In this document: in pieces, positions 1 to 64,000 of the stretch
Numbering within the stretch: the stretch's first letter is position 1
Layout of the letters: each line of letters starts with the position of its first letter
IMG/VR virus record: IMGVR_UViG_3300033069_001798
Span: 1 to 64,000 of that record
Length of the DNA: 64,000 nucleotides
Direction: 5' to 3' (one strand)
Source of the DNA: a virus
Taxonomy: Duplodnaviria; Heunggongvirae; Uroviricota; Caudoviricetes
Translations under genes and position numbers: made by a program
The notes under the pieces: model-generated
Databases searched by the model: none
What the model was told of the DNA's origin: nothing
The model's input: only the letters and a program-made list of their open reading frames with translations

Positions 1-1
1 T

Positions 2-235
2 GTTCTGGTCGTTCCCACGTTCAAGAGAATTTCAATGAATCCGCACGAGGCAGATCACTTCCTCAAAGTGAGGCAATCAAAGATTGCAGATGATTTCGCC
101 GTAAACTTCTGCGTTGCTGTATACGTAAACAGCTTCAAAGTTGACGGTTTGCAGTACGTGTGGATCTTGCTACCAGACGGTCGTGTTATCTCTACGTACG
201 CCGGCTCCGTTAAAGAGCTGCAGTGGGTTGAATGA
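2..235 (+). CDS. small GDLV-family protein (5' end outside window)
   Basis: The frame is open back to the window start ('…LVVPTFKRIS MNPHEADHF…'). C-terminal 'ILLPDGRVI…ELQWVE'. Confidence 0.45.
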   Translation, partial: VLVVPTFKRISMNPHEADHFLKVRQSKIADDFAVNFCVAVYVNSFKVDGLQYVWILLPDGRVISTYAGSVKELQWVE

Positions 236-459
236 ATATCGAACCTGGAGATCTTGTCTGCTCGAAGAGCAAGTTCATATCAACCTGCAATCCGATATCT
301 GGTTATTACCTGGGTCAGTGCTTGGTTGACGATGAAGTGTTGCTGTGCGTCGGTGTCTTCATTATCGAGCCTACCCAGTTTCATCGCAATCGCATCATGG
401 TGATGCGCGAAACTGGTGAGCTGGTTGTTACGTACGTCGACAACGTGTTTTTCATCTGA
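232..459 (+). CDS. small GDLV-family protein
   Basis: 'MNIEPGDLVCS'; ATGA overlap with the previous stop; C-terminal 'ETGELVVTYV'. Confidence 0.5.
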   Translation: MNIEPGDLVCSKSKFISTCNPISGYYLGQCLVDDEVLLCVGVFIIEPTQFHRNRIMVMRETGELVVTYVDNVFFI

Positions 460-471
460 TGAGGTGTCGCT

Positions 472-633
472 ATGAAAGTTGGTGACTTGGTTGTCCCACG
501 AAAAAATTATTTGCCAGAAGCGTGCATCATCATAGGGTTTGGTCAGCTCAAGTCAGGAGCGACTTGGGCTTGGGTCTTGCTGTTCAGCGGACGCGTCAAC
601 AGATACTACGTTGGTGCACTAGAGCTGCTATGA
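472..633 (+). CDS. small GDLV-family protein (53 aa)
   Basis: Translated by hand: MKVGDLVVPRKNYLPEACIIIGFGQLKSGATWAWVLLFSGRVNRYYVGALELL. GAGGTG Shine-Dalgarno 6 nt upstream. It falls below the ORF-track length cutoff. Confidence 0.5.
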   Translation: MKVGDLVVPRKNYLPEACIIIGFGQLKSGATWAWVLLFSGRVNRYYVGALELL

Positions 634-848
634 AGATCGGCGATCTGGTCTGCAGCGACTCGAGAGATCTGTACGTCCTCACGTTGAAAGCACCCTATGA
701 ATATGGTCTTCACGGCTTCGAAGTTCCCGGTTCTGGACCTTTCGTGTACGTTGGTATTAGCGGTCGTGGCAACGGAAGCTTGGTTCTTATCTTGCTTCCG
801 TCTGGTGTCTTGGTAGAAGTTCATCCATCAAGACTAAGGCCTTTGTAA
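630..848 (+). CDS. small GDLV-family protein
   Basis: 'MKIGDLVCS…ILLPSGVLVEV'; ATGA overlap. The track ORF 522-848 carries a spurious N-terminal extension. Confidence 0.55.
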   Translation: MKIGDLVCSDSRDLYVLTLKAPYEYGLHGFEVPGSGPFVYVGISGRGNGSLVLILLPSGVLVEVHPSRLRPL

Positions 849-888
849 CGCTGTGCACTGGTGCCACAAAATGGGTTACAATTGTTAG

Positions 889-1137
889 ATGGCAGTGACA
901 CTTCCGGGTGACATGGTGATTCTACAATCGCATGGAAGTACGTACGTGACGACCATTTCACTGCATGAGGACGGCGCGCGGCTCGTGTATAAAGATTTCA
1001 AGCCCACAGATGAAGAATGCCGAGCAGCTGGCACTTTTCTTGGCACGGTCACGTGGGATGATTGTAACCTCGCTGTCGTATTGTTCCGCGGTGAGATCTG
1101 GGTCTCTTTCCCGCACCAGTTCAAGGTTGTCAAGTGA
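889..1137 (+). CDS. small GDLV-family protein
   Basis: 'LPGDMVILQ…VVLFRGEIWV'. Confidence 0.5.
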   Translation: MAVTLPGDMVILQSHGSTYVTTISLHEDGARLVYKDFKPTDEECRAAGTFLGTVTWDDCNLAVVLFRGEIWVSFPHQFKVVK

Positions 1138-1301
1138 GCGATTCATTTCGTAGCGGTGACTTGGTTAACTGGGGCGCCCAGCGCGTCGTGTACATCTACT
1201 TGTGTCGTTGTGATCCGGATTCTGCACTCGCTTACGTTATAGCACCGAATGGGCGGATTGATTGGTTCTACGTCTGTGATCTGAAGCACGCGGAGCAATG
1301 A
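1134..1301 (+). CDS. small GDLV-family protein (GTG start)
   Basis: GTGA overlap; 'SFRSGDLVNW…IAPNGRIDWFYV'; 55 aa, translated by hand. Confidence 0.45.
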   Translation: MSDSFRSGDLVNWGAQRVVYIYLCRCDPDSALAYVIAPNGRIDWFYVCDLKHAEQ

Positions 1302-1471
1302 TGAAATCCGGGGATCTGGTCTATTGGATCTACGATAACCACGTAATACCAAAGAGGTCAGTGTTGATCTACGTGGGCACGGACCATGTTCACCCTAGCA
1401 TTGCCTGCGTTGTCTGCTCGTCTGGGCAAGTTGCCTGGGCGTACGCAAGCGAGCTGAGAGAGCTGCTATGA
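1301..1471 (+). CDS. small GDLV-family protein
   Basis: 'MKSGDLVYW…VCSSGQVAWAY…ELRELL'; 56 aa; ATGA overlap. Confidence 0.5.
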   Translation: MKSGDLVYWIYDNHVIPKRSVLIYVGTDHVHPSIACVVCSSGQVAWAYASELRELL

Positions 1472-1689
1472 TGCTGCCGGGAGATCTGCTTACCACGCGG
1501 CACACAACGATCATTGAAGCACCCATGATACCCATGGGATTTGAGAAATTTGCGTTCTTCAAAGTTAAACCCAACTTCATCTGCATGTGTGTAGGTTGCG
1601 AGACGATCGCCGGCGAGGATTACAAGTGGGTCCTGCTTCCGTCAGGGAAGTTGACACGCATCGTTGCAGCTGACTTGGTGCCCGCATGA
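1468..1689 (+). CDS. small GDLV-family protein
   Basis: 'MMLPGDLLTT…VLLPSGKLTRI'. Confidence 0.55.
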   Translation: MMLPGDLLTTRHTTIIEAPMIPMGFEKFAFFKVKPNFICMCVGCETIAGEDYKWVLLPSGKLTRIVAADLVPA

Positions 1690-1865
1690 AAGAATCATTC
1701 AAGACTGGTGATCTGCTGCGATTTGAAAACCGATTGTCTCAGACTCGGAGCCCCATGGTGTGTATGGGAACGCTTGACAGCCTTCACGGCGACTGCCTGG
1801 TTCGCGTCATGTTTCCCAACGGACAGATTGCAGTGTACTACGCGAGCAACTTGAGGAAGCTATGA
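1686..1865 (+). CDS. small GDLV-family protein
   Basis: 'MKESFKTGDLLRF…VMFPNGQIAVYY'; 59 aa; ATGA at both ends. Confidence 0.5.
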   Translation: MKESFKTGDLLRFENRLSQTRSPMVCMGTLDSLHGDCLVRVMFPNGQIAVYYASNLRKL

Positions 1866-2074
1866 AAACCGGTACTTTGGTGAAGATCAACAGAGACAAT
1901 GTCATCATATGCGAGCTTGATTCTGATCATCCAAAGATTCGCAACTTTGGCTCTAACGAGCGACTTGCTGTTTACTTGAACGACTATCGAGTGCATGGTG
2001 GTAATTACGCGTTGGTGATTCTTCCATCTGGTCACTTGATTTACGTGTACAACCACGACTTGAGTCTCCCGTGA
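1862..2074 (+). CDS. small GDLV-family protein
   Basis: 'MKTGTLVKI…VILPSGHLIYVY'; GAGGAA Shine-Dalgarno. Confidence 0.55.
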   Translation: MKTGTLVKINRDNVIICELDSDHPKIRNFGSNERLAVYLNDYRVHGGNYALVILPSGHLIYVYNHDLSLP

Positions 2075-2250
2075 AGAAGATTAAGATCGGCGATCTAGTT
2101 CAGGCGAAGATTGGATATCATCCTCATGACACCATCATGGTTTGCATCGGCCTTCGCGTTGGGGCTTGGGGTGATCTGATCGTTCGAGTGATGCTGCCAA
2201 ACGGCGGGGTGCTAACATACTACGCCTATGATATCATGGTGCTAGCATGA
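2071..2250 (+). CDS. small GDLV-family protein (GTG start)
   Basis: '(M)KKIKIGDLVQA…VMLPNGGVLTYY'; GTGA overlap. Confidence 0.45.
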   Translation: MKKIKIGDLVQAKIGYHPHDTIMVCIGLRVGAWGDLIVRVMLPNGGVLTYYAYDIMVLA

Positions 2251-2414
2251 ATGATGTTTCCTTTGACGTCGGCGATCTGCTTATTTTTCTCGGCGATGCA
2301 GAGTCCTGGAAGGACCAAGCTGGTTCGCGATGGTACGGAATCGTCCTGCGGGCTAGAGACACAAAAGTGCTAGTGTTCCCTGATTACTGCTTTGAACCAT
2401 GTCACCCCAACTGA
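2247..2414 (+). CDS. small GDLV-family protein
   Basis: 'MNDVSFDVGDLLIF…VLVFPDY'; 55 aa. Confidence 0.45.
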   Translation: MNDVSFDVGDLLIFLGDAESWKDQAGSRWYGIVLRARDTKVLVFPDYCFEPCHPN

Positions 2415-2635
2415 TACAACATCGCTGGACGCAGATCGGTTACCTCGTGGAATTTGAGCACGCTTACGAGATTCCAGCTCGCGACGTGTTCTGGCTTCCT
2501 GGTGATGTTGTCAGACCGGCGTGGGATGACTACGATCGCAAACTAAACGATTTTGCTCCGGAGCCAGCTGGCATCGTTATCAACTATGATCGAACGACAA
2601 AAGACATGCTGATCCTGTGGAGCGATGCACCGTGA
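2399..2635 (+). CDS. small family-related protein (divergent)
   Basis: Occupies an array slot. Internal 'WLPGDVV'. Overlaps the previous gene by 16 nt. Confidence 0.4.
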   Translation: MSPQLIQHRWTQIGYLVEFEHAYEIPARDVFWLPGDVVRPAWDDYDRKLNDFAPEPAGIVINYDRTTKDMLILWSDAP

Positions 2636-2862
2636 AGAGCGTGAAAAAGCTGAAGATAGGATCATTGTTGATCCCAACCTCTTCATTTCATTGGTTGTAC
2701 TCAACAAATCCGATTCACTCGCAGGTGATCACAGCTCACGGTCGACCACTGTACGTGTACCTCGGAAACATGGTTGACCGTGATGATGCTCCGGCTCTGT
2801 ACATTCTTACGCCAGATTGTGAAATCTACTTGACCGATGCTGAGAACGTTGAAGAGCTATGA
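2632..2862 (+). CDS. small GDLV-family protein (GTG start; alternative ATG at 2617)
   Basis: 'KIGSLLIP…YILTPDCEIYL…ENVEEL'; GTGA overlap. Confidence 0.45.
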   Translation: MKSVKKLKIGSLLIPTSSFHWLYSTNPIHSQVITAHGRPLYVYLGNMVDRDDAPALYILTPDCEIYLTDAENVEEL

Positions 2863-3107
2863 AATCAGGTGACCTTGTCGCATCGCGGTTCGCAGCAACA
2901 ACGTGCTTCGAAGTGCACCCTGAATTCGGTCTGCTGATCAGAACGATAGCTAGCGATGAAATTTGCACGTTCATCTGCAAGCTCTCCCGTGATGACCAAA
3001 GAAGGGTGCATCCATCGTTGGGCACGTACACCGCTGCGACGATGATGATCATGCGTGCTGATTGCAGCCTCGTGTACGTCGACAAAAGGATGCTATCAAA
3101 GCTATGA
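2859..3107 (+). CDS. small GDLV-family protein
   Basis: 'MKSGDLVAS…SLVYVD'. Confidence 0.5.
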   Translation: MKSGDLVASRFAATTCFEVHPEFGLLIRTIASDEICTFICKLSRDDQRRVHPSLGTYTAATMMIMRADCSLVYVDKRMLSKL

Positions 3108-3352
3108 TCGATCTAGATGATCTACTTCTTGGAACGTTGCTTCGACCGAAAGCTGACGCTTCTGGATCTCGTCACTGGATTTATAAGTGGAACGTTTCTA
3201 AGACGTACGAAGCGTTTTATGAAGCACCAGGACCGGTGTATGCGTACATGGGCATGATTCCCGTTGAGGGTGAAACAACTGCTTATGCTTTGAGCTCTAA
3301 GGACGGTGCTTTGTACGAAATATGCACGAGAGAATTTGAGGTCATCCCGTGA
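3104..3352 (+). CDS. small family protein
   Basis: Internal ATG forms an ATGA overlap. 'LLLGTLLRP…SSKDGALYEI…EFEVIP'. Confidence 0.45.
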   Translation: MIDLDDLLLGTLLRPKADASGSRHWIYKWNVSKTYEAFYEAPGPVYAYMGMIPVEGETTAYALSSKDGALYEICTREFEVIP

Positions 3353-3594
3353 AGTCAGGCGATCTTGTGATACCAGGGCACGAAGCGATATACTGCTTCG
3401 CTGACAGAGAGCCGGCTGGTTACACGACGATCTTGTGGAAAGAAATTCTTATTTACGTCAGCGATCTTACACAAGATGACTGCGATTACGAGTACTTCTC
3501 GCGGTGGACGAAGTCACCAGAAAACATTGCACGCGTCATCAGAGAGTCTGGGAGGATTGTCTACATCGACAGAAGGGACGTTGTGACCCTATGA
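3349..3594 (+). CDS. small GDLV-family protein (GTG start)
   Basis: '(M)KSGDLVIP…VIRESGRIVYI…DVVTL'; GAGGT Shine-Dalgarno. Confidence 0.5.
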   Translation: MKSGDLVIPGHEAIYCFADREPAGYTTILWKEILIYVSDLTQDDCDYEYFSRWTKSPENIARVIRESGRIVYIDRRDVVTL

Positions 3595-3866
3595 AAGTGC
3601 GCGCGCCCACAGATTGCCATGGCACTAAAATCAGCTGCGGATCGATCGTAGTACCGTCTGACGCTGCAGTCAACATGCCGCCGTTGACACGGCACCTTAA
3701 GGGCTCTTGGGTCACATCATTCCGCTATGGAATACCAAACACCAAGAAAGAATTTCTTCTTTGCATTGGGCATGAAGCGTACATCGAAGGAGGCTCTGTG
3801 CTTCACCTCTTTTCACCAACGATAGGATTGATCAACTTGTACGCGCATGAGGTGGCGCTGTGTTGA
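3591..3866 (+). CDS. small family protein (divergent)
   Basis: ATGA overlap; 'CGSIVVPS…HLFSPTIGLINLY'. Confidence 0.4.
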   Translation: MKVRAPTDCHGTKISCGSIVVPSDAAVNMPPLTRHLKGSWVTSFRYGIPNTKKEFLLCIGHEAYIEGGSVLHLFSPTIGLINLYAHEVALC

Positions 3867-4123
3867 CGGGCGACTTGCTGCAGCCGACAGATTACGTCAT
3901 ACCCTGCTTCTTTGGTGCTGGCGCTAATTGGAAGTTGCACCCAGAACAAGGCGTCATCCTAAACAGTCAGCTGCTAGTGTTCATCTGCAACGTTGGTGAC
4001 AAAGAAGAAGAGTTGATGCACTATTGGTTCAACAAGTCTTCGAAGTACATCCGAGTCATGAAATCGTCTGGTGAACTGTGCACCGTCGACGCAAGGAACG
4101 TAGCGAAACTTTTACACCTATGA
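3860..4123 (+). CDS. small GDLV-family protein (GTG start)
   Basis: '(M)LTGDLLQP…VMKSSGELCTV'. Confidence 0.5.
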   Translation: MLTGDLLQPTDYVIPCFFGAGANWKLHPEQGVILNSQLLVFICNVGDKEEELMHYWFNKSSKYIRVMKSSGELCTVDARNVAKLLHL

Positions 4124-4135
4124 AGTAGGCCTACT

Positions 4136-4402
4136 GTGATAAAACCTGGAACGTTGCTCAAGGCTAGCAAGAGATGCTGGACGCTGTACTACGGCGAACG
4201 AGGCACGCCGCAGTGGGCATCCTACGACCATGATATTGAGAAGGGTGAATACCTCATCTTCATCTCAGAGATTCCCATATCGCCGGAGTTGGCGCCGTTG
4301 ATCGGCCTCAAGAGCACGTACCTGCTGCTCCGGGCTCGAGGGTGCTCTCTAGTTTATTTGGGGGTATTGAGATGGAAACCATCGGATGATTTGTGCGATT
4401 AA
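4136..4402 (+). CDS. small GDLV-family protein (GTG start)
   Basis: '(M)IKPGTLLKA…SLVYLG'. Confidence 0.45.
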   Translation: MIKPGTLLKASKRCWTLYYGERGTPQWASYDHDIEKGEYLIFISEIPISPELAPLIGLKSTYLLLRARGCSLVYLGVLRWKPSDDLCD

Positions 4403-4462
4403 ATCGTGAGGCCCACGAGCGCTGTGCACAGCTCGGGCCCAGAGTGGTAAGATGTTAAGAGG

Positions 4463-4702
4463 ATGCGTCATCTTCCTGGCATGCTTGTTAAACCGCACAG
4501 CGAAGCTCGTGGCCTTAAATTGCTGGATGATTGTTGGTGTCGTCAGTGGAACGATTCATCTATGCTGGTGGATGAATCTGAGTTTCTAGCCGTCGTTTCC
4601 TCGTACGACATGAGTCGTCGAAACATCGTGATGTGCCTGAGGCGCGACATGTCGCTCGTCTTCCTTGACGATTGGGACGTTAACGAGGTGACTTGTGGTT
4701 AA
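4463..4702 (+). CDS. small GDLV-family protein
   Basis: 'MRHLPGMLVKP…SLVFLD'. Confidence 0.5.
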   Translation: MRHLPGMLVKPHSEARGLKLLDDCWCRQWNDSSMLVDESEFLAVVSSYDMSRRNIVMCLRRDMSLVFLDDWDVNEVTCG

Positions 4703-4943
4703 CGCTTCATGCATCGGCGCGCTCGTGACAATCATCAACACTGCGCATGATTATCCATTTCTTAAGCGAGCAGGATTTGGGGGACTTGATGGTCCTCGAG
4801 CACGGGTCAGAGACGTATTCATGATCATTGGATACGAACAAGTGACAATTTCTGACGGTGGAAAGCGTGGACGTTGTTGGTTGCTGAGAACCAGAGATCA
4901 GCACGTCGGTGAATTGTGGATCGATGAGGTCGTTGCGCTATGA
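4695..4943 (+). CDS. small family protein
   Basis: Occupies an array slot; 'WLLRTRDQHVGELWI…VVAL'. Confidence 0.4.
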   Translation: MVNASCIGALVTIINTAHDYPFLKRAGFGGLDGPRARVRDVFMIIGYEQVTISDGGKRGRCWLLRTRDQHVGELWIDEVVAL

Positions 4944-5155
4944 GCAATTTCGCGCCTGGTGATATCGTCAGGTTGAAGAGGAGCATGGACGGTGCCTCGT
5001 TCCTCGTCGTTGAAAATGGCGCCGTGCTGCCTTCGTGGAGCTCACGAGTGACGTCGCTCAAAGACATCTACTTTGTCATCGGTGTGAAGGAGATGAATTT
5101 GGCACAAAGCACATCGTGTATGTCATGTGCTCTGGTGATGCGCACGTGGGCATGA
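4940..5155 (+). CDS. small GDLV-family protein
   Basis: 'MSNFAPGDIVRL'; ATGA overlap. Confidence 0.5.
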   Translation: MSNFAPGDIVRLKRSMDGASFLVVENGAVLPSWSSRVTSLKDIYFVIGVKEMNLAQSTSCMSCALVMRTWA

Positions 5156-5180
5156 TGTGGGAAGGCGAGCTTCAAGGGGC

Positions 5181-5444
5181 ATGAAAACGGGTGACCTGCT
5201 GCGACCAAAGGCTTCCATGATCGGACAAAACTACTTGACGCTGTCGGGCGACGGGCTTGAAGTGTCTAACGATCGCAAGATCCAAGGATCAGATCGATTC
5301 TTGCTGATTGGTTACGCACCAGAAACGGCGGACTACAACAGGATTATCTGCGTCATGATAGTTGACACTGGAAACCTTGGCCTCTTGTTCGACGCCGACG
5401 TCGATGCATGGGTGTTAGCATGTTCAACACTGGATCCTTGTTGA
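5181..5444 (+). CDS. small GDLV-family protein
   Basis: 'MKTGDLLRP…VMIVDTGNLGLLF'; AAGGGG Shine-Dalgarno. The track start at 5157 is a GTG extension. Confidence 0.5.
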   Translation: MKTGDLLRPKASMIGQNYLTLSGDGLEVSNDRKIQGSDRFLLIGYAPETADYNRIICVMIVDTGNLGLLFDADVDAWVLACSTLDPC

Positions 5445-5647
5445 AGCCAAAATCTACTGCGGGAGCTCATCACTACTTGACCCATCGCTCTGTCCGGACA
5501 ACCAGGCGCGTTAGAGCTCGAGATCGCTACGTGCTCTTGGGTTACGTAACAGTTGGGAAGTCTTCTGATCCGATCTACTTGTGCGCTCTGCTGCACGTTT
5601 CGGGAGCAGTGCTCTACATCAATGTGGAGAAAGTTGAGCTGGCATGA
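5420..5647 (+). CDS. small GDLV-family protein
   Basis: 'MFNTGSLLKP…ALLHVSGAVLYI…KVELA'. Confidence 0.45.
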   Translation: MFNTGSLLKPKSTAGAHHYLTHRSVRTTRRVRARDRYVLLGYVTVGKSSDPIYLCALLHVSGAVLYINVEKVELA

Positions 5648-5916
5648 AGATTGGATCTTACGTCCGAGCAGTCGAAGACTCTTGGGGTTACGCTTACATG
5701 AAACCTGACGAGAGATATCCCGGTGACTGGCGAGGAAATCACAAGATGGTAACAGTATCTAGCAACCATCGTTACTTGATCGTAGGAGCTCTAGAATCTG
5801 GTCTTGTTGATGACAACAAGGTGTACGTGCTGTTGATGATCCCCCAGTGCATCATCACTTACCTTACTTCAAAAGAAGTCGTAGAAGTGTTATGTTCAGG
5901 ATTGGTGATCTGGTGA
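5644..5916 (+). CDS. small family protein
   Basis: 'MKIGSYVRA'; ATGA overlap. Confidence 0.45.
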   Translation: MKIGSYVRAVEDSWGYAYMKPDERYPGDWRGNHKMVTVSSNHRYLIVGALESGLVDDNKVYVLLMIPQCIITYLTSKEVVEVLCSGLVIW

Positions 5917-6134
5917 CGCCAAGAAGAGATGCTCTAGGCAGAGCGTTTATCAATCCCGATGGATCTACAGCAACCCCCGAAAACTGGGATTACACTAAGC
6001 GCGGAGACTTGTACGTTTACATCGGGCAGATGACGATCGTTCACGGTGGAATGTACAAGAATATTTCCACATTGTGGAGCATCGAAGATCTTAAAATTGT
6101 TCACCTGTACGAGAACGAGCTCCAGCATGTTTAA
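5892..6134 (+). CDS. small GDLV-family protein
   Basis: 'MFRIGDLVTP…LYENELQHV'. Confidence 0.5.
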   Translation: MFRIGDLVTPRRDALGRAFINPDGSTATPENWDYTKRGDLYVYIGQMTIVHGGMYKNISTLWSIEDLKIVHLYENELQHV

Positions 6135-6369
6135 CATTGGCGATCTTGTGAAGCTAGCACCGACGCTTAGCAAGCGTTACTACATCTTGGAGTCGTCATT
6201 GGGCGCCAAGCACGCGATCTACGATTCAAAGTCAAGCCCCGCTGAGCACGATGAAATGTACGTAGTAGTTGGCTTTAAGATTAGTTACGATTGGAACGCT
6301 TGCGCTCTCATGCGCGTAAACGATGGTAAAGTTGTCTGGCTGCACAAAAGCGAGGTGACGCATGTATGA
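6127..6369 (+). CDS. small GDLV-family protein
   Basis: 'MFNIGDLVKL…MRVNDGKVVWL'. Confidence 0.5.
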   Translation: MFNIGDLVKLAPTLSKRYYILESSLGAKHAIYDSKSSPAEHDEMYVVVGFKISYDWNACALMRVNDGKVVWLHKSEVTHV

Positions 6370-6592
6370 TAGTGGTGACATTTGCATACCCACCAAAACA
6401 GGGCTTGGGAATGTTAACTACTTGTCTGCTCGCAACGTAGTAACCGGTCGAAAAGCTGCCTACAGTGATATTCTTCTGTTCGTTTGTTGGCATCCTGAAG
6501 GTTCTTCCTACAGTGATCGACGCATAGCAAAGTTCATTCTCCCAGATGGATCAATCGTGATGCTTTATGATGGAGAGTTTCATAAGATATGA
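6362..6592 (+). CDS. small GDLV-family protein
   Basis: 'MYDSGDICIP…FILPDGSIVMLYDGEFHKI'. Confidence 0.55.
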   Translation: MYDSGDICIPTKTGLGNVNYLSARNVVTGRKAAYSDILLFVCWHPEGSSYSDRRIAKFILPDGSIVMLYDGEFHKI

Positions 6593-6822
6593 GCATAAAA
6601 GTTGGTGATCTATGCTCTCCGATTGGAAACGGTGCAGTAAGCTACATCGATCCGGTTGGAAATTTTCCAACTAATGTTTGGGCGCAAAAGAACGACGTGC
6701 TGTTGTTCATCGGCTGGGTTAACATTGTCACCCTCTCTACGCAAAGTACGTCGATGGCTGTATTTGTGCTGCCTGATGGAACGATAGCATCGCTGTACAA
6801 CAGAGAATTTAAGTTGCTATGA
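6589..6822 (+). CDS. small GDLV-family protein
   Basis: 'MSIKVGDLCSP…FVLPDGTIASLYNREFKLL'. Clear paralog of the 6362 gene. Confidence 0.6.
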   Translation: MSIKVGDLCSPIGNGAVSYIDPVGNFPTNVWAQKNDVLLFIGWVNIVTLSTQSTSMAVFVLPDGTIASLYNREFKLL

Positions 6823-7115
6823 CGATCAAAGTCGGTGATCTGTGCACCCCCTCGGGAGACGTCATCCAGTTCAGGTACATGAACATCACGCCTCGCGAAA
6901 ACGGAACGAACGTTTGGACTGTCAACATGAATCTTCCGCGGGTTAACCCAAACGTCACGTTCTTGTGCATCGGATTCTTGCAGGCGGCGGCGCGCTTCCA
7001 GCAGTCGCGGAGGATTGACGTTTCAACTATGGAGATGTCCACAATTGCTATTTTGCTGCACGCACAGCTCAAAACTGTCACATTTCTCCTTGCTGAAGAG
7101 ATCGAGGCGCTGTGA
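6819..7115 (+). CDS. small GDLV-family protein
   Basis: 'MTIKVGDLCTP'; 98 aa; ATGA overlap. Confidence 0.5.
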   Translation: MTIKVGDLCTPSGDVIQFRYMNITPRENGTNVWTVNMNLPRVNPNVTFLCIGFLQAAARFQQSRRIDVSTMEMSTIAILLHAQLKTVTFLLAEEIEAL

Positions 7116-7336
7116 CGGATGGCATCCGAGCCGGTGCTCTTTGCTCACCAACACCAGAGCTTGAAGGTGAAATTTACTGCAACGCTCATTTTGCTATGCA
7201 CAAGCGCATCGCCATATTCCGTCATCACAAGCTAGTGTTCTTGTACAGCGCTGATCGAGAATACCCAAGGCTGTGCTACTTCATCTTGGGTGATCAGATC
7301 GTTGGACTGATCGAGGGTGAGTTCAAAGAACTATGA
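7112..7336 (+). CDS. small GDLV-family protein (GTG start)
   Basis: 'IRAGALCSP…LIEGEFKEL'. Confidence 0.5.
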   Translation: MTDGIRAGALCSPTPELEGEIYCNAHFAMHKRIAIFRHHKLVFLYSADREYPRLCYFILGDQIVGLIEGEFKEL

Positions 7337-7587
7337 TGAACCATTCAAGCGTCAAAATTCTGTCTGGTGATCTCTGCCGCCCAACGAGAGCATGTGCCAA
7401 CAGCAATTTGCAGTACATCAACTTTGCTAGCGCAACGGCATCTGAACGTGTTGTCAAGAGAGATGACGTTCTTGTGTTCATCTGCTGGACAGCATGGCGC
7501 GTGAACGAGCCAGCAAATTACGCTCAGTTCATCACCTCCGACGGAGAAATACTGTCGCTGAGAGCTGGGGAGTTCGAGGTTGTATGA
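7333..7587 (+). CDS. small GDLV-family protein
   Basis: 'LSGDLCRP…FITSDGEILSLRAGEFEVV'. Confidence 0.55.
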   Translation: MMNHSSVKILSGDLCRPTRACANSNLQYINFASATASERVVKRDDVLVFICWTAWRVNEPANYAQFITSDGEILSLRAGEFEVV

Positions 7588-7838
7588 AGACATTTCGGGC
7601 AGGCGATCTTGTTGTCACTGACTTCGCACCGGGCAGTGCCATGTACGTTGTAGTCGATGAAGGATATGGTTACAATCACTTCACAGCGAGTGGAGATGAA
7701 ATTTCAAGTTCTGACGTATCATCTGGTTACGTGTTCTTGGGTTATCATCCTGACAATCTCAGCGTTGTAATGCTGCTCAACAACAGCGACGGAAGGATCG
7801 TTCAACTTTACGATGACGAGATTGAGCAGCTAAGATGA
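7584..7838 (+). CDS. small GDLV-family protein
   Basis: 'MKTFRAGDLVVT…NNSDGRIVQLYDDEIEQL'. Internal ATG of track ORF 7494-7838. Confidence 0.5.
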   Translation: MKTFRAGDLVVTDFAPGSAMYVVVDEGYGYNHFTASGDEISSSDVSSGYVFLGYHPDNLSVVMLLNNSDGRIVQLYDDEIEQLR

Positions 7839-8080
7839 AACCCGTTGTTAAGCCGGGAGCCATTGTTAAGCCCGTTGACGACATCTTCTTTTTTGATGAC
7901 ATAGAGGCACAGGTAGTAGGACGTGAGCTCACGAACCGCGCTGGTTTGTGCGCTGTCGTATATTCACCGAACTGCAATCATGAAGGATGGTGTCCGGAAC
8001 TTCACGTGCTGGGCTTGCTCACTGCTGACGGGCGAATCAAGTTCGTATTTTCATCTCAGGTAAAGATCATTGTTGACTAA
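7835..8080 (+). CDS. small GDLV-family protein
   Basis: 'VKPGAIVKP…GLLTADGRIKFVF'. Confidence 0.5.
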   Translation: MKPVVKPGAIVKPVDDIFFFDDIEAQVVGRELTNRAGLCAVVYSPNCNHEGWCPELHVLGLLTADGRIKFVFSSQVKIIVD

Positions 8081-8087
8081 AGGAACC

Positions 8088-8294
8088 ATGGGTAAAAATC
8101 GATTCAAGACTGGTGATCTTGTCGACATGCAGCATTACCTAAAAGTGTTCAGCAAGGAAGAATACGCCGGTGTGTTCATAGTGGTTGGTTTCTTGGCTGA
8201 CACGCACGTTAAATTGATGATGAGTCATGGTCGAATCATGATGAGCCATGTAGACTACGTAACCCTAGTGCAAAGCGCTGGAGCGGTGGTGTAA
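8088..8294 (+). CDS. small GDLV-family protein
   Basis: 'MGKNRFKTGDLVDM'; AAAGGAA Shine-Dalgarno. Confidence 0.5.
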   Translation: MGKNRFKTGDLVDMQHYLKVFSKEEYAGVFIVVGFLADTHVKLMMSHGRIMMSHVDYVTLVQSAGAVV

Positions 8295-8324
8295 GATGAC
8301 TAAAAACTGTCAGCTGGTGTTACG

Positions 8325-8642
8325 TTGCACATTGAACCTAAAGATGAAGGTATTTGGACTTTTAAGTGGCATGAAGCAAGTCAACAAATGTATTATCTTG
8401 ATGGCATTAAGCGCGGTACACATGTCGTTGTGGGATCAAGCATGATAGAGCCTTGCACGGGTGATATCTTCTGGCCGCTGCTTTCACCATTGGGAAATAT
8501 AATTTGGGTTAAGGCCGACCATTGCCTCGTGGTGCATGTTCAGCGACGGAAGCGATCAGAGCGGGCGATCGCGATCATCGGTCTTCTCACTACGCACGGT
8601 ATAATGTACTTGTATTCCGATCAGATGACGGTCATCGTATGA
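8325..8642 (+). CDS. small family protein (longer, divergent; TTG start per track)
   Basis: 'LLSPLGNIIWV' plus a second C-terminal-like half. Start uncertain. Confidence 0.35.
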   Translation: MHIEPKDEGIWTFKWHEASQQMYYLDGIKRGTHVVVGSSMIEPCTGDIFWPLLSPLGNIIWVKADHCLVVHVQRRKRSERAIAIIGLLTTHGIMYLYSDQMTVIV

Positions 8643-8866
8643 ACGTAGGAGATCTTGTGTGCATGTCACAACATGCTTGGGTCTATGACTTTAATGCCAT
8701 AGAAAATCAGATGAAACTACGGTTTAACGACCCAGCTAGCGGCGTTCACATCGTTGTAGGAACTGCAACGTCGCTGAATCGGGCAAGAATTAAATTCTTG
8801 CCCGTGATGTCGCCAATTGGTGAAATTTACTGGGTCATGACTGCAGATGTTCAGAAAGTAAGCTGA
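8639..8866 (+). CDS. small GDLV-family protein
   Basis: 'MNVGDLVCM…VMSPIGEIYWV'; ATGA overlap. Confidence 0.5.
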   Translation: MNVGDLVCMSQHAWVYDFNAIENQMKLRFNDPASGVHIVVGTATSLNRARIKFLPVMSPIGEIYWVMTADVQKVS

Positions 8867-16720: not shown

Positions 16721-17480
16721 CAGCTTGTTCACGTTGTGCAACATTGTGATCATGCGTTGCACACAAACTTGAACACCAACGTCTTTGATTAAATGCTTTT
16801 ACTGAACCAAGTGTGATAGGTTCATGAGGCAAGAATGATTTCGAACAACGTATGCAAAATTTTGGTTCGAAATCATTAATATCAAATCTATTCTGCAACT
16901 CTGGTCTATGTTTACCGGTCATAGATTTTGATATTTTCAATCGTACATCTTCTGAACGATGCAAACCACTATTTTTCTTGTTACGATACAAGGTTGAACA
17001 TCTTCTAGAACAAAATTTTTGTGAAATAAATCCCTTAAGCCTCGATGCTGTCAATGCAGCGTGAGGATATATCATATTTTCGCATCCTGAACATGGTTTT
17101 GGTTTGGCATCTGGATGTGATGCATCAATTCTGCGCATGTGTGATGTCGACATCTTCAATCTAGTTTCATCGCTCGGACTTTTTATACCTTGACCGCCCA
17201 CTGTCAGATTATAACCGTGTGTTGAATCGTTAGATTTGAATTCGAGAATGAATTTTGTTTCATATTCATACGCCTCTTCTTCAGTGCTATATTCACCTAG
17301 TATATCAAATGTGAATTGATCGATCCCGTAGAGTTTTATCGCTCTTGCTACGTAACTTTTAGGCGTTCCGGCTTTAGATGATATGACATGTCTGTTAAGA
17401 CGTCCAAAAGGATTGTTAGATTTTCCAACATACTTTTTACCATCAACGTTATTTGTAATGCAATATACGTAAGAAGCCAC
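16611..17480 (-). CDS. GIY-YIG homing endonuclease with NUMOD-like C-terminal repeats
   Basis: 'YVYCITNNVDGKKYVGKSNNPFGRLNRH…YNLTVGG' is a GIY-YIG core. It is followed by repeated 'R(L)K(M/I)S.S..G' NUMOD3-like motifs. The gene is markedly AT-rich relative to its flanks. Confidence 0.8.
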   Translation of the reverse strand: MASYVYCITNNVDGKKYVGKSNNPFGRLNRHVISSKAGTPKSYVARAIKLYGIDQFTFDILGEYSTEEEAYEYETKFILEFKSNDSTHGYNLTVGGQGIKSPSDETRLKMSTSHMRRIDASHPDAKPKPCSGCENMIYPHAALTASRLKGFISQKFCSRRCSTLYRNKKNSGLHRSEDVRLKISKSMTGKHRPELQNRFDINDFEPKFCIRCSKSFLPHEPITLGSVKAFNQRRWCSSLCATHDHNVAQREQAAIRRRLRSDCARTTHPNDQNHRRCTPCTTAATILPL

Positions 17481-17856
17481 GTTTATTAGGTATTGACGAT
17501 CTCACTGCTACATCCCTAACAAATGGGTCTTGCATCAAGTAAGGCTCTGGCGCGATAGGCGGCACTGGTCCGTAATCATCTTCAACTGTTACGTACTCGT
17601 CTCTCAAGTGAGCTGTGATGTCATCATCTGGCTCTCCGAACTCTAGCTTTCCTAGAGCTTCCCTTGAGTTGATGTCTGAACCATTGTTAGGCGAGCGACC
17701 AGCGGGTTGAGGCGGCGATGCAAAGCCGCCGCCAACCTCTCTGAGGATCTCTTCTAGCACAATCTGCCGCACACGAGCGATCGTTATCTTCACCCTTGTA
17801 AGTATCCGGATTACAATGGTGCCATGAAGATATGGTGCTACATATGCATATCGCAA
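17449..17856 (-). CDS. hypothetical protein with the shared N-terminal 'ARVRQIVLEEILRE' motif (true start possibly GTG at 17793)
   Basis: 'KITIARVRQIVLEEILREVGGGFASPP…'. Confidence 0.4.
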   Translation of the reverse strand: MRYAYVAPYLHGTIVIRILTRVKITIARVRQIVLEEILREVGGGFASPPQPAGRSPNNGSDINSREALGKLEFGEPDDDITAHLRDEYVTVEDDYGPVPPIAPEPYLMQDPFVRDVAVRSSIPNKRGFLRILHYK

Positions 17857-17988
17857 GCAGCTTGGTTCCTTGGTTTTCGCAGCATCTCGTGCAAGTACTA
17901 CGTGCTTGCACTCCGCGAAAGAATATCAAAAGCGATGCCCGAGATAGAAGAGATAATCCGTGCCGCCTCGAGCGAATAATTAAGCTCC

Positions 17989-20121
17989 ATGAGTTACAGC
18001 TCAACTGAAGATACGGTAGAAGAGTACGTAAAGAGGTTGTTTTCTACCATGTCATCGAGCAACGTTGATACTGACAAATTGCCAGCCGCTATTAGGTTGC
18101 GCATGCGTCTTTTGAATAATCTCATTCGCGATGGAGCAACGTACTCAGTCTTCAAGAATGAATTCCAGAACCGCTTTGGAAACAAAGACGGCATAGATTC
18201 TTCAATGTTGCCAACGTTGCTGCGCCGCGTTGAGCAAGTCGAAGCAGCAGCAACAGAAAAAGGAAAAGGAGTTGAAGAGTTCGCAGACAGAAAGCTGCGC
18301 CTGTCAACGATAGAAGAGGTGGTGGTGAAGCTCGGCGCTCTTGACAACCAAAGAGATAGAATGAGAGCGCTGGCAAAAATTATCGATTCTATGGGCAAAA
18401 ATGTTTTCTCAAAGCTCATAAAAGTTTTCTTCTACAACGTTCTTGATAATATCGTCAGTGCCAGATCAGAGCTCCAGAAGAAAGAAATCATGTACGATTC
18501 AGAGATGTTTGAATCAATATGGAAGCGCTCTGCAAATGCTTGGATGAAGGAGAATCCTGCTGGTGCTTTTCATGATTTTTTTGATGATGTGATGGCAGAG
18601 TTTCTTCAATTTTCAAAGCTAGATGTTACCAGAACGAAGACAGAAAAAGAGCAGCGGATCGATGAGATCATCAAGATTGTCAGCAGCATATCCGAAGATG
18701 ATTGGGATGCTCTGCTGGTATCACCTGATTACAGGAAAGTTCAATTCAGCGCGCTGACGTCTTATCGAAACGATCTGGGCTCGCTCAAACGATACCTGAG
18801 CGTGGAATCTGACTTTGCTGTACAACGCGACCTTGAGTGCGCAAAAAAGTGCGTCGAAATAATAAAGTCTTGGGAGGATGAGAGCTCGTACGATGATGAA
18901 GCTCTAGATCGCGTGGTAGAGAAGTTGGCAACAGTTGCTAGCAATTTCAAGGAAATGCCACCGAGCACTAATTACGTCTTGAGCCAGTATCTTTACATAG
19001 TTGAACCTGCAGCAGATGTCATCCGAAGGTACCTGTTCGACGGCACCAACAAAGACATCTTTAGAGCAAAGGCTCACAGTCTTGCACGTGGAGGTGGAAA
19101 CCTCGTTGTCGAAGCTTTCGGAGAGCTAGCAAAGTACTACGAGATCGAGAAAAAAGCTCAAGCAGCGTTGAATAATTCAACGTTCAACGCAACTTGGAAC
19201 AGCATAAATGATAGCGTCAAAAAGCTGACCAATTACAAATGGTCGGAAGAAATATTTGAAAAGTACTTCGCAAAGATCGATCCAGTAGCAAAAGTTGACT
19301 ATATGGCATCGTGGTTTGAAGTTATCGGAACTATCAGAAGCGCGCTCAATCCGAATGATGAGACAGCTAAACTAAGAGCAGCTCGTCTTTGGGTGCAATC
19401 AGAAGACAATGAAAAGGCTCGTCTGCTCCAACGCATCAACGATGGCATCGACCGTTACGTTGAAGCTGTCAAAGTGGAGCGAGAAAAGCTACGAAAAAAC
19501 AGCAAGCCAGAAGCTTCACCTGACGATGAATTCGAAGAGTACCTCTTTGCTGATGAACGTCATAGTCAAGTTCCTGATGAACCAGACACTCGTGATGAGA
19601 AAGCACTTTACGATAAGCTAGAAGCTCACTTCGTTGCAAACGAAGCTCTATCAGAGGATGAAGCAAATCTGATCAAGAGGTTGATGGCAGACGGAAAGTA
19701 CAGCACAGTGCTGAAAAAGCCAGACGTTGAGCTTGTGTACAGGGGCATGGCTGTCAATGATGATTACCTTAGACGCGCTCTTGGTTTGGATGATGATGAA
19801 TCTCTTCCTCAGAAAGGTTCAAAAACGGCATCATTCACGTTCACGCCCAGGAATGGTGGAAGCTCGTCATGGTCGTTGCGGCACGAGTCAACGTTTGATT
19901 TCATGAACGGAAGTAAAGATTTCAACGTGCTGCTGATCGCTCGAACTTCTGACAATGACGGATCTTTCGTCAGCGGCCCTGGTGGTCTGTACAAAGTTGG
20001 CAAACTGGGCAAGCACGAAGACGAGCAAGAAGTCGTTGGTCTCGGAGCCATCAAGGTCGCAAAGATCATCTGGGATGAGCGTGGTGAATTCCCTGCGGTT
20101 GAAACTCAAGAGTCTACGTGA
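17989..20121 (+). CDS. hypothetical large acidic protein (710 aa)
   Basis: Long uninterrupted ORF. No motif I recognise. Confidence 0.6.
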   Translation: MSYSSTEDTVEEYVKRLFSTMSSSNVDTDKLPAAIRLRMRLLNNLIRDGATYSVFKNEFQNRFGNKDGIDSSMLPTLLRRVEQVEAAATEKGKGVEEFADRKLRLSTIEEVVVKLGALDNQRDRMRALAKIIDSMGKNVFSKLIKVFFYNVLDNIVSARSELQKKEIMYDSEMFESIWKRSANAWMKENPAGAFHDFFDDVMAEFLQFSKLDVTRTKTEKEQRIDEIIKIVSSISEDDWDALLVSPDYRKVQFSALTSYRNDLGSLKRYLSVESDFAVQRDLECAKKCVEIIKSWEDESSYDDEALDRVVEKLATVASNFKEMPPSTNYVLSQYLYIVEPAADVIRRYLFDGTNKDIFRAKAHSLARGGGNLVVEAFGELAKYYEIEKKAQAALNNSTFNATWNSINDSVKKLTNYKWSEEIFEKYFAKIDPVAKVDYMASWFEVIGTIRSALNPNDETAKLRAARLWVQSEDNEKARLLQRINDGIDRYVEAVKVEREKLRKNSKPEASPDDEFEEYLFADERHSQVPDEPDTRDEKALYDKLEAHFVANEALSEDEANLIKRLMADGKYSTVLKKPDVELVYRGMAVNDDYLRRALGLDDDESLPQKGSKTASFTFTPRNGGSSSWSLRHESTFDFMNGSKDFNVLLIARTSDNDGSFVSGPGGLYKVGKLGKHEDEQEVVGLGAIKVAKIIWDERGEFPAVETQEST

Positions 20122-20197
20122 GGCTCCATATTTAGCCGCTGGTGGTCACAGGATGCCCACAGTTAATTCAAAGAAAAAGAACCAAGGAAAACCACCT

Positions 20198-21013
20198 ATG
20201 CTTATAAGAATAAACGAGCTGAAGGAGCTCATCAGGGTAGCAGTCCTCAACGAAGTTGACATTGAAGACGTGGGTGACGTCTGCTTCGCAGCAGGTTCTA
20301 CTCACGTCATGAAGACGTGCAGCATCGGCGGTAACAAGTACTACTTGAAGTTCTCCGACGAGTCGTTGTTTGATGGCGTCAACCCAAGCTTGCAGATCCT
20401 AGTTGAGTACCTTGCGTACAAGGTTTACTCTCTGTACCCAGGCGTCGACATCCCAAACGTTGAGCTCGTGTACGATCGGAAAGGTGGCAAGGTTGGTCTT
20501 GCAACGTCGGCGGTTGCAGGCAAGATGGCTCTTGAAACGATCCCAGCTAAAGAGCTAGCGGGCATGCTTTCAGCTGGTGTCTACGTTGACATCTTCCTTG
20601 CAAACTGGGACGTCATCGGCACCGGATCGGGCAACGTCATCGCAGACAAAGGGAAGGCAACGCGCATCGACCCAGGCGGATCTTTGACGTTCAGAGCGCA
20701 AGGCGGTAGAAAAGGCGGAAAGTTCGGTGATAAGCCAGGCGAGCTGAAGACGATGCTAGATCCATCGTTCGGTGGCGCCGGGCGTGTCTACCAGCACGCA
20801 GACTTGGTGAAAGCTGGGAAGACTTTTGCATCAGTTCCTTGGAGCAGCATAGCCTCAACGCTCAGCGCCGCAAGCAAAGAAGTTGCTGAAGAGCTCAAGT
20901 CGCATGGAATGAACGATCTGGCTGCCGAATGGAACGGCGAAGCAAAGCTGATCGCTGGAACGCTGAAAGCCCGACATGCTGAAGTTATGCAGCACGTCGA
21001 GCACGTTGCGTAA
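20198..21013 (+). CDS. hypothetical protein with the shared N-terminal motif (MLIRINELKELIRVAVLNE…)
   Basis: AAGGAAAA Shine-Dalgarno 7 nt upstream of ATG 20198. The N-terminus matches the shared-motif family. A Gly-rich 'GGRKGGKFGDKPGE' stretch follows. Confidence 0.5.
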   Translation: MLIRINELKELIRVAVLNEVDIEDVGDVCFAAGSTHVMKTCSIGGNKYYLKFSDESLFDGVNPSLQILVEYLAYKVYSLYPGVDIPNVELVYDRKGGKVGLATSAVAGKMALETIPAKELAGMLSAGVYVDIFLANWDVIGTGSGNVIADKGKATRIDPGGSLTFRAQGGRKGGKFGDKPGELKTMLDPSFGGAGRVYQHADLVKAGKTFASVPWSSIASTLSAASKEVAEELKSHGMNDLAAEWNGEAKLIAGTLKARHAEVMQHVEHVA

Positions 21014-21297
21014 GCAGTTGAAATGTCGGATAATGATCGCCACAATACGCGCCCACGGGAAGTGTCATAGGGCGAAACCGCCACTGTAACACGATCACCT
21101 GGGATCAACCTGATCCTGTTGATGCGAAGCTTGCCAGACAGCGTGGCTAGAACTTTATTGCCGCCTTCTACGATGACGCTAAACAGCGTCCCAGGTAGAG
21201 CTTCATCCACCACGCCTTGAAGCTCAATCGCGTCTTCCCGCTCTGTTGTTTGCTCGGACGACTGACTGGCTTGGTTCATCTTGTTCTTGTTTTTCAT
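20788..21297 (-). CDS. infA: translation initiation factor IF-1 homolog (S1-like OB fold) with an anomalous 78-codon 3' extension
   Basis: 'IELQGVVDEALPGTLFSVIVEGGNKVLATLSGKLRINRIRLIPGDRVTVAVSPYDTSRGRVLWR' aligns along its full length with bacterial IF-1. The ORF lacks a stop where IF-1 ends (about 21021) and reads on antisense into the 3' end of the 20198-21013 gene. Confidence 0.7.
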   Translation of the reverse strand: MKNKNKMNQASQSSEQTTEREDAIELQGVVDEALPGTLFSVIVEGGNKVLATLSGKLRINRIRLIPGDRVTVAVSPYDTSRGRVLWRSLSDISTAYATCSTCCITSACRAFSVPAISFASPFHSAARSFIPCDLSSSATSLLAALSVEAMLLQGTDAKVFPAFTKSACW

Positions 21298-21460
21298 TCT
21301 CTATCTCTTCGCTCGGACTGCCCAATCCTGGAGGTGGAGGCACGACACCATTGTCTGACCTGCTTATACCTCCACCGCCGAACATCCCAGCAGATCGATT
21401 CATCATTCTTTCGATCTCTTCACGAACGATCTGCCTTACTCTTTCGACGTTGATTCGCAT
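21224..21460 (-). CDS. small protein with the shared N-terminal motif (MRINVERVRQIVREEIERMM…) and a Gly/Pro-rich tail
   Basis: Read directly from the sequence. Confidence 0.4.
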   Translation of the reverse strand: MRINVERVRQIVREEIERMMNRSAGMFGGGGISRSDNGVVPPPPGLGSPSEEIENEKQEQDEPSQSVVRANNRAGRRD

Positions 21461-21816
21461 CTACTAAATAAGTCAACAACGCTGATTATCTTGGTGCTCA
21501 ACGCAAGAATCCAACTTGACAATGCTTCAAAGTCACCAACAGTGATCTTCTTGCCAAAATCACCCGGGTGCACGTCACCATCTGGCAGGCCTGCATCACC
21601 GGCACGAAGAACAAAGATCTCACCGATCGCTGTGACCAGCGTAACCTTTGATCCTTCGCGTTCGGCAGCAACGATGCGTTGAAAAAAATCAGCTGCTAGC
21701 TGAGCTTGCACTTGATCTTCACGCGGCAGCACGTTAAAGCTTGCCGGCAACTCCATCTCTGCATTAACACCACCAACGTGCACATGGTGAGCTCCCTCAC
21801 CCAAGTCAAATTCCAT
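21436..21816 (-). CDS. hypothetical protein
   Basis: ORF. Start uncertain. Confidence 0.35.
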   Translation of the reverse strand: MEFDLGEGAHHVHVGGVNAEMELPASFNVLPREDQVQAQLAADFFQRIVAAEREGSKVTLVTAIGEIFVLRAGDAGLPDGDVHPGDFGKKITVGDFEALSSWILALSTKIISVVDLFSRCESTSKE

Positions 21817-21863
21817 CTGTAAATGTTACTGTACTTCGTACCAAGTTCATTGTACAATGATCT

Positions 21864-22064
21864 ATGCTCACGATACGGCCTGGCGATCTTGTCAAGCTCA
21901 ACCAGCTGTATCGCACGTTCAAAGGTTTCGTCATACCAGATGGTGCATTGGTGACGATCTTGTGGCACACTGACGACAAGACTGGCTTGTTCTATGAGCA
22001 CCAAACGTTCGAAGTTGCTACTTGGTGGATCATTGACAAAGTTGAGATTCTCAGCGATACTTAA
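21864..22064 (+). CDS. small GDLV-family protein
   Basis: 'MLTIRPGDLVKL…FVIPDGALVTILW'. Confidence 0.5.
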   Translation: MLTIRPGDLVKLNQLYRTFKGFVIPDGALVTILWHTDDKTGLFYEHQTFEVATWWIIDKVEILSDT

Positions 22065-22076
22065 CCTTGTCGGGCA

Positions 22077-22304
22077 ATGCTGAATATCGTTAGAATGTTC
22101 ACGGTGCTCGTCGAAGCAACATCATCAGATGAACATCCTTGGATACGCAAGCTACGCGCTGAAGCTGAAGGTTGCTGCGGTGAATGTGGCTCAAAGCACC
22201 CAGAGCGCGTTGTCAGGGGCGGTTTTTGGATCACGTTCAGCTGCCCCGAGTGTAGACACGCTTCAAAGATTCACATCAACACCAAAAACTCTGGAAGTGG
22301 GTGA
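22077..22304 (+). CDS. zinc-ribbon protein
   Basis: 'CCGECGSK…CPECRH' (CxxC…CxxC). Confidence 0.4.
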   Translation: MLNIVRMFTVLVEATSSDEHPWIRKLRAEAEGCCGECGSKHPERVVRGGFWITFSCPECRHASKIHINTKNSGSG

Positions 22305-22494
22305 TCTAGTCGCATGGTTTGGAAAAGGTGCAATCAAACCGCGGTTTGGATCGATCGTCAAGATCATGACTTCGTTCGGTGAAAATGTACGAGCGCACGA
22401 GATTGTAGTACTATGCTCTGACGGCACCTTGCAGACTGCTCTCTTTTGGGAATCTGAGCGTGGAAAATCTTGGAGAAAATTTGAATACGCCTAA
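22297..22494 (+). CDS. small GDLV-family protein (GTG start inside track ORF 22129-22494)
   Basis: GTGGGTGA junction; '(M)GDLVAWFGKG…VVLCSDGTLQTALF'. Confidence 0.35.
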   Translation: MGDLVAWFGKGAIKPRFGSIVKIMTSFGENVRAHEIVVLCSDGTLQTALFWESERGKSWRKFEYA

Positions 22495-22714
22495 GCCTGG
22501 TGATCTAGTGATGGCAAGGAAGCTGATCTTGGGATGGGCAGCGCCGCTCATCAGAAGACCATCATCCATAGCAATCAAGAGCGGCATGATTGCTGTGATC
22601 GTAAGATCTCAAAGCAAGGGTCAAAGAACTCACGTGTCGTTGCTGATCAACGGTCGTTTGTACGATTACGGGTGCGACACAGTTAGCTGGGACAGCAATT
22701 GGCTATCGTTGTAA
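22460..22714 (+). CDS. small GDLV-family protein
   Basis: 'NTPKPGDLVMARK…LLINGRLYDY'. Confidence 0.45.
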   Translation: MENLGENLNTPKPGDLVMARKLILGWAAPLIRRPSSIAIKSGMIAVIVRSQSKGQRTHVSLLINGRLYDYGCDTVSWDSNWLSL

Positions 22715-22717
22715 AAG

Positions 22718-22957
22718 ATGAAACCGGGCGACTTGGTAGAGACGCAGAGAGCAAGGGTTGTCACGGCCCTCAATTGCTCTGACCCTAACAAGTACTACGT
22801 GTTGAGCCCAAAAGACATTGGCATCGTCGTTCAAGTAGATGTTGGAAGCAACGAAATCCCAGACTACACTCTGTACGGGACGATCGTTGTATACTTTCCA
22901 AGCCTTGGTCGACTAACAACTGCTCATGAATCGCAGATAAAGCTTCTAGAAGCCTAG
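22718..22957 (+). CDS. small GDLV-family protein
   Basis: 'MKPGDLVETQ…VVYFPSLGRLTTAHESQIKLLEA'. Confidence 0.55.
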   Translation: MKPGDLVETQRARVVTALNCSDPNKYYVLSPKDIGIVVQVDVGSNEIPDYTLYGTIVVYFPSLGRLTTAHESQIKLLEA

Positions 22958-23143
22958 AAGTTCGTGGCTGAACAAGGGACCCATCATAGAGCCCTTGTTC
23001 AGCCACACGTAGTACACGCTCTCGTACTGGTAAGACTTATTCTGGTTCGCAGCTCTTACAGAGATGATGAGACCAGAGTCTTTAGTTGAAACGTATCCGT
23101 TGTTGTTTGCAATCGTGACAAGATCACCAACTTGGAATTTCAT
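22946..23143 (-). CDS. small GDLV-family protein (inverted copy)
   Basis: 'MKFQVGDLVTIANNNGYV…YYVWLNKG'. Confidence 0.45.
   Translation of the reverse strand: MKFQVGDLVTIANNNGYVSTKDSGLIISVRAANQNKSYQYESVYYVWLNKGSMMGPLFSHELLGF
22954..22996. terminator. 15-bp perfect-stem hairpin (gtggctgaacaaggg/cccttgttcagccac, 13-nt loop) at the convergence point of the + and - gene blocks
   Basis: Read directly from the sequence. It starts at the stop of the + gene and overlaps the last codons of the - gene. There is no U-tract. Confidence 0.5.
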
Positions 23144-23161
23144 CTTCTCAATAAGTAAAAC

Positions 23162-23572
23162 TCACTTCTTGCTAGACGGGTATTTCTTCTTGAAGACGAG
23201 CAGCGTGCCACGAAGCAAGATCAACGCATCATCATGAAGCACTCGAGCCGCTCCTTCTTTGAATGCTGCTATGATCGTGCTCAAGAACATGTAGATTCCA
23301 ACGGTGCAGATGATTCCAACCATTGACATCTTCACCAGCAGGCCCACTAGAACGATGACAACAGAGATGAACATCGTTTCAAGCTTCGCGCTGTAAACTT
23401 CCTTGCTGACGGTCACTGAGTTGCCGTACATATCAGCAAGGAACTGAATCGTGCTGAATGACATCTTCTCGCCGTGCGAGACAGACTCCCAGTCAATGTC
23501 CTCGATCTTTACGTTCTCTTCTTTGTTCAACTCTTCATTGATCATCTTTTTCACTATCCTTGGTGTCTTCAA
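23162..23572 (-). CDS. membrane protein (2-3 TM helices)
   Basis: Hydrophobic segments 'FISVVIVLVGLLV', 'MVGIICTVGIYMFLSTIIAAF'. Lies immediately downstream of GroEL. Confidence 0.45.
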   Translation of the reverse strand: MKTPRIVKKMINEELNKEENVKIEDIDWESVSHGEKMSFSTIQFLADMYGNSVTVSKEVYSAKLETMFISVVIVLVGLLVKMSMVGIICTVGIYMFLSTIIAAFKEGAARVLHDDALILLRGTLLVFKKKYPSSKK

Positions 23573-25160
23573 CTATCACTGCGCCGATAGACAAAAATGT
23601 GATTGCTACTGAAACTGCGTTCTTCAAAGCCGTCCTGGAAACTTTCACTGGATCGATGATGCCATGAGCAAACATGTCAACTTCTCTGTCGCTTGCAGCG
23701 TCGTAACCACGAAACTGGATGTCTGACTTGATCATTCCACTTCGTAGATTGTTGATGACGACTTCATGTGACTTTCCGGCATTCGAAACGATCGTCTGCA
23801 AGGGTGCTAGGATTGATGTCATGACAAGCTTTGCACCAACATCATCTTGAGGCACGTCAACCATCCACGTGGCATTGAAGAATGCAGTTCCGCCGCCAGC
23901 TACGATGCCCTCGGCGACCGCTGCTCGCGTTGCGTTCAGAGCATCTTCGATGCGATACTTCTTCTCAATCATCTCAAGCTCAGTTGAGCCTCCGACCTTG
24001 ATGACAGCAACGCCAGAAGCAAGCCGCGCGATGCGCACCTTCAACTTTGTCACTTCATCAGTTGTTAGCGTCACGTCTTCGAGCTGCGTCCTAAGATTTG
24101 CAACGTGAGCGTCAACAGCGGGCCGAGATGCGCCAGCTCCGACCAACGTTGTCGACTTAGCATCAACGACGACCTTCTTGACAGTACCAAGATCGTTGAG
24201 CTCAAGCTTCTCGATCTTCAATCCAGCAGCTGGCGACACAACTGTCGTACCAGTAAGAACTGCGATATCGTGAAGCAGTTCATCCTTGTGTTTTCCGTAA
24301 CCCGGTGCTTTGACAGCAACGACTGCTAGGTTCGCATTGACGCGGTTGACGACCAGTCCTTGCATCGCTTCACCATCAACATCTTCGGCAATGATGAGCA
24401 GCTTTGACTGGGATCTTACGACTTTCTCAAGCAGAGGAATCAGCTCGCTCAGCGATGATAGTTTCTTGTCAGTGACAAGAACGCGAGCATCATTGTAAGT
24501 GACATTCATTCGTTCTTGGTTGGTGACGAAGTAAGGGCTCAAGTAACCACGCTCGAACTGCATACCTTCGACAGTTTCAAGCGTTGTCTCCATTCCTTTT
24601 GCATCCTCAACGGTGATGATGCCGTCAGATCCGACCTTCTCCATCGCATCAGCGATGAGGTTGCCGATGCGACCGTCGCCGTTCGCAGAGATCGTGCCGA
24701 CCTGAGCGATCTCTTCTTTGGTCGTCAGCTTCTTAGCAGATTTCACAAGGTATTCATCGACTAGCACTCGAGCTCGTTCCATCCCTTCGCACAGCTCTTT
24801 TGCTTCAAACCCTGCTTCAAGGTACTTCAACCCACCCTTGACTAGAGCGTAAGTCAACACCGTTGCTGTCGTTGTGCCATCACCAGCAACCTCGTTCGTC
24901 TGTGATGCTGCCTCCCTGATCAGATCTGCTCCCATCCTTTCAACTGGATCTTTGGGCCTGACTGACTTTGAAACCGTAACGCCGTCCTTGGTGACAACTG
25001 GCGGTCCATCTTTCTTCTGGATGACGACTGTCTTTCCTTTCGGTCCCAGCGTGCATGCAACGCTTTCAGCTGTGCACTCTATTCCTCGATAGAGTCTACG
25101 CCTCGCGTCGTTCTTGAAGAAAACTTTCGTAATGTTGTGTGTCTCGACGTCATTGATCAT
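23535..25160 (-). CDS. groEL: chaperonin GroEL (Cpn60)
   Basis: 'CTLGPKGKTVVI…KDGVTV' and 'AGDGTTTATVL' are signature motifs. The protein is GroEL-like along its full length. Confidence 0.9.
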   Translation of the reverse strand: MINDVETHNITKVFFKNDARRRLYRGIECTAESVACTLGPKGKTVVIQKKDGPPVVTKDGVTVSKSVRPKDPVERMGADLIREAASQTNEVAGDGTTTATVLTYALVKGGLKYLEAGFEAKELCEGMERARVLVDEYLVKSAKKLTTKEEIAQVGTISANGDGRIGNLIADAMEKVGSDGIITVEDAKGMETTLETVEGMQFERGYLSPYFVTNQERMNVTYNDARVLVTDKKLSSLSELIPLLEKVVRSQSKLLIIAEDVDGEAMQGLVVNRVNANLAVVAVKAPGYGKHKDELLHDIAVLTGTTVVSPAAGLKIEKLELNDLGTVKKVVVDAKSTTLVGAGASRPAVDAHVANLRTQLEDVTLTTDEVTKLKVRIARLASGVAVIKVGGSTELEMIEKKYRIEDALNATRAAVAEGIVAGGGTAFFNATWMVDVPQDDVGAKLVMTSILAPLQTIVSNAGKSHEVVINNLRSGMIKSDIQFRGYDAASDREVDMFAHGIIDPVKVSRTALKNAVSVAITFLSIGAVIVEDTKDSEKDDQ

Positions 25161-25480
25161 GGTACCTTCATTTTACCACAATCTGACGCAGTGTTCAGAA
25201 GTAACTTTTCCTTAGTCACTGGTAGTTGAACCGGTCGGCCTTTTCGCCATGATACCGCAACTGTGCCTTTTCTGTACTTGTCAAGGAGATCTTTCAACAC
25301 TACTTTCTGCTGCACGTCATCAACCGAATCAATGCACTTCAGAAGCTTGTGTTCAGTGAAATCAATCACCTTGCTCATGATCCCGCTGAACAACATCAAT
25401 TGAGATTTGTGCAGCTGGAATTCAGTACCGTCCGTGAGTGATCCCTTAGAAGGTGTTCTAGTTGCCATCTTAATTCTCAT
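25157..25480 (-). CDS. hypothetical protein upstream of GroEL, overlapping it by ATGA (possible co-chaperonin analog, unproven)
   Basis: Position only. No GroES or gp31 motif recognised. Confidence 0.4.
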   Translation of the reverse strand: MRIKMATRTPSKGSLTDGTEFQLHKSQLMLFSGIMSKVIDFTEHKLLKCIDSVDDVQQKVVLKDLLDKYRKGTVAVSWRKGRPVQLPVTKEKLLLNTASDCGKMKVP

Positions 25481-25505
25481 GATAAGTAGTCACTCCGAGC
25501 CCATA

Positions 25506-26438
25506 TCATTTAGGTATGTTGAACATCGATGCCATGAGGTCAACGCTAAGATTCTTGTGCTTAGCTTCGACTTCTACGGCGATTGTATCATCCCTAAGCC
25601 CACGGAGCTGACAATCAGGAACATGATGGATGTAGTCGCTATGCTTCCTCCTGTCAATAAATGAACCGTTCAACAATGAAGGCTCAGTGTTTGATATGTG
25701 CTGAAGAGGTATCACACCTTTCGGCCATGTCAACTGTGTTACATTGAACGCTTCGTCAGCAGTTAGCTCGCCGTCGTTGAACGTATGATGGTGCGAATCC
25801 CACACGATCGGCACGCCAGTTTCCTTGTAGACGGGTAGCAAGTCGACGACAGAGTACGCTGACTCATCGTTCTCAAGCGTAAGCCTAGACCGAACAGACT
25901 GTGGCAACGAACGAATGCCATCAACGAGCCGTGAATGACGGTCACCCTTACCACCGTGAATGTTGATTGCTGCGTGCGGCGACCGCGGGAGACCCATGGC
26001 ATCAAAGATCCAGCCATGAAGTGACAACTCGTTGAAAGAATTCTCAACAACGCGGTCAGAATCGGACGATATGACGCAGAACTGACCTGGGTGCGTTGTC
26101 AACCGTATACCACGTGAGATTGCTGCTGTGCCAGCACGCTGCAACTCTGCACGAACCGCAGGATTGTCCCACGTCTTGCGAGGCACTTTATCAGCAAGCG
26201 GGAACAGAGATGACGAAATTCGAAATAGACGAATCCCCGCTGCTGACACCTTGGGTATCATCGCAGCGAGGTTCTTGATGTTGCTGATGTACGTAACACG
26301 GATCTGCTCGTCAGTGTACGCGCCGCGCTGGAACCTTCCCAGCTGCAACGTACGTTCAGACATCTCATTGACGAGAACAGTGTTACCCGTGCGTGGTTGC
26401 ACGTGAGACTTAAGCCAATGGCAGCAAACGCCTAGCAT
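25506..26438 (-). CDS. uvdE: UV damage endonuclease UvdE
   Basis: 'FRISSSLFPLA', 'THPGQFCVISS', 'INIHGGKG', 'RLTLENDESAY' and 'PIVWDSHHH' are colinear with the conserved blocks of UvsE/UVDE. Confidence 0.85.
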   Translation of the reverse strand: MLGVCCHWLKSHVQPRTGNTVLVNEMSERTLQLGRFQRGAYTDEQIRVTYISNIKNLAAMIPKVSAAGIRLFRISSSLFPLADKVPRKTWDNPAVRAELQRAGTAAISRGIRLTTHPGQFCVISSDSDRVVENSFNELSLHGWIFDAMGLPRSPHAAINIHGGKGDRHSRLVDGIRSLPQSVRSRLTLENDESAYSVVDLLPVYKETGVPIVWDSHHHTFNDGELTADEAFNVTQLTWPKGVIPLQHISNTEPSLLNGSFIDRRKHSDYIHHVPDCQLRGLRDDTIAVEVEAKHKNLSVDLMASMFNIPK

Positions 26439-26471
26439 TGATTCAATCTTACATCTGTGCAGATCAAAGTT

Positions 26472-26708
26472 TCACTTCTTCTTGTTGCCAAACACTAGCT
26501 TTTTCAGCATCTTGTTGAACTCTCTAGCCTCACTGACCTTTGCAATACCAATCTTCCCAGGATACTGTAGACGCAGTTGAGCGTAAAATTTCTTCAGCTG
26601 CGCGGGCGTAACAGGCTTCAAGGGCGCGGGCTTAAATTCTCCTTTTTGTTCAGACTGAACCCATTCTAGCTTCGTAGTAAGATCACTAAGGTTTCTAGCG
26701 GTGGACAA
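26472..26708 (-). CDS. small lysine-rich protein
   Basis: Read directly from the sequence. Confidence 0.35.
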   Translation of the reverse strand: MSTARNLSDLTTKLEWVQSEQKGEFKPAPLKPVTPAQLKKFYAQLRLQYPGKIGIAKVSEAREFNKMLKKLVFGNKKK

Positions 26709-28558
26709 AAAGGGGCGTCGCCCTCGGGGCCGCCTCCTTCTTCGTTCTCTTCACCTTCAAGATCTTCAGTGATAGGACCGTTATCGGGCGGATCAGTCTT
26801 CATGGAGTGATCATCAAGTGTTGTCACTTCAGGCGCTGGATCATCCTCGTACTTCTCGAGGCGAGCAACACGCTTCGAGAGCTCGATCGTAGACTCAGAT
26901 GCTTCAGCGGCAGACATGAACCGACGCCTCTTCACGTACTCTTGGATGAAGGCGATGGGCCAATTCTTGACGAGCTCGTAAGCCTCATCAGCGTAAGTTC
27001 CAAGGATCGACCTGACAACATCACCGTCCATTGTCTTCACAAACAACATCTCATCGAAGCGACCAGGGCGAAGGATTGCCTCATCAAGACTGTTACGATT
27101 GTTGACAGTTGCGATGACAAGCTTCACGTGCCTCTGGAAGAACTCGAGCGTCTCGAGCAGCTGCGCCTGCGCATGCGCTCTGTCAAAGTCATCCAAGATG
27201 ATTGCATCGGGTTCAAAGATCGTGATAGCCTCAAAGAGCGTAGAGCTCTCAAGGTTAGCAACATCCTCAACGCGAATTCGGAAGCTGCGCATGCCAAGGT
27301 TCTCCACGATGGTTCGAGCCATCGTAGACTTTCCAGTCCCCGGCGGACCGTACAGCATCACTGACCGCGGCACGTCAGCGTCGATGCACCGCTTCAAGTA
27401 TGCTGCGTACGAAGTTGCTCTCTCAGATGCAAGGGGATGAAAGGCATCGTCAGATTCAAACACGATCCTAGAATCATCGTCAGACGTTCCGACGCGCTTG
27501 TTCTGCCTCATGACGAGGTTTGAATCTTTCAAAGATTCCCACAAGATCTTCTTGATGAGAGCTTGAGCCTCTTTCAACTTCGCAGTGTCAACGTAGATGT
27601 TGCCGGGAACGTTGAGACGGGTGTTCATCGTGTAACCCATCTTGATGCCATCAGCATCGATCATGCGAATGATCGTAGCATCATCGTTGGTGCGAATGTT
27701 CTCGTAAGGATATCGACTGACGACCTTGATGATCGTAGAGTTGAAGTCCCTGCTGTAAGGTGCAGACCACTCATCACCAGAGAAGAAATCATCTCCCCAC
27801 ACTTCAAACTGCTCAATGAGCACTTTGGAGATCGAGAAGCTGCTCTTCAAACCGTTCCACCAGGTGGGATCTTCCAAGAAGGGCGTTGATGCTTGAAAGA
27901 TGTCAGTTCCAACGTGGATGACTTGCTTCACCTTGCTCACGTTGAAGAAATCTCTAACTTGCGTCACTAGCGTCTTGTTCTTTTCAGTCATTTTGTCTCG
28001 TGGTGCTAAAAATTCAACGTTGTAACGAACTCGCTTGTTTGCTTTTGACGTGAAAGTCACGTCGCACTCTTCGTACTTCCCGTCTACGATCGCCGCCCCC
28101 ACGACCTTTGTAACATGCTCATAATCTGGATCGACGTACGTCATGATGAAGAATGCTCGACCCGTTGTCAGGGGTGCTAGTTTCTTGATGACTACGTTCT
28201 CAAAAGAATTCTTTGCAGTGTTTTCAACATCTGACCAATAGATCTTTGGGATGCTGATGAACTCGTAACCTGCTTGTGGGTAAGCGCACCGCTTGCAGAA
28301 ACGAGCGTCATTATCGTTCATCGCCTTGCACTGGCTGCACTCTTTTGCCTCGCCGCAATTGTCATACTCATGAACAACATCGTCGATGAACGTGCAACAC
28401 ATGTCGCCGTGCTCTTCTTGGATGTTCCTTAGATCTGACACCTTCACTTTCAAAGTGCTGTGGAACGTCGTGATGCTATCGATGACAGATTTCTTGGCTT
28501 TGGTGCTTGGTGCCATAAGTTGAAATGTACCCTGCAGATCAGCTATTTTACAAGCCAC
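26666..28558 (-). CDS. AAA+ ATPase with an N-terminal Cys-rich zinc-finger region
   Basis: 'VMLYGPPGTGKST' is a Walker A motif and 'AIILDDFD' a Walker B motif. The N-terminus has 'CSQCKAMNDNDARFCKRCAYP'. Confidence 0.8.
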   Translation of the reverse strand: MACKIADLQGTFQLMAPSTKAKKSVIDSITTFHSTLKVKVSDLRNIQEEHGDMCCTFIDDVVHEYDNCGEAKECSQCKAMNDNDARFCKRCAYPQAGYEFISIPKIYWSDVENTAKNSFENVVIKKLAPLTTGRAFFIMTYVDPDYEHVTKVVGAAIVDGKYEECDVTFTSKANKRVRYNVEFLAPRDKMTEKNKTLVTQVRDFFNVSKVKQVIHVGTDIFQASTPFLEDPTWWNGLKSSFSISKVLIEQFEVWGDDFFSGDEWSAPYSRDFNSTIIKVVSRYPYENIRTNDDATIIRMIDADGIKMGYTMNTRLNVPGNIYVDTAKLKEAQALIKKILWESLKDSNLVMRQNKRVGTSDDDSRIVFESDDAFHPLASERATSYAAYLKRCIDADVPRSVMLYGPPGTGKSTMARTIVENLGMRSFRIRVEDVANLESSTLFEAITIFEPDAIILDDFDRAHAQAQLLETLEFFQRHVKLVIATVNNRNSLDEAILRPGRFDEMLFVKTMDGDVVRSILGTYADEAYELVKNWPIAFIQEYVKRRRFMSAAEASESTIELSKRVARLEKYEDDPAPEVTTLDDHSMKTDPPDNGPITEDLEGEENEEGGGPEGDAPFCPPLETLVILLRS

Positions 28559-28562
28559 AGCT

Positions 28563-29481
28563 TCAAGCGTACTTGCACATCAGCTGCTCACCAAGATCCT
28601 TGAGGAACTGTACACCGTAGTTACCATCACGGCTAGCTTCAAGGTCGGTTTCAAGGAAGCTCGGCAACACTTCGTCAGAGTAGCGTGCAGATGCAATGCC
28701 CCATGCGATCGCAGCGACAGAGTCTGTGTCACCACCCCCAGCTCGCAACTCGAGACATGATACCCGCTAGCGATTTTTCTTCGACAAGCAACGTATGAAC
28801 AGCCCAAGCCGTGTTCCAACCGAGGCCACGATCCCCCGGCTGCTTCGGTCGAGCCTTCACAGGGCCCTCCCAGGGCTTCGAGAAATAATCAAAAGAATCT
28901 AGGTAACGGCTACACCATCCTAGCATGTGATTAAAATCTCGACGATCGTAGAGGGCATAATGCGACATCAATGCAACAGCGATCGAGGAGTTGATGCCAC
29001 CCCACGTGGCATGCGTCGTAGCTGCTTGCAACCCAGCGTAGCGAACGACGGCATCTGGATCTTTGATGACGCCTATGGGAACCGAGCGCATCGCTGCACC
29101 GTTCTTGTCGGAATTTGGTTGAAGCTTCAGCTTCAGCTCATCACCGTTCTTCGAAGACTCTAGTAGCTCTTGCATCGCTCTGCTGTAACCATCGCGTGGA
29201 TCTCTTGCATGAACTTCCCAAAATTTGCCAACAAAATCAACGGCGCTGGGTGATTCGCTGGTGCACAGCAACTCTGCGATCGCAATGCTCTGCTGGGTAT
29301 CATCTGAGTACCAGCCCGGTTTCATCAGCTCGTACGTTGGGTGCTGAACGTAACGATTCATAGAGCCAACAGCTTCAAAAAGCTCGCCATGCTTCTCTTT
29401 ATCGATGAATTCGATGCCCAACGCCAATGCATCTGCTTGCGCAATGCGCAGCAGCATGTTGCTGTTCTTACGTCTCATCAT
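28563..29481 (-). pseudogene. ADP-ribosylglycohydrolase (ARH family) split by a frameshift at a G5 run (or a sequencing error)
   Basis: The 250-aa ORF 28729-29481 has the N-terminal ARH motif 'AQADALALGIE'. The C-terminal ARH motif 'GGDTDSVAAIAWGIA' lies in the next frame (ORF 28563-28748). The frames meet at minus-strand 'GCTGGGGGTGGTGA' (plus strand 28729-28740). Deleting one G restores '…SWGGDTDSVAAIAWG…'. Confidence 0.6.
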
Positions 29482-29726
29482 AGGTGCCTTATGAAGGTTC
29501 GAAGCACGAAGAAAGAATCACCCAACGAAGGAACGATGACTTTTGCGTAATCTGGTCCCAAGTGCGTGAGGATGCACATCGTGTTCTTTTTCAGAATTAC
29601 ACCACGTGTGCCGCTGTCGTTCTGAACAAACGTATCCCAAGAAACGTAACACAATTCTGTTTCTATCAATTGCGTCACCTTCAACGTAAAACGTGCAACG
29701 AATTCGCTTACTGGGCTTAGCCCCAT
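29478..29726 (-). CDS. hypothetical small protein
   Basis: Fills a slot in the minus-strand operon; ATGA junction. Confidence 0.3.
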   Translation of the reverse strand: MGLSPVSEFVARFTLKVTQLIETELCYVSWDTFVQNDSGTRGVILKKNTMCILTHLGPDYAKVIVPSLGDSFFVLRTFIRHL

Positions 29727-30049
29727 CGTCGATGAGGTCTCCTGTTCCTGTCAACGTTGCCATCCAGCGCATCGTTCAAAATTTGGGACGCAATTGACCA
29801 CAAATCTTCTTCTGAACGAACCCTTCTGTTGAACTGCGCGTTCTGAACTTTGGCTCCAGCATCGTCTAGGCCAATGCGCTGGAGCTCTTCACCGAGCCAG
29901 TTAGCAGTCGTTATCACTTCTTTAGTTCTGACATCGCATGACCAGTTCGCCGGTCTTCCAGCGCTGTGCCCAGCGAATAGTCTTTCAATGTTGCGCTGAA
30001 CGTTCTCTCTGACCATGTCAGGAGAATAGCGCGGTGCTACTTTTTCCAT
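29717..30049 (-). CDS. hypothetical protein
   Basis: ORF adjacent to Fpg. Confidence 0.4.
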   Translation of the reverse strand: MEKVAPRYSPDMVRENVQRNIERLFAGHSAGRPANWSCDVRTKEVITTANWLGEELQRIGLDDAGAKVQNAQFNRRVRSEEDLWSIASQILNDALDGNVDRNRRPHRRWG

Positions 30050-30052
30050 CTT

Positions 30053-30868
30053 CTACTTCTGTCTTTTTGGACACCAGTAAGTTGTTCGACCGTCAGCGGT
30101 CGCTTTTTTTTCTACTGGGAATCCATGAGGATCAGTGACTTGATTGTACACTGAAAATCTGTCTGATATCCATGATGTGCCATCCGGACCCACAGAATAA
30201 GCCCCACCGAGCTCGTACGACAGGTTCATCATCATTATGATAGCTGATCGTAGGTCAGCAAAGTCTTCGTGGGTTAGCGACGAAACTGGACGATGCGGTG
30301 ATATCTTCGCAGCATACAAAGATTCACACTTCAAGTAATTACCGACGCCAGAGACGCAGCTTTGGTCCATCAGAGCCTCAGCGATCGTTCGATTGCTCTT
30401 GAACATCATGCGCTCGATGAATTCTTCATCATCCGGTGGTGCGTTAAGCATGTCAGGACCTATTGACTTCAGCTTTGAAGCTAGCGCTTCGGCAGAAGAC
30501 GTGAAGCTCAACGTCCCGAATCGACGCTGGTCAATGAACGTCGTTGTCAACTCATCAGACATGATTGACATGACAGCGTGCCCAGCCGTGGGCCGCGTCG
30601 TCCACTTTCCCGTCATCCCGTAGGTGCACATCATGTACCAATCGGGCTCAAGATCTTTCTTGAACGTCCACCATGAGAACTTTCCCTTTACGCGAGCTGC
30701 TTCCATCATGTAGCCATCACGAACAGCAGAGGCGAAATTTTGGTAACCAGCGGGCTCTTTCGAAGAGTAACGACCAGTGTTGTGCAGCTGAACGGCACGA
30801 ATGATCTCACCGCTGAACAGGTTGTTGATCTCTTCGACGCTCAACGTGACTTCAACACCCTCGGGCAT
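30053..30868 (-). CDS. Fpg/Nei-family DNA glycosylase (formamidopyrimidine/endonuclease VIII-like)
   Basis: N-terminal 'MPEGVEV' carries the catalytic Pro2 and Glu3. The H2TH segment is 'GVGNYLKCESLYAAKISPH'. The C-terminus has only one Cys pair, which suggests a zincless finger. Confidence 0.8.
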   Translation of the reverse strand: MPEGVEVTLSVEEINNLFSGEIIRAVQLHNTGRYSSKEPAGYQNFASAVRDGYMMEAARVKGKFSWWTFKKDLEPDWYMMCTYGMTGKWTTRPTAGHAVMSIMSDELTTTFIDQRRFGTLSFTSSAEALASKLKSIGPDMLNAPPDDEEFIERMMFKSNRTIAEALMDQSCVSGVGNYLKCESLYAAKISPHRPVSSLTHEDFADLRSAIIMMMNLSYELGGAYSVGPDGTSWISDRFSVYNQVTDPHGFPVEKKATADGRTTYWCPKRQK

Positions 30869-31198
30869 TCATCCCTCCAGCGCAGCAGCACCGGCCGCCG
30901 CGGCATTGTAGAACCTGACATCGACATTGTCTGATGCCTTGAAAAGAAACCACTGGTTGAGCGTCTCGTCCCAAGCGTGGATCGTTCCATCTTCATCGAT
31001 CTTGTGAATCTCGCAAGATGAAGTGTGAGGACGAGCATGGCGCAACCGAGTCACCAAGATCTTGCTACCAACTGGTGCTAGCAGCACGCCGTCCGCGATC
31101 GCAGGCACTGTCTTTGGATCGATCTTCACTCTCTTCTTTCGTGGAGCCTTCGGCGCTTTCTCTTTAACGCGTTCAGCGATCTTCTTTGCGTTGCTCAT
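30869..31198 (-). CDS. hypothetical protein with a basic N-terminus
   Basis: 'KAPKAPRKKRVKIDPK'. Confidence 0.4.
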   Translation of the reverse strand: MSNAKKIAERVKEKAPKAPRKKRVKIDPKTVPAIADGVLLAPVGSKILVTRLRHARPHTSSCEIHKIDEDGTIHAWDETLNQWFLFKASDNVDVRFYNAAAAGAAALEG

Positions 31199-31619
31199 GT
31201 TTCTTTATCCAGTCGTAGTATATGCCCAACGCACCGTCTGACGGGCGGTCGCTACCCACATCGCATTGGAAGAACATCTTCCATGATCTCCAACCGTACT
31301 CACCGATACCGGGCAGCTCCCGGGCATCTGACCAAGATTTGCTCACGTAAGCCTTTGTCATTGACCTGATCGTGGCTTCGCGACGATTCTTGAATCCAAG
31401 CGACCGGATCAAGTCAGCGACTTCAGCTGGGGAGCTCTCCAAGTACTTCTCAGGCGTTGACCAACGAGACATGAATTCAGGTAGGATCTTTTCTACCTGC
31501 GTTCTCTTCGTCCGGTTCAGCATGATGCAGCTGACGAGGACGAGCCATTCATTGGGCCATAGAGATTCTTGTATGAGACTGTGAGGACTTGCTAGCGGTA
31601 TCATACCACTTGCCAACAT
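31173..31619 (-). CDS. HhH-GPD DNA glycosylase, MBD4 glycosylase-domain-like
   Basis: 'WLVLVSCIMLNRT…AEVADLIRSLGFKNRREATI…ELPGIGEYGWRSWKMF' parallels the MBD4 catalytic domain ('WKLLIATIFLNRT…HGIGKYGNDSYRIF'). Confidence 0.7.
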   Translation of the reverse strand: MLASGMIPLASPHSLIQESLWPNEWLVLVSCIMLNRTKRTQVEKILPEFMSRWSTPEKYLESSPAEVADLIRSLGFKNRREATIRSMTKAYVSKSWSDARELPGIGEYGWRSWKMFFQCDVGSDRPSDGALGIYYDWIKKHEQRKEDR

Positions 31620-31643
31620 TGTAATTCGTCTAGCTGAGCAAGT

Positions 31644-32318
31644 TCATCTGCCGTACTTCTTGTCAAAGTACGTGTTACCAAGTTGGTACAGAACATTTTC
31701 TAGCGATGATTGCTTCACGTCGTGCTTTGCCAGCTGCTGAGCAACTTCACCATGCCTTTGGATCAAGCTTGATTTTGCCGCGCTTTGTCCTGGCCCGTCG
31801 TAAGAGTAGTTCAATACCTTGTTTGGATCTTTCACAAGCTCGCAGTCATCGCATTCTTCTGGTGTCTTTGGATCATCACGATCATCAAACGGTTTCTTGT
31901 CAACGTCGCTGCGCTTCGAAGAGTAATATTGCCACAACTTCTCGGCAGAAGAATTTGTCGATACCCTGTCTGGCATCAAGCCACCGTCGCCGTCGCTCAT
32001 GACAATATCGTACATGAGCGGACCGTAACCTTTAGACGCTGCAGATCGATGAACTTCGATAGCGTCATTGCACTCGTCAGAGTGTGGGATGGCTTCGATG
32101 AAACCGTAGATAAATTCATCGAGAGGTTTGGAGAATCGCATGCTCCAGAAACCCGGTTCTTGCATGACAGACGCTAGAGTCTTGGGCTCGTAAAGAACGT
32201 AGTAAATCTTACCTTCTCGCTGTCCCCTATAAAGAGCTAGCCCAGCATCTATAGCTTGATCTCCGCCCACTGCTGCTTCAATGAGGTGTGATATGTACGA
32301 CTTCAAGTGTTGCTTCAT
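31644..32318 (-). CDS. hypothetical protein
   Basis: ORF. Confidence 0.5.
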   Translation of the reverse strand: MKQHLKSYISHLIEAAVGGDQAIDAGLALYRGQREGKIYYVLYEPKTLASVMQEPGFWSMRFSKPLDEFIYGFIEAIPHSDECNDAIEVHRSAASKGYGPLMYDIVMSDGDGGLMPDRVSTNSSAEKLWQYYSSKRSDVDKKPFDDRDDPKTPEECDDCELVKDPNKVLNYSYDGPGQSAAKSSLIQRHGEVAQQLAKHDVKQSSLENVLYQLGNTYFDKKYGR

Positions 32319-32878
32319 AGGATTCCCACCCTCTTGAACAGCTTTCGATTGTAGTCGCTGAAAGATCCTTGCAGGAGAACAGCGGGTTCAACCCACTTCA
32401 CCACACCAGATTCATCAGTGTCAACGTTACCCATGACTGAGCAAGAGTAAGTCGTCACGAAGTAACCAGCATCATCTTTCTGCGAGAACACTTTTGTTAG
32501 ATTTACAGCAGTGTAACCAGTCTCTTCTTCAAGCTCTCTTGCAGCGGCTTCAACCTCAACCTCACCAGGATCCACTTTCCCACCCGGCAATCCAAAATCG
32601 TTTGGATCATCTTTCCTAGAGACTGCCAAGATCTTTCCGTTTGGGTTCCTAACAAGAACGCATGCAGCTCGCGGGGCATTCAAAGCTGCGAGCGTCTCGT
32701 CTTCTTCGTCATTTGCCAACGAACCACCCACTTCGACGTTTGTTATCGGCGGTCGAGGATCTGTCAACATCTCACGGATGAGCTGCTTCAGAAGCTTAAC
32801 TTCTTTGGTTCTGGAAGTGGACATGATTCGATCTGATCGCAGCTCGTTATGTTCTTGACGCAAGACGGAGCGAGCCAA
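32315..32878 (-). CDS. Nudix hydrolase
   Basis: Nudix box 'GLPGGKVDPGEVEVEAAARELEEETG'. Confidence 0.8.
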   Translation of the reverse strand: MARSVLRQEHNELRSDRIMSTSRTKEVKLLKQLIREMLTDPRPPITNVEVGGSLANDEEDETLAALNAPRAACVLVRNPNGKILAVSRKDDPNDFGLPGGKVDPGEVEVEAAARELEEETGYTAVNLTKVFSQKDDAGYFVTTYSCSVMGNVDTDESGVVKWVEPAVLLQGSFSDYNRKLFKRVGIL

Positions 32879-33162
32879 ACGCCTGCTGCTTGCGTATCAC
32901 GGCAGAACACGCTGCACGTTGCCACGCAGTGGTTCGCTACGCAACCATGACCCAAGTCACAATCACCAGTGTCAGCGCACAACCTCTTCATGTCGATATC
33001 ACGGCCCTCTTCGCAACCCAAGCTGTTGAGACGATCACATGCAGCCTGGCAGTCACCCGTATCGGTCACAACTGGCGGTTGAGGTGTTACGTTGGACCCA
33101 CGAGGGCACCCAGAAATAATCAACGTAATGAGAAGGATAGATACTGCGCCCAATTTTTTCAT
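32788..33162 (-). CDS. secreted Cys-rich small protein
   Basis: N-terminal signal peptide 'MKKLGAVSILLITLIISGCP'. 12 Cys residues. Confidence 0.45.
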   Translation of the reverse strand: MKKLGAVSILLITLIISGCPRGSNVTPQPPVVTDTGDCQAACDRLNSLGCEEGRDIDMKRLCADTGDCDLGHGCVANHCVATCSVFCRDTQAAGVWLAPSCVKNITSCDQIESCPLPEPKKLSF

Positions 33163-33169
33163 TATTCTC

Positions 33170-33517
33170 TCAAATTTCTCTCAAGTACCCAAACTTAGCA
33201 TTGATGAGCCCAACAAGCGCTGAATCTGTTTCCTTGAAATCATTGTTGTGCTTGCGGAATAGCTTCGCGTACTTTGAAGATGCATAATCGATGATCTCAC
33301 GTCTGATATTATCAGGCAGAGGTTCATCATTGATCTCTTCTGTCTTTCTGATCCAGAAAACGGCAGCAGTGCGACCATTTGATGCTAGCGACGGCGCCAT
33401 GTGCCTCTTTAGCCGGGCGATGAACTTTGTGTCAAGCTTGAGCTCAGCAATGATAGTTGAGACGTACTCTTTCAGCAGCTGTTGATCGCTCATGTACCCT
33501 CCAAAAACGGTACCCAA
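33170..33517 (-). CDS. hypothetical protein
   Basis: ORF. Confidence 0.45.
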   Translation of the reverse strand: MGTVFGGYMSDQQLLKEYVSTIIAELKLDTKFIARLKRHMAPSLASNGRTAAVFWIRKTEEINDEPLPDNIRREIIDYASSKYAKLFRKHNNDFKETDSALVGLINAKFGYLREI

Positions 33518-34296
33518 AAGCTGTTTGCAGAGCTTTCGTCTAGGTACTTAAACGGCACCCAAGCGTAACCATCATCTCCCCACCAAGTTCCCCAAGAGTT
33601 GCGAACCAACCACAGCTCTCTTCCAAGATCGTAGCCTACGATCACTTGGCAGTGACCTCCAGCGCCGGCCCTAACGGACTTTGGCATCGCAACGGGTGGA
33701 CCGCCGCGGTACGCCATGTAATCTTTATCGACAGTCATGCCAAAGACGATCGGATGGCTTGCTTGCAGCGCAGAGATGATGTAGTTTTTCTGCGCTTGAC
33801 CAGATCCACCGATAGAATAGTAGCTGTCAATTTTGTTGACGTAAGCGTCCCTGTAAGAACCCCAAGACGGTCGAATGAAGACCTTGCTGGTGTCATAAGG
33901 CCACTTTTCTTCTGCACAAGTTCCCAACGATGACAGCGTTCCGAACGCCATGTGAATGTAAGCACCCTCATCGCGATCTTGCATTCGTGACATCAAACGA
34001 GCATTGTAGTAGACGAACATCCTAGACAGGTCTACGAAAGGTTTGCCGTTGCGGATCTGAAGAAACTCGAGAGCCCCAACGACACCGTTGCCCGTACAAC
34101 TTCCTATAGCTCCCTGATCCTCGACCGGTGAGCACCACTGGCGCAGATCTAGGACGCCGTCGACCTCTTGCGGAGCGCTAGCTGGTGATGCAGCTGCGAA
34201 CTTAGAGATATTATCCGCAAAGACGTAGTTCTTGCTTGCGTCATGATCTGGATCTTCGTGGTCGGCTTTCCAGCCGCCTAGCTTTGGTACGTACAT
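33490..34296 (-). CDS. papain-like cysteine peptidase (C1 family)
   Basis: 'CSPVEDQGAIGSCTGNG' holds the Cys25-like residue. 'GGHCQVIVGY' holds the His and 'VRNSWGTWWGDDGY' the Asn. Confidence 0.8.
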   Translation of the reverse strand: MYVPKLGGWKADHEDPDHDASKNYVFADNISKFAAASPASAPQEVDGVLDLRQWCSPVEDQGAIGSCTGNGVVGALEFLQIRNGKPFVDLSRMFVYYNARLMSRMQDRDEGAYIHMAFGTLSSLGTCAEEKWPYDTSKVFIRPSWGSYRDAYVNKIDSYYSIGGSGQAQKNYIISALQASHPIVFGMTVDKDYMAYRGGPPVAMPKSVRAGAGGHCQVIVGYDLGRELWLVRNSWGTWWGDDGYAWVPFKYLDESSANSFWVPFLEGT

Positions 34297-35108
34297 AATA
34301 GCTTCTTCCCTGTTAGCATTGAGATCAAGAACTTGACAGCGTTGAACAAGATCGCCAAGAAACCTTTTGCATCTGGTGTTGGGAGAGGTGCAGGAGGCGG
34401 CTCAGGCACAATTATATCAACTGACGGTTGAGTTTTTACTTCAGGCTCTGGCTCTTCGATGACAACTGGGATCAGAGGATGATCTGGAAGTTTGTCAGGC
34501 CAGTGAAGCGTCATAGCGGGGTACGTGTCTGGTTCTTCAAGAACTCGAGCAGCGTTGGTGAACAAGATTACATTTGCCTCGTTGCGAGGCTTCAAGCCGG
34601 GATTTCCTGCTTCATTCATCTTGCACGTTGCCGCTGCAGTCAAGAAGTCTTTCTTCTTCACAGCGGCTTCGAAGCGTGGAAAGTTGAAGCCAGATCCCAT
34701 AGCCCAAGACATGCTCATGATCCCAAGCTGAGCATCTGCGGGCCATGAATCAAACTCAGGGAAGCGCTTCTTGACGTGAGCTTCCATCTCTAGGAGCCTG
34801 CGCCTGACCAGGTCGTCGCAAGATTTCTGAGACAGCTTTAGAGCCGTGATAGCCCTGAACGAAGGAGCACCCTTCAGCGCGAGATCTGTCCTAGCTTTAA
34901 CGTTGTGCCACTCTGTAGCAATTTCACCCGGCGGTGCCAGCCCGCCAGACTTCCTTTCAAATGGCAACGAAGTAGCCATAGAGATCGGATCGATCAGGTT
35001 TCCCCGAGCGATCGTCACCAGGCCTTTGACGTCTAGGTACATGTGCTCAACGACGCCTTCGAAGCGGCCCGTGAAGCTGCTGAAAGCATCTATGACTGAT
35101 TGATGCAT
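34278..35108 (-). CDS. GH24 (T4-type) lysozyme-like muramidase with a Pro-rich C-terminal region
   Basis: 'FEGVVEHMYLDVKGLVTIARG' matches the GH24 catalytic 'E…D…T' signature block. Confidence 0.65.
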   Translation of the reverse strand: MHQSVIDAFSSFTGRFEGVVEHMYLDVKGLVTIARGNLIDPISMATSLPFERKSGGLAPPGEIATEWHNVKARTDLALKGAPSFRAITALKLSQKSCDDLVRRRLLEMEAHVKKRFPEFDSWPADAQLGIMSMSWAMGSGFNFPRFEAAVKKKDFLTAAATCKMNEAGNPGLKPRNEANVILFTNAARVLEEPDTYPAMTLHWPDKLPDHPLIPVVIEEPEPEVKTQPSVDIIVPEPPPAPLPTPDAKGFLAILFNAVKFLISMLTGKKLLCTYQS

Positions 35109-35124
35109 GTACTCTAAGTATTGA

Positions 35125-44161: not shown

Positions 44162-44569
44162 TTACGGGTCTTCTAGTTCACTCTCTTCAGCACCCAACGC
44201 TCGAAGTTCGGCAAGGAGCCTGTCTTTCTTTGCGATGAGCGCTGCAGCCTTGCGCTTCTTTCTCATCTCAGGCGTGATCCAAGTCGCCCGTGAACCGTAG
44301 TCTTTCTCAGCTGCTGCAAATGCCATGTTGAACATCGAGAGATAGCTGATGCGATGTTCCTTGCAACGCTCCATCCAGTTGACAAGATGGTACAGTCCGG
44401 TTTCAAACGCGTAACGTTGGACGTTATCACGCTCGAACATGTTGTACTTTCCTTCGCTTCGGACAATCTCGTACTCGAAGATCTCTTCTTTCGTAGGGAG
44501 GCACTTCATCTCAGCATCCCAACGTCGTACTTCATCTTCGATCTTTGTCCGGATCGGTTCAGAGCTCAT
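44162..44569 (-). CDS. hypothetical protein
   Basis: ORF. Confidence 0.5.
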   Translation of the reverse strand: MSSEPIRTKIEDEVRRWDAEMKCLPTKEEIFEYEIVRSEGKYNMFERDNVQRYAFETGLYHLVNWMERCKEHRISYLSMFNMAFAAAEKDYGSRATWITPEMRKKRKAAALIAKKDRLLAELRALGAEESELEDP

Positions 44570-44570
44570 G

Positions 44571-44840
44571 TTACCATCGTAAAGCTTTGTGAGCTAACTT
44601 TGCACTCTTCTTTGCGCCAGCGAGCTGCACGTAAGCCTCGTAAGGAACTGCTTTTAGCGCAAGAGCCGCCATGTCCAGCGTTGAGAAGAATTCATCCAAC
44701 GACTTCTGGTCAGTGATTGCACCTGACTTCACAGAAGCAACGATCATCTCTTGAAGCTCGGCTCTAACACGTTCTTTCTTCATGTAGGAAGAAGAAGCCT
44801 TGATAGCTTCAAGGATGAACTCTTTCAAGATGTTGACCAT
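44571..44840 (-). CDS. hypothetical small helical protein
   Basis: ORF. Confidence 0.45.
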   Translation of the reverse strand: MVNILKEFILEAIKASSSYMKKERVRAELQEMIVASVKSGAITDQKSLDEFFSTLDMAALALKAVPYEAYVQLAGAKKSAKLAHKALRW

Positions 44841-44853
44841 GACAACTTAAGTA

Positions 44854-45297
44854 TCAACTCTTCAACGACTCATGAACCTTGACTTTTGCGTTGACAACCC
44901 TGCCATCTGGTAGCATAACTTCAGCAGTAGAAATTTCGACCGGTGAAGAATCTGGCGGAGATCCACCGAACAGAGTTGTATCATCGTCTTGCAGCTGACT
45001 CGTCTTGGATGGGAACCATGCGTTAGCCTTCTCAACGGCAGCATCGACCATCTTGGTGATCTGATTTGCTGCCCGAGCGACTAGCGTAGACTTTAGCTTC
45101 TCGACAGAATCGAAGATCTCACCTTTGAACTCATCAAGGTTGATCCTTTCACGATCTTCACCTCCAGACTCCAAGATGTAATCGATCTTCGTTCCTTCCA
45201 AAGTTTTCTTTGTGATCTCCTCTACGCAACGCAGCGGGTACACGATCATCTTCTTTGGCAAGACCGCGTATACGATCTGTCCGACTTTCAAGTCCAT
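44854..45297 (-). CDS. hypothetical protein (start at 'MDLKVGQIVYAV'; the track's N-terminal extension is an antisense artefact of the acidic-tail region)
   Basis: The track ORF's first 79 residues are a basic low-complexity mirror of the neighbouring acidic tail. Confidence 0.4.
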   Translation of the reverse strand: MDLKVGQIVYAVLPKKMIVYPLRCVEEITKKTLEGTKIDYILESGGEDRERINLDEFKGEIFDSVEKLKSTLVARAANQITKMVDAAVEKANAWFPSKTSQLQDDDTTLFGGSPPDSSPVEISTAEVMLPDGRVVNAKVKVHESLKS

Positions 45298-46153
45298 GTA
45301 AATCTCCTTCTTCGTCTTCTTCTTCCTCGTCATCCTCTTCAAGCTCATCGAGCTCGTCGAGGCCTTCAAGATCATCTTCTTCATCTTCAAAGATGCTCGA
45401 GGCATCATCATCAGATGAGTCAGAAGCTTCTTCTTGCGCGAGCTGGAAGACTCCGAGCGGCGGTGCGCCAGAAGGGGCAACCACGTAATCAGGTGCTGAT
45501 GAATCCATCGGAAGATCCGCTGAGATGCATGCATCGCTGACCTTATTCCACAGGTAAGATTCGATCAACGGTCGATTCTCCAGCTTTGCAAGAGCTTGCG
45601 ACACGGTGACGCGGCCTTCTGGCGGAAGGGCAACGCTTAGAAGGTCTCTAAGGTGCAGCAGCTCAAACTTCGTTAGGTGGAGCTCGAACGTCTTCGCGAC
45701 CTTCACTTTAGCAGTGACTGCCTTTTCCTTCTTCTTGGCGACCTTCTTTACTGCTGATTCCATCCGCTCTTCACGTGATGGTTCTGCCGCAACTTTCTTC
45801 GCCTTCTTCGCCTTAGTCTTTGAATTCTTGGCCATTGTGTCTCCTAAAGTGTGATCGCTGAGGCTTTCGACGAACAAATCGAATGCGTCACGGTGCGCAA
45901 CAGACGATTGGATCTTTACGACCTTGAGCGCGGCTTGAAGGGTTTTCATATCAAGTTGCGTCGAATATTCTTCTATAATTTCAGAACGATCGCCCTTCAG
46001 GAGCTCGATCTCATTGTCAACAGCTTCAATCTTTCCGATGAACTCTTTCACAAGAGCCTTCAGAGCGCCGAGCTCGTCAGGGTGCATCAAACCTACGTTG
46101 TAGTTCTTTGGTTCAACCTTCTTCTTAGCCATGAGAAGAATATTACCACCCAA
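45158..46153 (-). CDS. protein with an extremely acidic C-terminal tail
   Basis: 'SDSSDDDASSIFEDEEDDLEGLDELDELEEDDEEEEDEEGD'. Confidence 0.5.
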   Translation of the reverse strand: MGGNILLMAKKKVEPKNYNVGLMHPDELGALKALVKEFIGKIEAVDNEIELLKGDRSEIIEEYSTQLDMKTLQAALKVVKIQSSVAHRDAFDLFVESLSDHTLGDTMAKNSKTKAKKAKKVAAEPSREERMESAVKKVAKKKEKAVTAKVKVAKTFELHLTKFELLHLRDLLSVALPPEGRVTVSQALAKLENRPLIESYLWNKVSDACISADLPMDSSAPDYVVAPSGAPPLGVFQLAQEEASDSSDDDASSIFEDEEDDLEGLDELDELEEDDEEEEDEEGDLHGLESRTDRIRGLAKEDDRVPAALRRGDHKENFGRNEDRLHLGVWR

Positions 46154-46166
46154 AGAACCAAATGTT

Positions 46167-46829
46167 TCATCTGACAGATCGATGAAATGAATCGATGATG
46201 TTTACAACTCGAGGGTCAAGAACAACTGCTGAAACGGCAGGAGCATACACTCCTTCGCTAACATCTGCACCGCTGTCAATGATCACGTCGTAACCAATGT
46301 TTCTGAAGATGAAGTTCGTTGACTTGGTTGAGCCCTTTATCTGGCTGACGATCTGGTACAGTTGACGACCAGGTGACATTTCTGACAGCAACTGCTGATC
46401 GTACTCAGTACCCACCTCTGATGGCCAAATATCTCGCTTACGATCTTCATCGTTTTGCGCATTGTCAACAGCAGAACCATACAACTTCCGAAGCTTGCTC
46501 ACATCGCTCTTCAATGCTGCTTCATTGTACGTTGAAGTGTCAAGCACTCGATCAGTTTTCACTTCAAAGATGTACACGTCGCTCATGCGGGTCAGGTACG
46601 CTGGTTTTTCTGGCCACCCGTACTCAAGATAAAACGACCAGATCCCAAATATGTCTCCATAAGTGAAATCACGATTCAGTGAAACTGGGATTCCTGGAGA
46701 GTTATTTTCAAATCGAACGTAGACGGGCTTGTTGTCCCAACGTTGCTGAAACTCTTCAAAAGTTCTCTTGGGCGAACGTTGCGATTCCCGAATGATCTGA
46801 CGTAGTTGACCGATTGTCAGGCGCATCAC
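46167..46829 (-). CDS. hypothetical protein with the shared N-terminal motif (MMRLTIGQLRQIIRESQRS)
   Basis: Read directly from the sequence. Confidence 0.55.
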   Translation of the reverse strand: MMRLTIGQLRQIIRESQRSPKRTFEEFQQRWDNKPVYVRFENNSPGIPVSLNRDFTYGDIFGIWSFYLEYGWPEKPAYLTRMSDVYIFEVKTDRVLDTSTYNEAALKSDVSKLRKLYGSAVDNAQNDEDRKRDIWPSEVGTEYDQQLLSEMSPGRQLYQIVSQIKGSTKSTNFIFRNIGYDVIIDSGADVSEGVYAPAVSAVVLDPRVVNIIDSFHRSVR

Positions 46830-47905
46830 AGTTGCTTGATCTTCTGAATCACTTCTGCGTAATCTGACACGAAGGGTGAATCTTTCGGGATTCCAGCTTC
46901 AATAGCAACTTTGACTTGAGCTTGCAAGTTCTTCACGTAGAAGAGCATCATAGACTTCTTCACGTTTGACAGCAGCTGGGCCTCGAGCTGCTGGCGCTCT
47001 TCGGGTTTCAAGTTATTGAGCTTCTCAGATCCCTTCACCTTCTTGCCCAACTTTGTCTCGAGCTCCTGGATGCTCTTTGCAGTCAGGACGGCTTCGGCTT
47101 GCTGAAGAACGCTGCTCAACGTCTTCTTGATGATCTCTCTAGAAACAGCTTGCAGCTTGCGAGCTCGATCAGATTCTAGAGCTTTCGCTACTAGCTTCTT
47201 GTTCGTCACAACTTGGCCGATCGGCGGGAGCTTCTTCTTTTTCTTCCCTTTGCCGTCTTCATGAAGAGCCCCTTCGCCAAAGAAGCCACCGGGCATCGGA
47301 TCAGCAACGTAACCACCAGAAGGAGACATCGGTCCGTGCGGGGCAGAGTACCCACCGCCACTCTTCTTGTAAGCGTTTTTGATTCCCTTCACAGTCGTAG
47401 CCAAAGAACCACCAGACAGAACGTTCATCAAGTGAAGAGCTGATCCTGGCGACTTTGCAGCCGCCAAGCCTGTCATCACGTAACCCGGGTACGCAAAGAA
47501 AGCGCAAAGAGCAATGTCATTGTTGCGAAATGCATCCCAAGTCGCTTCGTACACATCGTTATACTCTGACTTGATCTTCGCAAGAGCATCTTTCTCTTCA
47601 TCAAAGATCTCTTTGAACTCGGTTGTCAACCACGGGATGATCGACACCATGAAAGCTTCAAATGAGACCTTGAACAGAGTTTGAGCTCGCTTGCTGACTT
47701 CTTTCGTCTTGCCAGCAGCAACTTGCACAACGTCAACGAACGGCTTAACAAACGTTGAATAAAGAGCATCTTGTGAAGCAAAATGTGCTCCGAAAGGCAT
47801 CATGTCGTACGCAGCACCCATCATGCCACCGTACCCATCATCCTCTTTCAGGATCTCTCTTATGTACTCACGTAGGATCCTTTTGCTGCGTTGGCTTTTC
47901 ATCAC
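46826..47905 (-). CDS. hypothetical protein with the shared N-terminal motif (SKRILREYIREILKEDDGYGG)
   Basis: Read directly from the sequence; ATGA junction. Confidence 0.55.
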   Translation of the reverse strand: MMKSQRSKRILREYIREILKEDDGYGGMMGAAYDMMPFGAHFASQDALYSTFVKPFVDVVQVAAGKTKEVSKRAQTLFKVSFEAFMVSIIPWLTTEFKEIFDEEKDALAKIKSEYNDVYEATWDAFRNNDIALCAFFAYPGYVMTGLAAAKSPGSALHLMNVLSGGSLATTVKGIKNAYKKSGGGYSAPHGPMSPSGGYVADPMPGGFFGEGALHEDGKGKKKKKLPPIGQVVTNKKLVAKALESDRARKLQAVSREIIKKTLSSVLQQAEAVLTAKSIQELETKLGKKVKGSEKLNNLKPEERQQLEAQLLSNVKKSMMLFYVKNLQAQVKVAIEAGIPKDSPFVSDYAEVIQKIKQL

Positions 47906-48197
47906 CCTTAAATATGACCTTGCGGCCAGACAATTCCGACCAACGTGCAGCCAATGCTCTATCTACCTTTGTGATGACGCGCTTCTTAAGCACAGGATCG
48001 TAAGAATTCAACGCAGGCCTCATCTCAACGCGCATGTTGAGCAGCAACTGCTTCTTTATTGCCGACCATTCGTCAAGAAAACCAGCGTAACGGAAGACAT
48101 CAATGACAACTTGATCGTACTCAGGATCAAGCTCATCGCTGTCTTCATCATCCATGCTGAGAGCTCCAGATTGCCTTGATCGCCTCGATACCTTCAT
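47868..48197 (-). CDS. hypothetical protein with an acidic N-terminus
   Basis: ORF. Confidence 0.4.
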   Translation of the reverse strand: MKVSRRSRQSGALSMDDEDSDELDPEYDQVVIDVFRYAGFLDEWSAIKKQLLLNMRVEMRPALNSYDPVLKKRVITKVDRALAARWSELSGRKVIFKGDEKPTQQKDPT

Positions 48198-48639
48198 GGA
48201 TGACTGACTCCTGGTACCGAACGAGACCCGGCAGCTCTGAAACCTTGAACCACCGAACGTCTGCTACTTCCGAATCTGGATCGCTGGCGTCTGGGTGGTT
48301 GTCGCACGTCTGCACGGCCAAGTAAGTCACAACTGTCTTCTCTTCCTTCTTGTAAGAAGCCAGCGTGTCAGTCAATCGCATCCCGAGCTCAACGTCGATG
48401 CCAGTTTCCTCTTTGGTCTCGCGGATCGCGCACTTCTCGATTGTTTCGCCAGGATTGATGTGACCCTTGGGTACGCCCCAATTTCCCTTCTTGGAAAATT
48501 GCTTCACCAAGAGGATCTCGGTATCAATCCACTGCGGCGCCAACCGGTACGTCAACGTTCCGCAGGACGTCGTCTTAACAATAGACTTCTTCTTGCCGCT
48601 CATGCTCCTATGATACACCAAGCATGGGTAATTGAACAC
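48148..48639 (-). CDS. Nudix hydrolase
   Basis: Nudix box 'GHINPGETIEKCAIRETKEETGI'. Confidence 0.75.
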   Translation of the reverse strand: MFNYPCLVYHRSMSGKKKSIVKTTSCGTLTYRLAPQWIDTEILLVKQFSKKGNWGVPKGHINPGETIEKCAIRETKEETGIDVELGMRLTDTLASYKKEEKTVVTYLAVQTCDNHPDASDPDSEVADVRWFKVSELPGLVRYQESVIHEGIEAIKAIWSSQHG

Positions 48640-48672
48640 TGCATGCTCCGCGAGCTACGATACTTAAGAAGC

Positions 48673-49305
48673 ATGCAAATTGGTCTCATCGCCGCCGCAG
48701 GGAAACCTCTGCACGCAGGTCACTATGGTCTGATACAGATCGCCGCTAGTGAAAACGACATCGTGAAGCTTTTCGTTTCAACCAGCGACCGGAAGCGACC
48801 AGGCGAGCTTCCCATACTTGGCAGCGACATGCTGCGCATCTGGAAAGAGCACCTCGAAGCAATCATGCCAGAGAACGTTGAGATAACGTACGGCGGATCA
48901 CCCATCGCAAACATCTGGAAAGTCTTGGGCGAAGCTAACGAGTCTGGTAACATGGACGACACTTTCACAGTGTATGCAGACCCTGACGACCTTGCCACGA
49001 ACTTCCCAGAAAAATCACTTAATAAGTACGCTGGAAACCTTTGGAACAATAAGAAGATTATTCTAAAGCCCATCCAGAGGACACAGACGGTGGATGTAAG
49101 CGGTACCAAGATGCGTAGCTACTTGGCCGCAGGCGACAAGGCTTCTTTCGTCAAGAACTTGCCTCCTGGCGTCGATGGTGAAGCCATCTGGAACATCCTC
49201 AGCAAGCAGACCACCGAAGCGCTGCTGAAGAGCTGGATAAGCTTGCTTATCGGCTTACGTAAGGGTCCCCAAGGCAGCGCAAGCGAGAAGCGTGGCAAGC
49301 CTTGA
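48673..49305 (+). CDS. cytidylyltransferase-like nucleotidyltransferase (NMNAT/PPAT-like)
   Basis: 'AAGKPLHAGH' is an (H/T)xGH motif and 'VSGTKMRSY' an ISSTxIR-like motif. Internal ATG of track ORF 48295-49305. Transcribed divergently from the Nudix gene. Confidence 0.55.
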   Translation: MQIGLIAAAGKPLHAGHYGLIQIAASENDIVKLFVSTSDRKRPGELPILGSDMLRIWKEHLEAIMPENVEITYGGSPIANIWKVLGEANESGNMDDTFTVYADPDDLATNFPEKSLNKYAGNLWNNKKIILKPIQRTQTVDVSGTKMRSYLAAGDKASFVKNLPPGVDGEAIWNILSKQTTEALLKSWISLLIGLRKGPQGSASEKRGKP

Positions 49306-50642
49306 GACACGATCTCAAACTTGAACGCTTTCCTGAACATGGACCGCGGTACCATGAGGAACCCGTTTCGGTTCACGATGAAGACGCCGTCAACGTGCTC
49401 GAAGACGTTGTCAATGTTGATGGAGTTGAACCACTCGTTGAAGAACTCGCTTGGATCATCGAACGCAGCATCTTTCAACGTTGAGAACAGAAGCTCAAAC
49501 TTCTCGAAGCCAGTGAGGACGCTCTTGTCCCCCGTAGCGCGCTCAACGCGCTTTGCAACGTCGATGAACGTTGGCTTGTCAACCTTGACTTCTTTGTCGT
49601 TCAAGGATATCCTTGTGTCGACTGGCGCTGTGCCATGATCGTGATCGATACCACTGTGATCGTGCTTGAACTTTTGTATCGACTTCAGGATTCCTCTGAA
49701 CGCAATGAACCTATCGCGGCCGATCTCGCCTTTCTCAACGATCATCTCGTAATCGTCTTCAACGAAGACTTTCACGAAAGAGATCATGTTAGCTTCTGAT
49801 TCTGACAAGTCGCCTTTCTCAAAGAAGCCTGGCCTGCGAGCAAGAGCAACAAAGTTCTTGATCTGCGTCATGATCGAGATGAGGCGCTTTCGTGGTTTGG
49901 CAAAAGCAGCTCTTCCCTCTGTACCTGGACGAATCATTGAACCAGCACCGTCCAAAGCTTTCACTTCCCACGAGCGTCCGTCAACAGTGACGATATCGTA
50001 AGGAACTTTTCCACCTTGCATCTGACCGCCGAGGATGAACTCGAGCCATTCTTCGCCCGGACCCATCGTGCGACCAACCTCGTCACCAGAGGATCCAGCT
50101 CCGGCTTTCGCTGAACCAAACGACTTACCAGACTTCTTCACTTCTTTCGGCCACGTGTACCACTTCAATGGCATCACGTCGTCGATCGACATGTAAACCT
50201 TCTTCTTCGGCGGTGGGAGCTGCTTGTCGAAAGATTTCTCTGCCTTTGGTGCTTTTGAACGAACGTAACCACGAAGCTCAGCGTTGTACTCTGAGTACTC
50301 TTGCTCGGCTTTCTTAAGAGCATCTTCAAGCGTCTTTCGTTGCTTCGCAGCTAGCTTTGGATCGTAGGTGTACTGTGGGTTGTCCTTCAACCTCTTCTTC
50401 GCCGTGTCTGGCGTTACGCCCATCTCTTTAGCTTTGGCGAACAGAGCTTCTTTCTTCTTTTGGTTATCATCCCACGCAACAAGATCAGCTTGTGCAGCCT
50501 CGTAACGTTCTTTTGCTGCGACTTCCTGAGCATCGTACTCAGAACCAACTTTAAACTCAGATTCATTGATGAACTTTTTGATCAATGATCGTAGTTGCTG
50601 TTCAACAACTACTGCATTCAGTCTCGCTCTTAGGTTCATCAT
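49119..50642 (-). CDS. hypothetical protein (507 aa) with a Lys/Glu-rich N-terminal coiled coil
   Basis: ORF. Its 3' end overlaps the NMNAT-like gene convergently by 187 nt. Confidence 0.5.
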   Translation of the reverse strand: MMNLRARLNAVVVEQQLRSLIKKFINESEFKVGSEYDAQEVAAKERYEAAQADLVAWDDNQKKKEALFAKAKEMGVTPDTAKKRLKDNPQYTYDPKLAAKQRKTLEDALKKAEQEYSEYNAELRGYVRSKAPKAEKSFDKQLPPPKKKVYMSIDDVMPLKWYTWPKEVKKSGKSFGSAKAGAGSSGDEVGRTMGPGEEWLEFILGGQMQGGKVPYDIVTVDGRSWEVKALDGAGSMIRPGTEGRAAFAKPRKRLISIMTQIKNFVALARRPGFFEKGDLSESEANMISFVKVFVEDDYEMIVEKGEIGRDRFIAFRGILKSIQKFKHDHSGIDHDHGTAPVDTRISLNDKEVKVDKPTFIDVAKRVERATGDKSVLTGFEKFELLFSTLKDAAFDDPSEFFNEWFNSINIDNVFEHVDGVFIVNRNGFLMVPRSMFRKAFKFEIVSQGLPRFSLALPWGPLRKPISKLIQLFSSASVVCLLRMFQMASPSTPGGKFLTKEALSPAAK

Positions 50643-50656
50643 GTTTTCTTAAATAT

Positions 50657-52774
50657 TTAGAGACCCACAACAGATTTCACGTAATTGAGCATAACATTTA
50701 CGTTATCACCAAACATCTCAGGACGTTGAGCAGCTTGTTCTTTTACTTCAACTACAAATGCAGACAAGATCTTGTCTGCAATCGCTCGAAGCTTCGATCT
50801 TCTCAGAACTTCGACCAAGTCTTCAAATTTTGCAATGTCTGATGACTTGAAACCCTTGCCAAACATCATAGTAGTTATAGTATCCGGATCGTCAGACACA
50901 AATTCTCTTGAAAGTGTTTTCCAATCCTTGAGTGGTTTCTTGGGATCTTTTCCCCTCTTGGTCTGGACGACTTTGTACAAACCCTTGTCGAAGTCAACAA
51001 CGTAACGTGTACGATCTAGATCATCTTGCGTTGCATCTCTAAACTCTAGCGTTGAAGCAAACCTGTTGATAACGTTCAAAAGGATGTTTCTCACCACGCC
51101 CTTGACGCCAGAATAATCTTTGTGTCCTTTCGTTGGCGATGTTCCAAATCTCGACCATGTAAGATAACTAACGTTGCCAATCATCACGTCAACTTGAACG
51201 TTGACGCCCGAAGACGTGCCGGACAACGGATAGCTGATAGAAACAATGTTTGATCCAACCTTATCAACAGACTCAGCACCAAACATGTCAGATGCATAGC
51301 TGAACAGCTCTTCTCTAGTGCCGTCAAACTCTACAGCAACATCAATATCACCCATGATTGGTTTCTTTCCAGTTGAACCAACGGGTGCTACGTTCTTGCA
51401 ACCCATATCCTGAAGATCTTGGACGAGAGTTGGCCATAGGGCTTTGAAATCTTCGACGGAGATCGGGCGAACGCTATCGAAAGCGTGACCTCCTTCAACT
51501 ATGAATCGTGATTCGCCCAAGTCCATCTTGGGTATACCTTTGCGCCCGTACTTAAAGAGAGATAGGATCTGATGAACGGGAGCAAATGCACCAGTGAACT
51601 TATATGCATTTCCTTTGTAAAAGAAGACAATGCCTTCCATTGCAGCGTTGATGTTATCAACTGAACCAAGGCGGCTCATCTCTTTCTGCAATATCTCCAT
51701 CGCAGCGACGTTACCAGAAGCCTTGATCGCAGAAATTGCTTTGTTAACTTGTGCTTTGATCCTGCTAACTTCTTCATCAGACTTTGCTATCAACGTAGAT
51801 GAAACGCCGTTTAGAACACCGATCGCAAACTCATTGATCGCTGACTCGATGGGAAGCATCATGTTCTTCACCATCACTTCAGATGCTTTCACAAATTCAA
51901 CAGCGGCTGCAGCATCACTTGGCGTCTTTGACATCTTCTTCAGCTGAGGAATTCCAGGAGCGCCTGGTGCTTCAATAGCTCGCTCGATGCATGCTGCTTT
52001 CAGTTCTGGCGACATCTTGTAGTTTGAAATTTCATCGCGCAAGAGCGACCTAAGGTAGTCATAGATTGTTGCGTTATCATCAACACCTGCTGCGGCTTGA
52101 GCAGCTTCGATCTTTTCAATAGCAGACCTTGCGATAGTACCATCTGACAGCTGCTTCAAGTTAAGCAACGAAGGACCACGAATTCGCCAATCTTTCATGC
52201 TCAGAGCTCGTTGCATCTGCTCAATCTTTGACGTAAGCAACGTTATGCCAGAATCATCATCATCTTGCGAAATACTACCATCACTATCAACTTTAAAGAT
52301 TGGCCAACCATGAAAAACTATGTTGTTTGTATCGTAGTTGATCGTATTTGGATCCGGTGCGTATATGATCTCAATAGAGTACCATCGATTACCGCGAGGC
52401 CCAAAAATTTTCTTTCGTGCCGGGGGTGGTAGAGCGGACAGTGAATCATTTAGAACTTTGAATGCTGAGTTGAACGCAAGCTCAACATTTCCTCTACCGA
52501 AGAATTTCTTAGCAAGAGCGCTTGCATCCATACCACCAGTCTTGATGTCAGAGCCGTTCCTGGCCGTCTTCAACTGTTCAGAGTTTACATCGTAAGTAAA
52601 GACAAGGTTCATGCCGTCAAGCTTTTCAGACACCTTTTCAAGCTTTCCTTCAGCCGCGCTTGTGATAACGTCTTTGATTTCACCAAACGTAAGCTCAAGA
52701 TTTTCAGCGAGATGTTGCAGATGCCCGACGGCACCACCTTCATTGACGTAATTCTTTTTCGACGCTCTTAGCAT
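50657..52774 (-). CDS. composite protein: N-terminal KxDG ligase-like motif plus C-terminal Pol-beta-superfamily nucleotidyltransferase motif
   Basis: 'EKLDGMN' resembles nucleotidyltransferase motif I of Rnl2-type ligases. 'VGSTGKKPIMGDIDVAVEFD' is a GS-x9-DxD motif. Confidence 0.5.
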   Translation of the reverse strand: MLRASKKNYVNEGGAVGHLQHLAENLELTFGEIKDVITSAAEGKLEKVSEKLDGMNLVFTYDVNSEQLKTARNGSDIKTGGMDASALAKKFFGRGNVELAFNSAFKVLNDSLSALPPPARKKIFGPRGNRWYSIEIIYAPDPNTINYDTNNIVFHGWPIFKVDSDGSISQDDDDSGITLLTSKIEQMQRALSMKDWRIRGPSLLNLKQLSDGTIARSAIEKIEAAQAAAGVDDNATIYDYLRSLLRDEISNYKMSPELKAACIERAIEAPGAPGIPQLKKMSKTPSDAAAAVEFVKASEVMVKNMMLPIESAINEFAIGVLNGVSSTLIAKSDEEVSRIKAQVNKAISAIKASGNVAAMEILQKEMSRLGSVDNINAAMEGIVFFYKGNAYKFTGAFAPVHQILSLFKYGRKGIPKMDLGESRFIVEGGHAFDSVRPISVEDFKALWPTLVQDLQDMGCKNVAPVGSTGKKPIMGDIDVAVEFDGTREELFSYASDMFGAESVDKVGSNIVSISYPLSGTSSGVNVQVDVMIGNVSYLTWSRFGTSPTKGHKDYSGVKGVVRNILLNVINRFASTLEFRDATQDDLDRTRYVVDFDKGLYKVVQTKRGKDPKKPLKDWKTLSREFVSDDPDTITTMMFGKGFKSSDIAKFEDLVEVLRRSKLRAIADKILSAFVVEVKEQAAQRPEMFGDNVNVMLNYVKSVVGL

Positions 52775-53030
52775 TTTGAAGCTTCTCAGCCTTTCTCTTT
52801 GCAGACGCTAGCTCTCCACGAAGACGTTGCACAAGTCGAGCGTAGTTGGCTCGAGCTTCTGAACCTTTCTTCTGACGATCGCGCCACTTGATGAGGTCTT
52901 CGATCCTGGCTTCAAGATCTCTGATGTGCTTCTTTGACCCGTGCGGCACTCTTGAGCCGTCAGAAACATCAGCCTCTCTAACCTTGCTCTCAACAACGAG
53001 CTTGATGTATTCTTTAAGATCGTCATCCAT
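52740..53030 (-). CDS. hypothetical small charged protein
   Basis: ORF. Confidence 0.4.
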   Translation of the reverse strand: MDDDLKEYIKLVVESKVREADVSDGSRVPHGSKKHIRDLEARIEDLIKWRDRQKKGSEARANYARLVQRLRGELASAKRKAEKLQNAKSVEKELRQ

Positions 53031-53241
53031 CCTTCATCTCTTTCTCGGCTTTGTCAAGCGCTGTCGATACCGCGCCCCAGATGAACATCCTCATGTGATC
53101 GTCAGTGACAGTTTCTGACTTGTCGATCTGAAACTGGTAACGAATTCTGTCAAGTAGCTCTTGGGTGATCTTGATCTCGAGCGTGCCGCCCTTGGGAAGC
53201 GTGATCGATCGCGTTTCGATAAAGTTTTCGTTGTTTTCCAT
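53023..53241 (-). CDS. hypothetical small protein
   Basis: ORF. Confidence 0.4.
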   Translation of the reverse strand: MENNENFIETRSITLPKGGTLEIKITQELLDRIRYQFQIDKSETVTDDHMRMFIWGAVSTALDKAEKEMKDG

Positions 53242-53274
53242 GACACCCTCATACTACAACGCGATCGCAGTAAT

Positions 53275-53877
53275 TTATAACTTCTTCTTCGGCGTGATGG
53301 GTGTAGGACCTGACGTATTTTCAGCACCAGAGTCTTTGTTGACCTTGGGTGTCTGGGATACGATGACGTTGGGCTTGATGTGCTTCGTCTTCGGACCCTT
53401 CTCCATCTTCACGTCTGACGGCTTGTCGCCTGGATCTGCTGCATCTTGTGCTGCGACCTCGCCAGTTACGATCTGCGCGATTCCTTTCAAGAACGCTAGA
53501 AGTGCTGTTTTCTCCGCAGATGACAACGAGTTGATGTACTGCTCCATCGCAGACGCAACTTTCTCATCTCTAAATGAGTGACCCGATCTTATGGTGTTGA
53601 GCTTCTCAATGACGTCGGTGTGATCGATGTCACCACTCTCCATCTCGCTCTTCTCGTCTTCAGCCGTCTTTGAACCGTGACTCTTTTCATCTTGTGAATC
53701 TGCTGGCGGAGATGGTGCCGGATCTGGAGCGTTTGAAGCCATAGCGTCTTGCTTCTCTTTCTCCTGAAGTGACTTCTGGTACAGCCCCGCCTTGACGCTC
53801 TCGCTGATGACAGCGTCCAAGAGTTTACCAAGGCTACGTCCCGTAGTTATCTTGACGTTATTTTTCATGTAAACCAC
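53275..53877 (-). CDS. hypothetical protein (200 aa)
   Basis: ORF. Confidence 0.5.
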   Translation of the reverse strand: MVYMKNNVKITTGRSLGKLLDAVISESVKAGLYQKSLQEKEKQDAMASNAPDPAPSPPADSQDEKSHGSKTAEDEKSEMESGDIDHTDVIEKLNTIRSGHSFRDEKVASAMEQYINSLSSAEKTALLAFLKGIAQIVTGEVAAQDAADPGDKPSDVKMEKGPKTKHIKPNVIVSQTPKVNKDSGAENTSGPTPITPKKKL

Positions 53878-54118
53878 CGAACCTGGTTCTGTTCAACGGA
53901 CGCTCTTGGTGACGACGAGCTCTTTCTCTCTGAGGGGAATCGACGACTTTTTTCCTTGGACTAACTCGCGATTCTTTCAGAACGATAGAGTCCATGAACT
54001 TGTCAAACGTGTAACCTTCGTTGACATCATCGTGCAGGAGCTTTCCAGTTCCATCGCACTTCTCGCAGTCGCCGCCAGCACCATCGCAATCAGTGCAATC
54101 TTCTTCGATCTTCTCCAT
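53858..54118 (-). CDS. zinc-ribbon protein (DnaJ-like CxxCxGxG)
   Basis: 'CTDCDGAGGDCEKCDGTG'. Confidence 0.45.
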   Translation of the reverse strand: MEKIEEDCTDCDGAGGDCEKCDGTGKLLHDDVNEGYTFDKFMDSIVLKESRVSPRKKVVDSPQRERARRHQERPLNRTRFGGLHEK

Positions 54119-54121
54119 AGC

Positions 54122-54541
54122 TCATCCTCGCATGTAAATAGGTAACTCTCCTTGCAACTTAACGAGCAAGGTGCACATTCGGCGCGTGTAATCTATCGCT
54201 TCTATCCTGACAGCCGATATCGTCAGCGGACCTTCGATGCTCATCCCGCCGTTCTCATCACCGGAGATCTCTAGGCTTGCGATCTTGTACAACGTGAAGT
54301 TCTTTAGCGTTGTGAAACCGTCTTCTAGCAAAGTTGAAACTTCAACTTCAATGTGTTCATCCAGAAGGATGCTGCTCAACGTTCCAACGATAGATTTCTC
54401 TTCGTCATCTTTCACGTTGATGCGACATATGATGTACGCTGGAGGGTCTACTGTGACACCTTCAATGACTGCATCATTGAGCACGTCAGACATCAGAACA
54501 CGCGACGTGTCTGCTCGAATTGTCATCTCTTTGTCTCTCAT
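54122..54541 (-). CDS. hypothetical protein
   Basis: ORF. Confidence 0.45.
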   Translation of the reverse strand: MRDKEMTIRADTSRVLMSDVLNDAVIEGVTVDPPAYIICRINVKDDEEKSIVGTLSSILLDEHIEVEVSTLLEDGFTTLKNFTLYKIASLEISGDENGGMSIEGPLTISAVRIEAIDYTRRMCTLLVKLQGELPIYMRG

Positions 54542-54556
54542 GGAGACAAATTTACA

Positions 54557-54931
54557 TCACGAGATGGGCGTAGTAACGATATCTTTGTACGCAGTATCGG
54601 CGTAGGATGCGTACTCTTTGTCAAGCTCTGTCACTTGATCTATGTCGTGCGTTATGAGACGAACATTGACAGAATCACCTACTACGGTGATGTTAGCATT
54701 GTGACCCACTTCTTCTTCGTACTCAAGCAACGCGTAGAGGAACGGGTTGCGATCTTCTTTCCTCTTGAACGTGTATGTCTTCGTGATCGATCCATCATCG
54801 CACTTCTCCCAGCGATTCATCGCAACGAGAGGTGCATCAGGTTCACGAGCAGAGATAGGAAGCTTGCCGAACGTCATGGGACGATCAGCCATTTTCATGA
54901 ACTGCTCGTGAAGCTTTTGTAGCTGTTTCAT
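54557..54931 (-). CDS. hypothetical protein
   Basis: ORF. Confidence 0.45.
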   Translation of the reverse strand: MKQLQKLHEQFMKMADRPMTFGKLPISAREPDAPLVAMNRWEKCDDGSITKTYTFKRKEDRNPFLYALLEYEEEVGHNANITVVGDSVNVRLITHDIDQVTELDKEYASYADTAYKDIVTTPIS

Positions 54932-55683
54932 ATGATGATCATCCCACCGACGATCGCTGCTTCTGTGAAGCTCGATCCGTGGGTGTATATGCGACGTTCG
55001 CGATCAATGATCGCAGATCCACCTTTGTACTTCAGATCGCGCTCGGTGCCAACTCTGTTTGACACAATGACATTTGCCCTTGTGTCTTCAACAAGCTCAA
55101 CCCAGGCTGAATCTGGGTACCCATAGGCGCCGCCCCAGTTCGTCAGAAGAGCAATCATGTCAACAGAGCCTTTGCTGTAAAATTTCTGCCCAGGCTTGTA
55201 AAAAGCGTACGATTCTCTGTAGTGATTCATTGCATCCCTGCAAACTAGCGCTCCCAGCCGACCGACTGGCGTCACGACTAGTGCATGAAGGGCTTCTGAG
55301 GGCTGCGCCCAAATGTTGTCATTACCCCATAGGTTGCTTTTCTGCGAATTCCCTGCGAGGCCCGAGGGACCCACGATGGCCGCTGAGTTGTACAGCTTAC
55401 CTTCATAGAGCTCCGGGTAGCCAAAGACAATGTAGCAGTTGTAACGATTGGCAATTGGGATGAACGCTTCTGTCTGATACCCATCACGTTCCTGAGCACA
55501 CTCCATTGCTTCACGAGGAGATCGCAACGCAAACCCAGAAGTGCAAAGCTCAGGCAGAACGATGACACGGGCACCTTTCGCCGCGGCTTCGAAAGCTAGT
55601 TCAGTAGCAACAGCCAGATTCTTCTGGACGTTGAGCAGCTCTGGGTTGAACTGCGCCGCGGCAACTATTGCTACGTCGTTCAT
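54928..55683 (-). CDS. carbon-nitrogen hydrolase (nitrilase superfamily)
   Basis: 'VAIVAAAQF…AAKGARVIVLPELCTSGF' shows the Glu of the catalytic triad. 'LVCRDAMN' holds the Cys. Confidence 0.65.
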   Translation of the reverse strand: MNDVAIVAAAQFNPELLNVQKNLAVATELAFEAAAKGARVIVLPELCTSGFALRSPREAMECAQERDGYQTEAFIPIANRYNCYIVFGYPELYEGKLYNSAAIVGPSGLAGNSQKSNLWGNDNIWAQPSEALHALVVTPVGRLGALVCRDAMNHYRESYAFYKPGQKFYSKGSVDMIALLTNWGGAYGYPDSAWVELVEDTRANVIVSNRVGTERDLKYKGGSAIIDRERRIYTHGSSFTEAAIVGGMIII

Positions 55684-57352
55684 TGATTCTCTTTCTTGCA
55701 GTTAACACTAGCGGAAACGTAGAGTCGCAATCTGCGCAGTAAATTTCGTCAGCTTCTGCTTGGTGGGTGTTCGCGCCGCCGCAAGTTGGGCAAGGTGCAT
55801 CACCCGTGTGATGATACTCTTGCTCTTCTGCAGATGGCTCAAGACCCTCAAGGCTCTGCATGATGTCAGGGAAAACATCGTACATGTACTCTAGGGCTTC
55901 TGGGCTGAATTCACGATCACCAAAAGCATCGTTAAGCGCAGACTCCAACGAAACTGGGTCTGTGATAGATGATGCACCAGAAGAAACGAGCTGTTCAACT
56001 TCGCTCCTAGAGACTAGATCTTCATCAACGGGTGAGCCCATCGTCTCAAGAACGATCGTCAGCGGACCCTTCTTGATTGTGCGAGTCCGGGAGCGAGATT
56101 CACCAACTGGTTCCCAAACTTGGGTGTGATCGCCAGTTGGCTTCTTAACCTTCAGCTTGCCATCTTCAGGCGAGACAATGCCAGACTCTCCTGGCTTGAA
56201 CTCTGATGCACCCATCTTGCCAAAGACTTTGCCCTTGTAGCGAGTGACAACAGAAGCACCGTTGTACTTCTGGCCGCCCTTGTAAACCTTGTACGAATCC
56301 TTGCTGGCTTTTGGCTCTCTTGGTGCCTTTGGAGCTGCTGGCTCACTTGTTGACTCTGCGCCCGACTCTTCTGGTGCAGCACTCGTTGGTGCAGTTGGAT
56401 TGTACAGCTTCTCACCACCACGTGCACGCCTGATCGATTTGTCAAGAAATTCGCGGAAACCATCTAGATCTCTGACGATGTCTGGATGTGCTTTCATGAG
56501 AGCAACATCAGAAGCCGATAGCTCACCCGAACGGCTCAGCATCTTGATGTAGTCGTTCATGCTCGACAAGACGATGATCTCAAGATCCTCTGGCGACTTA
56601 TCTTGCATGTCAGCAACCCACTGTGCCTTCAGCATTGCCTTATCGACAGCTTGCTTCGCGCCAGCGACTGAAAAACCAAGATCCTTGGCGATATCTTGGA
56701 ACGATGCTCCGGAGACGTCTGACACAGTGTTGAACTTTGCCCTCTCTGGCACGTCTGATTGTACGTCGTCAAGGGGGTCTTCAACTGGGTTCTTCATGAC
56801 CTTCTTCAGGTCTCTCTTCGACTTGTCAAACTTTGCCATGTACTCACCGCCATGAACACCGGCTGGGATCTTTGTGACAGGCGGAAGCGGTCCAACGACT
56901 GGTCCGAAATTCTTTGGCTTCTTGTCAAATGGCGCTTCAGAAACAACGTTAAGTTCTTGCAGCTGCTTGCGAACAGCTAGCCTGATGAGTGATTCAGCTG
57001 CCGTGTCTTTTTTAGCGCTCTTTGTGCCCGTCGTCTTCTTGTTTTTCATCGTATCTTCCTTTTCGTCGGGCACGTCAAGGGCCCCCACTAGCTTTTCATA
57101 CACGTCAGAAACTTTTTCGTCTGGCAGATCGTCGCTTAGGGCCTTCACAGCAACTTGAAATTCAGCTTTGTTGTTTGGCTTGTAGTTCGGATTGCTAGGA
57201 TCAGTAAGTATTGCTGACTGATCAACAACTGGGTTGACATCAACCGGATCATCCGCCTCTTCAAGGCAAACTTGCCCGAACTTCTTGTTATCAAGAAGCT
57301 CTGATACAAGCTCACGCAACGCTGTCCTGGTTACAGTGATCTTTTGTGCCAT
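55601..57352 (-). CDS. hypothetical protein (583 aa) with the N-terminal motif 'ITVTRTALRELVSELL'
   Basis: ORF. Confidence 0.5.
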   Translation of the reverse strand: MAQKITVTRTALRELVSELLDNKKFGQVCLEEADDPVDVNPVVDQSAILTDPSNPNYKPNNKAEFQVAVKALSDDLPDEKVSDVYEKLVGALDVPDEKEDTMKNKKTTGTKSAKKDTAAESLIRLAVRKQLQELNVVSEAPFDKKPKNFGPVVGPLPPVTKIPAGVHGGEYMAKFDKSKRDLKKVMKNPVEDPLDDVQSDVPERAKFNTVSDVSGASFQDIAKDLGFSVAGAKQAVDKAMLKAQWVADMQDKSPEDLEIIVLSSMNDYIKMLSRSGELSASDVALMKAHPDIVRDLDGFREFLDKSIRRARGGEKLYNPTAPTSAAPEESGAESTSEPAAPKAPREPKASKDSYKVYKGGQKYNGASVVTRYKGKVFGKMGASEFKPGESGIVSPEDGKLKVKKPTGDHTQVWEPVGESRSRTRTIKKGPLTIVLETMGSPVDEDLVSRSEVEQLVSSGASSITDPVSLESALNDAFGDREFSPEALEYMYDVFPDIMQSLEGLEPSAEEQEYHHTGDAPCPTCGGANTHQAEADEIYCADCDSTFPLVLTARKRINERRSNSCRGAVQPRAAQRPEESGCCY

Positions 57353-57771
57353 AATTCGCCCTTGGGAGCTTCTGCTTGCGGGATGTTAGGATTGCCAAGC
57401 TTCGCATCAGTATAGCGTCGTCCAAAATACAACGCAAGGATAGGAGCAAAATAGCTGGCACATGCAGCAACATCGAATGGACGGACATGAATAGGACCAA
57501 GCGTCTCAAACATGGAGAGCACGTAAGCCAACGTTGTAACCCAAAATGATACGAAGACAAGAGTGACTGTGACGCTTCCATGTCCAGCTGCGTCTTTCAC
57601 CCAATACCACTTAGACTGAACCTCAGTTGGATCAGCGGCTTTCTTCTCTTCTTCCATGTCGACAACCTCTGGTCCTAAATAGGCCGTACAGATCATTTGG
57701 TCGCATGCGATAGAGCAAAAACGGTGAGCACGGTGAAAACAGCGCCGCCAGCAAAACCACCAGCAACCCAC
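57331..57771 (-). CDS. membrane protein
   Basis: Multiple hydrophobic segments. Confidence 0.45.
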   Translation of the reverse strand: MGCWWFCWRRCFHRAHRFCSIACDQMICTAYLGPEVVDMEEEKKAADPTEVQSKWYWVKDAAGHGSVTVTLVFVSFWVTTLAYVLSMFETLGPIHVRPFDVAACASYFAPILALYFGRRYTDAKLGNPNIPQAEAPKGELWHKRSL

Positions 57772-58187
57772 AGCATGGGATTGCTAGAGCTAGATGATTG
57801 CTTTCGAATCTCTTCGTTTAGCGCAGCAATCTCTTTTTCTTTTGCAACGATTGATGCACTTAGGATCTTCTTCTCAGCGTCAGTCGTTGCTTGAAGTTCT
57901 GCGAGCTTGAACTGCGACTGTGCGGCAGCTTCAGCTTTCGCCTTGTCAACTTCGATCTTCACTTGATCTTTGGAAGAATTTAGCTGCACGATGATGCTTG
58001 CAACAGCTTTTGGCGATAGCAAAACACCAGTGTAAGGTGCTGGCTCACCCTTTTTCATAGGAGTCGTCACAGCACCAGGATCTGGTTCAGCAGCTGGAAC
58101 TGCTGGCACAGTCAACCCTTCGCATCGACCAGGGATTGCTGAAAAGAAGAACGTCAGAAACGTTACTAGCGTGATGAACTTTTTCAC
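57693..58187 (-). CDS. signal-peptide protein with a C-terminal TM helix (spanin-like?)
   Basis: 'MKKFITLVTFLTFFFSAIPGRCEG'. Confidence 0.45.
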   Translation of the reverse strand: MKKFITLVTFLTFFFSAIPGRCEGLTVPAVPAAEPDPGAVTTPMKKGEPAPYTGVLLSPKAVASIIVQLNSSKDQVKIEVDKAKAEAAAQSQFKLAELQATTDAEKKILSASIVAKEKEIAALNEEIRKQSSSSSNPMLWVAGGFAGGAVFTVLTVFALSHATK

Positions 58188-58576
58188 TTACCACCCGTGG
58201 GGATGACAACTGTGAAACCTGCCGCTTCCGACAGTTGCTTTGAAAGCTCGGTCGGATCATCGCTCCACTTTTTCACGATGTTCTCAATCTCCTTACGCTT
58301 CTTCTCGTCAAGGTCTCTCTTAGCAGCTTCGTACTGCTGCTGGATTGACATCAACGTTTCATTGAGCTTACGCTCGTTCTCGATGTGAGCTTTTCGCTCT
58401 TCTTCACGTGCCTCATTGATCTTCTTAATCTCTTCCTCGTGCGCCTTCTTGATATCTGACAGCTGGTCAGAAAAAGAAGATTTTTGCCTCGTAAAGATGA
58501 AGAAACCAGCGACAGCAATGAGAAATCCAACGGCAAGTTGCCAGTAAGCTTTGACGAATGCCCAAAATTTTGCCAT
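58184..58576 (-). CDS. N-terminal TM helix plus coiled-coil protein (i-spanin-like?)
   Basis: 'FWAFVKAYWQLAVGFLIAVAGFFIF' followed by a charged coiled coil. Confidence 0.45.
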   Translation of the reverse strand: MAKFWAFVKAYWQLAVGFLIAVAGFFIFTRQKSSFSDQLSDIKKAHEEEIKKINEAREEERKAHIENERKLNETLMSIQQQYEAAKRDLDEKKRKEIENIVKKWSDDPTELSKQLSEAAGFTVVIPTGGK

Positions 58577-58890
58577 CGTAAGTTCGGCTTGTTCGGGACT
58601 TCTTTTGTCTTTGTTGCGGGAGCATATTCAGCTGGTTTTCCCTTCAACAGTTCGATGATCTTCTTCTGCGTTGCTTCAATCTCAGCAATGCGCTCATTGT
58701 GAACCTTGTAGGCTTTAGCAAGAGAGACAATCGACTTAGCGACTGAACTAACGTTGATAGACAGAGCTAGGATGTCAGACTTGGTCTCAGTCAACATCCC
58801 AGACGCTGACATCAAGTACTCAAATGCATCAATCGCTTTCGCCAGCAGCTTCTCTTCGAGCGATTTCTTCAAGTTTTTCACGTCTTTCAT
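58351..58890 (-). CDS. hypothetical protein. Its 3' 226 nt overlap the next gene in another frame, so this could be a frameshift or a spurious tail.
   Basis: ORF. The C-terminal 70 residues look like shadow-frame composition. Confidence 0.35.
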   Translation of the reverse strand: MKDVKNLKKSLEEKLLAKAIDAFEYLMSASGMLTETKSDILALSINVSSVAKSIVSLAKAYKVHNERIAEIEATQKKIIELLKGKPAEYAPATKTKEVPNKPNLRWQNFGHSSKLTGNLPLDFSLLSLVSSSLRGKNLLFLTSCQISRRRTRKRLRRSMRHVKKSEKLTSRTSVSSMKR

Positions 58891-59182
58891 TTTCCTCTAT
58901 TAGAGTATACATCGCTTCAGCGTCAAGTTCATGCAATTTTTTGCCGTAATCTCTCTTTGGCTTTGGAGCATCATCGAGAGCTGCACGTATTTTCTTCGTC
59001 ACTAGGCCTTTCAAGACGTTGTAACCCGGCCCAGCGTCATCAATAACTTGCCTAGCGAACTCATCAAATAGTTCTTGAAGAGAAACACCATGATGGAAAG
59101 ATTTAACGCGTAGTTCAGCATGCACCTCTTTGTCAAGGTTGATGTGCAAGCTTTTCTTTGTGACAAGCGCGTCAGATTTCAT
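58829..59182 (-). CDS. hypothetical protein
   Basis: ORF. Confidence 0.45.
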   Translation of the reverse strand: MKSDALVTKKSLHINLDKEVHAELRVKSFHHGVSLQELFDEFARQVIDDAGPGYNVLKGLVTKKIRAALDDAPKPKRDYGKKLHELDAEAMYTLIEENERREKLEEIARREAAGESD

Positions 59183-59741
59183 GAACTAAGACTGCTCCTC
59201 CTCCGCCGACGCCTCCATCACCTGCTCGATCAGCTGGAGGTGCAGTGAATTCATCTTCCATTTCATCCCTTGACTTACCGATCTCCATGCCATGCTCGTT
59301 GCGAAGCTGCTCTTTGAATGAATCAGCAACTGACTCATCGTAATTCTTCGACAAGAAGTTTGACGCCCTACGCAAGATCGTATTTCTAACTTCTAGCAAG
59401 GAGTCGTAGTTGTCTATCAACCTGACAACGCCGTTGACAAAAGAGCCCACGTCAATGTCTTCAACAGTAAGCTTCTTTGGTTCATCGCTAGAATCATCAC
59501 CCTTGTCGTCATCTTCACCAGCTTCAACGATTCGACGCACAGTCATTCGCCAATCGCGACCCTCGGTCTTTGCGGACTTTGCTTCTTTTTCATAGTCATT
59601 CAAGTAACGATCGACCTGAGAGTCTAGTGAATCTTCTCCCGGCTCTTCTGTTGGTGGCGTTGGCGCTTCGCCTTCTTCTCTGAGAATCTCTTCTCTTAGA
59701 ACACGCCGAAGATCACCCAAGCGAACCTTAAAAGTCTTCAT
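59172..59741 (-). CDS. hypothetical protein with the shared N-terminal motif (VRLGDLRRVLREEILREEGEAP)
   Basis: Read directly from the sequence. Confidence 0.55.
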   Translation of the reverse strand: MKTFKVRLGDLRRVLREEILREEGEAPTPPTEEPGEDSLDSQVDRYLNDYEKEAKSAKTEGRDWRMTVRRIVEAGEDDDKGDDSSDEPKKLTVEDIDVGSFVNGVVRLIDNYDSLLEVRNTILRRASNFLSKNYDESVADSFKEQLRNEHGMEIGKSRDEMEDEFTAPPADRAGDGGVGGGGAVLVHEI

Positions 59742-60454
59742 GACTTCACCGCCACGCCGATTGCTTCAGCTCTCTTAAAACGATCTTCGCAAACTTCCCA
59801 ATTGATCTCTCTCATCTGAGCGATCAAGTAGCTCTTCTTATCGGTCAAGTAGTCTCTAGCGTATGCATGCTCCCACATGTCGACAACGATCACTGGGTAG
59901 AAGCCTAGTGGGATATCTCCACTGTGGTGGCTGATTGGAACGTTGATGTACTTCTTCAAGAAAGTGTGGTACCCGCAAACAGCCCATCCATTTCCAGCAG
60001 CCATGGCACATGCGATGAAGTCACGTTGCCAATCTTCGAACGTTCCGAAGTCTCTCTGCAGCTTGATGTAAGCGATTGAATCCATCACGATCTCAGAATG
60101 AGGATCGTAGCAGTTCGCAAAGTACAGCTCATGAAGCCACACAGCATTGAGGTTGTACGCTTCATCAAGCTTCAATGACCTGAAGTCACTGTGCTTTGAA
60201 TTTGAAGCGCCCCTGTCAGCAGTGTCAAGCTGCGCAGAAACATTGTTCAACGTGTCAACGTACTCACGGTAAAGAGTTGTGTGCGCTTCTTTGGTCTTCT
60301 GCGAAACCATCTCAGAGACTTGCTTGAACGGCTTCGGTTCTGCAACGTAGGACTCGTTGATCTTTCCAACTTCTTTCACTGCAGCGGAACGCGATAGCGC
60401 ATCTCTGATCGTCTTATCAAGGTCTAGACCTTCCAGTATGTTCTTTTTGCTCAT
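59738..60454 (-). CDS. sodA: Fe/Mn superoxide dismutase
   Basis: 'HTTLYREYV', 'NAVWLHELYF' and 'DMWEHAYARDY' match 'H..HH..YV', 'N…nH..fw' and 'DvWEHAYYldY'. Confidence 0.8.
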   Translation of the reverse strand: MSKKNILEGLDLDKTIRDALSRSAAVKEVGKINESYVAEPKPFKQVSEMVSQKTKEAHTTLYREYVDTLNNVSAQLDTADRGASNSKHSDFRSLKLDEAYNLNAVWLHELYFANCYDPHSEIVMDSIAYIKLQRDFGTFEDWQRDFIACAMAAGNGWAVCGYHTFLKKYINVPISHHSGDIPLGFYPVIVVDMWEHAYARDYLTDKKSYLIAQMREINWEVCEDRFKRAEAIGVAVKS

Positions 60455-60752
60455 GATCTTTTCCTTGTAAGCTCAGCTCGTAATTCTTTTCAAGTTCTTC
60501 TGCATCAATCAGGAATTTTTCACCCTCTGGCGTCCTGAGTATGCAATCGTTAGGACCGACTGAATCCACTGTGTAGCGAATTCCACTGTTCTTGTGAAGA
60601 ACTTTCAGCTCTGGAGCGATGATCATCTTCTCTTCTCCTTTGCCGATCTTTGCAGTCATCGCAACGTCGACGGTCTCCGTTAGAGACGCAACACGTGAGT
60701 CCCACTCTTCACGGAAGACTTCTATGATGTCCTTATCAGTAAGTGCTCTCAT
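60417..60752 (-). CDS. hypothetical protein
   Basis: ORF. Confidence 0.45.
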   Translation of the reverse strand: MRALTDKDIIEVFREEWDSRVASLTETVDVAMTAKIGKGEEKMIIAPELKVLHKNSGIRYTVDSVGPNDCILRTPEGEKFLIDAEELEKNYELSLQGKDHEQKEHTGRSRP

Positions 60753-60879
60753 GTTCTCGATGTAAGTATTGCGTCCGATGTTCTCATGACTTCAATACCA
60801 ACTGATTGCAGCAAGACAAGACCTGACGAATCCCTGTACTGGATGTCATACACGACCCTAGAGATTCCAGCGTTGATGA

Positions 60880-62199
60880 TCATCTTGATTCATTTGAGAA
60901 ATCTACTAGATCCTGATAAGAATCAACTTGAATTCCAGCTTCACGAAGCAATTTTACACCAGTTGAATTTCTGTACTTTTGCAAGTACACGATTCTTCCA
61001 ACTCGACTGTTAATTAGACTTTTTGCACACATTATGCATGGAGATGTAGTTACGTAAACTGTGGAATTTTCAAGAGATTCAGATGCGTGAGAAATGGCAT
61101 TAATTTCTGCATGAATGCAACCACAAGAACCTGGTGTTAGGGAATCACAGCCATTAAGCCCTCCAGAATTTGATCCATTGTAGCCCAGGCATAGAACGCG
61201 TTCATTATGTTGATCAACAAAAACTGCGCCAACTCGCAATCTGCAACATGTTGATCTTTTTGCAAATGCAACTGCAACATGCATCCAAATAGAATCATAT
61301 GACGATCTACTGAATGTGCCTATGTCATTTTCATAGTATTCATGAATTTTTTCAATAGGTTCAAGATCGCGTTCATAAATCACGCGAAATTCAATGTTCT
61401 TGTTGGAATAAAAAGATCTAGCGGCTTCGATCTTTTTATTCGTATGTTCATTAACGTAGCCCTTAATCTCTTCAACGACCACGATATTAGAGTCATAATT
61501 GATGAAGAGATCAGGATTGTAATAGTGTGCATTACCTTCTTCATCAGACCAAAGAATTTTATCTTTACATCTACCCCATGCTAGAACTGTATTGTCAAAA
61601 TCCAGTTCTTTGAATCTTCGTAGCTCATAGCTAGAATCGTAATGAACTGTTCCAGCCTTTGTTGACTTGTATCTTCCTTTAAGAAAGTTCTTGTTAAAAT
61701 TTTCTGGTTCGTAAGATCTTTTGTAACAATCACGAGAACAATAACGATCATAATGATGTTTCAGATTGCTTTTCACAAAGTTTGAACAATCTTTTCCACT
61801 GCATTGCACTACAATTTTATTTTGTGAATGAAATGCTAGATAACATTCTCTATCACAAAAACAATTTGCATGCGCAACAATTGTTGAACGATAACGAAAA
61901 TTTGTTTTGTTACACCAAGAGCAATTTACTTGAACATGCGTTATAGATTTTTGTTCAGCTTTGTTGTGCAAAGCGCTACATTTTCTTGAACAAAACTTTC
62001 TTCCATTGTCAGCATAACACTTCAAAACATTGAATGCAGAATTACATTGAACGCATTTAATGGTGACTCGTTTGCTTTTCTGGAAGCATGTTTTTGAACA
62101 GTAATCATTTTTTGACTTTTTTTTGCCATGACAAATAGGACACAAATCTATTTCAGATTGAATCATGTTAGCACTATGAAAGGATGACATCGCAAGCAA
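60880..62199 (-). CDS. fusion protein: 4x Cys-rich zinc-finger repeats, a PD-(D/E)xK nuclease-like segment and a dCMP deaminase domain
   Basis: C-terminal 'CIHAEINAI…TSPCIMCAKSLINSRVGRIVY' is a dCMP/cytidine deaminase HAE…PCxxC signature. The middle 'YNPDLFINYDSNIVVVEEIKGY' fits the PD…(D/E)xK pattern. The N-terminus has four repeats of 'CxxC…(Y/F)CSRxC'. The whole gene is AT-rich. Confidence 0.7.
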   Translation of the reverse strand: MLAMSSFHSANMIQSEIDLCPICHGKKKSKNDYCSKTCFQKSKRVTIKCVQCNSAFNVLKCYADNGRKFCSRKCSALHNKAEQKSITHVQVNCSWCNKTNFRYRSTIVAHANCFCDRECYLAFHSQNKIVVQCSGKDCSNFVKSNLKHHYDRYCSRDCYKRSYEPENFNKNFLKGRYKSTKAGTVHYDSSYELRRFKELDFDNTVLAWGRCKDKILWSDEEGNAHYYNPDLFINYDSNIVVVEEIKGYVNEHTNKKIEAARSFYSNKNIEFRVIYERDLEPIEKIHEYYENDIGTFSRSSYDSIWMHVAVAFAKRSTCCRLRVGAVFVDQHNERVLCLGYNGSNSGGLNGCDSLTPGSCGCIHAEINAISHASESLENSTVYVTTSPCIMCAKSLINSRVGRIVYLQKYRNSTGVKLLREAGIQVDSYQDLVDFSNESR

Positions 62200-62732
62200 C
62201 GCGGCTCGTATAGCTCGTGCCCGCCAACTTCAAGCAACGTTTCATCTTCGCTCTTCTTGTACGTAAAATGAGCATCTTGCGAGCAGATCGTGCACACTGC
62301 TGAGCACTTCTCTATTGACGTTGCCCAAGGCAGCATCTTTGTCACTTCATCGAACGGCTTACCATTGAATGCAGTGTCAAGCGTTGACACTATGATGTTG
62401 TAGCCGTTCCTGTACAAGAACGTCAAAGCATCAGCAACGCCGTTAATCATGAAAGCTTCATCTACTGCGATGATGCTAATGTCGTTGTTCTGCTCTTCAA
62501 GAACTTTCGCAAGAATACCTTCTGCGTTATTGACAGTGACTGCATCGTGACGCCAACCACCGTGCGTCACGATCTGAGACGTAGAGTAGCGATCATCTAT
62601 CGCAGGCTTGAAAACTAGAGCGTTTCTCTTCTGGTACTTGCAACGCTCAAGCTCCATCAACAATCGAGATGATTTTGATGACCACATGGGTCCGACGTAC
62701 ATCACGAATGTTGGATTAGCTTGCTTGCTCAT
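62163..62732 (-). CDS. tdk: thymidine kinase
   Basis: 'VGPMWSSKSSRLL' is a P-loop. C-terminal zinc ligands 'CTICSQ…CLRCH'. Confidence 0.85.
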   Translation of the reverse strand: MSKQANPTFVMYVGPMWSSKSSRLLMELERCKYQKRNALVFKPAIDDRYSTSQIVTHGGWRHDAVTVNNAEGILAKVLEEQNNDISIIAVDEAFMINGVADALTFLYRNGYNIIVSTLDTAFNGKPFDEVTKMLPWATSIEKCSAVCTICSQDAHFTYKKSEDETLLEVGGHELYEPRCLRCHPFIVLT

Positions 62733-62751
62733 GATCGCTACTCTAACCGGT

Positions 62752-64000: not shown

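What the first reader, a model, noticed from the sequence alone, without database searches (positions are those of the whole stretch)
20788..21297. Bacterial-type IF-1 homolog in a viral genome, whose ORF runs past the expected stop into the neighbouring gene
The first roughly 90 residues align end-to-end with bacterial IF-1 (S1/OB fold). Virus-encoded IF-1 is rare, and it implies manipulation of host translation initiation.

The ORF has no stop where IF-1 ends and continues 78 codons antisense through the 3' end of the 20198-21013 gene. The extension has shadow-frame composition, Ser/Ala/Cys-rich. This points to a lost stop (decay), an error, or a real overlapping tail.
Basis: seen in the sequence. 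Interest (0 to 1): 0.6.

Follow-up and report, generated by a model that had tools for sequence, protein, structure and literature searches.

The report
Phage genes that end at TTA
The phage IF-1 gene only looks stop-less: this jumbo-phage lineage never uses the leucine codon TTA inside genes and places it where about a quarter of its genes, IF-1 included, should end, which would be the first sense-to-stop codon change seen outside organelles.

Summary
ORF 20788..21297(-) is 169 codons. Residues 24-87 match the whole IF-1 Pfam model, and the ORF then runs 226 nt antisense into the conserved 3' end of gene 20198..21013.

It is not a sequencing error or simple decay. A 97%-identical independent assembly has the same ORF, and two more diverged lineages also lack a standard stop there.

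In all three lineages the codon at the position where four standard-code relatives have their stop (within one or two codons) is TTA. This is genome-wide:
- TTA is essentially absent from bona fide coding sequence (9 per 11,315 core codons, all explained; 43-94 expected).
- Half of the in-frame TTAs lie in the last 10% of standard-code ORFs.
- TTA overlaps or directly precedes the next gene's start (TTATG; TTA-RBS-ATG).
- TTA aligns with the standard stops of orthologues.
- Standard-code relatives use TTA as ordinary Leu, one of them inside its IF-1 domain.

Best reading: TTA acts as a fourth terminator in this clade, so IF-1 is a normal 88-aa protein (21031..21297) that does not overlap its neighbour. 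The mechanism is unknown (variant RF2, or an unassigned codon), no host was identified, and all evidence is computational.

UUA-as-stop is known only from organelles, and I found no bacterial or phage report.

The parts
21031..21297 (-). IF-1 gene as it most likely functions: 88 codons plus the terminal TTA
   Evidence: PF01176 matches residues 24-87 in full, E = 2.6e-19 on the 88-aa product. PDB IF-1 chains align to residues 20-88. Relatives end within 0-2 residues of this point.
21031..21033 (-). TTA codon (codon 89) at the expected stop position; proposed terminator
   Evidence: The same codon is TTA in L001 and L010. L007 has TGA at that codon and L012 has TAA. L017 and L018 have their stops 1-2 codons later. 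The genome-wide behaviour of TTA is shown.
20788..21030 (-). Apparent C-terminal tail of the standard-code ORF (80 sense codons plus TAG); most likely untranslated
   Evidence: It is antisense to the conserved C-terminus of gene D. It is absent from, or unrelated in, all relatives. Composition is 44% Ser+Ala+Cys.
20198..21013 (+). Convergent gene D (271 aa, unknown function, TAA stop)
   Evidence: It is 72% identical to the L001 and L010 orthologues through to the C-terminus. Synteny is conserved. Under a TTA stop, a 17-nt spacer (21014..21030) separates it from IF-1.
21224..21460 (-). Upstream gene B (78 aa); its ORF overlaps the IF-1 start by 74 nt
   Evidence: It lies upstream of IF-1 in every lineage examined, in a +1 frame relation. 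In L012 (P0007) it is fused in frame with IF-1.
21469..21816 (-). Gene A (115 aa); also ends at TTA (21469..21471), 8 nt before the ATG of gene B
   Evidence: The sequence context is GAC TTA tttagtag ATG. The standard-code ORF would overlap B by 25 nt.
1..64000 (.). Genome-wide use of TTA as a gene end (35 of 127 modelled genes) and its absence as a sense codon

Best explanation
The IF-1 gene is an intact gene for an ordinary-sized protein of 88 aa: a 69-residue IF-1 OB-fold domain plus a basic N-terminal extension. Its translation ends at the TTA codon at 21031..21033.

In this jumbo-phage clade TTA (UUA) has left the sense-codon repertoire and serves as a fourth terminator alongside TGA, TAA and TAG. 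The clade comprises the window with its 91-99% relatives L014/L015/L095/L096/L195/L196, the L001-L006 lineage and the L009-L011 lineage. The 81-codon 'tail' is an artefact of reading the DNA with the standard code.

Shown:
- TTA is missing from coding sequence.
- TTA sits at gene ends.
- TTA aligns with the stops of orthologues.

Inferred:
- Ribosomes actually release the peptide at UUA.
- How they do it. The likeliest route, by analogy with organelles, is a release factor 2 with altered codon recognition, either host- or phage-encoded. The alternative is that no tRNA-Leu(UAA) is available in the infected cell, and the stalled ribosome is released by a normal RF at low rate or by a rescue factor.
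For: (1) Position of the TTA in IF-1. TTA is the codon directly after the IF-1 domain in the window, L001 and L010. The orthologues L007 (TGA), L012 (TAA), L017 and L018 stop at that codon or 1-2 codons later.

(2) The sequence after the TTA is non-coding spacer. In L001 and L010 a conserved small ORF (MRL[RQ]RI...) starts 9 nt and 11 nt after the TTA respectively. It is therefore in frame with IF-1 in one lineage and out of frame in the other.

(3) Depletion inside genes.
- In 21 confident window ORFs, in-frame TTA is 1.6 per 1000 codons against 10-12 per 1000 in the other two frames.
- Core codons of ORFs of at least 100 aa hold 9 TTA in 11,315 codons. Relatives of similar GC predict 43-94 (Poisson P about 4e-10).
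- L001 (GC 0.40) has 2 in 2,425 against 36-70 expected.
- All 9 window cases are in-frame gene junctions, lie upstream of true starts, fall in one shadow ORF, or are the IF-1 TTA itself.

(4) Position within ORFs. Of 56 in-frame TTAs in 113 standard-code ORFs, 50% lie in the last tenth of the ORF (next highest codon 18%). 39% lie within the last 10 codons (binomial P about 9e-14).

(5) Gene-junction anatomy.
- TTATG overlaps, where the next gene's ATG shares the A of TTA: 34296, 57352, 5892, 36817, 40592.
- TTA followed by an RBS and then ATG: 60468 to 60454, 55703 to 55683, 45845 (TTAGGAGACACAATG).
- TTA is followed by a new ORF start in 45% of cases, like TGA (55%), TAA (35%) and TAG (31%). 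Sense codons give 18%.

(6) Orthologue ends.
- L001 '..LPVTKEI*' against window '..LPVTKEK-TTA'.
- UvdE in L001 '..HLPR-TTA-TAA' against window '..NIPK*'.
- 19 distant homologues of ORF 38626..39843 are 324-361 aa and end at query residues 334-349; its TTA is codon 344 of 405.
- The 443-aa AAA protein of L001 matches the window's 630-aa ORF only after the in-frame TTA (codon 184) and ATG (codon 190).

(7) Clade specificity. The relatives L012, L016, L017 and L097 use TTA as normal Leu: inside Cpn60 and gene D in L097, and inside the IF-1 domain in L017.

(8) A four-stop gene model lowers overlaps longer than 10 nt from 45 to 32, and total overlap from 2,278 to 1,399 nt.

(9) Every terminal TTA is conserved in close relatives, for example 9 of 9 in L195 at 93% nucleotide identity.
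Against: - All evidence is comparative or statistical. There are no protein or ribosome data.
- No release-factor gene, RF-type GGQ motif or tRNA gene was found. I searched the window and about 10 kb of extra sequence from a 97% relative. That covers under a third of a roughly 314-kb genome.
- The host is unknown, so loss of tRNA-Leu(UAA) or a variant RF2 could not be examined.
- No conserved sequence context around terminal TTAs was found. There is only a weak preference for C at position +4.
- Substitution patterns in the post-TTA tails against a 93% relative were uninformative: 2 changes in 195 nt.
- The 74-nt overlap of gene B with the IF-1 start is not explained by this model.
- Low-level read-through giving a minor extended isoform cannot be excluded.
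Confidence: 0.77

Rival explanations
1. Standard code with TTA as a strongly avoided rare Leu codon. IF-1 is really made as a 169-aa protein whose tail overlaps gene D. TTA is tolerated only in unimportant C-terminal tails.
For: - The ORF is open to 20788 and is identical in L014.
- Gene callers using the standard code produced extended products in relatives: P0002 at 140 aa, and P0010 and P0011 at 404 and 401 aa.
- Rare-codon avoidance alone could explain the depletion.
Against: - The tails are not conserved in length, sequence or frame.
- TTA coincides with orthologues' stops in several genes.
- There are TTATG start overlaps, and in-frame TTA-ATG junctions between genes that are separate in relatives.
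- Other AT-rich codons show no C-terminal enrichment. TAT, for example, has 3% in the last tenth of ORFs.
- The distance from TTA to the next standard stop looks like random sequence.
Confidence: 0.08
2. TTA is not read by a release factor. It is an unassigned or 'hungry' codon, because tRNA-Leu(UAA) is absent or destroyed during infection. Ribosomes stall there and are resolved by rescue systems or slow near-cognate RF action. The phage purged TTA from its genes so that it can translate in such cells. This is a mechanistic variant of the best explanation.
For: - It fits the same depletion and gene-end data.
- No phage RF was found.
- The window carries an RNA ligase (37673..38677; phrog_548, E = 6e-37). 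From general knowledge, phage RNA ligases of this family are associated with repair of tRNAs cut by host anticodon nucleases. Huge phages are reported to carry genes for ligating tRNAs cleaved by host defences (PMC7162821).
Against: - Relying on stalling for about 28% of genes would be slow. If tmRNA handled the stalls, the products would be tagged for degradation.
- TTATG start overlaps suggest efficient termination-reinitiation coupling, as at true stops.
- In organelles, UUA termination goes with RF changes (PMC12574857).
Confidence: 0.12
3. Stop-codon loss or decay: a TAA-to-TTA mutation destroyed the IF-1 stop, and the gene is degenerating or merely tolerates a junk tail.
For: TTA is one substitution away from TAA. 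Relatives have TAA or TGA at or next to this position.
Against: - The same TTA persists in three lineages whose IF-1 proteins are about 65% identical, with the domain fully conserved.
- The same 'loss' would have to have struck about 35 genes in this window, and the orthologous genes of relatives.
- TTA is absent from coding interiors.
Confidence: 0.02
4. Sequencing or assembly error at the stop codon.
For: None beyond prior plausibility for metagenomic contigs.
Against: - L014 has an identical ORF, and the same terminal TTAs occur in L015, L095, L096, L195 and L196, which come from three other metagenome assemblies (IMG/VR 3300033121, ENA ERZ28655916, JGI 3300014059).
- The P0002 cluster is on 16 contigs; the six shown come from six runs.
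Confidence: 0.01

Closest known systems
UUA-as-stop genetic codes of organelles: labyrinthulean (Thraustochytrium) mitochondria (NCBI translation table 23, from my own knowledge), peDinoflagellate plastids (UUA/UCA), and Marsupiomonadales and Pseudoscourfieldia mitochondria (UUA/UUG)
   Same: The same codon changes from Leu to stop. The same diagnostic signature applies: the codon is absent inside coding sequences and is found where homologues have termination codons. A large share of genes end with it (PMC12574857).
   Different: - Those are small organellar genomes. The change there is tied to specific substitutions in organellar RF2 (Ser204) or RF1a, and that paper calls the plastid case the first sense-to-stop change outside mitochondria.
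- Here it is a jumbo bacteriophage using bacterial-type translation.
- TTG and TCA remain ordinary sense codons here.
- No RF or tRNA change has been identified.
Stop-codon recoding in phages (TAG to Gln, TGA to Trp) in Lak megaphages, crAss-like phages and other huge phages
   Same: These are phage lineages whose genes are mis-called under the standard code. The trait is clade-specific, and huge phages carry translation genes including IF1, RF1 and RF2 (PMC7162821; PMC8346664 and PMC7886860 listed).
   Different: The direction is opposite. There a stop becomes sense, giving fragmented ORFs. Here a sense codon becomes a stop, giving artificially extended and fused ORFs. TAG, TGA and TAA all still end genes in this window.
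Bacterial IF-1 (InfA) and phage-encoded IF-1 of huge phages
   Same: - Full-length PF01176 match.
- 51% identity to E. coli IF-1 in the alignment, and a strong match to Clostridioides IF-1 (PDB 6c00, E = 5e-21).
- The SGK.R.N.IR, PGD and SPYD..RGR motifs are conserved.
- With a TTA stop the length is normal.
   Different: - It has a roughly 20-residue Lys/Asn-rich N-terminal extension shared with phage relatives.
- Its start lies inside the upstream gene B ORF, and it is fused to B in one relative.
- No activity has been tested.
TTA/bldA rare-codon regulation in Streptomyces (from general knowledge)
   Same: TTA is nearly absent from genes, and its decoding depends on a single tRNA-Leu(UAA).
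   Different: In Streptomyces TTA is still Leu, it occurs inside a subset of genes as a regulatory device, and its rarity follows from a GC content above 70%. Here GC is 40-50% and TTA lies at gene ends.

Membership tests
Translation initiation factor IF-1 (PF01176, S1-like OB fold) | Full-length match to the family model above its curated threshold | tested here: met
   66.8 bits against a cut-off of 30.2; residues 24-87 match model positions 1-64 of 64. It scores 69.1 bits on the 88-aa product.
Translation initiation factor IF-1 (PF01176, S1-like OB fold) | Single-domain protein of about 70-90 aa that ends 1-3 residues after the OB fold | tested here: inconclusive
   Met if TTA terminates (88 aa). 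Not met under the standard code (169 aa). PDB chains end 1-2 residues past query residue 87/88.
Translation initiation factor IF-1 (PF01176, S1-like OB fold) | Conservation of the residues shared by bacterial and phage IF-1 | tested here: met
   Invariant in the 11-sequence alignment that includes E. coli IF-1: D22 E32 L34 P35 F39 V49 S54 G55 K56 R58 I62 G67 D68 V70 P76 Y77 D78 G82 R83 R87.
Translation initiation factor IF-1 (PF01176, S1-like OB fold) | Binds the 30S A site and acts in initiation | not testable with these tools
   No biochemical data. This is inferred from homology only.
Sense-to-stop reassigned genetic code (UUA = stop) | The codon is absent from conserved positions of coding sequences | tested here: met
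   There is no TTA in Cpn60, AAA, UvdE, gene D, the 710-aa gene or the IF-1 domain of the clade. The 9 and 2 residual 'core' TTAs are all explained. Outgroups use TTA in the same genes.
Sense-to-stop reassigned genetic code (UUA = stop) | The codon occurs where homologues have termination codons | tested here: met
   Seen for IF-1, the 96-aa gene and UvdE, ORF 38626..39843 against 19 homologues, and the AAA gene junction.
Sense-to-stop reassigned genetic code (UUA = stop) | Loss or inactivation of the cognate tRNA-Leu(UAA) | not testable with these tools
   The host is unknown. No tRNA genes were found on the phage fragments examined.
Sense-to-stop reassigned genetic code (UUA = stop) | A release factor with altered codon-recognition region | tested here: inconclusive
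   No RF domain or RF-type GGQ motif was found in about 75 kb of a roughly 314-kb genome. An RF2 scan of IMG/VR returned 8 loci, none TTA-depleted.
Sense-to-stop reassigned genetic code (UUA = stop) | Protein-level proof of termination at the codon | not testable with these tools
   This needs proteomics, ribosome profiling or an expression experiment.
Stop-to-sense recoded phages (genetic codes 4 and 15) | In-frame TGA or TAG inside conserved genes, with ORFs fragmented under the standard code | tested here: not met
   Long ORFs are intact under the standard code, and TGA, TAG and TAA all terminate genes: 68, 9 and 15 of 127.

The most novel reading that the evidence does not exclude
A clade of jumbo bacteriophages, and possibly their unknown bacterial hosts, uses a genetic code in which the leucine codon UUA has become a translation terminator ending about a quarter of genes. 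This would be the first sense-to-stop codon reassignment outside mitochondria and plastids, and the first alternative phage code that adds a stop rather than removing one.
Probability: 0.7. Interest if true: 0.95.

Novelty: new variant of a known kind. Interest (0 to 1): 0.87.

Why it matters
- **Genetic codes.** If UUA terminates translation here, sense-to-stop reassignment is not confined to tiny organellar genomes. It can arise in a virus of more than 300 kb using bacterial ribosomes. That opens a tractable question: which release factor or tRNA change does it, and is it a host property or something the phage imposes?

- **Annotation.** Standard-code gene callers systematically mis-annotate these genomes.
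  - They produce C-terminal extensions, such as this IF-1, and P0002, P0010 and P0011 in the public protein collection.
  - They fuse neighbouring genes, such as FEN with the next gene, or the 183-aa gene with the AAA gene.
  - They create spurious overlaps.
  - From my own knowledge of how Codetta works, codon-inference tools that assign amino acids to codons cannot report a codon that has become a stop. Similar codes may therefore be hidden in existing data.

- **Phage-host conflict and synthetic biology.** Purging one sense codon would make a phage indifferent to loss of that tRNA. This is speculation, not something tested here.

- **The original finding.** The phage IF-1 is an intact, ordinary-length gene, not a decaying one.

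Tried and rejected
- **DNA similarity.** A near-identity search of INPHARED phages found no match.
- **Exact product look-up.** The 169-aa product is not on record in the contig index.
- **Terminator or non-stop mRNA idea.** No canonical terminator lies between IF-1 and gene D. A hairpin inside the 3' end of D folds at z = -2.45, which is not decisive.
- **Frameshifting at the TTA to reach a nearby stop.** The -1 frame stops only after 17 codons and the +1 frame has no nearby stop (read from the sequence). Rejected.
- **Stop-to-sense recoding as the reason for few long ORFs in 1..12000.** Rejected. That region is about 40 small plus-strand genes chained by ATGA overlaps.
- **Sequence context around terminal TTAs.** Only a weak preference for C at +4.
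- **Substitution pattern in post-TTA tails against the 93% relative L195.** Too few changes to tell: 2 in 195 nt.
- **Search for a mechanism.**
  - Pfam and PHROG scans of 70 window proteins and 10 extra proteins found no release factor.
  - A GGQ motif scan found nothing RF-like.
  - ARAGORN and Rfam found no tRNA, tmRNA or other RNA family.
- **Host identification.** A search of GTDB genomes with the phage epimerase gave only hits of 37% identity or less.
- **Metagenome scan with gene D.** It returned 10 relatives. In L097 TTA lies inside Cpn60 and gene D, and in L098 inside gene D and a 762-aa ORF, so both use TTA as Leu; the other eight loci are short and were not examined gene by gene. 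No new clade members were found.
- **Literature.** Four searches found no report of UUA or any other sense codon as a stop in bacteria or phages.
Full report
**1. The observation**

The ORF at 20788..21297 on the minus strand is real: ATG start, 169 codons, TAG stop.
- Pfam's IF-1/eIF-1A model matches residues 24-87 across its whole length, E = 1.3e-18 and 66.8 bits against a threshold of 30.2.
- Solved bacterial IF-1 structures of 71-73 residues align to residues 20-87/88 and finish 1-2 residues later.
- Ahead of the domain is a roughly 20-residue Lys/Asn-rich extension. Bacterial IF-1 lacks it but phage relatives share it.
- After the domain there is no TAA, TAG or TGA. The frame runs on for 81 sense codons and overlaps the convergent gene D (20198..21013, +) by 226 nt.
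- The tail is 44% Ser+Ala+Cys. It is antisense to a C-terminus of D that is conserved in relatives.

**2. It is not an error**

A scan of IMG/VR with gene D returned L014 (IMGVR_UViG_3300033121_002167). This is an independent assembly 97% identical to the window over 9.5 kb. It carries exactly the same 169-codon ORF. The surrounding 781 nt differ at three positions, so it is not the same sequence record.

Further close relatives exist:
- L196, a 313,755-bp JGI contig 99.5% identical to the window.
- L195, an ENA contig at 93%.

The virus is thus a jumbo phage. Its window carries Cpn60, UvdE, thymidylate synthase, thymidine kinase, dCMP deaminase, RNA ligase, a flap endonuclease, GIY-YIG homing endonucleases and a major-vault-protein-like gene. 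Phage IF-1 is uncommon but known (PMC7162821).

**3. Where relatives end**

Nine homologues were found.
- Most stop immediately after the domain (...WRR*, ...RRK*).
- Two clusters also lack the stop: P0002 (140 aa, on 16 contigs; the six shown come from six runs) and P0003 (100 aa). Their tails are unrelated to the window's tail and to each other.

Synteny is conserved across lineages: gene A, gene B, then IF-1, converging on gene D and a roughly 710-aa gene.

At codon level the result is striking. The codon directly after ...R-[RS] is TTA in the window, in L001 and in L010. L007 has TGA at that same codon and L012 has TAA there. L018 and L017 stop 1-2 codons later.

In L001 and L010 a conserved small hydrophobic ORF (MRL[RQ]RI...) begins 9 nt and 11 nt after the TTA. 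It is in frame with IF-1 in L001, which produces the spurious 140-aa 'fusion', and out of frame in L010. The sequence after the TTA therefore behaves as an intergenic spacer, not as coding sequence.

**4. TTA across the genome**

*Depletion.* In 21 confident ORFs (8,352 codons) TTA occurs in frame 13 times, 1.6 per 1000. It occurs at 10-12 per 1000 in the other two frames, and the other Leu codons run at 10-18 per 1000.

*Position.* In a wider set of 113 standard-code ORFs (20,252 codons):
- The 56 in-frame TTAs have a median relative position of 0.90.
- 50% lie in the last tenth of the ORF. The next highest codon reaches 18%.
- 39% lie within the last ten codons (binomial P about 9e-14).

*Junction anatomy*.
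- TTATG overlaps, in which the annotated ATG of the next gene shares the A of TTA: 34296, 57352, and also 5892, 36817 and 40592.
- TTA, then a purine-rich RBS, then ATG: 60468 to 60454, 55703 to 55683, and 45845 (TTAGGAGACACAATG).
- TTA, 8 nt, then the ATG of gene B (21469).

*Apparently internal TTAs are gene junctions.*
- The 630-aa ORF 26666..28558 is two genes. The L001 AAA protein (443 aa) aligns only downstream of TTA-184 and ATG-190.
- The 397-aa 'flap endonuclease' ORF is a 284-aa FEN followed, after TTA CTC GTT ATG, by a gene that opens with the same MKIKLRELK-type N-terminus as several other genes.

*Behaviour like a stop.*
- TTA is followed by a new ORF start as often as true stops are: 45% against 31-55%. 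Sense codons give 18%.
- The distance from terminal TTAs to the next standard stop looks like random sequence.
- A four-stop gene model gives stops TGA 68, TTA 35, TAA 15 and TAG 9. It cuts overlaps longer than 10 nt from 45 to 32.

**5. Orthologue ends beyond IF-1**
- L001 '...LPVTKEI*' against window '...LPVTKEK-TTA'.
- L001 UvdE '...HLPR-TTA-TAA' against window '...NIPK*'.
- Nineteen distant homologues of ORF 38626..39843 are 324-361 aa long. Their alignments end at query residues 334-349, and the TTA is codon 344 of 405.
- All terminal TTAs are conserved in the close relatives, for example 9 of 9 in L195 at 93% identity. Two standard stops changed identity over the same distance.

**6. Clade specificity**

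Using Cpn60 and gene D as probes I collected about 90 related loci.

| Locus or group | GC | TTA per 1000 core codons |
|---|---|---|
| Window, L014, L015 | 0.49-0.50 | 0.7-0.8 |
| L001-L004 | 0.38-0.40 | 0.8-2.4 (off-frame TTA about 21) |
| Loci of similar GC to the window | about 0.47-0.50 | 3.8-8.3 |
| Loci of similar GC to L001 | about 0.40 | 15-29 |

The deficits correspond to Poisson P of about 4e-10 for the window and 1e-13 for L001.

The closest outgroups use TTA as ordinary leucine:
- L097 has TTA inside Cpn60 and inside gene D.
- L012 has 36 per 1000, evenly spread.
- L017 has TTA inside its IF-1 domain, at SPYD-L-TRG.

The trait is therefore a derived character of the window + L001 + L010 clade. 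It has persisted while GC content diverged from 40% to 50%.

**7. Interpretation**

The simplest account of all this is that TTA (UUA) no longer encodes leucine in this clade and acts as a terminator. On that reading:
- IF-1 is an 88-aa protein encoded by 21031..21297.
- It is separated from gene D's TAA (21011..21013) by a 17-nt spacer.
- The 'tail' is an artefact of standard-code translation.

What is shown is the codon's distribution and its correspondence with orthologues' stops. That ribosomes release at UUA is an inference.

The mechanism is not established. In organelles with UUA stops the change is linked to substitutions in RF2 or RF1a (PMC12574857). Huge phages can carry RF1 and RF2 (PMC7162821). 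I found no RF, no RF-type GGQ motif, no tRNA and no Rfam family in the window or in about 10 kb of extra sequence from the 97% relative. That is less than a third of a roughly 314-kb genome.

The alternative is that tRNA-Leu(UAA) is unavailable in infected cells and stalled ribosomes are released slowly or by rescue factors. The window's RNA ligase is compatible with a tRNA-damage scenario, but this is speculation. The host could not be identified.

**8. Rivals**
- A real 169-aa protein under the standard code is contradicted by the non-conserved, frame-inconsistent tails, by the orthologue stops and by the junction anatomy.
- Stop loss or decay would have to have hit about 35 genes here and their orthologues while sparing every coding interior.
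- Error is excluded by independent assemblies.

**9. Comparison with known systems, and novelty**

IF-1 itself is a new member of a known kind. The coding anomaly resembles NCBI translation table 23 and the recently described plastid and mitochondrial UUA/UUR stops. [quoted passage not shown]

Alternative codes in phages are known only in the stop-to-sense direction. Four literature searches found no bacterial or phage case. I therefore rate it a new variant of a known kind, of high interest. The caveat is that everything rests on sequence analysis.

**10. Unexplained**

Gene B's ORF overlaps the IF-1 start by 74 nt. This overlap is conserved in six lineages and replaced by an in-frame fusion in a seventh. 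The TTA model does not address this.

Noticed in passing
window 21224..21460 (-) and 21224..21297; L012:6985-7428: The ORF of upstream gene B overlaps the IF-1 start by 74 nt, with IF-1 in the +1 frame. The same 56-74-nt overlap occurs in L001, L010, L007, L017 and L018. In L012 B and IF-1 form one in-frame 147-aa ORF (P0007). The junction is a purine-rich stretch that reads E/K-rich in both frames. A B-IF-1 fusion by +1 frameshifting, or reinitiation, is possible.
   Followed up: partly
window starts at 21460, 20198, 35980, 46826, 59741, 32824 (and L012:7572): Several otherwise unrelated genes begin with a similar roughly 20-residue N-terminal motif, M.(I/L)..(E/Q)L(R/K)..(I/V)RE.. Examples are MRINVERVRQIVREE, MLIRINELKELIR, MKIKLRELKSMI and MRLTIGQLRQIIRES. 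It may be a shared leader or targeting sequence.
   Followed up: partly
window 26666..28558 (-) and 35648..36841 (-): Two long standard-code ORFs are each two genes joined in frame across a TTA. One is a 183-aa gene plus a 434-aa AAA ATPase. The other is a 284-aa flap endonuclease plus a 110-aa gene. Public gene calls in relatives carry the same artificial fusions (398-aa FEN and 619-aa AAA in L195).
   Followed up: yes
window 12034..14697 (+): An 887-aa protein with major vault protein shoulder and repeat domains and an SPFH/Band-7 signal (MVP_shoulder E = 2e-30). This is an unusual domain for a phage.
   Followed up: no
window 38678..38811 (-): A 134-nt spacer lies between the TTA end of the 343-aa gene and the RNA ligase start. 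It is almost invariant against the 93% relative L195, with 1 change, while the flanking genes differ by about 8%. It holds three TTAs in 13 codons and a possible 44-codon ORF. It may be a regulatory element or a small gene.
   Followed up: no
L001:10379-10381: The TTA that would end the small hydrophobic gene C is the reverse complement of the convergent gene D's TAA stop. With TTA as a stop, one trinucleotide terminates both strands.
   Followed up: partly
window 36817..37479 (-): This GIY-YIG/NUMOD homing endonuclease gene is present in the window and in L196 but absent from the 93% relative L195. This is consistent with a mobile insertion between the RNA ligase and FEN genes.
   Followed up: no
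window 1..12000 (+): There are about 40 small ORFs (66-120 aa) on one strand, mostly chained by ATGA start/stop overlaps. None has a family match, and only 4 end in TTA. This looks like an early-gene block. It also differs most from the 97% relative, with indels and 90-93% identity.
   Followed up: partly
window 20975..21005 (-): An 11-13-bp hairpin (CGACGUGCUGC...GCAUGUCGGG) lies inside the 3' end of gene D, just downstream of the IF-1 TTA. The fold z-score is -2.45. It could be a transcript 3' end.
   Followed up: partly

What the first reader, a model, noticed from the sequence alone, without database searches (positions are those of the whole stretch)
25506..32878. DNA-repair island with UvdE, AAA+ ATPase, ARH, Nei/Fpg, MBD4-like HhH-GPD glycosylase and Nudix; a full base-excision-repair toolkit with PolX, FEN and ligase nearby
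This is an unusually complete base-excision and alternative-excision repair set for a virus. It has two glycosylases of different superfamilies, a UV-damage endonuclease, a minimal Pol X at 43588-44145, a flap endonuclease at 35648-36841 and ligase-like enzymes.

The MBD4-like glycosylase domain is notable. MBD4 acts on T:G and 5hmU:G mispairs, which hints at modified-pyrimidine handling. The phage may protect or process a chemically modified genome, or survive in a high-damage niche.
Basis: partly seen in the sequence, partly recalled or inferred. Interest (0 to 1): 0.6.

Follow-up and report, generated by a model that had tools for sequence, protein, structure and literature searches.

The report
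Phage repair module for modified cytosine
A giant uncultured bacteriophage carries a conserved set of DNA-repair genes whose core, an MBD4-type mismatch glycosylase paired with a NEIL1/Mimivirus-type Nei enzyme, appears built to mend deaminated 5-hydroxymethylcytosine in the phage's own chemically modified genome.

Summary
On the minus strand of 25.5-32.9 kb lie UvdE, a classic AAA+ ATPase, an ARH3-like ADP-ribosylhydrolase (frameshifted here, intact in a 98%-identical relative), a zincless Nei most like Mimivirus Nei1, a stand-alone MBD4-type HhH-GPD glycosylase and a Nudix hydrolase. Upstream lie a PolA-type FEN and a 185-aa palm+thumb Pol X, confirmed by fold. The 'ligase' is a T4 Rnl2-type RNA ligase. 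I found no DNA ligase, Xth/Nfo or 3'-phosphatase.

The set is not a one-off island. It is a syntenic module of a large clade of uncultured huge phages, with contigs up to 369 kb.

- The window ends in a T4 gp42-type dCMP hydroxymethylase (Cys148 and Asp179 kept).
- Relatives add an NDP-sugar epimerase and a UDP-glucose pyrophosphorylase.
- Among cultured phages the MBD4-like gene occurs only in the Xp12 group (5mC DNA, next to its Asp-type thymidylate-synthase homologue) and in S-TIM54 (Asp-type 'ThyA' plus DNA alpha-glucosyltransferase).
- MBD4L and Nei are adjacent or overlapping in diverse huge phages.

Best reading (confidence 0.55): base-excision repair of hmU:G (T:G in 5mC phages) arising from deaminated modified cytosine, plus UV and oxidative repair. 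All functions are inferred from homology.

The parts
25506..26438 (-). UvdE/UvsE UV-damage endonuclease (310 aa)
   Evidence: PF03851 7.7e-53; TIGR00629 above its curated cut-off; phrog_8420 3e-52. Homologues at 45-63% identity in 24 IMG/VR loci.
26666..28558 (-). AAA+ ATPase of the classic clade (FtsH/PAN/Cdc48-like). The ATPase domain covers residues 400-507. The N-terminal 380 aa are unassigned and contain a Zn-ribbon-like CxxC...CxxC. Probably protein remodelling rather than repair.
   Evidence: PF00004 2e-16; weak NCBIfam FtsH, PAN and CDC48 hits. Conserved between ARH and UvdE in relatives.
28563..29481 (-). ADP-ribosylglycohydrolase, ARH3/DraG family, split by a +1 frameshift at about 28745 (28729-29481 plus 28563-28748)
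   Evidence: PF03747 2e-26. Intact 304-aa ORF in relative L002, with a one-base difference in a G-run. Best PDB match is human ARH3 at 1e-10.
29717..30049 (-). g110, conserved small ORF downstream of Nei; no known domain
   Evidence: No Pfam, PHROG or NCBIfam hit. Homologues in the same position in L052, L055-L058.
30053..30868 (-). Nei/NEIL1-type bifunctional glycosylase/AP lyase with a zincless finger (271 aa)
   Evidence: H2TH plus Fapy N- and C-terminal domains. Best PDB match is Mimivirus Nei1 (3A45/3A46/3VK7) at E=1.5e-34 over the full length, against 1e-18 to 1e-11 for bacterial MutM. MPEG N-terminus, the KGKF Lys and the RTTYW Arg are kept; no CxxC...CxxC.
30869..31198 (-). g109, small basic-tailed ORF that overlaps the end of the MBD4-like gene and always follows it in relatives
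   Evidence: No family hit. 17 distinct homologues immediately downstream of MBD4L in related loci.
31173..31619 (-). Stand-alone MBD4-type HhH-GPD mismatch glycosylase (148 aa, 'MBD4L')
   Evidence: phmmer against the PDB hits MBD4 glycosylase domains at E=3e-19, gapless, 31% identity. Equivalents of Gln449, Arg468, Tyr540 and the catalytic Asp560 are present. In 22 family members N35, T37, G104, G106, Y108 and D128 are invariant.
31644..32318 (-). g224, probable divergent GNAT-fold acyltransferase; function unknown. In one relative it lies next to the hydroxymethylase.
   Evidence: No HMM hit. AF2 pLDDT 89.6. Only weak Foldseek hits to GNAT acetyltransferases (E 0.02-0.2). Two copies upstream of HMase in L030.
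32315..32878 (-). Nudix hydrolase 1, subfamily undetermined. The real start is probably the ATG at 32824.
   Evidence: PF00293 3e-20; weak MutT, NudE and NudG NCBIfam hits. Conserved upstream of MBD4L in relatives.
35648..36841 (-). PolA-type 5'-3' exonuclease / flap endonuclease (397 aa)
   Evidence: PF02739 1e-16. Conserved upstream of MBD4L across the clade.
36796..37668 (-). GIY-YIG/NUMOD3 homing endonuclease (36796-37479) preceded by a 62-aa duplicate fragment of the FEN N-terminus (37480-37668)
   Evidence: PF01541 6e-11 and NUMOD3. The fragment matches FEN in a within-window blastp and in L001.
37655..38677 (-). T4 Rnl2-type RNA ligase (340 aa); the only ligase-like gene
   Evidence: PF09414 1.5e-12; phrog_548 7e-37; PDB 2HVQ 1.4e-6 spanning both domains. 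PolX-Rnl2-FEN are consecutive in L087.
43588..44145 (-). Minimal family-X DNA polymerase (185 aa, palm+thumb only)
   Evidence: GSxRR motif and the carboxylates D39/E41/D93 are invariant in 32 homologues. AF2 pLDDT 96.6. Foldseek hits Thermus Pol X and Pol lambda at E 3.5e-10, TM about 0.7.
48148..48639 (-). Nudix hydrolase 2
   Evidence: PF00293 1.9e-21. Conserved between CN-hydrolase and PolX in relatives.
59738..60454 (-). Fe/Mn superoxide dismutase homologue
   Evidence: Sod_Fe_C 1e-17. Conserved in the order HMase-TK-dCD-SOD.
60880..62199 (-). dCMP deaminase domain (C-terminal) fused to a Cys-rich, TnsA-like N-terminal region
   Evidence: PF00383 2.8e-23; Tn7_TnsA-like_N 5e-5.
62163..62732 (-). 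Thymidine kinase
   Evidence: PF00265 1.3e-40.
63487..64000 (-). T4 gp42-type dCMP hydroxymethylase. The N-terminus runs off the window; it is full length (219 aa) in relative L026.
   Evidence: phmmer against the PDB hits 1B49/1B5E at E=2.5e-57, against about 1e-9 for ThyA. Cys148 and Asp179 are kept.

Best explanation
The region is the repair part of a long, co-oriented replication and nucleotide-metabolism arm of an uncultured huge phage. Its DNA most likely carries 5-hydroxymethylcytosine, probably further glycosylated.

**Core.** The core is a gene pair found adjacent or overlapping in many huge phages. One partner is a stand-alone MBD4-type monofunctional mismatch glycosylase. The other is a NEIL1/Mimivirus-Nei1-type glycosylase/AP lyase.

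**Proposed mechanism (all steps inferred from homology; none is shown biochemically)**
1. Spontaneous or enemy-inflicted deamination of hmC gives hmU:G (T:G in 5mC phages such as Xp12). The host's uracil glycosylase does not remove this lesion.
2. MBD4L flips out and removes the hmU or T opposite G.
3. The abasic site is cut either by the Nei lyase (beta,delta-elimination) or 5' by UvdE.
4. The 185-aa Pol X refills the gap.
5. The FEN trims any 5' flap or dRP.
6. The nick is sealed by the Rnl2-type ligase or by a host or other phage DNA ligase.

**Additional roles.** The same downstream enzymes would serve UvdE-initiated repair of UV dimers and Nei-initiated repair of oxidised pyrimidines. The Nudix enzymes and SOD plausibly limit damaged precursors and ROS.

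**Probably unrelated to BER proper.** The AAA+ ATPase, the GNAT-like protein and the ARH sit in the module but probably are not part of BER.
For: **1. Identity of each enzyme.**

**2. Conservation.** The following order recurs in IMG/VR contigs of up to 369 kb and in an ENA contig: HMase-TK-dCD-SOD-...-CNhydrolase-Nudix2-PolX-(Rnl2)-FEN-g154-(papain)-Nudix1-MBD4L-g109-Nei-g110-ARH-AAA-UvdE-GroEL.

**3. MBD4L and Nei travel together.**
- They co-occur in 27 of 73 MBD4L loci.
- They lie less than 1 kb apart, or overlap, in distant lineages: L088, L091, L100, L104, L107, L109, L111 and L228.
- By comparison, Fpg-family genes are rare in phages generally.

**4. Link to C5-modified cytosine.**
- T4-type dCMP hydroxymethylase with Cys148 and Asp179 lies in the same window.
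- HMase and MBD4L lie within one 20-kb locus in L205 and L206.
- An NDP-sugar epimerase sits upstream of HMase in the 98% relative.
- A UDP-glucose pyrophosphorylase abuts MBD4L in L225.
- Among 50,697 cultured or deposited phage records, MBD4L is found only in two clear lineages.
  - The Xp12 group has 5mC DNA (PMC7653180). The gene there lies two genes from an Asp-type TS homologue and dCMP deaminase.
  - Cyanophage S-TIM54 has an Asp-type 'ThyA' alongside ThyX and an annotated DNA alpha-glucosyltransferase.
- Every TS-family gene seen next to an MBD4L gene (L048, L075, L118, L121) has Asp at the T4 D179 position.

**5. The family looks phage-specific.** One hit was found in 185,579 species-representative genomes, and that contig carries the same phage module.

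**6. Established biochemistry.**
- MBD4 excises T, U and 5hmU opposite G.
- E. coli MutM, Nei and Nth excise hmU:G (Hori 2003, cited in PMC2673420).
- From my own knowledge: NEIL enzymes process TDG products, and S. pombe UVDE works with the FEN-1 homologue Rad2 and also cuts at abasic sites.
Against: - No direct evidence exists that this phage's DNA is modified.
- HMase lies 32 kb from MBD4L in the window.
- No T-even-type phage appears among the MBD4L matches in the phage collection.
- Many MBD4L loci show no TS-family gene within 10 kb, for example the L099 group, which sits among PolB and RNR genes.
- A contig-level phyletic test could not be completed; the scan was truncated.
- The Arg468 'finger' is Cys in most family members.
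- If hmC is glycosylated, the deaminated base may not fit an MBD4-like pocket.
- No DNA ligase, Xth/Nfo or 3'-phosphatase was found, so the pathway as drawn is incomplete. A Nei delta-elimination product would need a 3'-phosphatase.
- The second catalytic carboxylate of the Pol X is Glu, not Asp.
Confidence: 0.55

Rival explanations
1. Generic self-sufficiency. Huge phages with long infection cycles or sunlit, oxic habitats carry their own UV, oxidative and deamination repair. MBD4L then acts mainly as a U:G or general mismatch glycosylase, and the hydroxymethylase in the same arm is coincidental.
For: - UvdE occurs in 107 cultured jumbo-phage records irrespective of known modification.
- SOD, two Nudix enzymes and Nei fit an oxidative-stress theme.
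- The MBD4L-Nei pair in L228 and the L099 group shows no visible modification gene within 10 kb.
Against: - The only two clear cultured lineages with MBD4L both carry Asp-type TS homologues, and one has proven 5mC DNA.
- In Xp12 the gene lies two genes from the 5mC-synthesis genes.
- The whole clade carries Asp-type TS enzymes at a fixed position.
Confidence: 0.25
2. Counter-defence. The module repairs lesions that host immunity inflicts on phage DNA.
- Abasic sites made by Brig1-type glycosylases acting on glucosyl-hmC would be handled by Nei, UvdE, PolX, FEN and a ligase.
- Enzymatic deamination would be handled by MBD4L.
- DNA ADP-ribosylation would be reversed by the ARH, with Nudix clearing the ADP-ribose.
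For: - Host glycosylases that excise modified cytosines from T4 DNA exist (PMC11078745, found).
- An ARH3-like hydrolase and a Nudix are conserved inside the module.
- AP-site-processing enzymes are abundant in the module although only two glycosylases are present.
Against: - No known anti-defence domain was detected.
- The ARH is frameshifted in this very genome, so it is dispensable at least here.
- Nothing ties the ARH to DNA rather than protein substrates.
- This reading is compatible with the best explanation rather than exclusive of it.
Confidence: 0.12
3. A phage 'GO system'. Nudix, Fpg-family enzyme and HhH-GPD enzyme would stand in for MutT, MutM and MutY, handling 8-oxoguanine.
For: - The three superfamilies match those of MutT, MutM and MutY and lie within 3 kb.
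- The Nudix has weak MutT hits.
Against: - The HhH-GPD protein aligns end to end with MBD4 at 3e-19 but only at about 0.09 with adenine glycosylase. At 148 aa it has no room for MutY's C-terminal domain.
- The Fpg-family enzyme is closest to Mimivirus Nei1, a Nei/NEIL1-type enzyme, not to MutM.
Confidence: 0.04
4. Chance juxtaposition of unrelated accessory genes with no shared function.
For: - Unrelated genes are interleaved: AAA+, GNAT-like, lipoprotein, papain-like protease and lysozyme-like.
- Homing endonucleases shuffle this region.
Against: - Order and content are conserved at 40-65% protein identity over dozens of contigs.
- The MBD4L-Nei adjacency recurs in unrelated huge phages.
Confidence: 0.03

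Closest known systems
Eukaryotic MBD4 (glycosylase domain) and the TDG/MBD4-NEIL axis of 5mC/5hmC deamination and demethylation repair
   Same: - Same fold and catalytic Asp. 31% identity, gapless over 136 aa, with Gln449, Arg468, Tyr540 and Asp560 equivalents present.
- It is paired with a NEIL1-like enzyme, as TDG is functionally paired with NEIL1/2 (own knowledge).
- The predicted lesions, T:G and hmU:G, are the deamination products of 5mC and 5hmC.
   Different: - No methyl-CpG-binding domain; a stand-alone 138-150 aa protein.
- Lys562 is Ala here, and the Arg finger is Cys in most family members.
- The context is a phage genome in which, by inference, cytosines carry a C5 modification, rather than one bearing a sparse epigenetic mark.
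- Activity is untested.
Mimivirus base-excision repair set (Nei1 L315, Pol X, UV-damage endonuclease)
   Same: - The Nei is most similar to MvNei1 (E=1.5e-34, full length, zincless finger).
- A virus encodes Nei, Pol X and UvdE together.
   Different: - This is a bacteriophage lineage: PolA-type FEN, T4-type HMase and Rnl2, GIY-YIG/NUMOD3 homing endonucleases and bacterial IF-1.
- The Pol X is a 185-aa palm+thumb minimal enzyme.
- No AP endonuclease or DNA ligase was found.
- An MBD4-type glycosylase is added.
African swine fever virus Pol X (174 aa minimal polymerase)
   Same: A family-X polymerase reduced to palm and thumb, lacking the 8-kDa lyase and fingers domains, and encoded near other repair enzymes.
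   Different: - ASFV Pol X did not appear in the sequence searches; the similarity is to Thermus Pol X and Pol lambda.
- The second catalytic carboxylate is Glu.
- The host is bacterial.
Xanthomonas phage Xp12 gp61 ('hypothetical protein', ENDO3c-like) and relatives
   Same: - Same MBD4-like family (27-28% identity over 86%).
- It lies in a phage with fully C5-modified cytosine, two genes from an Asp-type TS homologue and dCMP deaminase.
   Different: - Xp12 is a 64-kb siphovirus with 5mC, not hmC.
- No Nei, UvdE or Pol X partner appeared there in the Fpg or PolX searches.
T4 DNA modification pathway (gp42 dCMP hydroxymethylase, dCMP deaminase, glucosyltransferases) and T4 Rnl2
   Same: - The HMase is a clear gp42 homologue (2.5e-57), with dCMP deaminase and TK nearby.
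- The ligase is an Rnl2 homologue.
   Different: - No T-even-type phage appears among the MBD4L or Fpg matches in the phage collection.
- No gp56-type dCTPase or T4-type glucosyltransferase was recognised in the window.

Membership tests
MBD4-type HhH-GPD glycosylase domain | Helix-hairpin-helix with a Gly-rich loop, followed by the catalytic Asp (GPD motif) | tested here: met
   G104-I-G106-x-Y108 and D128 are invariant in 22 family members; D128 aligns with human Asp560.
MBD4-type HhH-GPD glycosylase domain | End-to-end similarity to the MBD4 catalytic domain rather than to Nth, MutY or OGG1 | tested here: met
   E=3e-19 to 15 MBD4 chains over residues 8-143. The next best are the Mig-type enzyme 1KEA at 9e-5 and EndoIII at 0.01.
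MBD4-type HhH-GPD glycosylase domain | Base-pocket and intercalating residues (Gln449, Arg468, Leu508, Tyr540, Lys562 in human numbering) | tested here: inconclusive
   Gln, Arg and Tyr are kept in the window protein. Leu508 is Phe and Lys562 is Ala. The Arg is Cys in most relatives.
MBD4 (whole protein) | N-terminal methyl-CpG-binding domain | tested here: not met
   The protein is 148 aa, the glycosylase domain only. It is therefore MBD4-like, not an MBD4 orthologue.
MBD4-type HhH-GPD glycosylase domain | Excision of T, U or 5hmU opposite G | not testable with these tools
   Needs a glycosylase assay.
Fpg/Nei (H2TH) glycosylase/AP lyase | N-terminal Pro-Glu nucleophile pair, conserved Lys, H2TH motif | tested here: met
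   MPEG N-terminus, KGKF and the H2TH domain at 6e-16; full-length alignment to MvNei1.
Fpg/Nei (H2TH) glycosylase/AP lyase | C-terminal zinc finger (CxxC...CxxC) of bacterial Fpg and Nei | tested here: not met
   The C-terminus reads ...DGRTTYWCPKRQK, with no cysteine pairs. It aligns with the zincless finger of MvNei1, RTTYWAP. It therefore belongs with the NEIL1/MvNei1 subgroup.
UvdE/UvsE UV-damage endonuclease | Score above the curated equivalog threshold over the full TIM-barrel | tested here: met
   TIGR00629 136.7 bits (cut-off 124.45); PF03851 covers 8-274 of 275.
Family X DNA polymerase | Palm with GSxRR and three carboxylates, plus thumb; fold match | tested here: met
   G28-S29-x-R31-R32, D39, E41 and D93 are invariant. 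Foldseek top 50 are all Pol X or Pol lambda, E down to 3.5e-10. The second carboxylate is Glu rather than Asp.
Family X DNA polymerase | 8-kDa dRP-lyase and fingers (HhH) domains | tested here: not met
   Only 185 aa. The alignment covers Thermus Pol X residues about 164-320. It is a minimal form of the ASFV Pol X type.
T4 gp42 deoxycytidylate hydroxymethylase | TS fold with nucleophilic Cys148 and cytosine-specifying Asp179 | tested here: met
   E=2.5e-57 to 1B49. DFICT and YRND motifs are present; C148 and D179 are invariant in 9 clade members.
Complete base-excision repair pathway | Glycosylase, AP-site incision, gap-filling polymerase and flap/dRP removal | tested here: met
   MBD4L and Nei; Nei lyase and UvdE (the latter's AP activity is inferred from the family); Pol X; FEN.
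Complete base-excision repair pathway | DNA ligase, and a 3'-end cleaning enzyme (Xth/Nfo or PNK phosphatase) | tested here: not met
   None among the ORFs of 150 aa or more in the window. The only ligase is Rnl2-type. The rest of the genome was not available.
ADP-ribosylglycohydrolase (ARH/DraG) | Intact ORF carrying the N-terminal DALG, DDT and C-terminal GGDTD metal-binding motifs | tested here: inconclusive
   All three motifs are present, but in two frames in the window (+1 frameshift). The gene is intact in relative L002.

The most novel reading that the evidence does not exclude
Phages that replace cytosine with a C5-modified form (5mC in Xp12, hmC or glycosyl-hmC here) have their own, previously undescribed base-excision pathway. 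It would be dedicated to the deamination products of the modified base.

The pathway would comprise:
- a phage-specific, stand-alone MBD4-type glycosylase;
- a NEIL1/Mimivirus-Nei1-type lyase translationally coupled to it;
- a 185-aa minimal Pol X, a FEN, and possibly an Rnl2-type ligase.

This would be a prokaryotic-virus counterpart of the eukaryotic TDG/MBD4-NEIL axis. It would also be a candidate evolutionary relative of the eukaryotic MBD4 catalytic domain and of the giant-virus Nei.
Probability: 0.35. Interest if true: 0.8.

Novelty: new variant of a known kind. Interest (0 to 1): 0.66.

Why it matters
**A cost of base substitution, and a possible remedy.** Fully substituted genomes protect phages from restriction, but they carry a chemical cost. 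5mC and 5hmC deaminate to T and hmU, which uracil glycosylase does not remove. Every such event is therefore a potential C-to-T mutation. If the reading is right, these genes show how phages pay that cost, and they explain why an 'epigenetic' eukaryotic enzyme fold turns up in viruses of bacteria.

**A genomic marker.** MBD4L, with or without Nei, could flag phages with C5-modified cytosine in metagenomes.

**Compact enzymes.** The module offers a 148-aa T/hmU:G glycosylase, a zincless Nei and a 185-aa Pol X. These could be useful for modified-base sequencing chemistry.

**Testable questions.**
- Cooperation between a monofunctional glycosylase and a Nei lyase.
- Ribonucleotide-patch sealing by Pol X plus Rnl2.
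- Gene exchange between huge phages, giant viruses and eukaryotes.

Tried and rejected
1. **Megablast of the island against 50,697 phage records.** No match. There are no close cultured relatives.
The 80 loci kept did not include even the known relatives, so it was useless for an intersection.
3. **CN-hydrolase as a bridge.** A single-sequence scan found only the near-identical contig. The alignment-based repeat worked.
4. **Structure prediction of Pol X with an alignment built from fetched loci.** It was redone with database homologues.
5. **Profile search of Pol X against PDB sequences.** Weaker than the single sequence (2.4e-4). The fold search settled the question.
6. **The 446-aa ORF upstream of HMase in the relative, suspected to be a glycosyltransferase.** No Pfam or PDB sequence hit. 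Unresolved.
7. **g224.** Only a weak GNAT resemblance. Not assigned.
8. **Promoter and terminator scan of 23-39 kb.** Counts did not exceed shuffled controls. It says nothing about operon structure.
9. **Pfam on neighbours of a distant MBD4L lineage (L099, L103, L114).** This found PolB, RNR and adenylate kinase but no modification gene. Neutral for the hypothesis.
10. **Literature.** No paper in the held library links an MBD4-like or Nei glycosylase to modified-cytosine phages. The MetaGPA supplement, stored truncated, lists Thymidylat_synt and dCMP deaminase but no HhH-GPD.
11. **Readings rejected.** MutY-like GO system, giant eukaryotic virus origin of the window, and DNA ligase function for 37655-38677.

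Full report
**1. What is there**

From about 64 kb down to 23.5 kb the window is one densely packed minus-strand gene array. GC skew changes sign near 21-23 kb.

- UvdE, 25506-26438: PF03851 7.7e-53; NCBIfam equivalog TIGR00629 above its cut-off.
- AAA+ ATPase, 26666-28558: only residues 400-507 are the ATPase module. The weak NCBIfam hits are FtsH, PAN and Cdc48, the protein-unfoldase clade.
- ADP-ribosylglycohydrolase, 28729-29481: PF03747 2e-26.
- Fpg/Nei enzyme, 30053-30868.
- HhH-GPD protein, 31173-31619.
- Nudix, 32315-32878.
- Outside the stated interval: a PolA-type 5'-3' exonuclease/FEN (35648-36841), a GIY-YIG/NUMOD3 homing endonuclease, an RNA-ligase-family protein (37655-38677) and the small Pol X candidate (43588-44145).

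**2. Refinements of individual genes**

*MBD4-like glycosylase.* The label is correct, and strikingly so.
- phmmer against all PDB sequences finds 15 MBD4 glycosylase-domain chains at E about 3e-19.
- The alignment is gapless over 136 residues at 31% identity.
- The next families are far behind: the Mig-type enzyme at 9e-5 and EndoIII at 0.01.
- The catalytic Asp (human D560) and the equivalents of Tyr540, Gln449 and Arg468 are present. Lys562 is Ala.
- The protein has no MBD domain.

*Fpg/Nei enzyme.* It is not a MutM.
- Its best solved relative is Mimivirus Nei1 at E=1.5e-34 over the full length. Bacterial MutM scores 1e-18 to 1e-11.
- It has the MPEG N-terminus and the conserved Lys and Arg, but lacks the four-cysteine zinc finger.
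- It is therefore a NEIL1/MvNei1-type 'zincless finger' enzyme.

*Pol X.*
- GSxRR and three carboxylates (D39, E41, D93) are invariant across 32 homologues.
- The AlphaFold model is very confident (pLDDT 96.6).
- All top Foldseek matches are Thermus Pol X and human Pol lambda palm+thumb, E down to 3.5e-10, TM about 0.7.
- At 185 aa it lacks the 8-kDa and fingers domains. It is a minimal Pol X of the ASFV kind.

*Ligase.* It is a T4 Rnl2 homologue covering both domains, not a DNA ligase.

*ARH.* It is closest to human ARH3 (1e-10). In this window it is broken by a one-base insertion in a G-run. The 98%-identical IMG/VR contig has an intact 304-aa gene.

*ORF 31644-32318.* This 224-aa ORF has no HMM hit. 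A confident model shows only a faint GNAT resemblance.

*What is missing.* No Xth/Nfo, DNA ligase or PNK-type phosphatase was found among the ORFs of 150 aa or more.

**3. It is a conserved module, not a private island**

UvdE, MBD4L and CN-hydrolase were used as probes of IMG/VR. tblastn and phmmer of the window's proteins were then run on the fetched loci. The same gene order recurs in dozens of viral contigs of 30-370 kb at 40-65% protein identity:

HMase - TK - dCMP deaminase - SOD - ... - CN-hydrolase - Nudix2 - PolX - (Rnl2) - FEN - g154 - (papain) - Nudix1 - MBD4L - g109 - Nei - g110 - ARH - AAA - UvdE - g107 - GroEL.

- A near-identical contig (IMGVR_UViG_3300033121_002167, 81.6 kb) differs mainly by homing-endonuclease insertions.
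- There is no close cultured relative. Megablast finds nothing, and UvdE and Pol X reach only 24-34% identity to cultured jumbo phages.
- The lineage is a bacteriophage. It has PolA-type FEN, T4-type enzymes, GIY-YIG/NUMOD3 endonucleases, bacterial IF-1 and PHROG matches.
- Its major-vault-protein homologue matches only the 462-735 kb 'uncultured phage' records LR756500/1/3. GroEL (LR756501/3) and UvdE (LR756502) also match records of that series.

**4. The MBD4L-Nei pair**

- Of 73 viral loci with an MBD4L gene, 27 also show the Nei gene within the fetched flank.
- In lineages well outside the window's clade the two genes are less than 1 kb apart. These are L088, L091/092, L100, L104, L107, L109 and L111.
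- In L228 they overlap by 8 nt. L228 is a different huge phage that carries DnaE, isocitrate lyase, malate synthase, PEPCK and glutamine synthetase.
- Fpg-family genes are otherwise very rare in phages: 26 of 50,697 records, several of them apparent host contamination.

The pairing of a monofunctional glycosylase with a glycosylase/AP lyase is the most robust signal in the data.

**5. Link to modified cytosine**

The window's last ORF (63487 to the window end) is a T4 gp42-type dCMP hydroxymethylase.
- E=2.5e-57 to PDB 1B49, against about 1e-9 for thymidylate synthases.
- The nucleophile Cys148 and Asp179 are present. Asp179 replaces the Asn of true thymidylate synthases at this position and specifies cytosine.
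- Next to it are thymidine kinase and a dCMP deaminase.

Further evidence from relatives:
- In the near-identical contig, the gene immediately upstream of HMase is an NDP-sugar epimerase/dehydratase (PF01370 7e-53).
- In another clade member a UDP-glucose pyrophosphorylase abuts MBD4L. Both suggest sugar decoration of hmC.
- HMase and MBD4L lie in a single 20-kb locus in two relatives, L205 and L206.
- Clade members that lack the T4-type enzyme carry another Asp-type TS homologue of about 340 aa at the same place.

Independent evidence comes from deposited phage genomes. tblastn with MBD4L hits only 17 of 50,697 records.
- Fourteen are the Xanthomonas phage Xp12 group. Xp12 DNA carries 5-methylcytosine (PMC7653180).
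- One is cyanophage S-TIM54.
- Two are partial matches in an archaeal virus, annotated in one record as an adenine glycosylase.

In Xp12 the gene (gp61, annotated 'hypothetical') is followed by a HAD hydrolase, a 'thymidylate synthase' with Asp at the key position, dCMP deaminase and DHFR.

S-TIM54 has both ThyX and a 'ThyA' with Asp at that position, plus an annotated DNA alpha-glucosyltransferase.

Every TS-family gene seen beside an MBD4L gene in metagenomic loci (L075, L118, L121) is also Asp-type. The Asn-type genes in the same data are not adjacent to MBD4L.

The MBD4L family seems confined to phages. A scan of 185,579 species-representative genomes gave one hit. That contig, binned as a Bdellovibrionota MAG, carries the same phage module.

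**6. Mechanism proposed**

All steps are inferred from family biochemistry.
1. Deamination of hmC (or of 5mC in Xp12) yields hmU:G (or T:G). Uracil glycosylase does not remove these lesions. They are exactly the substrates of MBD4.
2. E. coli MutM, Nei and Nth also excise hmU opposite G (Hori et al. 2003, listed in PMC2673420).
3. MBD4L would remove the base. The Nei lyase, or UvdE acting 5' of the abasic site, would incise.
4. The minimal Pol X would fill the gap and the FEN would trim.
5. A ligase would seal the nick. Candidates are the Rnl2-type enzyme, which sits between Pol X and FEN in L087, or a DNA ligase encoded elsewhere or by the host.
6. UvdE plus FEN gives the classical alternative excision route for UV dimers. 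Nei covers oxidised pyrimidines. SOD and the Nudix enzymes fit damage avoidance.

I put 0.55 on this reading. The main rivals are:
- generic self-sufficiency in repair with no special tie to modification (0.25);
- repair of host-inflicted lesions as counter-defence (0.12);
- a MutT/MutM/MutY-like GO system (0.04);
- chance (0.03).

**7. Weak points**

- Modification of this phage's DNA is inferred, not shown.
- Many MBD4L loci show no TS gene within 10 kb.
- My attempt at a contig-level phyletic test failed for technical reasons.
- No T-even-type phage appears among the MBD4L matches in the phage collection.
- A glycosylated hmU might not fit the pocket.
- The pathway lacks a recognised DNA ligase and a 3'-phosphatase.

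**8. Novelty**

- Each enzyme family is known. UvdE in jumbo phages is already noted in the literature (PMC7824862).
- JGI's automatic annotation already names some of these proteins 'methyl-CpG-binding domain protein 4'.
- In the searchable literature I found no description of three things:
  - a phage MBD4-type glycosylase;
  - its coupling to a NEIL1-type Nei;
  - its association with C5-modified-cytosine genomes.
- I therefore rate the finding a new variant of a known kind (virus-encoded BER), with moderately high interest.

Noticed in passing
window 12034-14775 (+): A 913-aa ORF with major vault protein domains (MVP_shoulder 2e-30, Vault repeats, Band_7) lies in a locally GC-rich stretch (0.55-0.56 against about 0.49). 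Its only matches in the phage collection are the 462-735 kb 'uncultured phage' records LR756500/1/3, at 45% identity.
   Followed up: partly
window 230-11700 (+), 21860-23140, 42210-43140 (-): Arrays of about 50 tightly packed small ORFs (55-120 aa). Nineteen of them begin with an N-terminal x-P-G-D-L-V-like motif, which suggests a large paralogous family of small proteins. Only a few pairs are detectable by blastp.
   Followed up: partly
window 36796-37668 (-); L001 5064-7043 and 7658-9302; L026 2040-4386: GIY-YIG homing endonucleases sit beside partial duplicates of their target genes.
- Window: a FEN N-terminal fragment.
- 98% relative: a diverged full Nudix plus an 88-aa identical fragment, an insertion of about 1.1 kb in the papain-like gene, and a C-terminal fragment of the 446-aa ORF.
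These are footprints of active intron-less homing.
   Followed up: partly
window about 28745 (within 28563-29481, -): A one-base insertion in a G-run splits the ARH gene; the relative is intact. This is either a real pseudogene or a homopolymer assembly error.
   Followed up: yes
window 23535-25160, 33490-34296, 62752-63309, 26666-28558 (-): A proteostasis set is scattered through the same arm: GroEL (2e-64), a papain-family C1 cysteine protease (1e-18), an HslV-like peptidase (phrog_1040 1.5e-15) and the FtsH/Cdc48-like AAA+ ATPase.
   Followed up: no
window 20788-21297 (-): Translation initiation factor IF-1 homologue (PF01176 2.5e-18) inside a 169-aa ORF.
   Followed up: no
window 60880-62199 (-): The dCMP deaminase domain is fused to a 300-aa N-terminal region rich in CxxC repeats, with a weak TnsA-like endonuclease hit.
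   Followed up: no
window 54928-55683 (-): A carbon-nitrogen hydrolase (nitrilase superfamily, 1e-26) is highly conserved across the clade (63-78% identity). It was useful as a synteny anchor. Its role in a phage is unexplained.
   Followed up: partly
L224 (JBBAUR010000009.1, 'Bdellovibrionota bacterium' MAG, 89 kb contig): The only genome-collection hit for MBD4L carries the same phage module: FEN-g154-papain-lipoprotein-Nudix1-MBD4L-g109-g224. It is either a mis-binned phage contig or a hint at the host.
   Followed up: partly
L228 (ENA ERZ27251096 k141_2376824, 61.8 kb): A different huge-phage-like contig has an overlapping MBD4L-Nei pair. It also carries malate synthase, isocitrate lyase, PEPCK, glutamine synthetase, a SET-domain protein and DnaE-type Pol III alpha.
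   Followed up: no
L207 668-1696, L215 3454-4470, L219 3892-4881: Some clade members carry a TS-family protein of about 340 aa in place of the T4-type hydroxymethylase. It is closer to the Xp12 enzyme and also has Asp at the cytosine-specifying position. This may indicate a different C5 modification within the same clade.
   Followed up: partly
L048 7914-10519 (Xanthomonas phage Xp12 gp61-gp58): The Xp12 MBD4-like gene is annotated only as 'hypothetical protein'. It sits directly upstream of the HAD hydrolase, the Asp-type 'thymidylate synthase' and dCMP deaminase. The HAD homologue also accompanies hydroxymethylases in many IMG/VR loci, L032-L047.
   Followed up: partly

Follow-up and report, generated by a model that had tools for sequence, protein, structure and literature searches.

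Genes that carry the tag

The window, a stretch of 64,000 nt comprising positions 1 to 64,000 of IMG/VR record IMGVR_UViG_3300033069_001798, belongs to an uncultured phage of about 314 kb, and about 12 of its genes carry a related N-terminal segment, here called the tag (Table 1). The strong members are 21224-21460, 17449-17793, 46167-46826 and 59172-59741; several others are weak or variant. An earlier note, written from the sequence alone, had listed seven such ORFs and described their products as otherwise unrelated. All seven ORFs exist with the segment at or adjoining the start codon, and their products have no similarity past residue 28.

Table 1. Genes and candidate ORFs of the window with the tag or a variant of it; scores marked wf are from the profile built without window sequences
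Product	Coordinates	Strand	N-terminal segment	Score (bits)	Remarks
About 114-aa protein	17449..17793	-	VKITIARVRQIVLEEILRE		Tag followed by GGG/Pro-rich sequence
271-aa protein	20198..21013	+	MLIRINELKELIRVAVLNE	5.2 at residue 3 (wf)	Weak but positive; leave-one-out rank 20/126
78-aa protein	21224..21460	-	MRINVERVRQIVREEIER	14.1 (wf)	Gly/Pro-rich tail; leave-one-out rank 1
169-aa protein	32315..32824	-	MSTSRTKEVKLLKQLIREMLTD	6.1	Pro-rich linker, then NUDIX hydrolase domain
107-aa protein	33170..33493	-	MSDQQLLKEYVSTIIAELK		Flavour B; weak member
Possible separate 110-aa ORF	35648..35980	-	MKIKLRELKSMIRTILTEG	6.5	
89-aa protein	44571..44840	-	MVNILKEFILEAIKAS	4.7-8.7	Degenerate tag
219-aa protein	46167..46826	-	MRLTIGQLRQIIRES	21.3 (wf)	Tag at 46770-46826
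358-aa all-helical protein	46826..47902	-	KRILREYIREILKEDDGYGG		Flavour-B tag MKSQRSKRILREYIREILKE-DDGYGG at 47831-47902
507-aa protein	49119..50642	-	..QQLRSLIKKFINESE	3.6	Weak tag
96-aa protein	52740..53030	-	MDDDLKEYIKLVVESKVRE		Flavour B
583-aa protein	55601..57352	-	MAQKITVTRTALRELVSELLDN	Weak	Variant tag
189-aa acidic protein	59172..59741	-	MKTFKVRLGDLRRVLREEILRE	9.8 (wf)	Tag MKTFKVRLGDLRRVLREEILREE, then Pro/Glu-rich linker; leave-one-out rank 3

For the 17449 gene the start was revised, and is probably the GTG at 17793, while the 20198 gene was taken to start at 20198 and not at the ATG at 19955. The earlier note overlooked the carriers at 44571-44840, 32315-32824 and 33170-33493 as well as a copy at 35980, where a Met inside the FEN reading frame (397 aa, with Pfam FEN domains that stop near residue 206) opens the candidate ORF. 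Among the weaker matches it proposed, 49119-50642 and 52740-53030 are plausible members since their orthologues retain the segment: the L001 orthologue of the former begins MPTIIQKKIPEVLRHIIRQML, and the orthologues of the latter in L001, L017 and L022 keep L.EY[IV].L[IV]. Its third candidate, 23162-23572, was unconvincing and was not accepted; we saw no genuine match in it, and by eye the sequence turns hydrophobic further on.

Apart from the NUDIX domain of 32315, where residues 49-160 match NCBIfam Nudix models, the cargo domains gave no sequence match in Pfam, PHROGs, NCBIfam or the PDB; this includes the 46167..46826 protein, searched against Pfam, PHROG and NCBIfam. The structural model of the 46826..47902 protein retrieved nothing below E = 0.25 with Foldseek from BFVD and the PDB, and the single-sequence AF2 model of the 20198..21013 protein was unusable (pLDDT 39.5). 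By eye only, a PD-(D/E)xK-like string, YDIV..WEVKALD, can be seen in the body of 49119..50642.

An N-terminal tag on unrelated proteins

Enrichment over chance had been named in the earlier note as a test of the motif, and it was found with a profile built from other phages only, without any window sequence: eight window genes scored at least 4 bits and four at least 8 bits, where 100 shuffled proteomes gave 0.23 (maximum 2) and 0.01, respectively. Seven of the eight matches lie at residues 1-30. In a leave-one-out ranking of 126 genes three seeds came first and one third, and 21224..21460 was also the best match of a profile made from the 484-kb phage LR756508 alone. These results confirm the shared tag, which begins exactly at the start codon in 62 of 89 non-redundant instances from all loci.

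Refinement gave the consensus M-[KR]-[IL]-[TS]-x-x-x-L-[RK]-x-[IL]-[IV]-[RK]-E-[EA]-[ILV], followed by a helix-breaking Gly/Pro-rich linker. The earlier note had described such sequence as usual behind the segment, and most members have it. In the logo of the same 89 instances L8 is present in 80, R/K9 in 85, I/L/V11 in 84, I/V12 in 82 and E14 in 68, which gives [IV]-[RK]-E at positions 12-14. As a sequence pattern, [IV]12-[RK]13-E14 is the gp21-type [L/I]-x-E at the end of the tag. A second form, flavour B, reads LL[RK]EY[IV]R..L.E-DDGYGG; in the 46826 family its helix closes with a retained [LI]-x-E-[DE], directly ahead of a disordered linker. The hydrophobic positions are spaced in a heptad-like manner (8, 11/12, 15/16 and 19/20), and the polar face holds the conserved Glu besides Arg/Lys. 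The AlphaFold (AF2) model of the 46826 protein has a helix over residues 2-23 and disorder over residues 24-44 (pTM 0.72). Taken as the best explanation, the segment is an N-terminal address peptide in which a helix of about 16-22 residues, amphipathic and with heptad-like spacing, is joined by a flexible linker to diverse cargo domains.

Orthologues in related loci keep the tag. LLREYI..L.ED-DGYG is retained in 26 homologues of the 46826 family at 33-97% identity, even in those at 33-50%. The L148 orthologue (16911-17228) of the 17449 gene begins MKIRMGTLRRMLREA and the L002 orthologue of 46167..46826 begins MKATLKELRQIVRLE. The variant tag of 55601..57352 is retained in the orthologues of L001 (MSKVTVTEEAIREMVREVLDN), L010, L012, L002 and L021, and the degenerate one of 44571..44840 has orthologues with the canonical tag in L001 (MKLSLSRLRSLIREAIS), L011 (MKVSIRQLRSLIEARI), L012 and L020. 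The conserved residues are encoded by synonymous codons that differ in every copy (Arg by AGG, CGG, CGT or AGA; Leu by CTA, CTT, CTG or TTG). The tag is under selection at the protein level.

Head genes and the surroundings of tagged ORFs

The tag also occurs in LR756508, a complete huge-phage genome unrelated to the window phage. Here about 23 small ORFs are tagged, and 18 of these 23 (57-180 aa) fall within the 56 kb that surround the head genes (P about 3e-13), ten of them directly flanking the protease gene. That protease matches Pfam Peptidase_S77 (gp21) at 5e-26 and the major capsid protein (MCP) matches Gp23 at 3e-82; within the head module the tagged ORFs occupy the slot of T4 genes 67/68. 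Tagged ORFs were likewise found near an S77 protease in 10 of the 16 T4-like metagenomic loci examined, some of the tag-carrying ones being marine. They lie just downstream of the protease in L134, L121, L140, L131, L117, L118, L108 and L136, and in the loci that have both (L118, L121 and L136) they stand between the protease and the scaffold/MCP. Both LR756508 and T4-like loci with the tag combine a gp21/Peptidase_S77 with a gp23-type capsid protein, and a T4-type head, a presumed one in the window phage, is the sole context common to the tag-bearing phages. Mel-JY01 has an S77 protease and no canonical tag, so that such a protease is by itself no predictor of the tag. Searched against INPHARED by tblastn, the tag peptides matched LR756508 only, or nothing, and two of the tagged ORFs gave nothing; no cultured relative was found in searches that included INPHARED.

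The earlier note had also proposed a look for a prohead protease gene elsewhere in the genome. We found no capsid, portal, terminase or prohead protease gene in the window, its flanks (L146, L150 and L151) or 33 related loci, in a search that extended to the ends of the IMG/VR contig and, on the 313.8-kb JGI contig, to a further 10 kb past the window. BLAST with the head proteins of Mel-JY01 and LR756508 against all related loci revealed no head module of the window's clade, and S77 alignments scanned over IMG/VR and GTDB retrieved other lineages only. Since no head gene was found, we infer the T4-type head of the window phage from its gene content and from a 705-aa gene that it has in common with Mel-JY01 and LR756508.

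In the window the tagged genes adjoin genes for lysozyme-like, NUDIX and HhH-GPD glycosylase proteins. The window further encodes a Major-Vault-Protein (MVP)-like protein (12034-14775; MVP_shoulder, 2e-30), a Cpn60/TCP1 chaperonin (2e-64) and an AAA ATPase. The MVP gene has the tagged gene 17449 as a neighbour both in the window, at a distance of 3 kb, and in L148. We found no copy of the T4 late promoter TATAAATA in the window; in LR756508 this motif is not enriched, and none was found upstream of the tagged ORFs.

Comparison with known systems and alternative readings

In T4 the internal proteins IPI, IPII and IPIII carry a capsid-targeting sequence (CTS; Mullaney & Black 1996; reviewed in PMC9026906 and PMC3012670), which is the first 10 residues of IPIII, and gp21 cleaves after L/I-X-E (PMC9026906). 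Like the tag, the T4 CTS is a short N-terminal peptide from Met1, the sole thing common to diverse proteins, and ends in a gp21-type [L/I]-x-E site; in both systems small cargo ORFs (57-190 aa) are common. The T4 IP genes stand outside the head module beside e, nudE and denV; in both systems some carriers are encoded away from the head module, with lysozyme, nudix and repair genes as neighbours. The differences are also clear. The tag is about 16-22 residues and not 10, has the consensus MK[IL]T...LR.I[IV]RE and not MKTYQEFIAE, and is followed by a Gly/Pro linker, unlike the CTS. T4 has 3-4 carriers, against the larger sets of the window and LR756508, and unlike those of T4 the tag carriers include large proteins (about 358-583 aa) and a NUDIX enzyme. 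The earlier note had seen T4-like targeting and protease logic in the segment: the anatomy and the comparative context speak for this likeness, but not the sequence, as the tag profile scored 0 bits or less against the N-termini of T4 ipI, ipII, ipIII, gp22, gp67 and gp24. Judged by sequence, the tag is an analogue of the T4 CTS and not a homologous member of it.

The propeptides of T4 gp24 (MAKINELLRE|S) and gp22 (MLKEQLIAE|A), cut by gp21, resemble the tag in flavour by eye only: Ile follows a basic residue, and then come ..L-[LI]-[RA]-E and a residue that is small or polar. Strings of this kind (LLKEA, LISEA and [VI]IKES) occur in the N-termini of capsid proteins and proteases of LR756508 and Mel-JY01. 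The gp24 and gp22 propeptides belong to shell and scaffold proteins, whereas the tag is portable and sits on unrelated cargo. The giant phages phiKZ, 201phi2-1 and SPN3US pack many proteins, with propeptides cut after Glu by a gp21-related protease, and SPN3US gp53 and gp54 have identical N-termini on diverged paralogues, thought to be CTS-like (PMC5694885, PMC9026906). Unlike the tag, the propeptides of these phages are mostly 100-130 residues long, are shared by paralogues only and have the cleavage motif S/A/G-x-E; we found no relation of the window to the three phages. The encapsulin cargo-loading peptide is, like the tag, short, has a flexible linker and is found on unrelated enzymes, which it brings into an HK97-fold shell. 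In contrast to the tag it is usually C-terminal (rarely N-terminal), uncleaved and of another consensus, with the cargo gene beside the shell gene. As the tag is N-terminal and no Pfam shell-protein family was matched beside the tagged genes, we rejected this assignment. The tag motif is not mentioned in the literature that we searched.

Because of the S77 and head-module context and the [ILV]-x-E end of the tag, we lean, by analogy with the T4 CTS, towards reading it as a propeptide that targets proteins to the prohead core. The helix would dock on the prohead scaffolding core while the head is assembled and so bring the tagged proteins into the capsid. A prohead protease of the gp21 type (Peptidase_S77) would cut behind the conserved Glu in the [ILV]-x-E that closes the helix, and the mature protein would be released within the head for ejection with the DNA. 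For the window phage itself we infer core binding, cleavage, packaging and ejection. Several findings count against this reading: the searches for head and protease genes of the window phage gave none, the tag has no sequence similarity to the T4 peptides, the T4 late promoter is not linked to tagged ORFs, Mel-JY01 has an S77 protease but lacks the canonical tag, and a number of the window's members are weak or variant.

Should the tag indeed be a propeptide for capsid targeting, scanning metagenomes with a simple sequence profile would suffice to predict which proteins uncultured huge phages package and eject. In the window phage the predicted set would include several orphan proteins besides a NUDIX hydrolase and a nuclease-like protein; in LR756508 it would comprise about 23 small orphan proteins. 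Such proteins would be prime candidates for anti-defence or host takeover, acting ahead of phage gene expression. The T4 scheme of an address label plus a protease would then be widespread and diversified in sequence, and the tag could be put to use as a new, transferable peptide that brings foreign proteins into large capsids.

Among the alternatives, we give a modest chance to a generic coiled-coil or docking module, by which the helix would mediate oligomerisation or attachment to a common non-capsid cytoplasmic hub and be neither cleaved nor packaged. The heptad-like spacing fits such a module, as do an ordinary enzyme, the NUDIX hydrolase, among the cargo and the position of the window's tagged genes among metabolic and repair genes, not structural ones. 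However, an oligomerisation helix needs neither to start at Met1 nor to have a conserved Glu end ahead of a flexible linker, and in LR756508, as in other T4-like contigs, the clustering of tagged ORFs in head modules beside the S77 protease speaks against it.

It seems improbable that the tag serves as an address for some other structure or machine encoded by phages of this clade, such as the MVP-like shell protein or the chaperonin/AAA ATPase. The window encodes all of these, with MVP adjoining tagged gene 17449 as described, but neither its MVP nor its chaperonin has a homologue in LR756508, which carries about 23 tagged ORFs, and neither came to notice incidentally in the marine T4-like loci with the tag. 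A vault-dependent tag was rejected on the lack of an MVP homologue in LR756508. The known vault cargo is moreover recruited through a C-terminal INT domain and not an N-terminal helix, which counts against the MVP address. We hold it equally improbable that in this clade the tag is no capsid signal and sends enzymes to an intracellular compartment or machine built by the phage, e.g. an MVP-like shell; this would be a bacteriophage protein-sorting system with a helix re-used from the head assembly of other huge phages.

Anchoring at the cell membrane through a membrane-binding amphipathic helix is scarcely likely either. The hydrophobic moments of 46167, 46826, 32315, 21224 and 49119 are in the top 5-10% of window N-termini, but those of 20198, 55601, 59172 and 31644 are average. 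A polar face with conserved Glu besides Arg/Lys, as found here, is not typical of membrane-targeting helices; the head-module context also speaks against a membrane anchor. Least likely of all is a similarity at the nucleotide level (a 5' cassette duplicated recently, a hotspot of recombination or an mRNA/translation element): TA[TC]TTA[AG][GT] does occur 1-16 nt upstream of seven start codons, four of them of tagged genes, but the codon differences between copies and the retention of the tag in distant orthologues argue against it, and the tag also occurs in phages of 40%, not 49%, GC.

Membership and anatomy of the tag

The earlier note listed seven ORFs with a common N-terminal segment; all seven proved real, with the segment at or adjoining the start codon in each. 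When the listed genes (named here by lower coordinate) were left out of the profile in turn, 21224, 17449 and 46167 each ranked first of 126 genes and 59172 third; 20198, 46826 and 55601 scored weakly, the best match of each still being N-terminal. Enrichment beyond chance was substantiated with an independent profile of 39 instances, to which the window contributed none, and 100 residue-shuffled proteomes as null. Eight window genes reached at least 4 bits, against a shuffled mean of 0.23 and maximum of 2, and four reached at least 8 bits, against 0.01 in the shuffled proteomes. The match is N-terminal in seven of these eight genes; the eighth has its start at Met 35980, inside the FEN reading frame but far past the Pfam FEN domains, and perhaps represents an ORF of its own. 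We added three members that had been missed (see table) and removed the weaker match 23162-23572, which does not carry the tag. The proteins were rightly described as otherwise unrelated, as they show no relationship past residue 28.

A logo of 89 non-redundant instances from the window, 33 related loci, the phage LR756508 and protease-centred loci starts with M1, K/R2, I/L/V/M3 and T/S4, continues with a core of L8 (80/89), R/K9 (85/89), I/L/V11 (84/89), I/V12 (82/89), R/K13 and E14 (68/89), and ends with E/A15, I/L/V16, V/L at 19-20 and E22. The start codon is the exact beginning of the tag in 62 of the 89, and the hydrophobic residues have a heptad-like spacing. The earlier note called the segment amphipathic; amphipathicity is high in some members and only average in others. 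A Gly/Pro-rich linker follows the helix in most members. A second flavour, LL[RK]EY[IV]R..L.E-DDGYGG, marks the 46826 family and is kept, with the ending [LI]-x-E-[DE], in 26 homologues at identities down to 33%. AlphaFold2, run on the alignment of this family, predicts (pTM 0.72) a helix at 2-23 and a disordered stretch at 24-44 ahead of a body that is all-helical; the predicted fold had no match in BFVD or PDB.

Two minor observations concern individual members. The first five residues of 59172-59741 (-), MKTFK, are identical to those of the T4 internal protein IPI (MKTFKEF...), which may be chance. The 3' end of tagged gene 20198-21013 (+) is overlapped by about 225 nt by the long C-terminal tail of a convergent 169-aa ORF, 20788-21297 (-), that holds an IF-1 homologue (Pfam eIF-1a 1e-18, aa 24-87); one of these two predictions probably extends too far.

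Tagged ORFs around head genes of other phages

A tblastn search with the consensus peptide matched LR756508.1, a complete 484-kb 'uncultured phage' with almost no proteins in common with the window. About 23 of its ORFs, of 57-240 aa (mostly 57-180), begin MK[IL][TS]E.KLR.I[IV][KR]EEI and show no mutual relationship outside the tag. Its head module was located by comparison with the head genes annotated in Microcystis phage Mel-JY01. Five tagged ORFs lie directly upstream and five directly downstream of the protease gene; a further seven occupy 187-195 kb, with the capsid gene on one side and tail genes on the other. In total 18 of the 23 fall within 56 kb of the 484 kb around the head genes (P ~3e-13). 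The protease-flanking slot corresponds to that of T4 genes 67 and 68, whose products are prohead core proteins and which are situated between the genes for portal (20) and protease (21). The intein of the LR756508 protease contains a LAGLIDADG domain, an HNH homing endonuclease follows that gene, and the portal gene, matched in separated pieces, probably has inteins too.

Tagged ORFs again adjoin the S77 protease in T4-like loci centred on this gene, which were taken from IMG/VR and GTDB MAG contigs. In L118 and L136, where scaffold/MCP genes are also present, the tagged ORF lies between these and the protease. The protein that carries the tag in L108 and L118 belongs to the conserved head-module proteins; Mel-JY01 and LR756508 encode its homologue after the protease.

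Positions of features in the window, LR756508 and comparison loci
Feature	Sequence	Position (strand)	Remark
Added tagged gene	window	44571-44840	
Added tagged gene	window	32315-32824	NUDIX hydrolase
Added tagged gene	window	33170-33493	
terL	LR756508	141950	Mel-JY01 head genes
Portal	LR756508.1	145763-149923	Mel-JY01 head genes; match in three separated pieces
Prohead protease	LR756508.1	156480-158204	Pfam Peptidase_S77 5e-26; with intein
gp22-like scaffold candidate	LR756508	170106	
MCP (Gp23-type capsid protein)	LR756508	171904	Pfam Gp23 3e-82
Tagged ORF immediately after protease gene	L134, L121, L140		protease-centred loci
Tagged ORF a few kb downstream of protease	L131, L117, L118, L108, L136		protease-centred loci
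[PGS]GD[LM][LV] ORF arrays	window	35-12018 (+), 21864-22957 (+), 42212-43144 (-)	
[PGS]GD[LM][LV] ORF array	L150	1-10000	flank in 313.8-kb contig
TA[TC]TTA[AG][GT] sites	window	21470, 37490, 44853, 47914, 50655, 57681 (-); 48661 (+)	
MVP-like gene	window	12034-14775 (+)	913 aa
FEN gene	window	35648-36841 (-)	
GIY-YIG homing endonuclease	window	36796-37479 (-)	
62-aa ORF	window	37480-37668 (-)	repeats N-terminus of FEN gene

Comparison with T4 capsid targeting

The diverse T4 internal proteins have only the capsid targeting sequence (CTS) in common, which binds the scaffolding core (PMC3012670). It comprises the first 10 residues of IPIII, of which 4 and 7 serve targeting and 8 and 10 processing, and the prohead protease gp21 cleaves after L/I-X-E (PMC9026906). 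The tag resembles the CTS in its Met1 placement, hydrophobic face, terminal [ILV]-x-E, flexible linker, unrelated cargo and genomic company, but has no sequence homology to it; by analogy it would work like the T4 CTS, not being a member of that family. Similar strings, LLKE|A, LISE|A and [VI]IKE|S, occur in the predicted N-termini of capsid protein and protease in LR756508 and Mel-JY01 and would be compatible with proteases of these lineages cutting after [ILV]-x-E. In T4, ipII and ipIII are found away from the head module, with denV on one side and e/nudE on the other. The tagged window genes 31644, 32315 (itself encoding a NUDIX hydrolase) and 33170 are likewise bordered by genes for an HhH-GPD glycosylase and a lysozyme-like protein; hence it does not count against the model that tagged genes of the window have non-structural neighbours.

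The T4-like targeting and protease reading of the earlier note is partly supported, by the anatomy and by the head-module context in other phages; no prohead protease gene was found in the window or its related loci. The literature searched contains no description of the tag, which we take to be, most likely, a new and widespread variant in sequence of a T4-style capsid-targeting propeptide. We found it in at least two lineages of huge phages that are distant from each other, and in several T4-like lineages from marine and freshwater sources.

That the tag is a generic docking or oligomerisation helix seems to us rather unlikely, as this would leave the Met1 placement, the terminal Glu and the head-module clustering unexplained. 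Targeting to the MVP-like shell or the chaperonin/AAA system is very improbable, because LR756508 is tagged yet has no MVP or chaperonin homologue. We give equally little credence to a membrane anchor, which fits poorly with the conserved acidic residues. Synonymous codons for the conserved residues differ from copy to copy, so selection is on the peptide, not on DNA or RNA, and a nucleotide-level feature is practically ruled out.

The window's phage and further features

The window, which has no DNA match in INPHARED, comes from an uncultured huge phage. Two contigs, one from JGI (313,755 bp, 3300014059 Ga0119868_1000001) and one from Logan (92 kb), encode one window protein exactly, and other window proteins are present at 99% identity on an 81.6-kb IMG/VR contig. 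Against the 99%-identical contig IMGVR_UViG_3300033121_002167 the coordinate offset grows across the window, from 7790 through 9324 to 11877, so that contig carries additional insertions totalling about 4 kb, which are probably genes of mobile endonucleases.

Pfam detected a Major-Vault-Protein-like protein, Cpn60 chaperonin, AAA ATPase, dCMP deaminase, FEN nuclease, RNA ligase, IF-1, Fe/Mn SOD, papain-like protease, NUDIX, CN-hydrolase, ADP-ribosylglycohydrolase and HhH-GPD glycosylase, an auxiliary set that is a T4-like repertoire. The 64-kb window holds no structural genes, and no capsid, portal, terminase or protease genes of its own clade were found in the window, the flanks L146, L150 and L151, or the 33 related loci. 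Gene content and one gene, encoding a ligase-like 705-aa protein (50657-52774 (-)), suggest a link of the clade to T4-type phages; in Mel-JY01 as well as in LR756508 a homologue of this gene precedes terL by 3-4 kb. By eye the protein has an EKLDG string (KxDG, ligase-like). Its gene and a cytidylyltransferase-like gene, 48661-49305 (+), flank tagged gene 49119; in LR756508 a single fused protein of 915 aa (135866-138613) combines their counterparts, and the Mel-JY01 homologue is likewise a single gene, annotated 'cytidylyltransferase like'.

The MVP-like protein matches domains of the eukaryotic protein (MVP_shoulder 2e-30, Vault repeats, SPFH/Band 7) and has a 64%-identical copy in IMG/VR contig 3300032053_000165; to our knowledge such a homologue is unusual in a phage. 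A 185-aa protein, 62752-63309 (-), starting MTVIVGV.., has no Pfam match and by eye resembles an Ntn/HslV-type hydrolase. With the AAA ATPase and full-length chaperonin of the same phage (26666-28558 (-), 23535-25160 (-)) it may form a phage-encoded proteostasis set.

Very large arrays of 55-120-aa ORFs have only an N-terminal ..[PGS]GD[LM][LV].. motif in common, with dozens of copies in the window and at least 10 kb more to the left on the 313.8-kb contig. In the C-terminal part of the FEN ORF the tag is followed by a GDWVKLPGG string similar to this motif. The GIY-YIG gene lies between the FEN gene and the 62-aa ORF, and the region (35648-37668 (-)) looks like a homing-endonuclease insertion with partial target duplication. 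Most window genes lack a Shine-Dalgarno sequence. The octamer TA[TC]TTA[AG][GT] occurs seven times, always 1-16 nt ahead of a genuine start codon, which in four cases is that of a tagged gene; it could be a promoter or translation-initiation element.

What the first reader, a model, noticed from the sequence alone, without database searches (positions are those of the whole stretch)
60880..62199. Triple-fusion protein: four Cys-rich zinc-finger repeats, a PD-(D/E)xK nuclease-like module and a dCMP deaminase, in an AT-rich gene
dCMP deaminases are normally about 150-190 aa. Here the deaminase domain (HAE…PCxxC) makes up only the C-terminal third. Four tandem 'CxxC-x(10-16)-(Y/F)CSRxC' repeats and a segment matching a restriction-endonuclease-like 'PD…EEIK' core precede it.

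The whole gene is compositionally AT-shifted relative to its neighbours. That suggests horizontal acquisition, or insertion of a mobile nuclease module into the deaminase gene.
Basis: seen in the sequence. Interest (0 to 1): 0.58.

Follow-up and report, generated by a model that had tools for sequence, protein, structure and literature searches.

The report
Mobile nuclease–dCMP deaminase fusion replacing phage cd
A foreign, AT-rich gene that joins a zinc-finger DNA-cutting enzyme to its own dCMP deaminase has overwritten most of this giant phage's resident deaminase gene, and it looks like a selfish "homing" element that carries a working spare copy of the gene it destroys.

Summary
One ORF, most likely 60880-62166 (-), 428 aa, encodes four C4 zinc fingers, a TnsA-like PD-(D/E)xK nuclease with an intact E/PD/ExK core, and a complete dCMP deaminase. 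Its GC is 0.35 against about 0.48 for its neighbours.

1. A 44-codon remnant of a second, normal-GC deaminase lies directly after the stop (60749-60883).
2. A 99%-identical relative (L001, and at least 24 more contigs read) carries an intact 145-aa cd gene at this spot. So 1275 foreign bases replaced 295 bases of the resident gene.
3. The fusion is not a one-off. More than 25 diverged zinc-finger/nuclease/deaminase fusions form one deaminase clade with a conserved linker. Several sit at the same TK-x-SOD locus in related jumbo phages. Free-standing relatives of the nuclease lie next to cd genes in other phages.

Deaminase motifs are intact in 25 of 25 clade members. The nuclease is mutated, decayed or lost in 4 of 25.

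Best reading: a homing-endonuclease-like cassette that invades cd loci and brings its own deaminase. The replacement is shown; the nuclease-driven mechanism is inferred. No such fusion was found in GenBank phages, BFVD or the papers searched.

The parts
60880..62166 (-). Fusion ORF, 428 aa: zinc-finger array, TnsA-like nuclease and dCMP deaminase.
   Evidence: identical apart from one SNP in four assemblies
60888..62162 (-). Foreign-specific DNA, 1275 nt, GC 0.349. It replaces 295 nt (GC 0.495) of the resident cd gene seen intact in L001.
62163..62166 (-). Left junction: ATGA, which is the TK stop (TGA) overlapping the start ATG. It is shared by the fusion allele and the plain cd allele.
60880..60887 (-). 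Right junction: 8-nt microhomology CAAGATGA. It is shared by the cassette end (…S R stop) and codons K100-M101 of the resident cd. It contains the fusion's TGA stop and the ATG of the remnant ORF.
61726..62142 (-). Four C4 zinc-finger repeats (aa 9-27, 38-63, 82-108, 122-147). Pattern: C-x2(4)-C-x9-17-[FYC]-C-[SD]-x2-C. This is the presumed DNA-recognition array.
   Evidence: AF2 pLDDT about 66-89 with a beta-hairpin plus helix per repeat; weak zf-FCS match for finger 2, E 0.12, below cut-off; finger number varies from 0 to 4 or more among fusions
61327..61692 (-). TnsA-like PD-(D/E)xK nuclease domain (aa 159-280). Catalytic E181 at 61624-61626, P218-D219 at 61510-61515, E232-E233-I-K235 at 61462-61473.
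61291..61341 (-). Conserved nuclease-deaminase linker (aa 276-292), motif Y-E-N-x2-G-x-F-x-R.
   Evidence: G283 and R287 invariant, Y278 and N280 at least 90%; dN = 0 between L014 and L016
60916..61311 (-). Complete dCMP deaminase domain (aa 286-417). H352-A-E354 at 61105-61113; P376-C377-x2-C380 at 61027-61041.
60749..60883 (-). Remnant of the resident cd gene: its last 44 codons, from M-I-I-N-A-G onwards, with normal GC. It lacks the HAE and PCxxC motifs.
   Evidence: phrog_174 dCMP deaminase positions 212-251, E 1.4e-7; own HMM positions 99-134, E 2e-11; colinear with the 3' end of the L001 cd
62163..62732 (-). Thymidine kinase, the upstream neighbour. It supplies the left homology arm and is translationally coupled to the fusion.

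Best explanation
What it is. The gene is one allele of a polymorphic locus in an uncultured jumbo phage (a contig of 313,755 bp).

Shown:
- A foreign, AT-rich ORF was acquired as a single unit.
- The ORF encodes zinc fingers, a TnsA-fold nuclease, a conserved linker and a dCMP deaminase.
- It replaced bases 5-299 of the resident cd gene. Its boundaries lie exactly at ATGA start/stop overlaps.
- The last 44 codons of the resident gene were left stranded.
- The resident plain cd allele is still the common one in the population.

Inferred from conservation:
- Both enzymatic domains are active.
- The deaminase supplies the dCMP-to-dUMP step that the disrupted resident gene no longer can. It works next to TK and thymidylate synthase.

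Inferred mechanism:
- The zinc-finger/nuclease part acts as a free-standing-type homing endonuclease.
- In a mixed infection it cuts the plain cd allele, within or near the 295 bases that its own allele lacks.
- The break is repaired from the fusion allele. TK serves as the left homology arm, and the cd 3' end with the downstream genes as the right arm. This copies the cassette in.
- Because the cassette carries a divergent and presumably uncuttable deaminase fused to the nuclease, invasion costs the phage nothing.
- For the same reason, the nuclease cannot simply be deleted without risking the deaminase.
- The first entry from a distant AT-rich relative used microhomology (CAAGATGA) rather than homologous arms.
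For: Replacement:
- L001 is about 99% identical on both sides and has an intact 145-aa cd where the window has the cassette. Junctions lie at ATGA and at CAAGATGA.
- The remnant is a bona fide cd C-terminus.
- The plain allele was found in 24 contigs read (44 index blocks), all with the order TK-cd145-ORF111-SOD. The fusion allele is on about 5 contigs.
- Foreign origin: GC3 0.25 against 0.44-0.59, and 41% identity to the resident cd.
- The four fusion alleles differ by one SNP, while the flanks vary by 1-5%.

Nuclease family looks like a homing endonuclease family:
- E/PD/ExK is invariant.
- It has the TnsA fold.
- The profile finds 5874 representative clusters. Most are 130-500 aa, with the nuclease C-terminal behind interchangeable DNA-binding arrays: HTH repeats, zinc fingers, DUF7487, NUMOD-like motifs.
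- Members form AT-rich islands.

Recurrent link to cd genes:
- P0004 lies immediately downstream of cd in L005, and a shortened relative does so in L023. L025 is a distant empty site.
- Homology between L005 and L023 breaks inside cd and resumes after the nuclease gene.
- The resident L001-type cd clusters with those L005 and L023 cds.

The fusion is a stable unit:
- More than 25 diverged fusions form one deaminase clade with a conserved linker.
- They occupy the same TK-x-SOD locus in L007, L010, L012 and L019.
- They are more AT-rich than their flanks in GC-richer hosts.

Life-cycle asymmetry:
- Deaminase motifs are intact in 25 of 25 clade members.
- The nuclease is D219T in L019, decayed in L020, and absent in L022 and P0008.
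- dN/dS for L014 against L016: zinc fingers 0.28, nuclease 0.10, deaminase 0.05.

The same phage species carries other polymorphic GIY-YIG endonuclease genes nearby.
Against: - No cleavage activity, target site or biased inheritance has been shown.
- The junctions are microhomologies rather than homologous arms. No co-conversion tract of donor sequence is visible: the nearest flank differences from L001 lie 170 nt and 115 nt from the junctions. The primary event therefore needs no endonuclease.
- The fusion allele is the minority allele. That is not what a strongly driving element would show, unless it is recent.
- The shuffling of flanking haplotypes in L004 is equally explained by ordinary phage recombination.
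- Conservation of the fusion, with its invariant linker, over deep divergence could instead mean that the two domains cooperate biochemically.
- The same HTH/TnsA-like module also occurs inside polyvalent proteins. That suggests effector roles for some family members.
- No donor with a near-identical cassette was found. The next best protein is 52% identical.
Confidence: 0.55

Rival explanations
1. Cooperative bifunctional enzyme for nucleotide salvage. The zinc-finger nuclease breaks down host (dC-containing) DNA, and the tethered deaminase channels the released dCMP towards dUMP and dTMP. The gene reached this phage by ordinary recombination between related phages and is kept because it is a better cd.
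For: - It sits in a thymidylate-synthesis cluster of TK, ThyA-like and cd genes.
- The fusion and its linker are conserved across more than 25 diverged members, and both catalytic sets are intact in 21 of 25.
- The nuclease is under purifying selection, dN/dS 0.10.
- The junctions need no endonuclease.
Against: - Four clade members kept the deaminase while the nuclease was mutated (L019), decayed (L020) or absent (L022, P0008). The reverse never occurs.
- Arrays of interchangeable sequence-reading modules (zinc fingers, HTH, DUF7487) point to site-specific cutting, not bulk degradation.
- Free-standing relatives sit as AT-rich islands beside cd genes, present in some relatives and absent in others.
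- The plain cd remains the majority allele.
Confidence: 0.2
2. DNA-targeted cytosine deaminase. The zinc fingers and the nuclease-fold domain deliver the deaminase to DNA, of the host or a competitor phage, to make C-to-U lesions. Alternatively the protein is an injected or early anti-host effector like the modules of polyvalent proteins.
For: - A DNA-binding array is fused to a deaminase-superfamily domain.
- The same HTH/TnsA-like module is embedded in polyvalent proteins with ART, SNF2 and LPD1 domains.
Against: - It occupies, and replaces, the cd slot between TK and SOD in several phages.
- Nuclease-less members of the same clade are ordinary 144-aa deaminases.
- The nuclease catalytic residues are conserved. 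They have not degenerated into a mere binding module.
Confidence: 0.07
3. Artefact or dead gene: a chimeric assembly, or a recently broken locus in which neither the fusion nor the remnant is functional.
For: - The remnant ORF is clearly non-functional, because it lacks HAE and PCxxC.
- The source is metagenomic only.
Against: - The same uninterrupted ORF, with the same junctions, occurs in four independent assemblies with a single SNP.
- It belongs to a conserved family with all catalytic residues intact, and the family's coding sequence is under purifying selection.
Confidence: 0.02

Closest known systems
Free-standing phage homing endonuclease genes and 'intronless homing' (T4 seg/mob genes such as SegF, SegG and mobE; from my own knowledge. 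See also PMC10055350, 'Nuclease genes occupy boundaries of genetic exchange between bacteriophages'.)
   Same: - It is an AT-rich endonuclease ORF with a modular DNA-binding part.
- It sits at a fixed site in or beside a conserved nucleotide-metabolism gene.
- It is present in some near-identical phages and absent in others.
- Neighbouring host-gene sequence is exchanged along with it.
   Different: - The nuclease fold is TnsA-like PD-(D/E)xK, not GIY-YIG or HNH.
- The endonuclease is not free-standing. It is translated as one polypeptide with a complete foreign copy of the gene it displaces.
- That fusion is conserved over deep divergence.
- Cleavage and biased inheritance are untested.
Mitochondrial endonuclease ORFs fused in frame to a host gene, with duplication or replacement of the displaced gene end (Allomyces atp6 hybrid gene; LAGLIDADG ORFs in fungal rps3). 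From my own knowledge, not checked here.
   Same: A mobile endonuclease ORF arrives together with a foreign piece of the target gene. This creates a functional hybrid or replacement gene and leaves a pseudogene remnant of the native segment next to it.
   Different: - There only a terminal segment of the host gene travels, and the endonuclease is GIY-YIG or LAGLIDADG.
- Here an entire deaminase domain travels, fused C-terminally to a TnsA-fold nuclease, in a dsDNA phage.
Tn7 TnsA endonuclease (PDB 1F1Z/1T0F; Pfam PF08722)
   Same: - It has the same catalytic fold and the same E…PD…(E/Q)xK arrangement.
   Different: - There is no TnsA C-terminal domain.
- No TnsB or TnsC partner is among the neighbouring genes identified (TK, SOD).
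- There are N-terminal zinc fingers and a C-terminal deaminase.
- The context is a phage metabolic operon, not a transposon.
PD-(D/E)xK-superfamily homing endonucleases I-Ssp6803I and I-Bth0305I (EDxHD/Vsr-like); listed in PMC3424549
   Same: - They show that a restriction-fold nuclease can be used for homing.
   Different: - They belong to different subfamilies of the superfamily.
- They are intron-encoded.
- In the 2012 census (PMC3424549) the TnsA family is annotated only as a transposase.
Phage dCMP deaminases (T4 cd, 1VQ2; cyanophage S-TIM5, 4P9C)
   Same: - The C-terminal 140 aa share their fold, the HAE and PCxxC zinc site, and their genomic role beside TK and thymidylate synthase.
   Different: - Those enzymes are stand-alone proteins of about 136-190 aa.
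- None of 50,697 GenBank phage records, and no BFVD viral model, matches the fusion over more than its deaminase part or its nuclease part.
Inteins
   Same: Both are selfish nucleases embedded in frame in a host protein, so that loss of the element endangers the host gene.
   Different: - No Hint or splicing domain was detected.
- The nuclease is N-terminal, not internal, and nothing suggests that it is removed.

Membership tests
dCMP deaminase (cd/ComEB type, Pfam PF00383) | Profile score above the curated cut-off | tested here: met
   81.3 bits against a cut-off of 25, aa 302-406 of the 439-aa ORF; phrog_174 dCMP deaminase E 6.5e-47
dCMP deaminase (cd/ComEB type, Pfam PF00383) | Zinc and catalytic motifs H-A-E and P-C-x2-C | tested here: met
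   H352-A-E354 and P376-C377..C380, invariant in the fusion family
dCMP deaminase (cd/ComEB type, Pfam PF00383) | Fold closest to solved dCMP deaminases rather than to polynucleotide deaminases | tested here: met
dCMP deaminase (cd/ComEB type, Pfam PF00383) | Deamination of dCMP to dUMP | not testable with these tools
   Needs an enzyme assay. The context (TK, ThyA-like, replacement of the resident cd) is consistent.
TnsA-like PD-(D/E)xK endonuclease domain (Pfam PF08722) | Profile score above the curated cut-off | tested here: inconclusive
   The window protein scores 24.5 bits against a cut-off of 26.5. Homologues P0003, P0004 and P0005 score 34.6-47.3 bits and pass, as do several fusions in precomputed Pfam.
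TnsA-like PD-(D/E)xK endonuclease domain (Pfam PF08722) | Catalytic E … (P)D … (D/E)xK in the right order and invariant | tested here: met
   E181, P218-D219 and E233-I-K235 are invariant in A1 and A2 and aligned to the TnsA motifs.
TnsA-like PD-(D/E)xK endonuclease domain (Pfam PF08722) | Restriction-endonuclease-like fold closest to TnsA | tested here: met
Tn7-like transposase TnsA (as part of a transposon) | TnsA C-terminal domain, and adjacent tnsB/tnsC genes with transposon ends | tested here: not met
   The C-terminus is a deaminase. Among the neighbours, TK and SOD have Pfam assignments, the 44-aa ORF is the cd remnant, and ORF111 has no significant match. Nothing TnsB/TnsC-like was found among the neighbours scanned. 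Transposon ends were not searched for.
Homing endonuclease gene (free-standing type) | Present or absent at one fixed site among otherwise near-identical genomes | tested here: met
   The window and L002-L004 carry it. L001 and L093-L100 lack it, with 95-99% identical flanks and identical junctions.
Homing endonuclease gene (free-standing type) | Insertion disrupts or removes the sequence that would be the target, so the carrier allele is immune | tested here: inconclusive
   295 nt of the plain cd are missing from the carrier allele, but the target site is unknown.
Homing endonuclease gene (free-standing type) | Site-specific cleavage of the endonuclease-less allele | not testable with these tools
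   Needs an in vitro cleavage assay on the L001-type cd.
Homing endonuclease gene (free-standing type) | Biased (super-Mendelian) transmission with co-conversion of flanks | tested here: inconclusive
   All four carrier alleles share one core haplotype from -450 to +280, with five private SNPs in TK. Beyond +280, L004 carries a different background. This fits homing but also ordinary recombination.
Homing endonuclease gene (free-standing type) | Invasion-decay cycle: degenerate or lost endonucleases in some lineages | tested here: met
   L019 has D219T and no fingers. In L020 the catalytic residues are lost and the N-terminal half is missing. In L022 and P0008 the nuclease is absent. The deaminase is intact in all of them.
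FCS/MYM-type zinc finger (Pfam PF06467) | Profile match above cut-off | tested here: not met
   Only finger 2 matches, E 0.12, 12.6 bits against a cut-off of 22.4. The C-x2-C…F-C-S-x2-C pattern resembles it, but membership is not established.
Intein | Hint/splicing domain flanking the nuclease | tested here: not met
   No Hint or intein family appeared in Pfam at E up to 0.1. The nuclease is N-terminal, not internal.

The most novel reading that the evidence does not exclude
TnsA-fold nucleases with swappable zinc-finger, HTH or DUF7487 arrays would be a large, unrecognised family of phage homing endonucleases; the profile finds thousands of metagenomic clusters. One branch of it would have evolved a 'self-complementing' strategy. 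In that branch the endonuclease is permanently fused to an immune, functional copy of its own target gene (dCMP deaminase). It can then overwrite cd genes in unrelated phages at no cost, and it is protected from deletion by the host's need for the deaminase.
Probability: 0.4. Interest if true: 0.75.

Novelty: new variant of a known kind. Interest (0 to 1): 0.62.

Why it matters
- If the nuclease drives the replacement, this adds a sixth structural class (TnsA-fold) to homing endonucleases.
- It would also show a new way for a selfish nuclease to persist: covalent fusion to a working copy of the gene it destroys. That is conceptually close to a gene drive with a built-in rescue copy.
- The locus is unusually testable. 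The filled allele, the empty allele and the exact junctions are all in hand, both alleles coexist in nature, and the protein is small.
- The zinc-finger array evolves faster (dN/dS 0.28) than the catalytic domains. That could interest people who design programmable nucleases.
- For annotation, such proteins are currently labelled only 'dCMP deaminase'.

Tried and rejected
- Megablast of 6 kb around the gene against GenBank phages gave no match. The source phage is uncultured.
- TK-based search of viral contigs returned one locus, which turned out to be the informative empty site.
- The idea that a nuclease module was inserted into the resident cd is rejected. The fused deaminase is itself foreign.
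- A co-conversion tract of donor sequence next to the junctions was not seen.
- A donor was looked for. No protein above 52% identity other than the same allele was found. Related syntenic phages are only 65-70% identical in DNA.
- Contexts of the free-standing hits P0016 and P0018, and of P0002, were uninformative. The first two are on short contigs, and none has a cd gene nearby.
- The idea that family members inside giant proteins are intein-borne is rejected. They are HTH/TnsA-like modules inside polyvalent proteins, with no Hint domain.
- A T4 gp4-like 'head completion nuclease' reading (phrog_218, E 5.6e-9; BFVD hits) reflects the same fold superfamily. The architecture and the metabolic context do not fit a head-completion role.
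- The AFDB50 fold library was unavailable.
- Literature searches for nuclease-deaminase fusions or TnsA-like homing endonucleases found nothing relevant.
- The ORF-poor first 12 kb was first suspected to use a recoded stop codon. It is better explained as an array of small genes.
Full report
**1. What is in the sequence**

- The minus-strand ORF 60880..62199 is real. Its probable start is the ATG at 62166.
- That ATG overlaps the stop of the upstream thymidine kinase gene as ATGA. Gene callers in three other assemblies use it, giving 428 aa (P0001).
- The protein has four C4 zinc-finger repeats at aa 9-27, 38-63, 82-108 and 122-147.
- A nuclease domain follows at aa 159-280, with E181, P218-D219 and E232-E233-I-K235.
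- A short linker leads into a complete dCMP deaminase (aa 286-417) with H352-A-E354 and P376-C-x2-C380.

Deaminase evidence:
- Pfam scores it at 81 bits against a cut-off of 25.
- An AlphaFold2 model built on an alignment of 12 family members has mean pLDDT 81.8.

Nuclease evidence:
- Pfam Tn7_TnsA-like_N scores 24.5 bits, just under the 26.5-bit cut-off.
- Three homologues pass the cut-off.
- A profile of the domain finds TnsA as its best solved relative, aligned over the whole domain (E 1e-3).
- The PD-(D/E)xK call is therefore supported by profile and by structure.

Zinc fingers:
- They resemble the FCS/MYM pattern, but Pfam does not confirm membership. The best match is E 0.12.

**2. Composition**

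- The foreign segment has GC 0.349, against a window mean of 0.490 (z = -4.4). It is the lowest 1275-nt window in the 64 kb.
- GC3 is 0.25, against 0.44-0.59 in the neighbours.
- The deaminase part (GC3 0.215) is at least as shifted as the nuclease part (0.267). Both parts are foreign.

**3. The key extra observation: a remnant and an empty site**

- Directly after the stop, again overlapping as ATGA, lies a 44-codon ORF (60749..60883). It has normal GC and is the C-terminus of another dCMP deaminase (phrog_174 positions 212-251, E 1.4e-7; own HMM positions 99-134, E 2e-11).
- A viral contig from another sample (L001) is about 99% identical on both sides. It carries an intact 145-aa cd gene in the place of the fusion.
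- In the window, 1275 foreign bases (60888-62162) stand where L001 has 295 bases of cd.
- The left junction comes right after the shared TK-stop/start ATGA.
- The right junction lies in an 8-nt microhomology, CAAGATGA. In the resident gene this encodes K100-M101, just after the PCxxC motif. In the cassette it supplies the last codon and the stop.
- The truncated remnant gives the direction of the event: the plain cd came first and the fusion overwrote it.

**4. Population picture**

- The plain allele was found in 24 contigs read (44 index blocks), from many samples. All have the order TK-cd145-ORF111-SOD.
- The fusion allele is on about five contigs, including a 313,755-bp one.
- The four fusion alleles differ by one SNP (D105G in the window), while the flanks of plain alleles differ by 1-5%.
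- All carriers share one core haplotype, from at least -450 to +280 around the cassette.
- Beyond +280, L004 sits on a different background that resembles other plain alleles.
- This indicates a single recent acquisition followed by recombination into other backgrounds. It fits homing but does not prove it.

**5. The fusion is a family**

- A profile of the nuclease domain finds 5874 representative clusters (E at most 1e-3) among 1.84 billion proteins.
- Most are 130-500 aa, with the nuclease C-terminal behind variable DNA-binding arrays: HTH repeats, zinc fingers, DUF7487, NUMOD-like motifs.
- Eleven of the top 150 also end in a dCMP deaminase. IMG/VR adds nine more loci, and a profile search of 5.8 billion proteins adds further clusters. 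All are metagenomic, and those that carry a name are labelled only 'dCMP deaminase'.
- In the alignment of 12 fusions (36-51% identical to the window protein), both catalytic sets and a linker motif (Y-E-N-x2-G-x3-R) are invariant or nearly so.
- In a neighbour-joining tree, all fusion deaminase domains form one clade. That clade also contains three nuclease-less or nuclease-dead members.
- A single ancient fusion is therefore likely.
- The resident L001 cd is only 41% identical and lies in a distant clade.

**6. Same locus in relatives, and the link to cd**

- Related jumbo phages carry diverged fusions at the same TK-x-SOD position:
  - L007-L009: the genome itself is AT-rich (GC 0.37).
  - L010: flanks 0.48, gene 0.32, no remnant.
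  - L012: flanks 0.58-0.61, gene 0.46-0.51.
  - L019.

- In a different phage group, the closest free-standing relative, P0004, has a zinc finger, NUMOD-like repeats and the nuclease. It forms an AT-rich island immediately downstream of a complete cd gene (L005).
- L023 has a shortened version at the same place.
- L005 and L023 are 88-90% identical in their flanks. Homology breaks inside cd and resumes after the nuclease gene.
- L025 is a distant empty site.
- Strikingly, the L001-type resident cd clusters with those L005 and L023 cds.

**7. Selection and decay**

- Deaminase motifs are intact in 25 of 25 clade members.
- The nuclease is D219T and fingerless in L019, decayed in L020, and absent in L022 and P0008.
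- For the one pair with unsaturated dS (L014 against L016), dN/dS is 0.28 for the fingers, 0.10 for the nuclease, 0 for the linker and 0.05 for the deaminase.
- The nuclease is functional where it is present but dispensable to the phage. The recognition array evolves fastest.
- This is the pattern expected of a homing endonuclease, less so of an obligate two-domain enzyme.

**8. Interpretation**

- Shown: horizontal acquisition of a whole nuclease-deaminase ORF that replaced most of the resident cd.
- Inferred from conservation: both domains are active, and the fused deaminase substitutes for the lost one.
- Inferred mechanism (confidence about 0.5): the zinc-finger/TnsA-fold part is a homing-type endonuclease that cuts plain cd alleles. 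Repair from the carrier allele then copies the cassette. The fused, divergent deaminase makes invasion cost-free and ties the nuclease's fate to a needed gene.

Caveats:
- The primary junctions are microhomologies.
- No donor-derived co-conversion tract is seen.
- The carrier allele is rare.
- Some family members sit inside polyvalent proteins.

Rivals:
- A cooperative salvage enzyme, about 0.2.
- A DNA-directed deaminase or effector, about 0.07.
- An artefact, about 0.02.

**9. Comparison with what is known**

- The nuclease works like free-standing phage homing endonucleases.
- The 'endonuclease plus foreign piece of the target gene, native remnant left behind' arrangement recalls mitochondrial cases (my own knowledge).
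- It has the TnsA fold, but it is not a Tn7 TnsA: there is no C-terminal TnsA domain and no TnsB or TnsC among the neighbours identified.
- The 2012 census of the superfamily lists TnsA only as a transposase. It lists I-Ssp6803I and I-Bth0305I as the homing members (PMC3424549).
- None of 50,697 GenBank phage records covers at least 80% of the protein.
- The nuclease domain has only three weak hits there.
- No BFVD viral model spans both halves.
- Literature searches found no description.
- I rate it a new variant of a known kind.

**10. Verdict**

- The real story is a captured-in-the-act gene replacement by a conserved nuclease-deaminase fusion that is probably a homing element.
- Interest: 0.62.

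Noticed in passing
window 1-12018 (+ strand): This stretch has no ORF over about 170 aa. It holds about 45 head-to-tail small plus-strand ORFs (70-120 aa), many joined by 4-nt overlaps. Several are diverged paralogues of each other, for example 6362-6592, 6589-6822, 6819-7115 and 7333-7587 (23-39% identical). GC skew is opposite to the rest of the window. A stop-codon recoding idea was considered; the small-gene array explains the pattern better.
   Followed up: partly
L001 9982-10887 (+); corresponding window position about 57579-57604: The empty-site relative L001 carries an extra 826 nt here. The segment encodes a GIY-YIG-type endonuclease-like ORF with NUMOD3-like repeats. The window lacks it, so this is a second polymorphic endonuclease gene in the same phage species.
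   Followed up: partly
L098 912-1586 (-), between the ThyA-like and HslV-like genes (window equivalent about 63310-63490): One plain-allele strain has a 224-aa SegE-like GIY-YIG ORF (Pfam E 8.6e-5) in place of the small ORF found in the window. This is a third polymorphic endonuclease gene near the nucleotide-metabolism cluster.
   Followed up: partly
L002/L003 545-1462 (-), about 4.5 kb beyond the right end of the window: A minus-strand DUF7487 protein lies here. Gene callers give 305 aa in L002 and 250 aa in L003. Its C-terminal motif (PIDFYV…IQVDGVYWHG) looks like a Vsr/DUF559-type nuclease. The DUF7487 DNA-binding module therefore appears combined with different nuclease folds: TnsA-like in P0006 and L007, another fold here.
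   Followed up: partly
proteins P0025, P0034, P0054, P0080, P0107, P0128, P0129: The same HTH-array plus TnsA-like nuclease module is embedded in frame inside very large proteins of 874-1763 aa. Three of them also have polyvalent-protein domains (LPD1 in P0025; ART-PolyVal and KfrB in P0107; ART-PolyVal and an SNF2/DEAD helicase in P0129). No intein domain was detected.
   Followed up: partly
window 11986-14775: Two very long ORFs overlap on opposite strands: 841 aa on the minus strand and 913 aa on the plus strand. They lie in the GC-richest part of the window (0.56-0.57). The plus-strand one has no PHROG match.
   Followed up: no
window 23535-25160 (-), 59738-60454 (-), 62752-63309 (-): The phage encodes a GroEL-type chaperonin (phrog_5725, E 1.7e-145), an Fe/Mn superoxide-dismutase-like protein and an HslV-family peptidase-like protein. 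These are auxiliary genes typical of very large phages.
   Followed up: no
window 61852-61854 (codon 105 of the fusion, in zinc finger 3): This is the only difference among the four fusion alleles. The window has Asp (CFCDREC); the other three assemblies have Gly.
   Followed up: yes
L015 (IMGVR_UViG_3300033121_001921) and L001 (IMGVR_UViG_3300033121_002167): A different phage with about 30% GC carries a fusion of this family. It comes from the same sample as the plain-allele contig L001. Potential donors and recipients therefore coexist in one environment.
   Followed up: no
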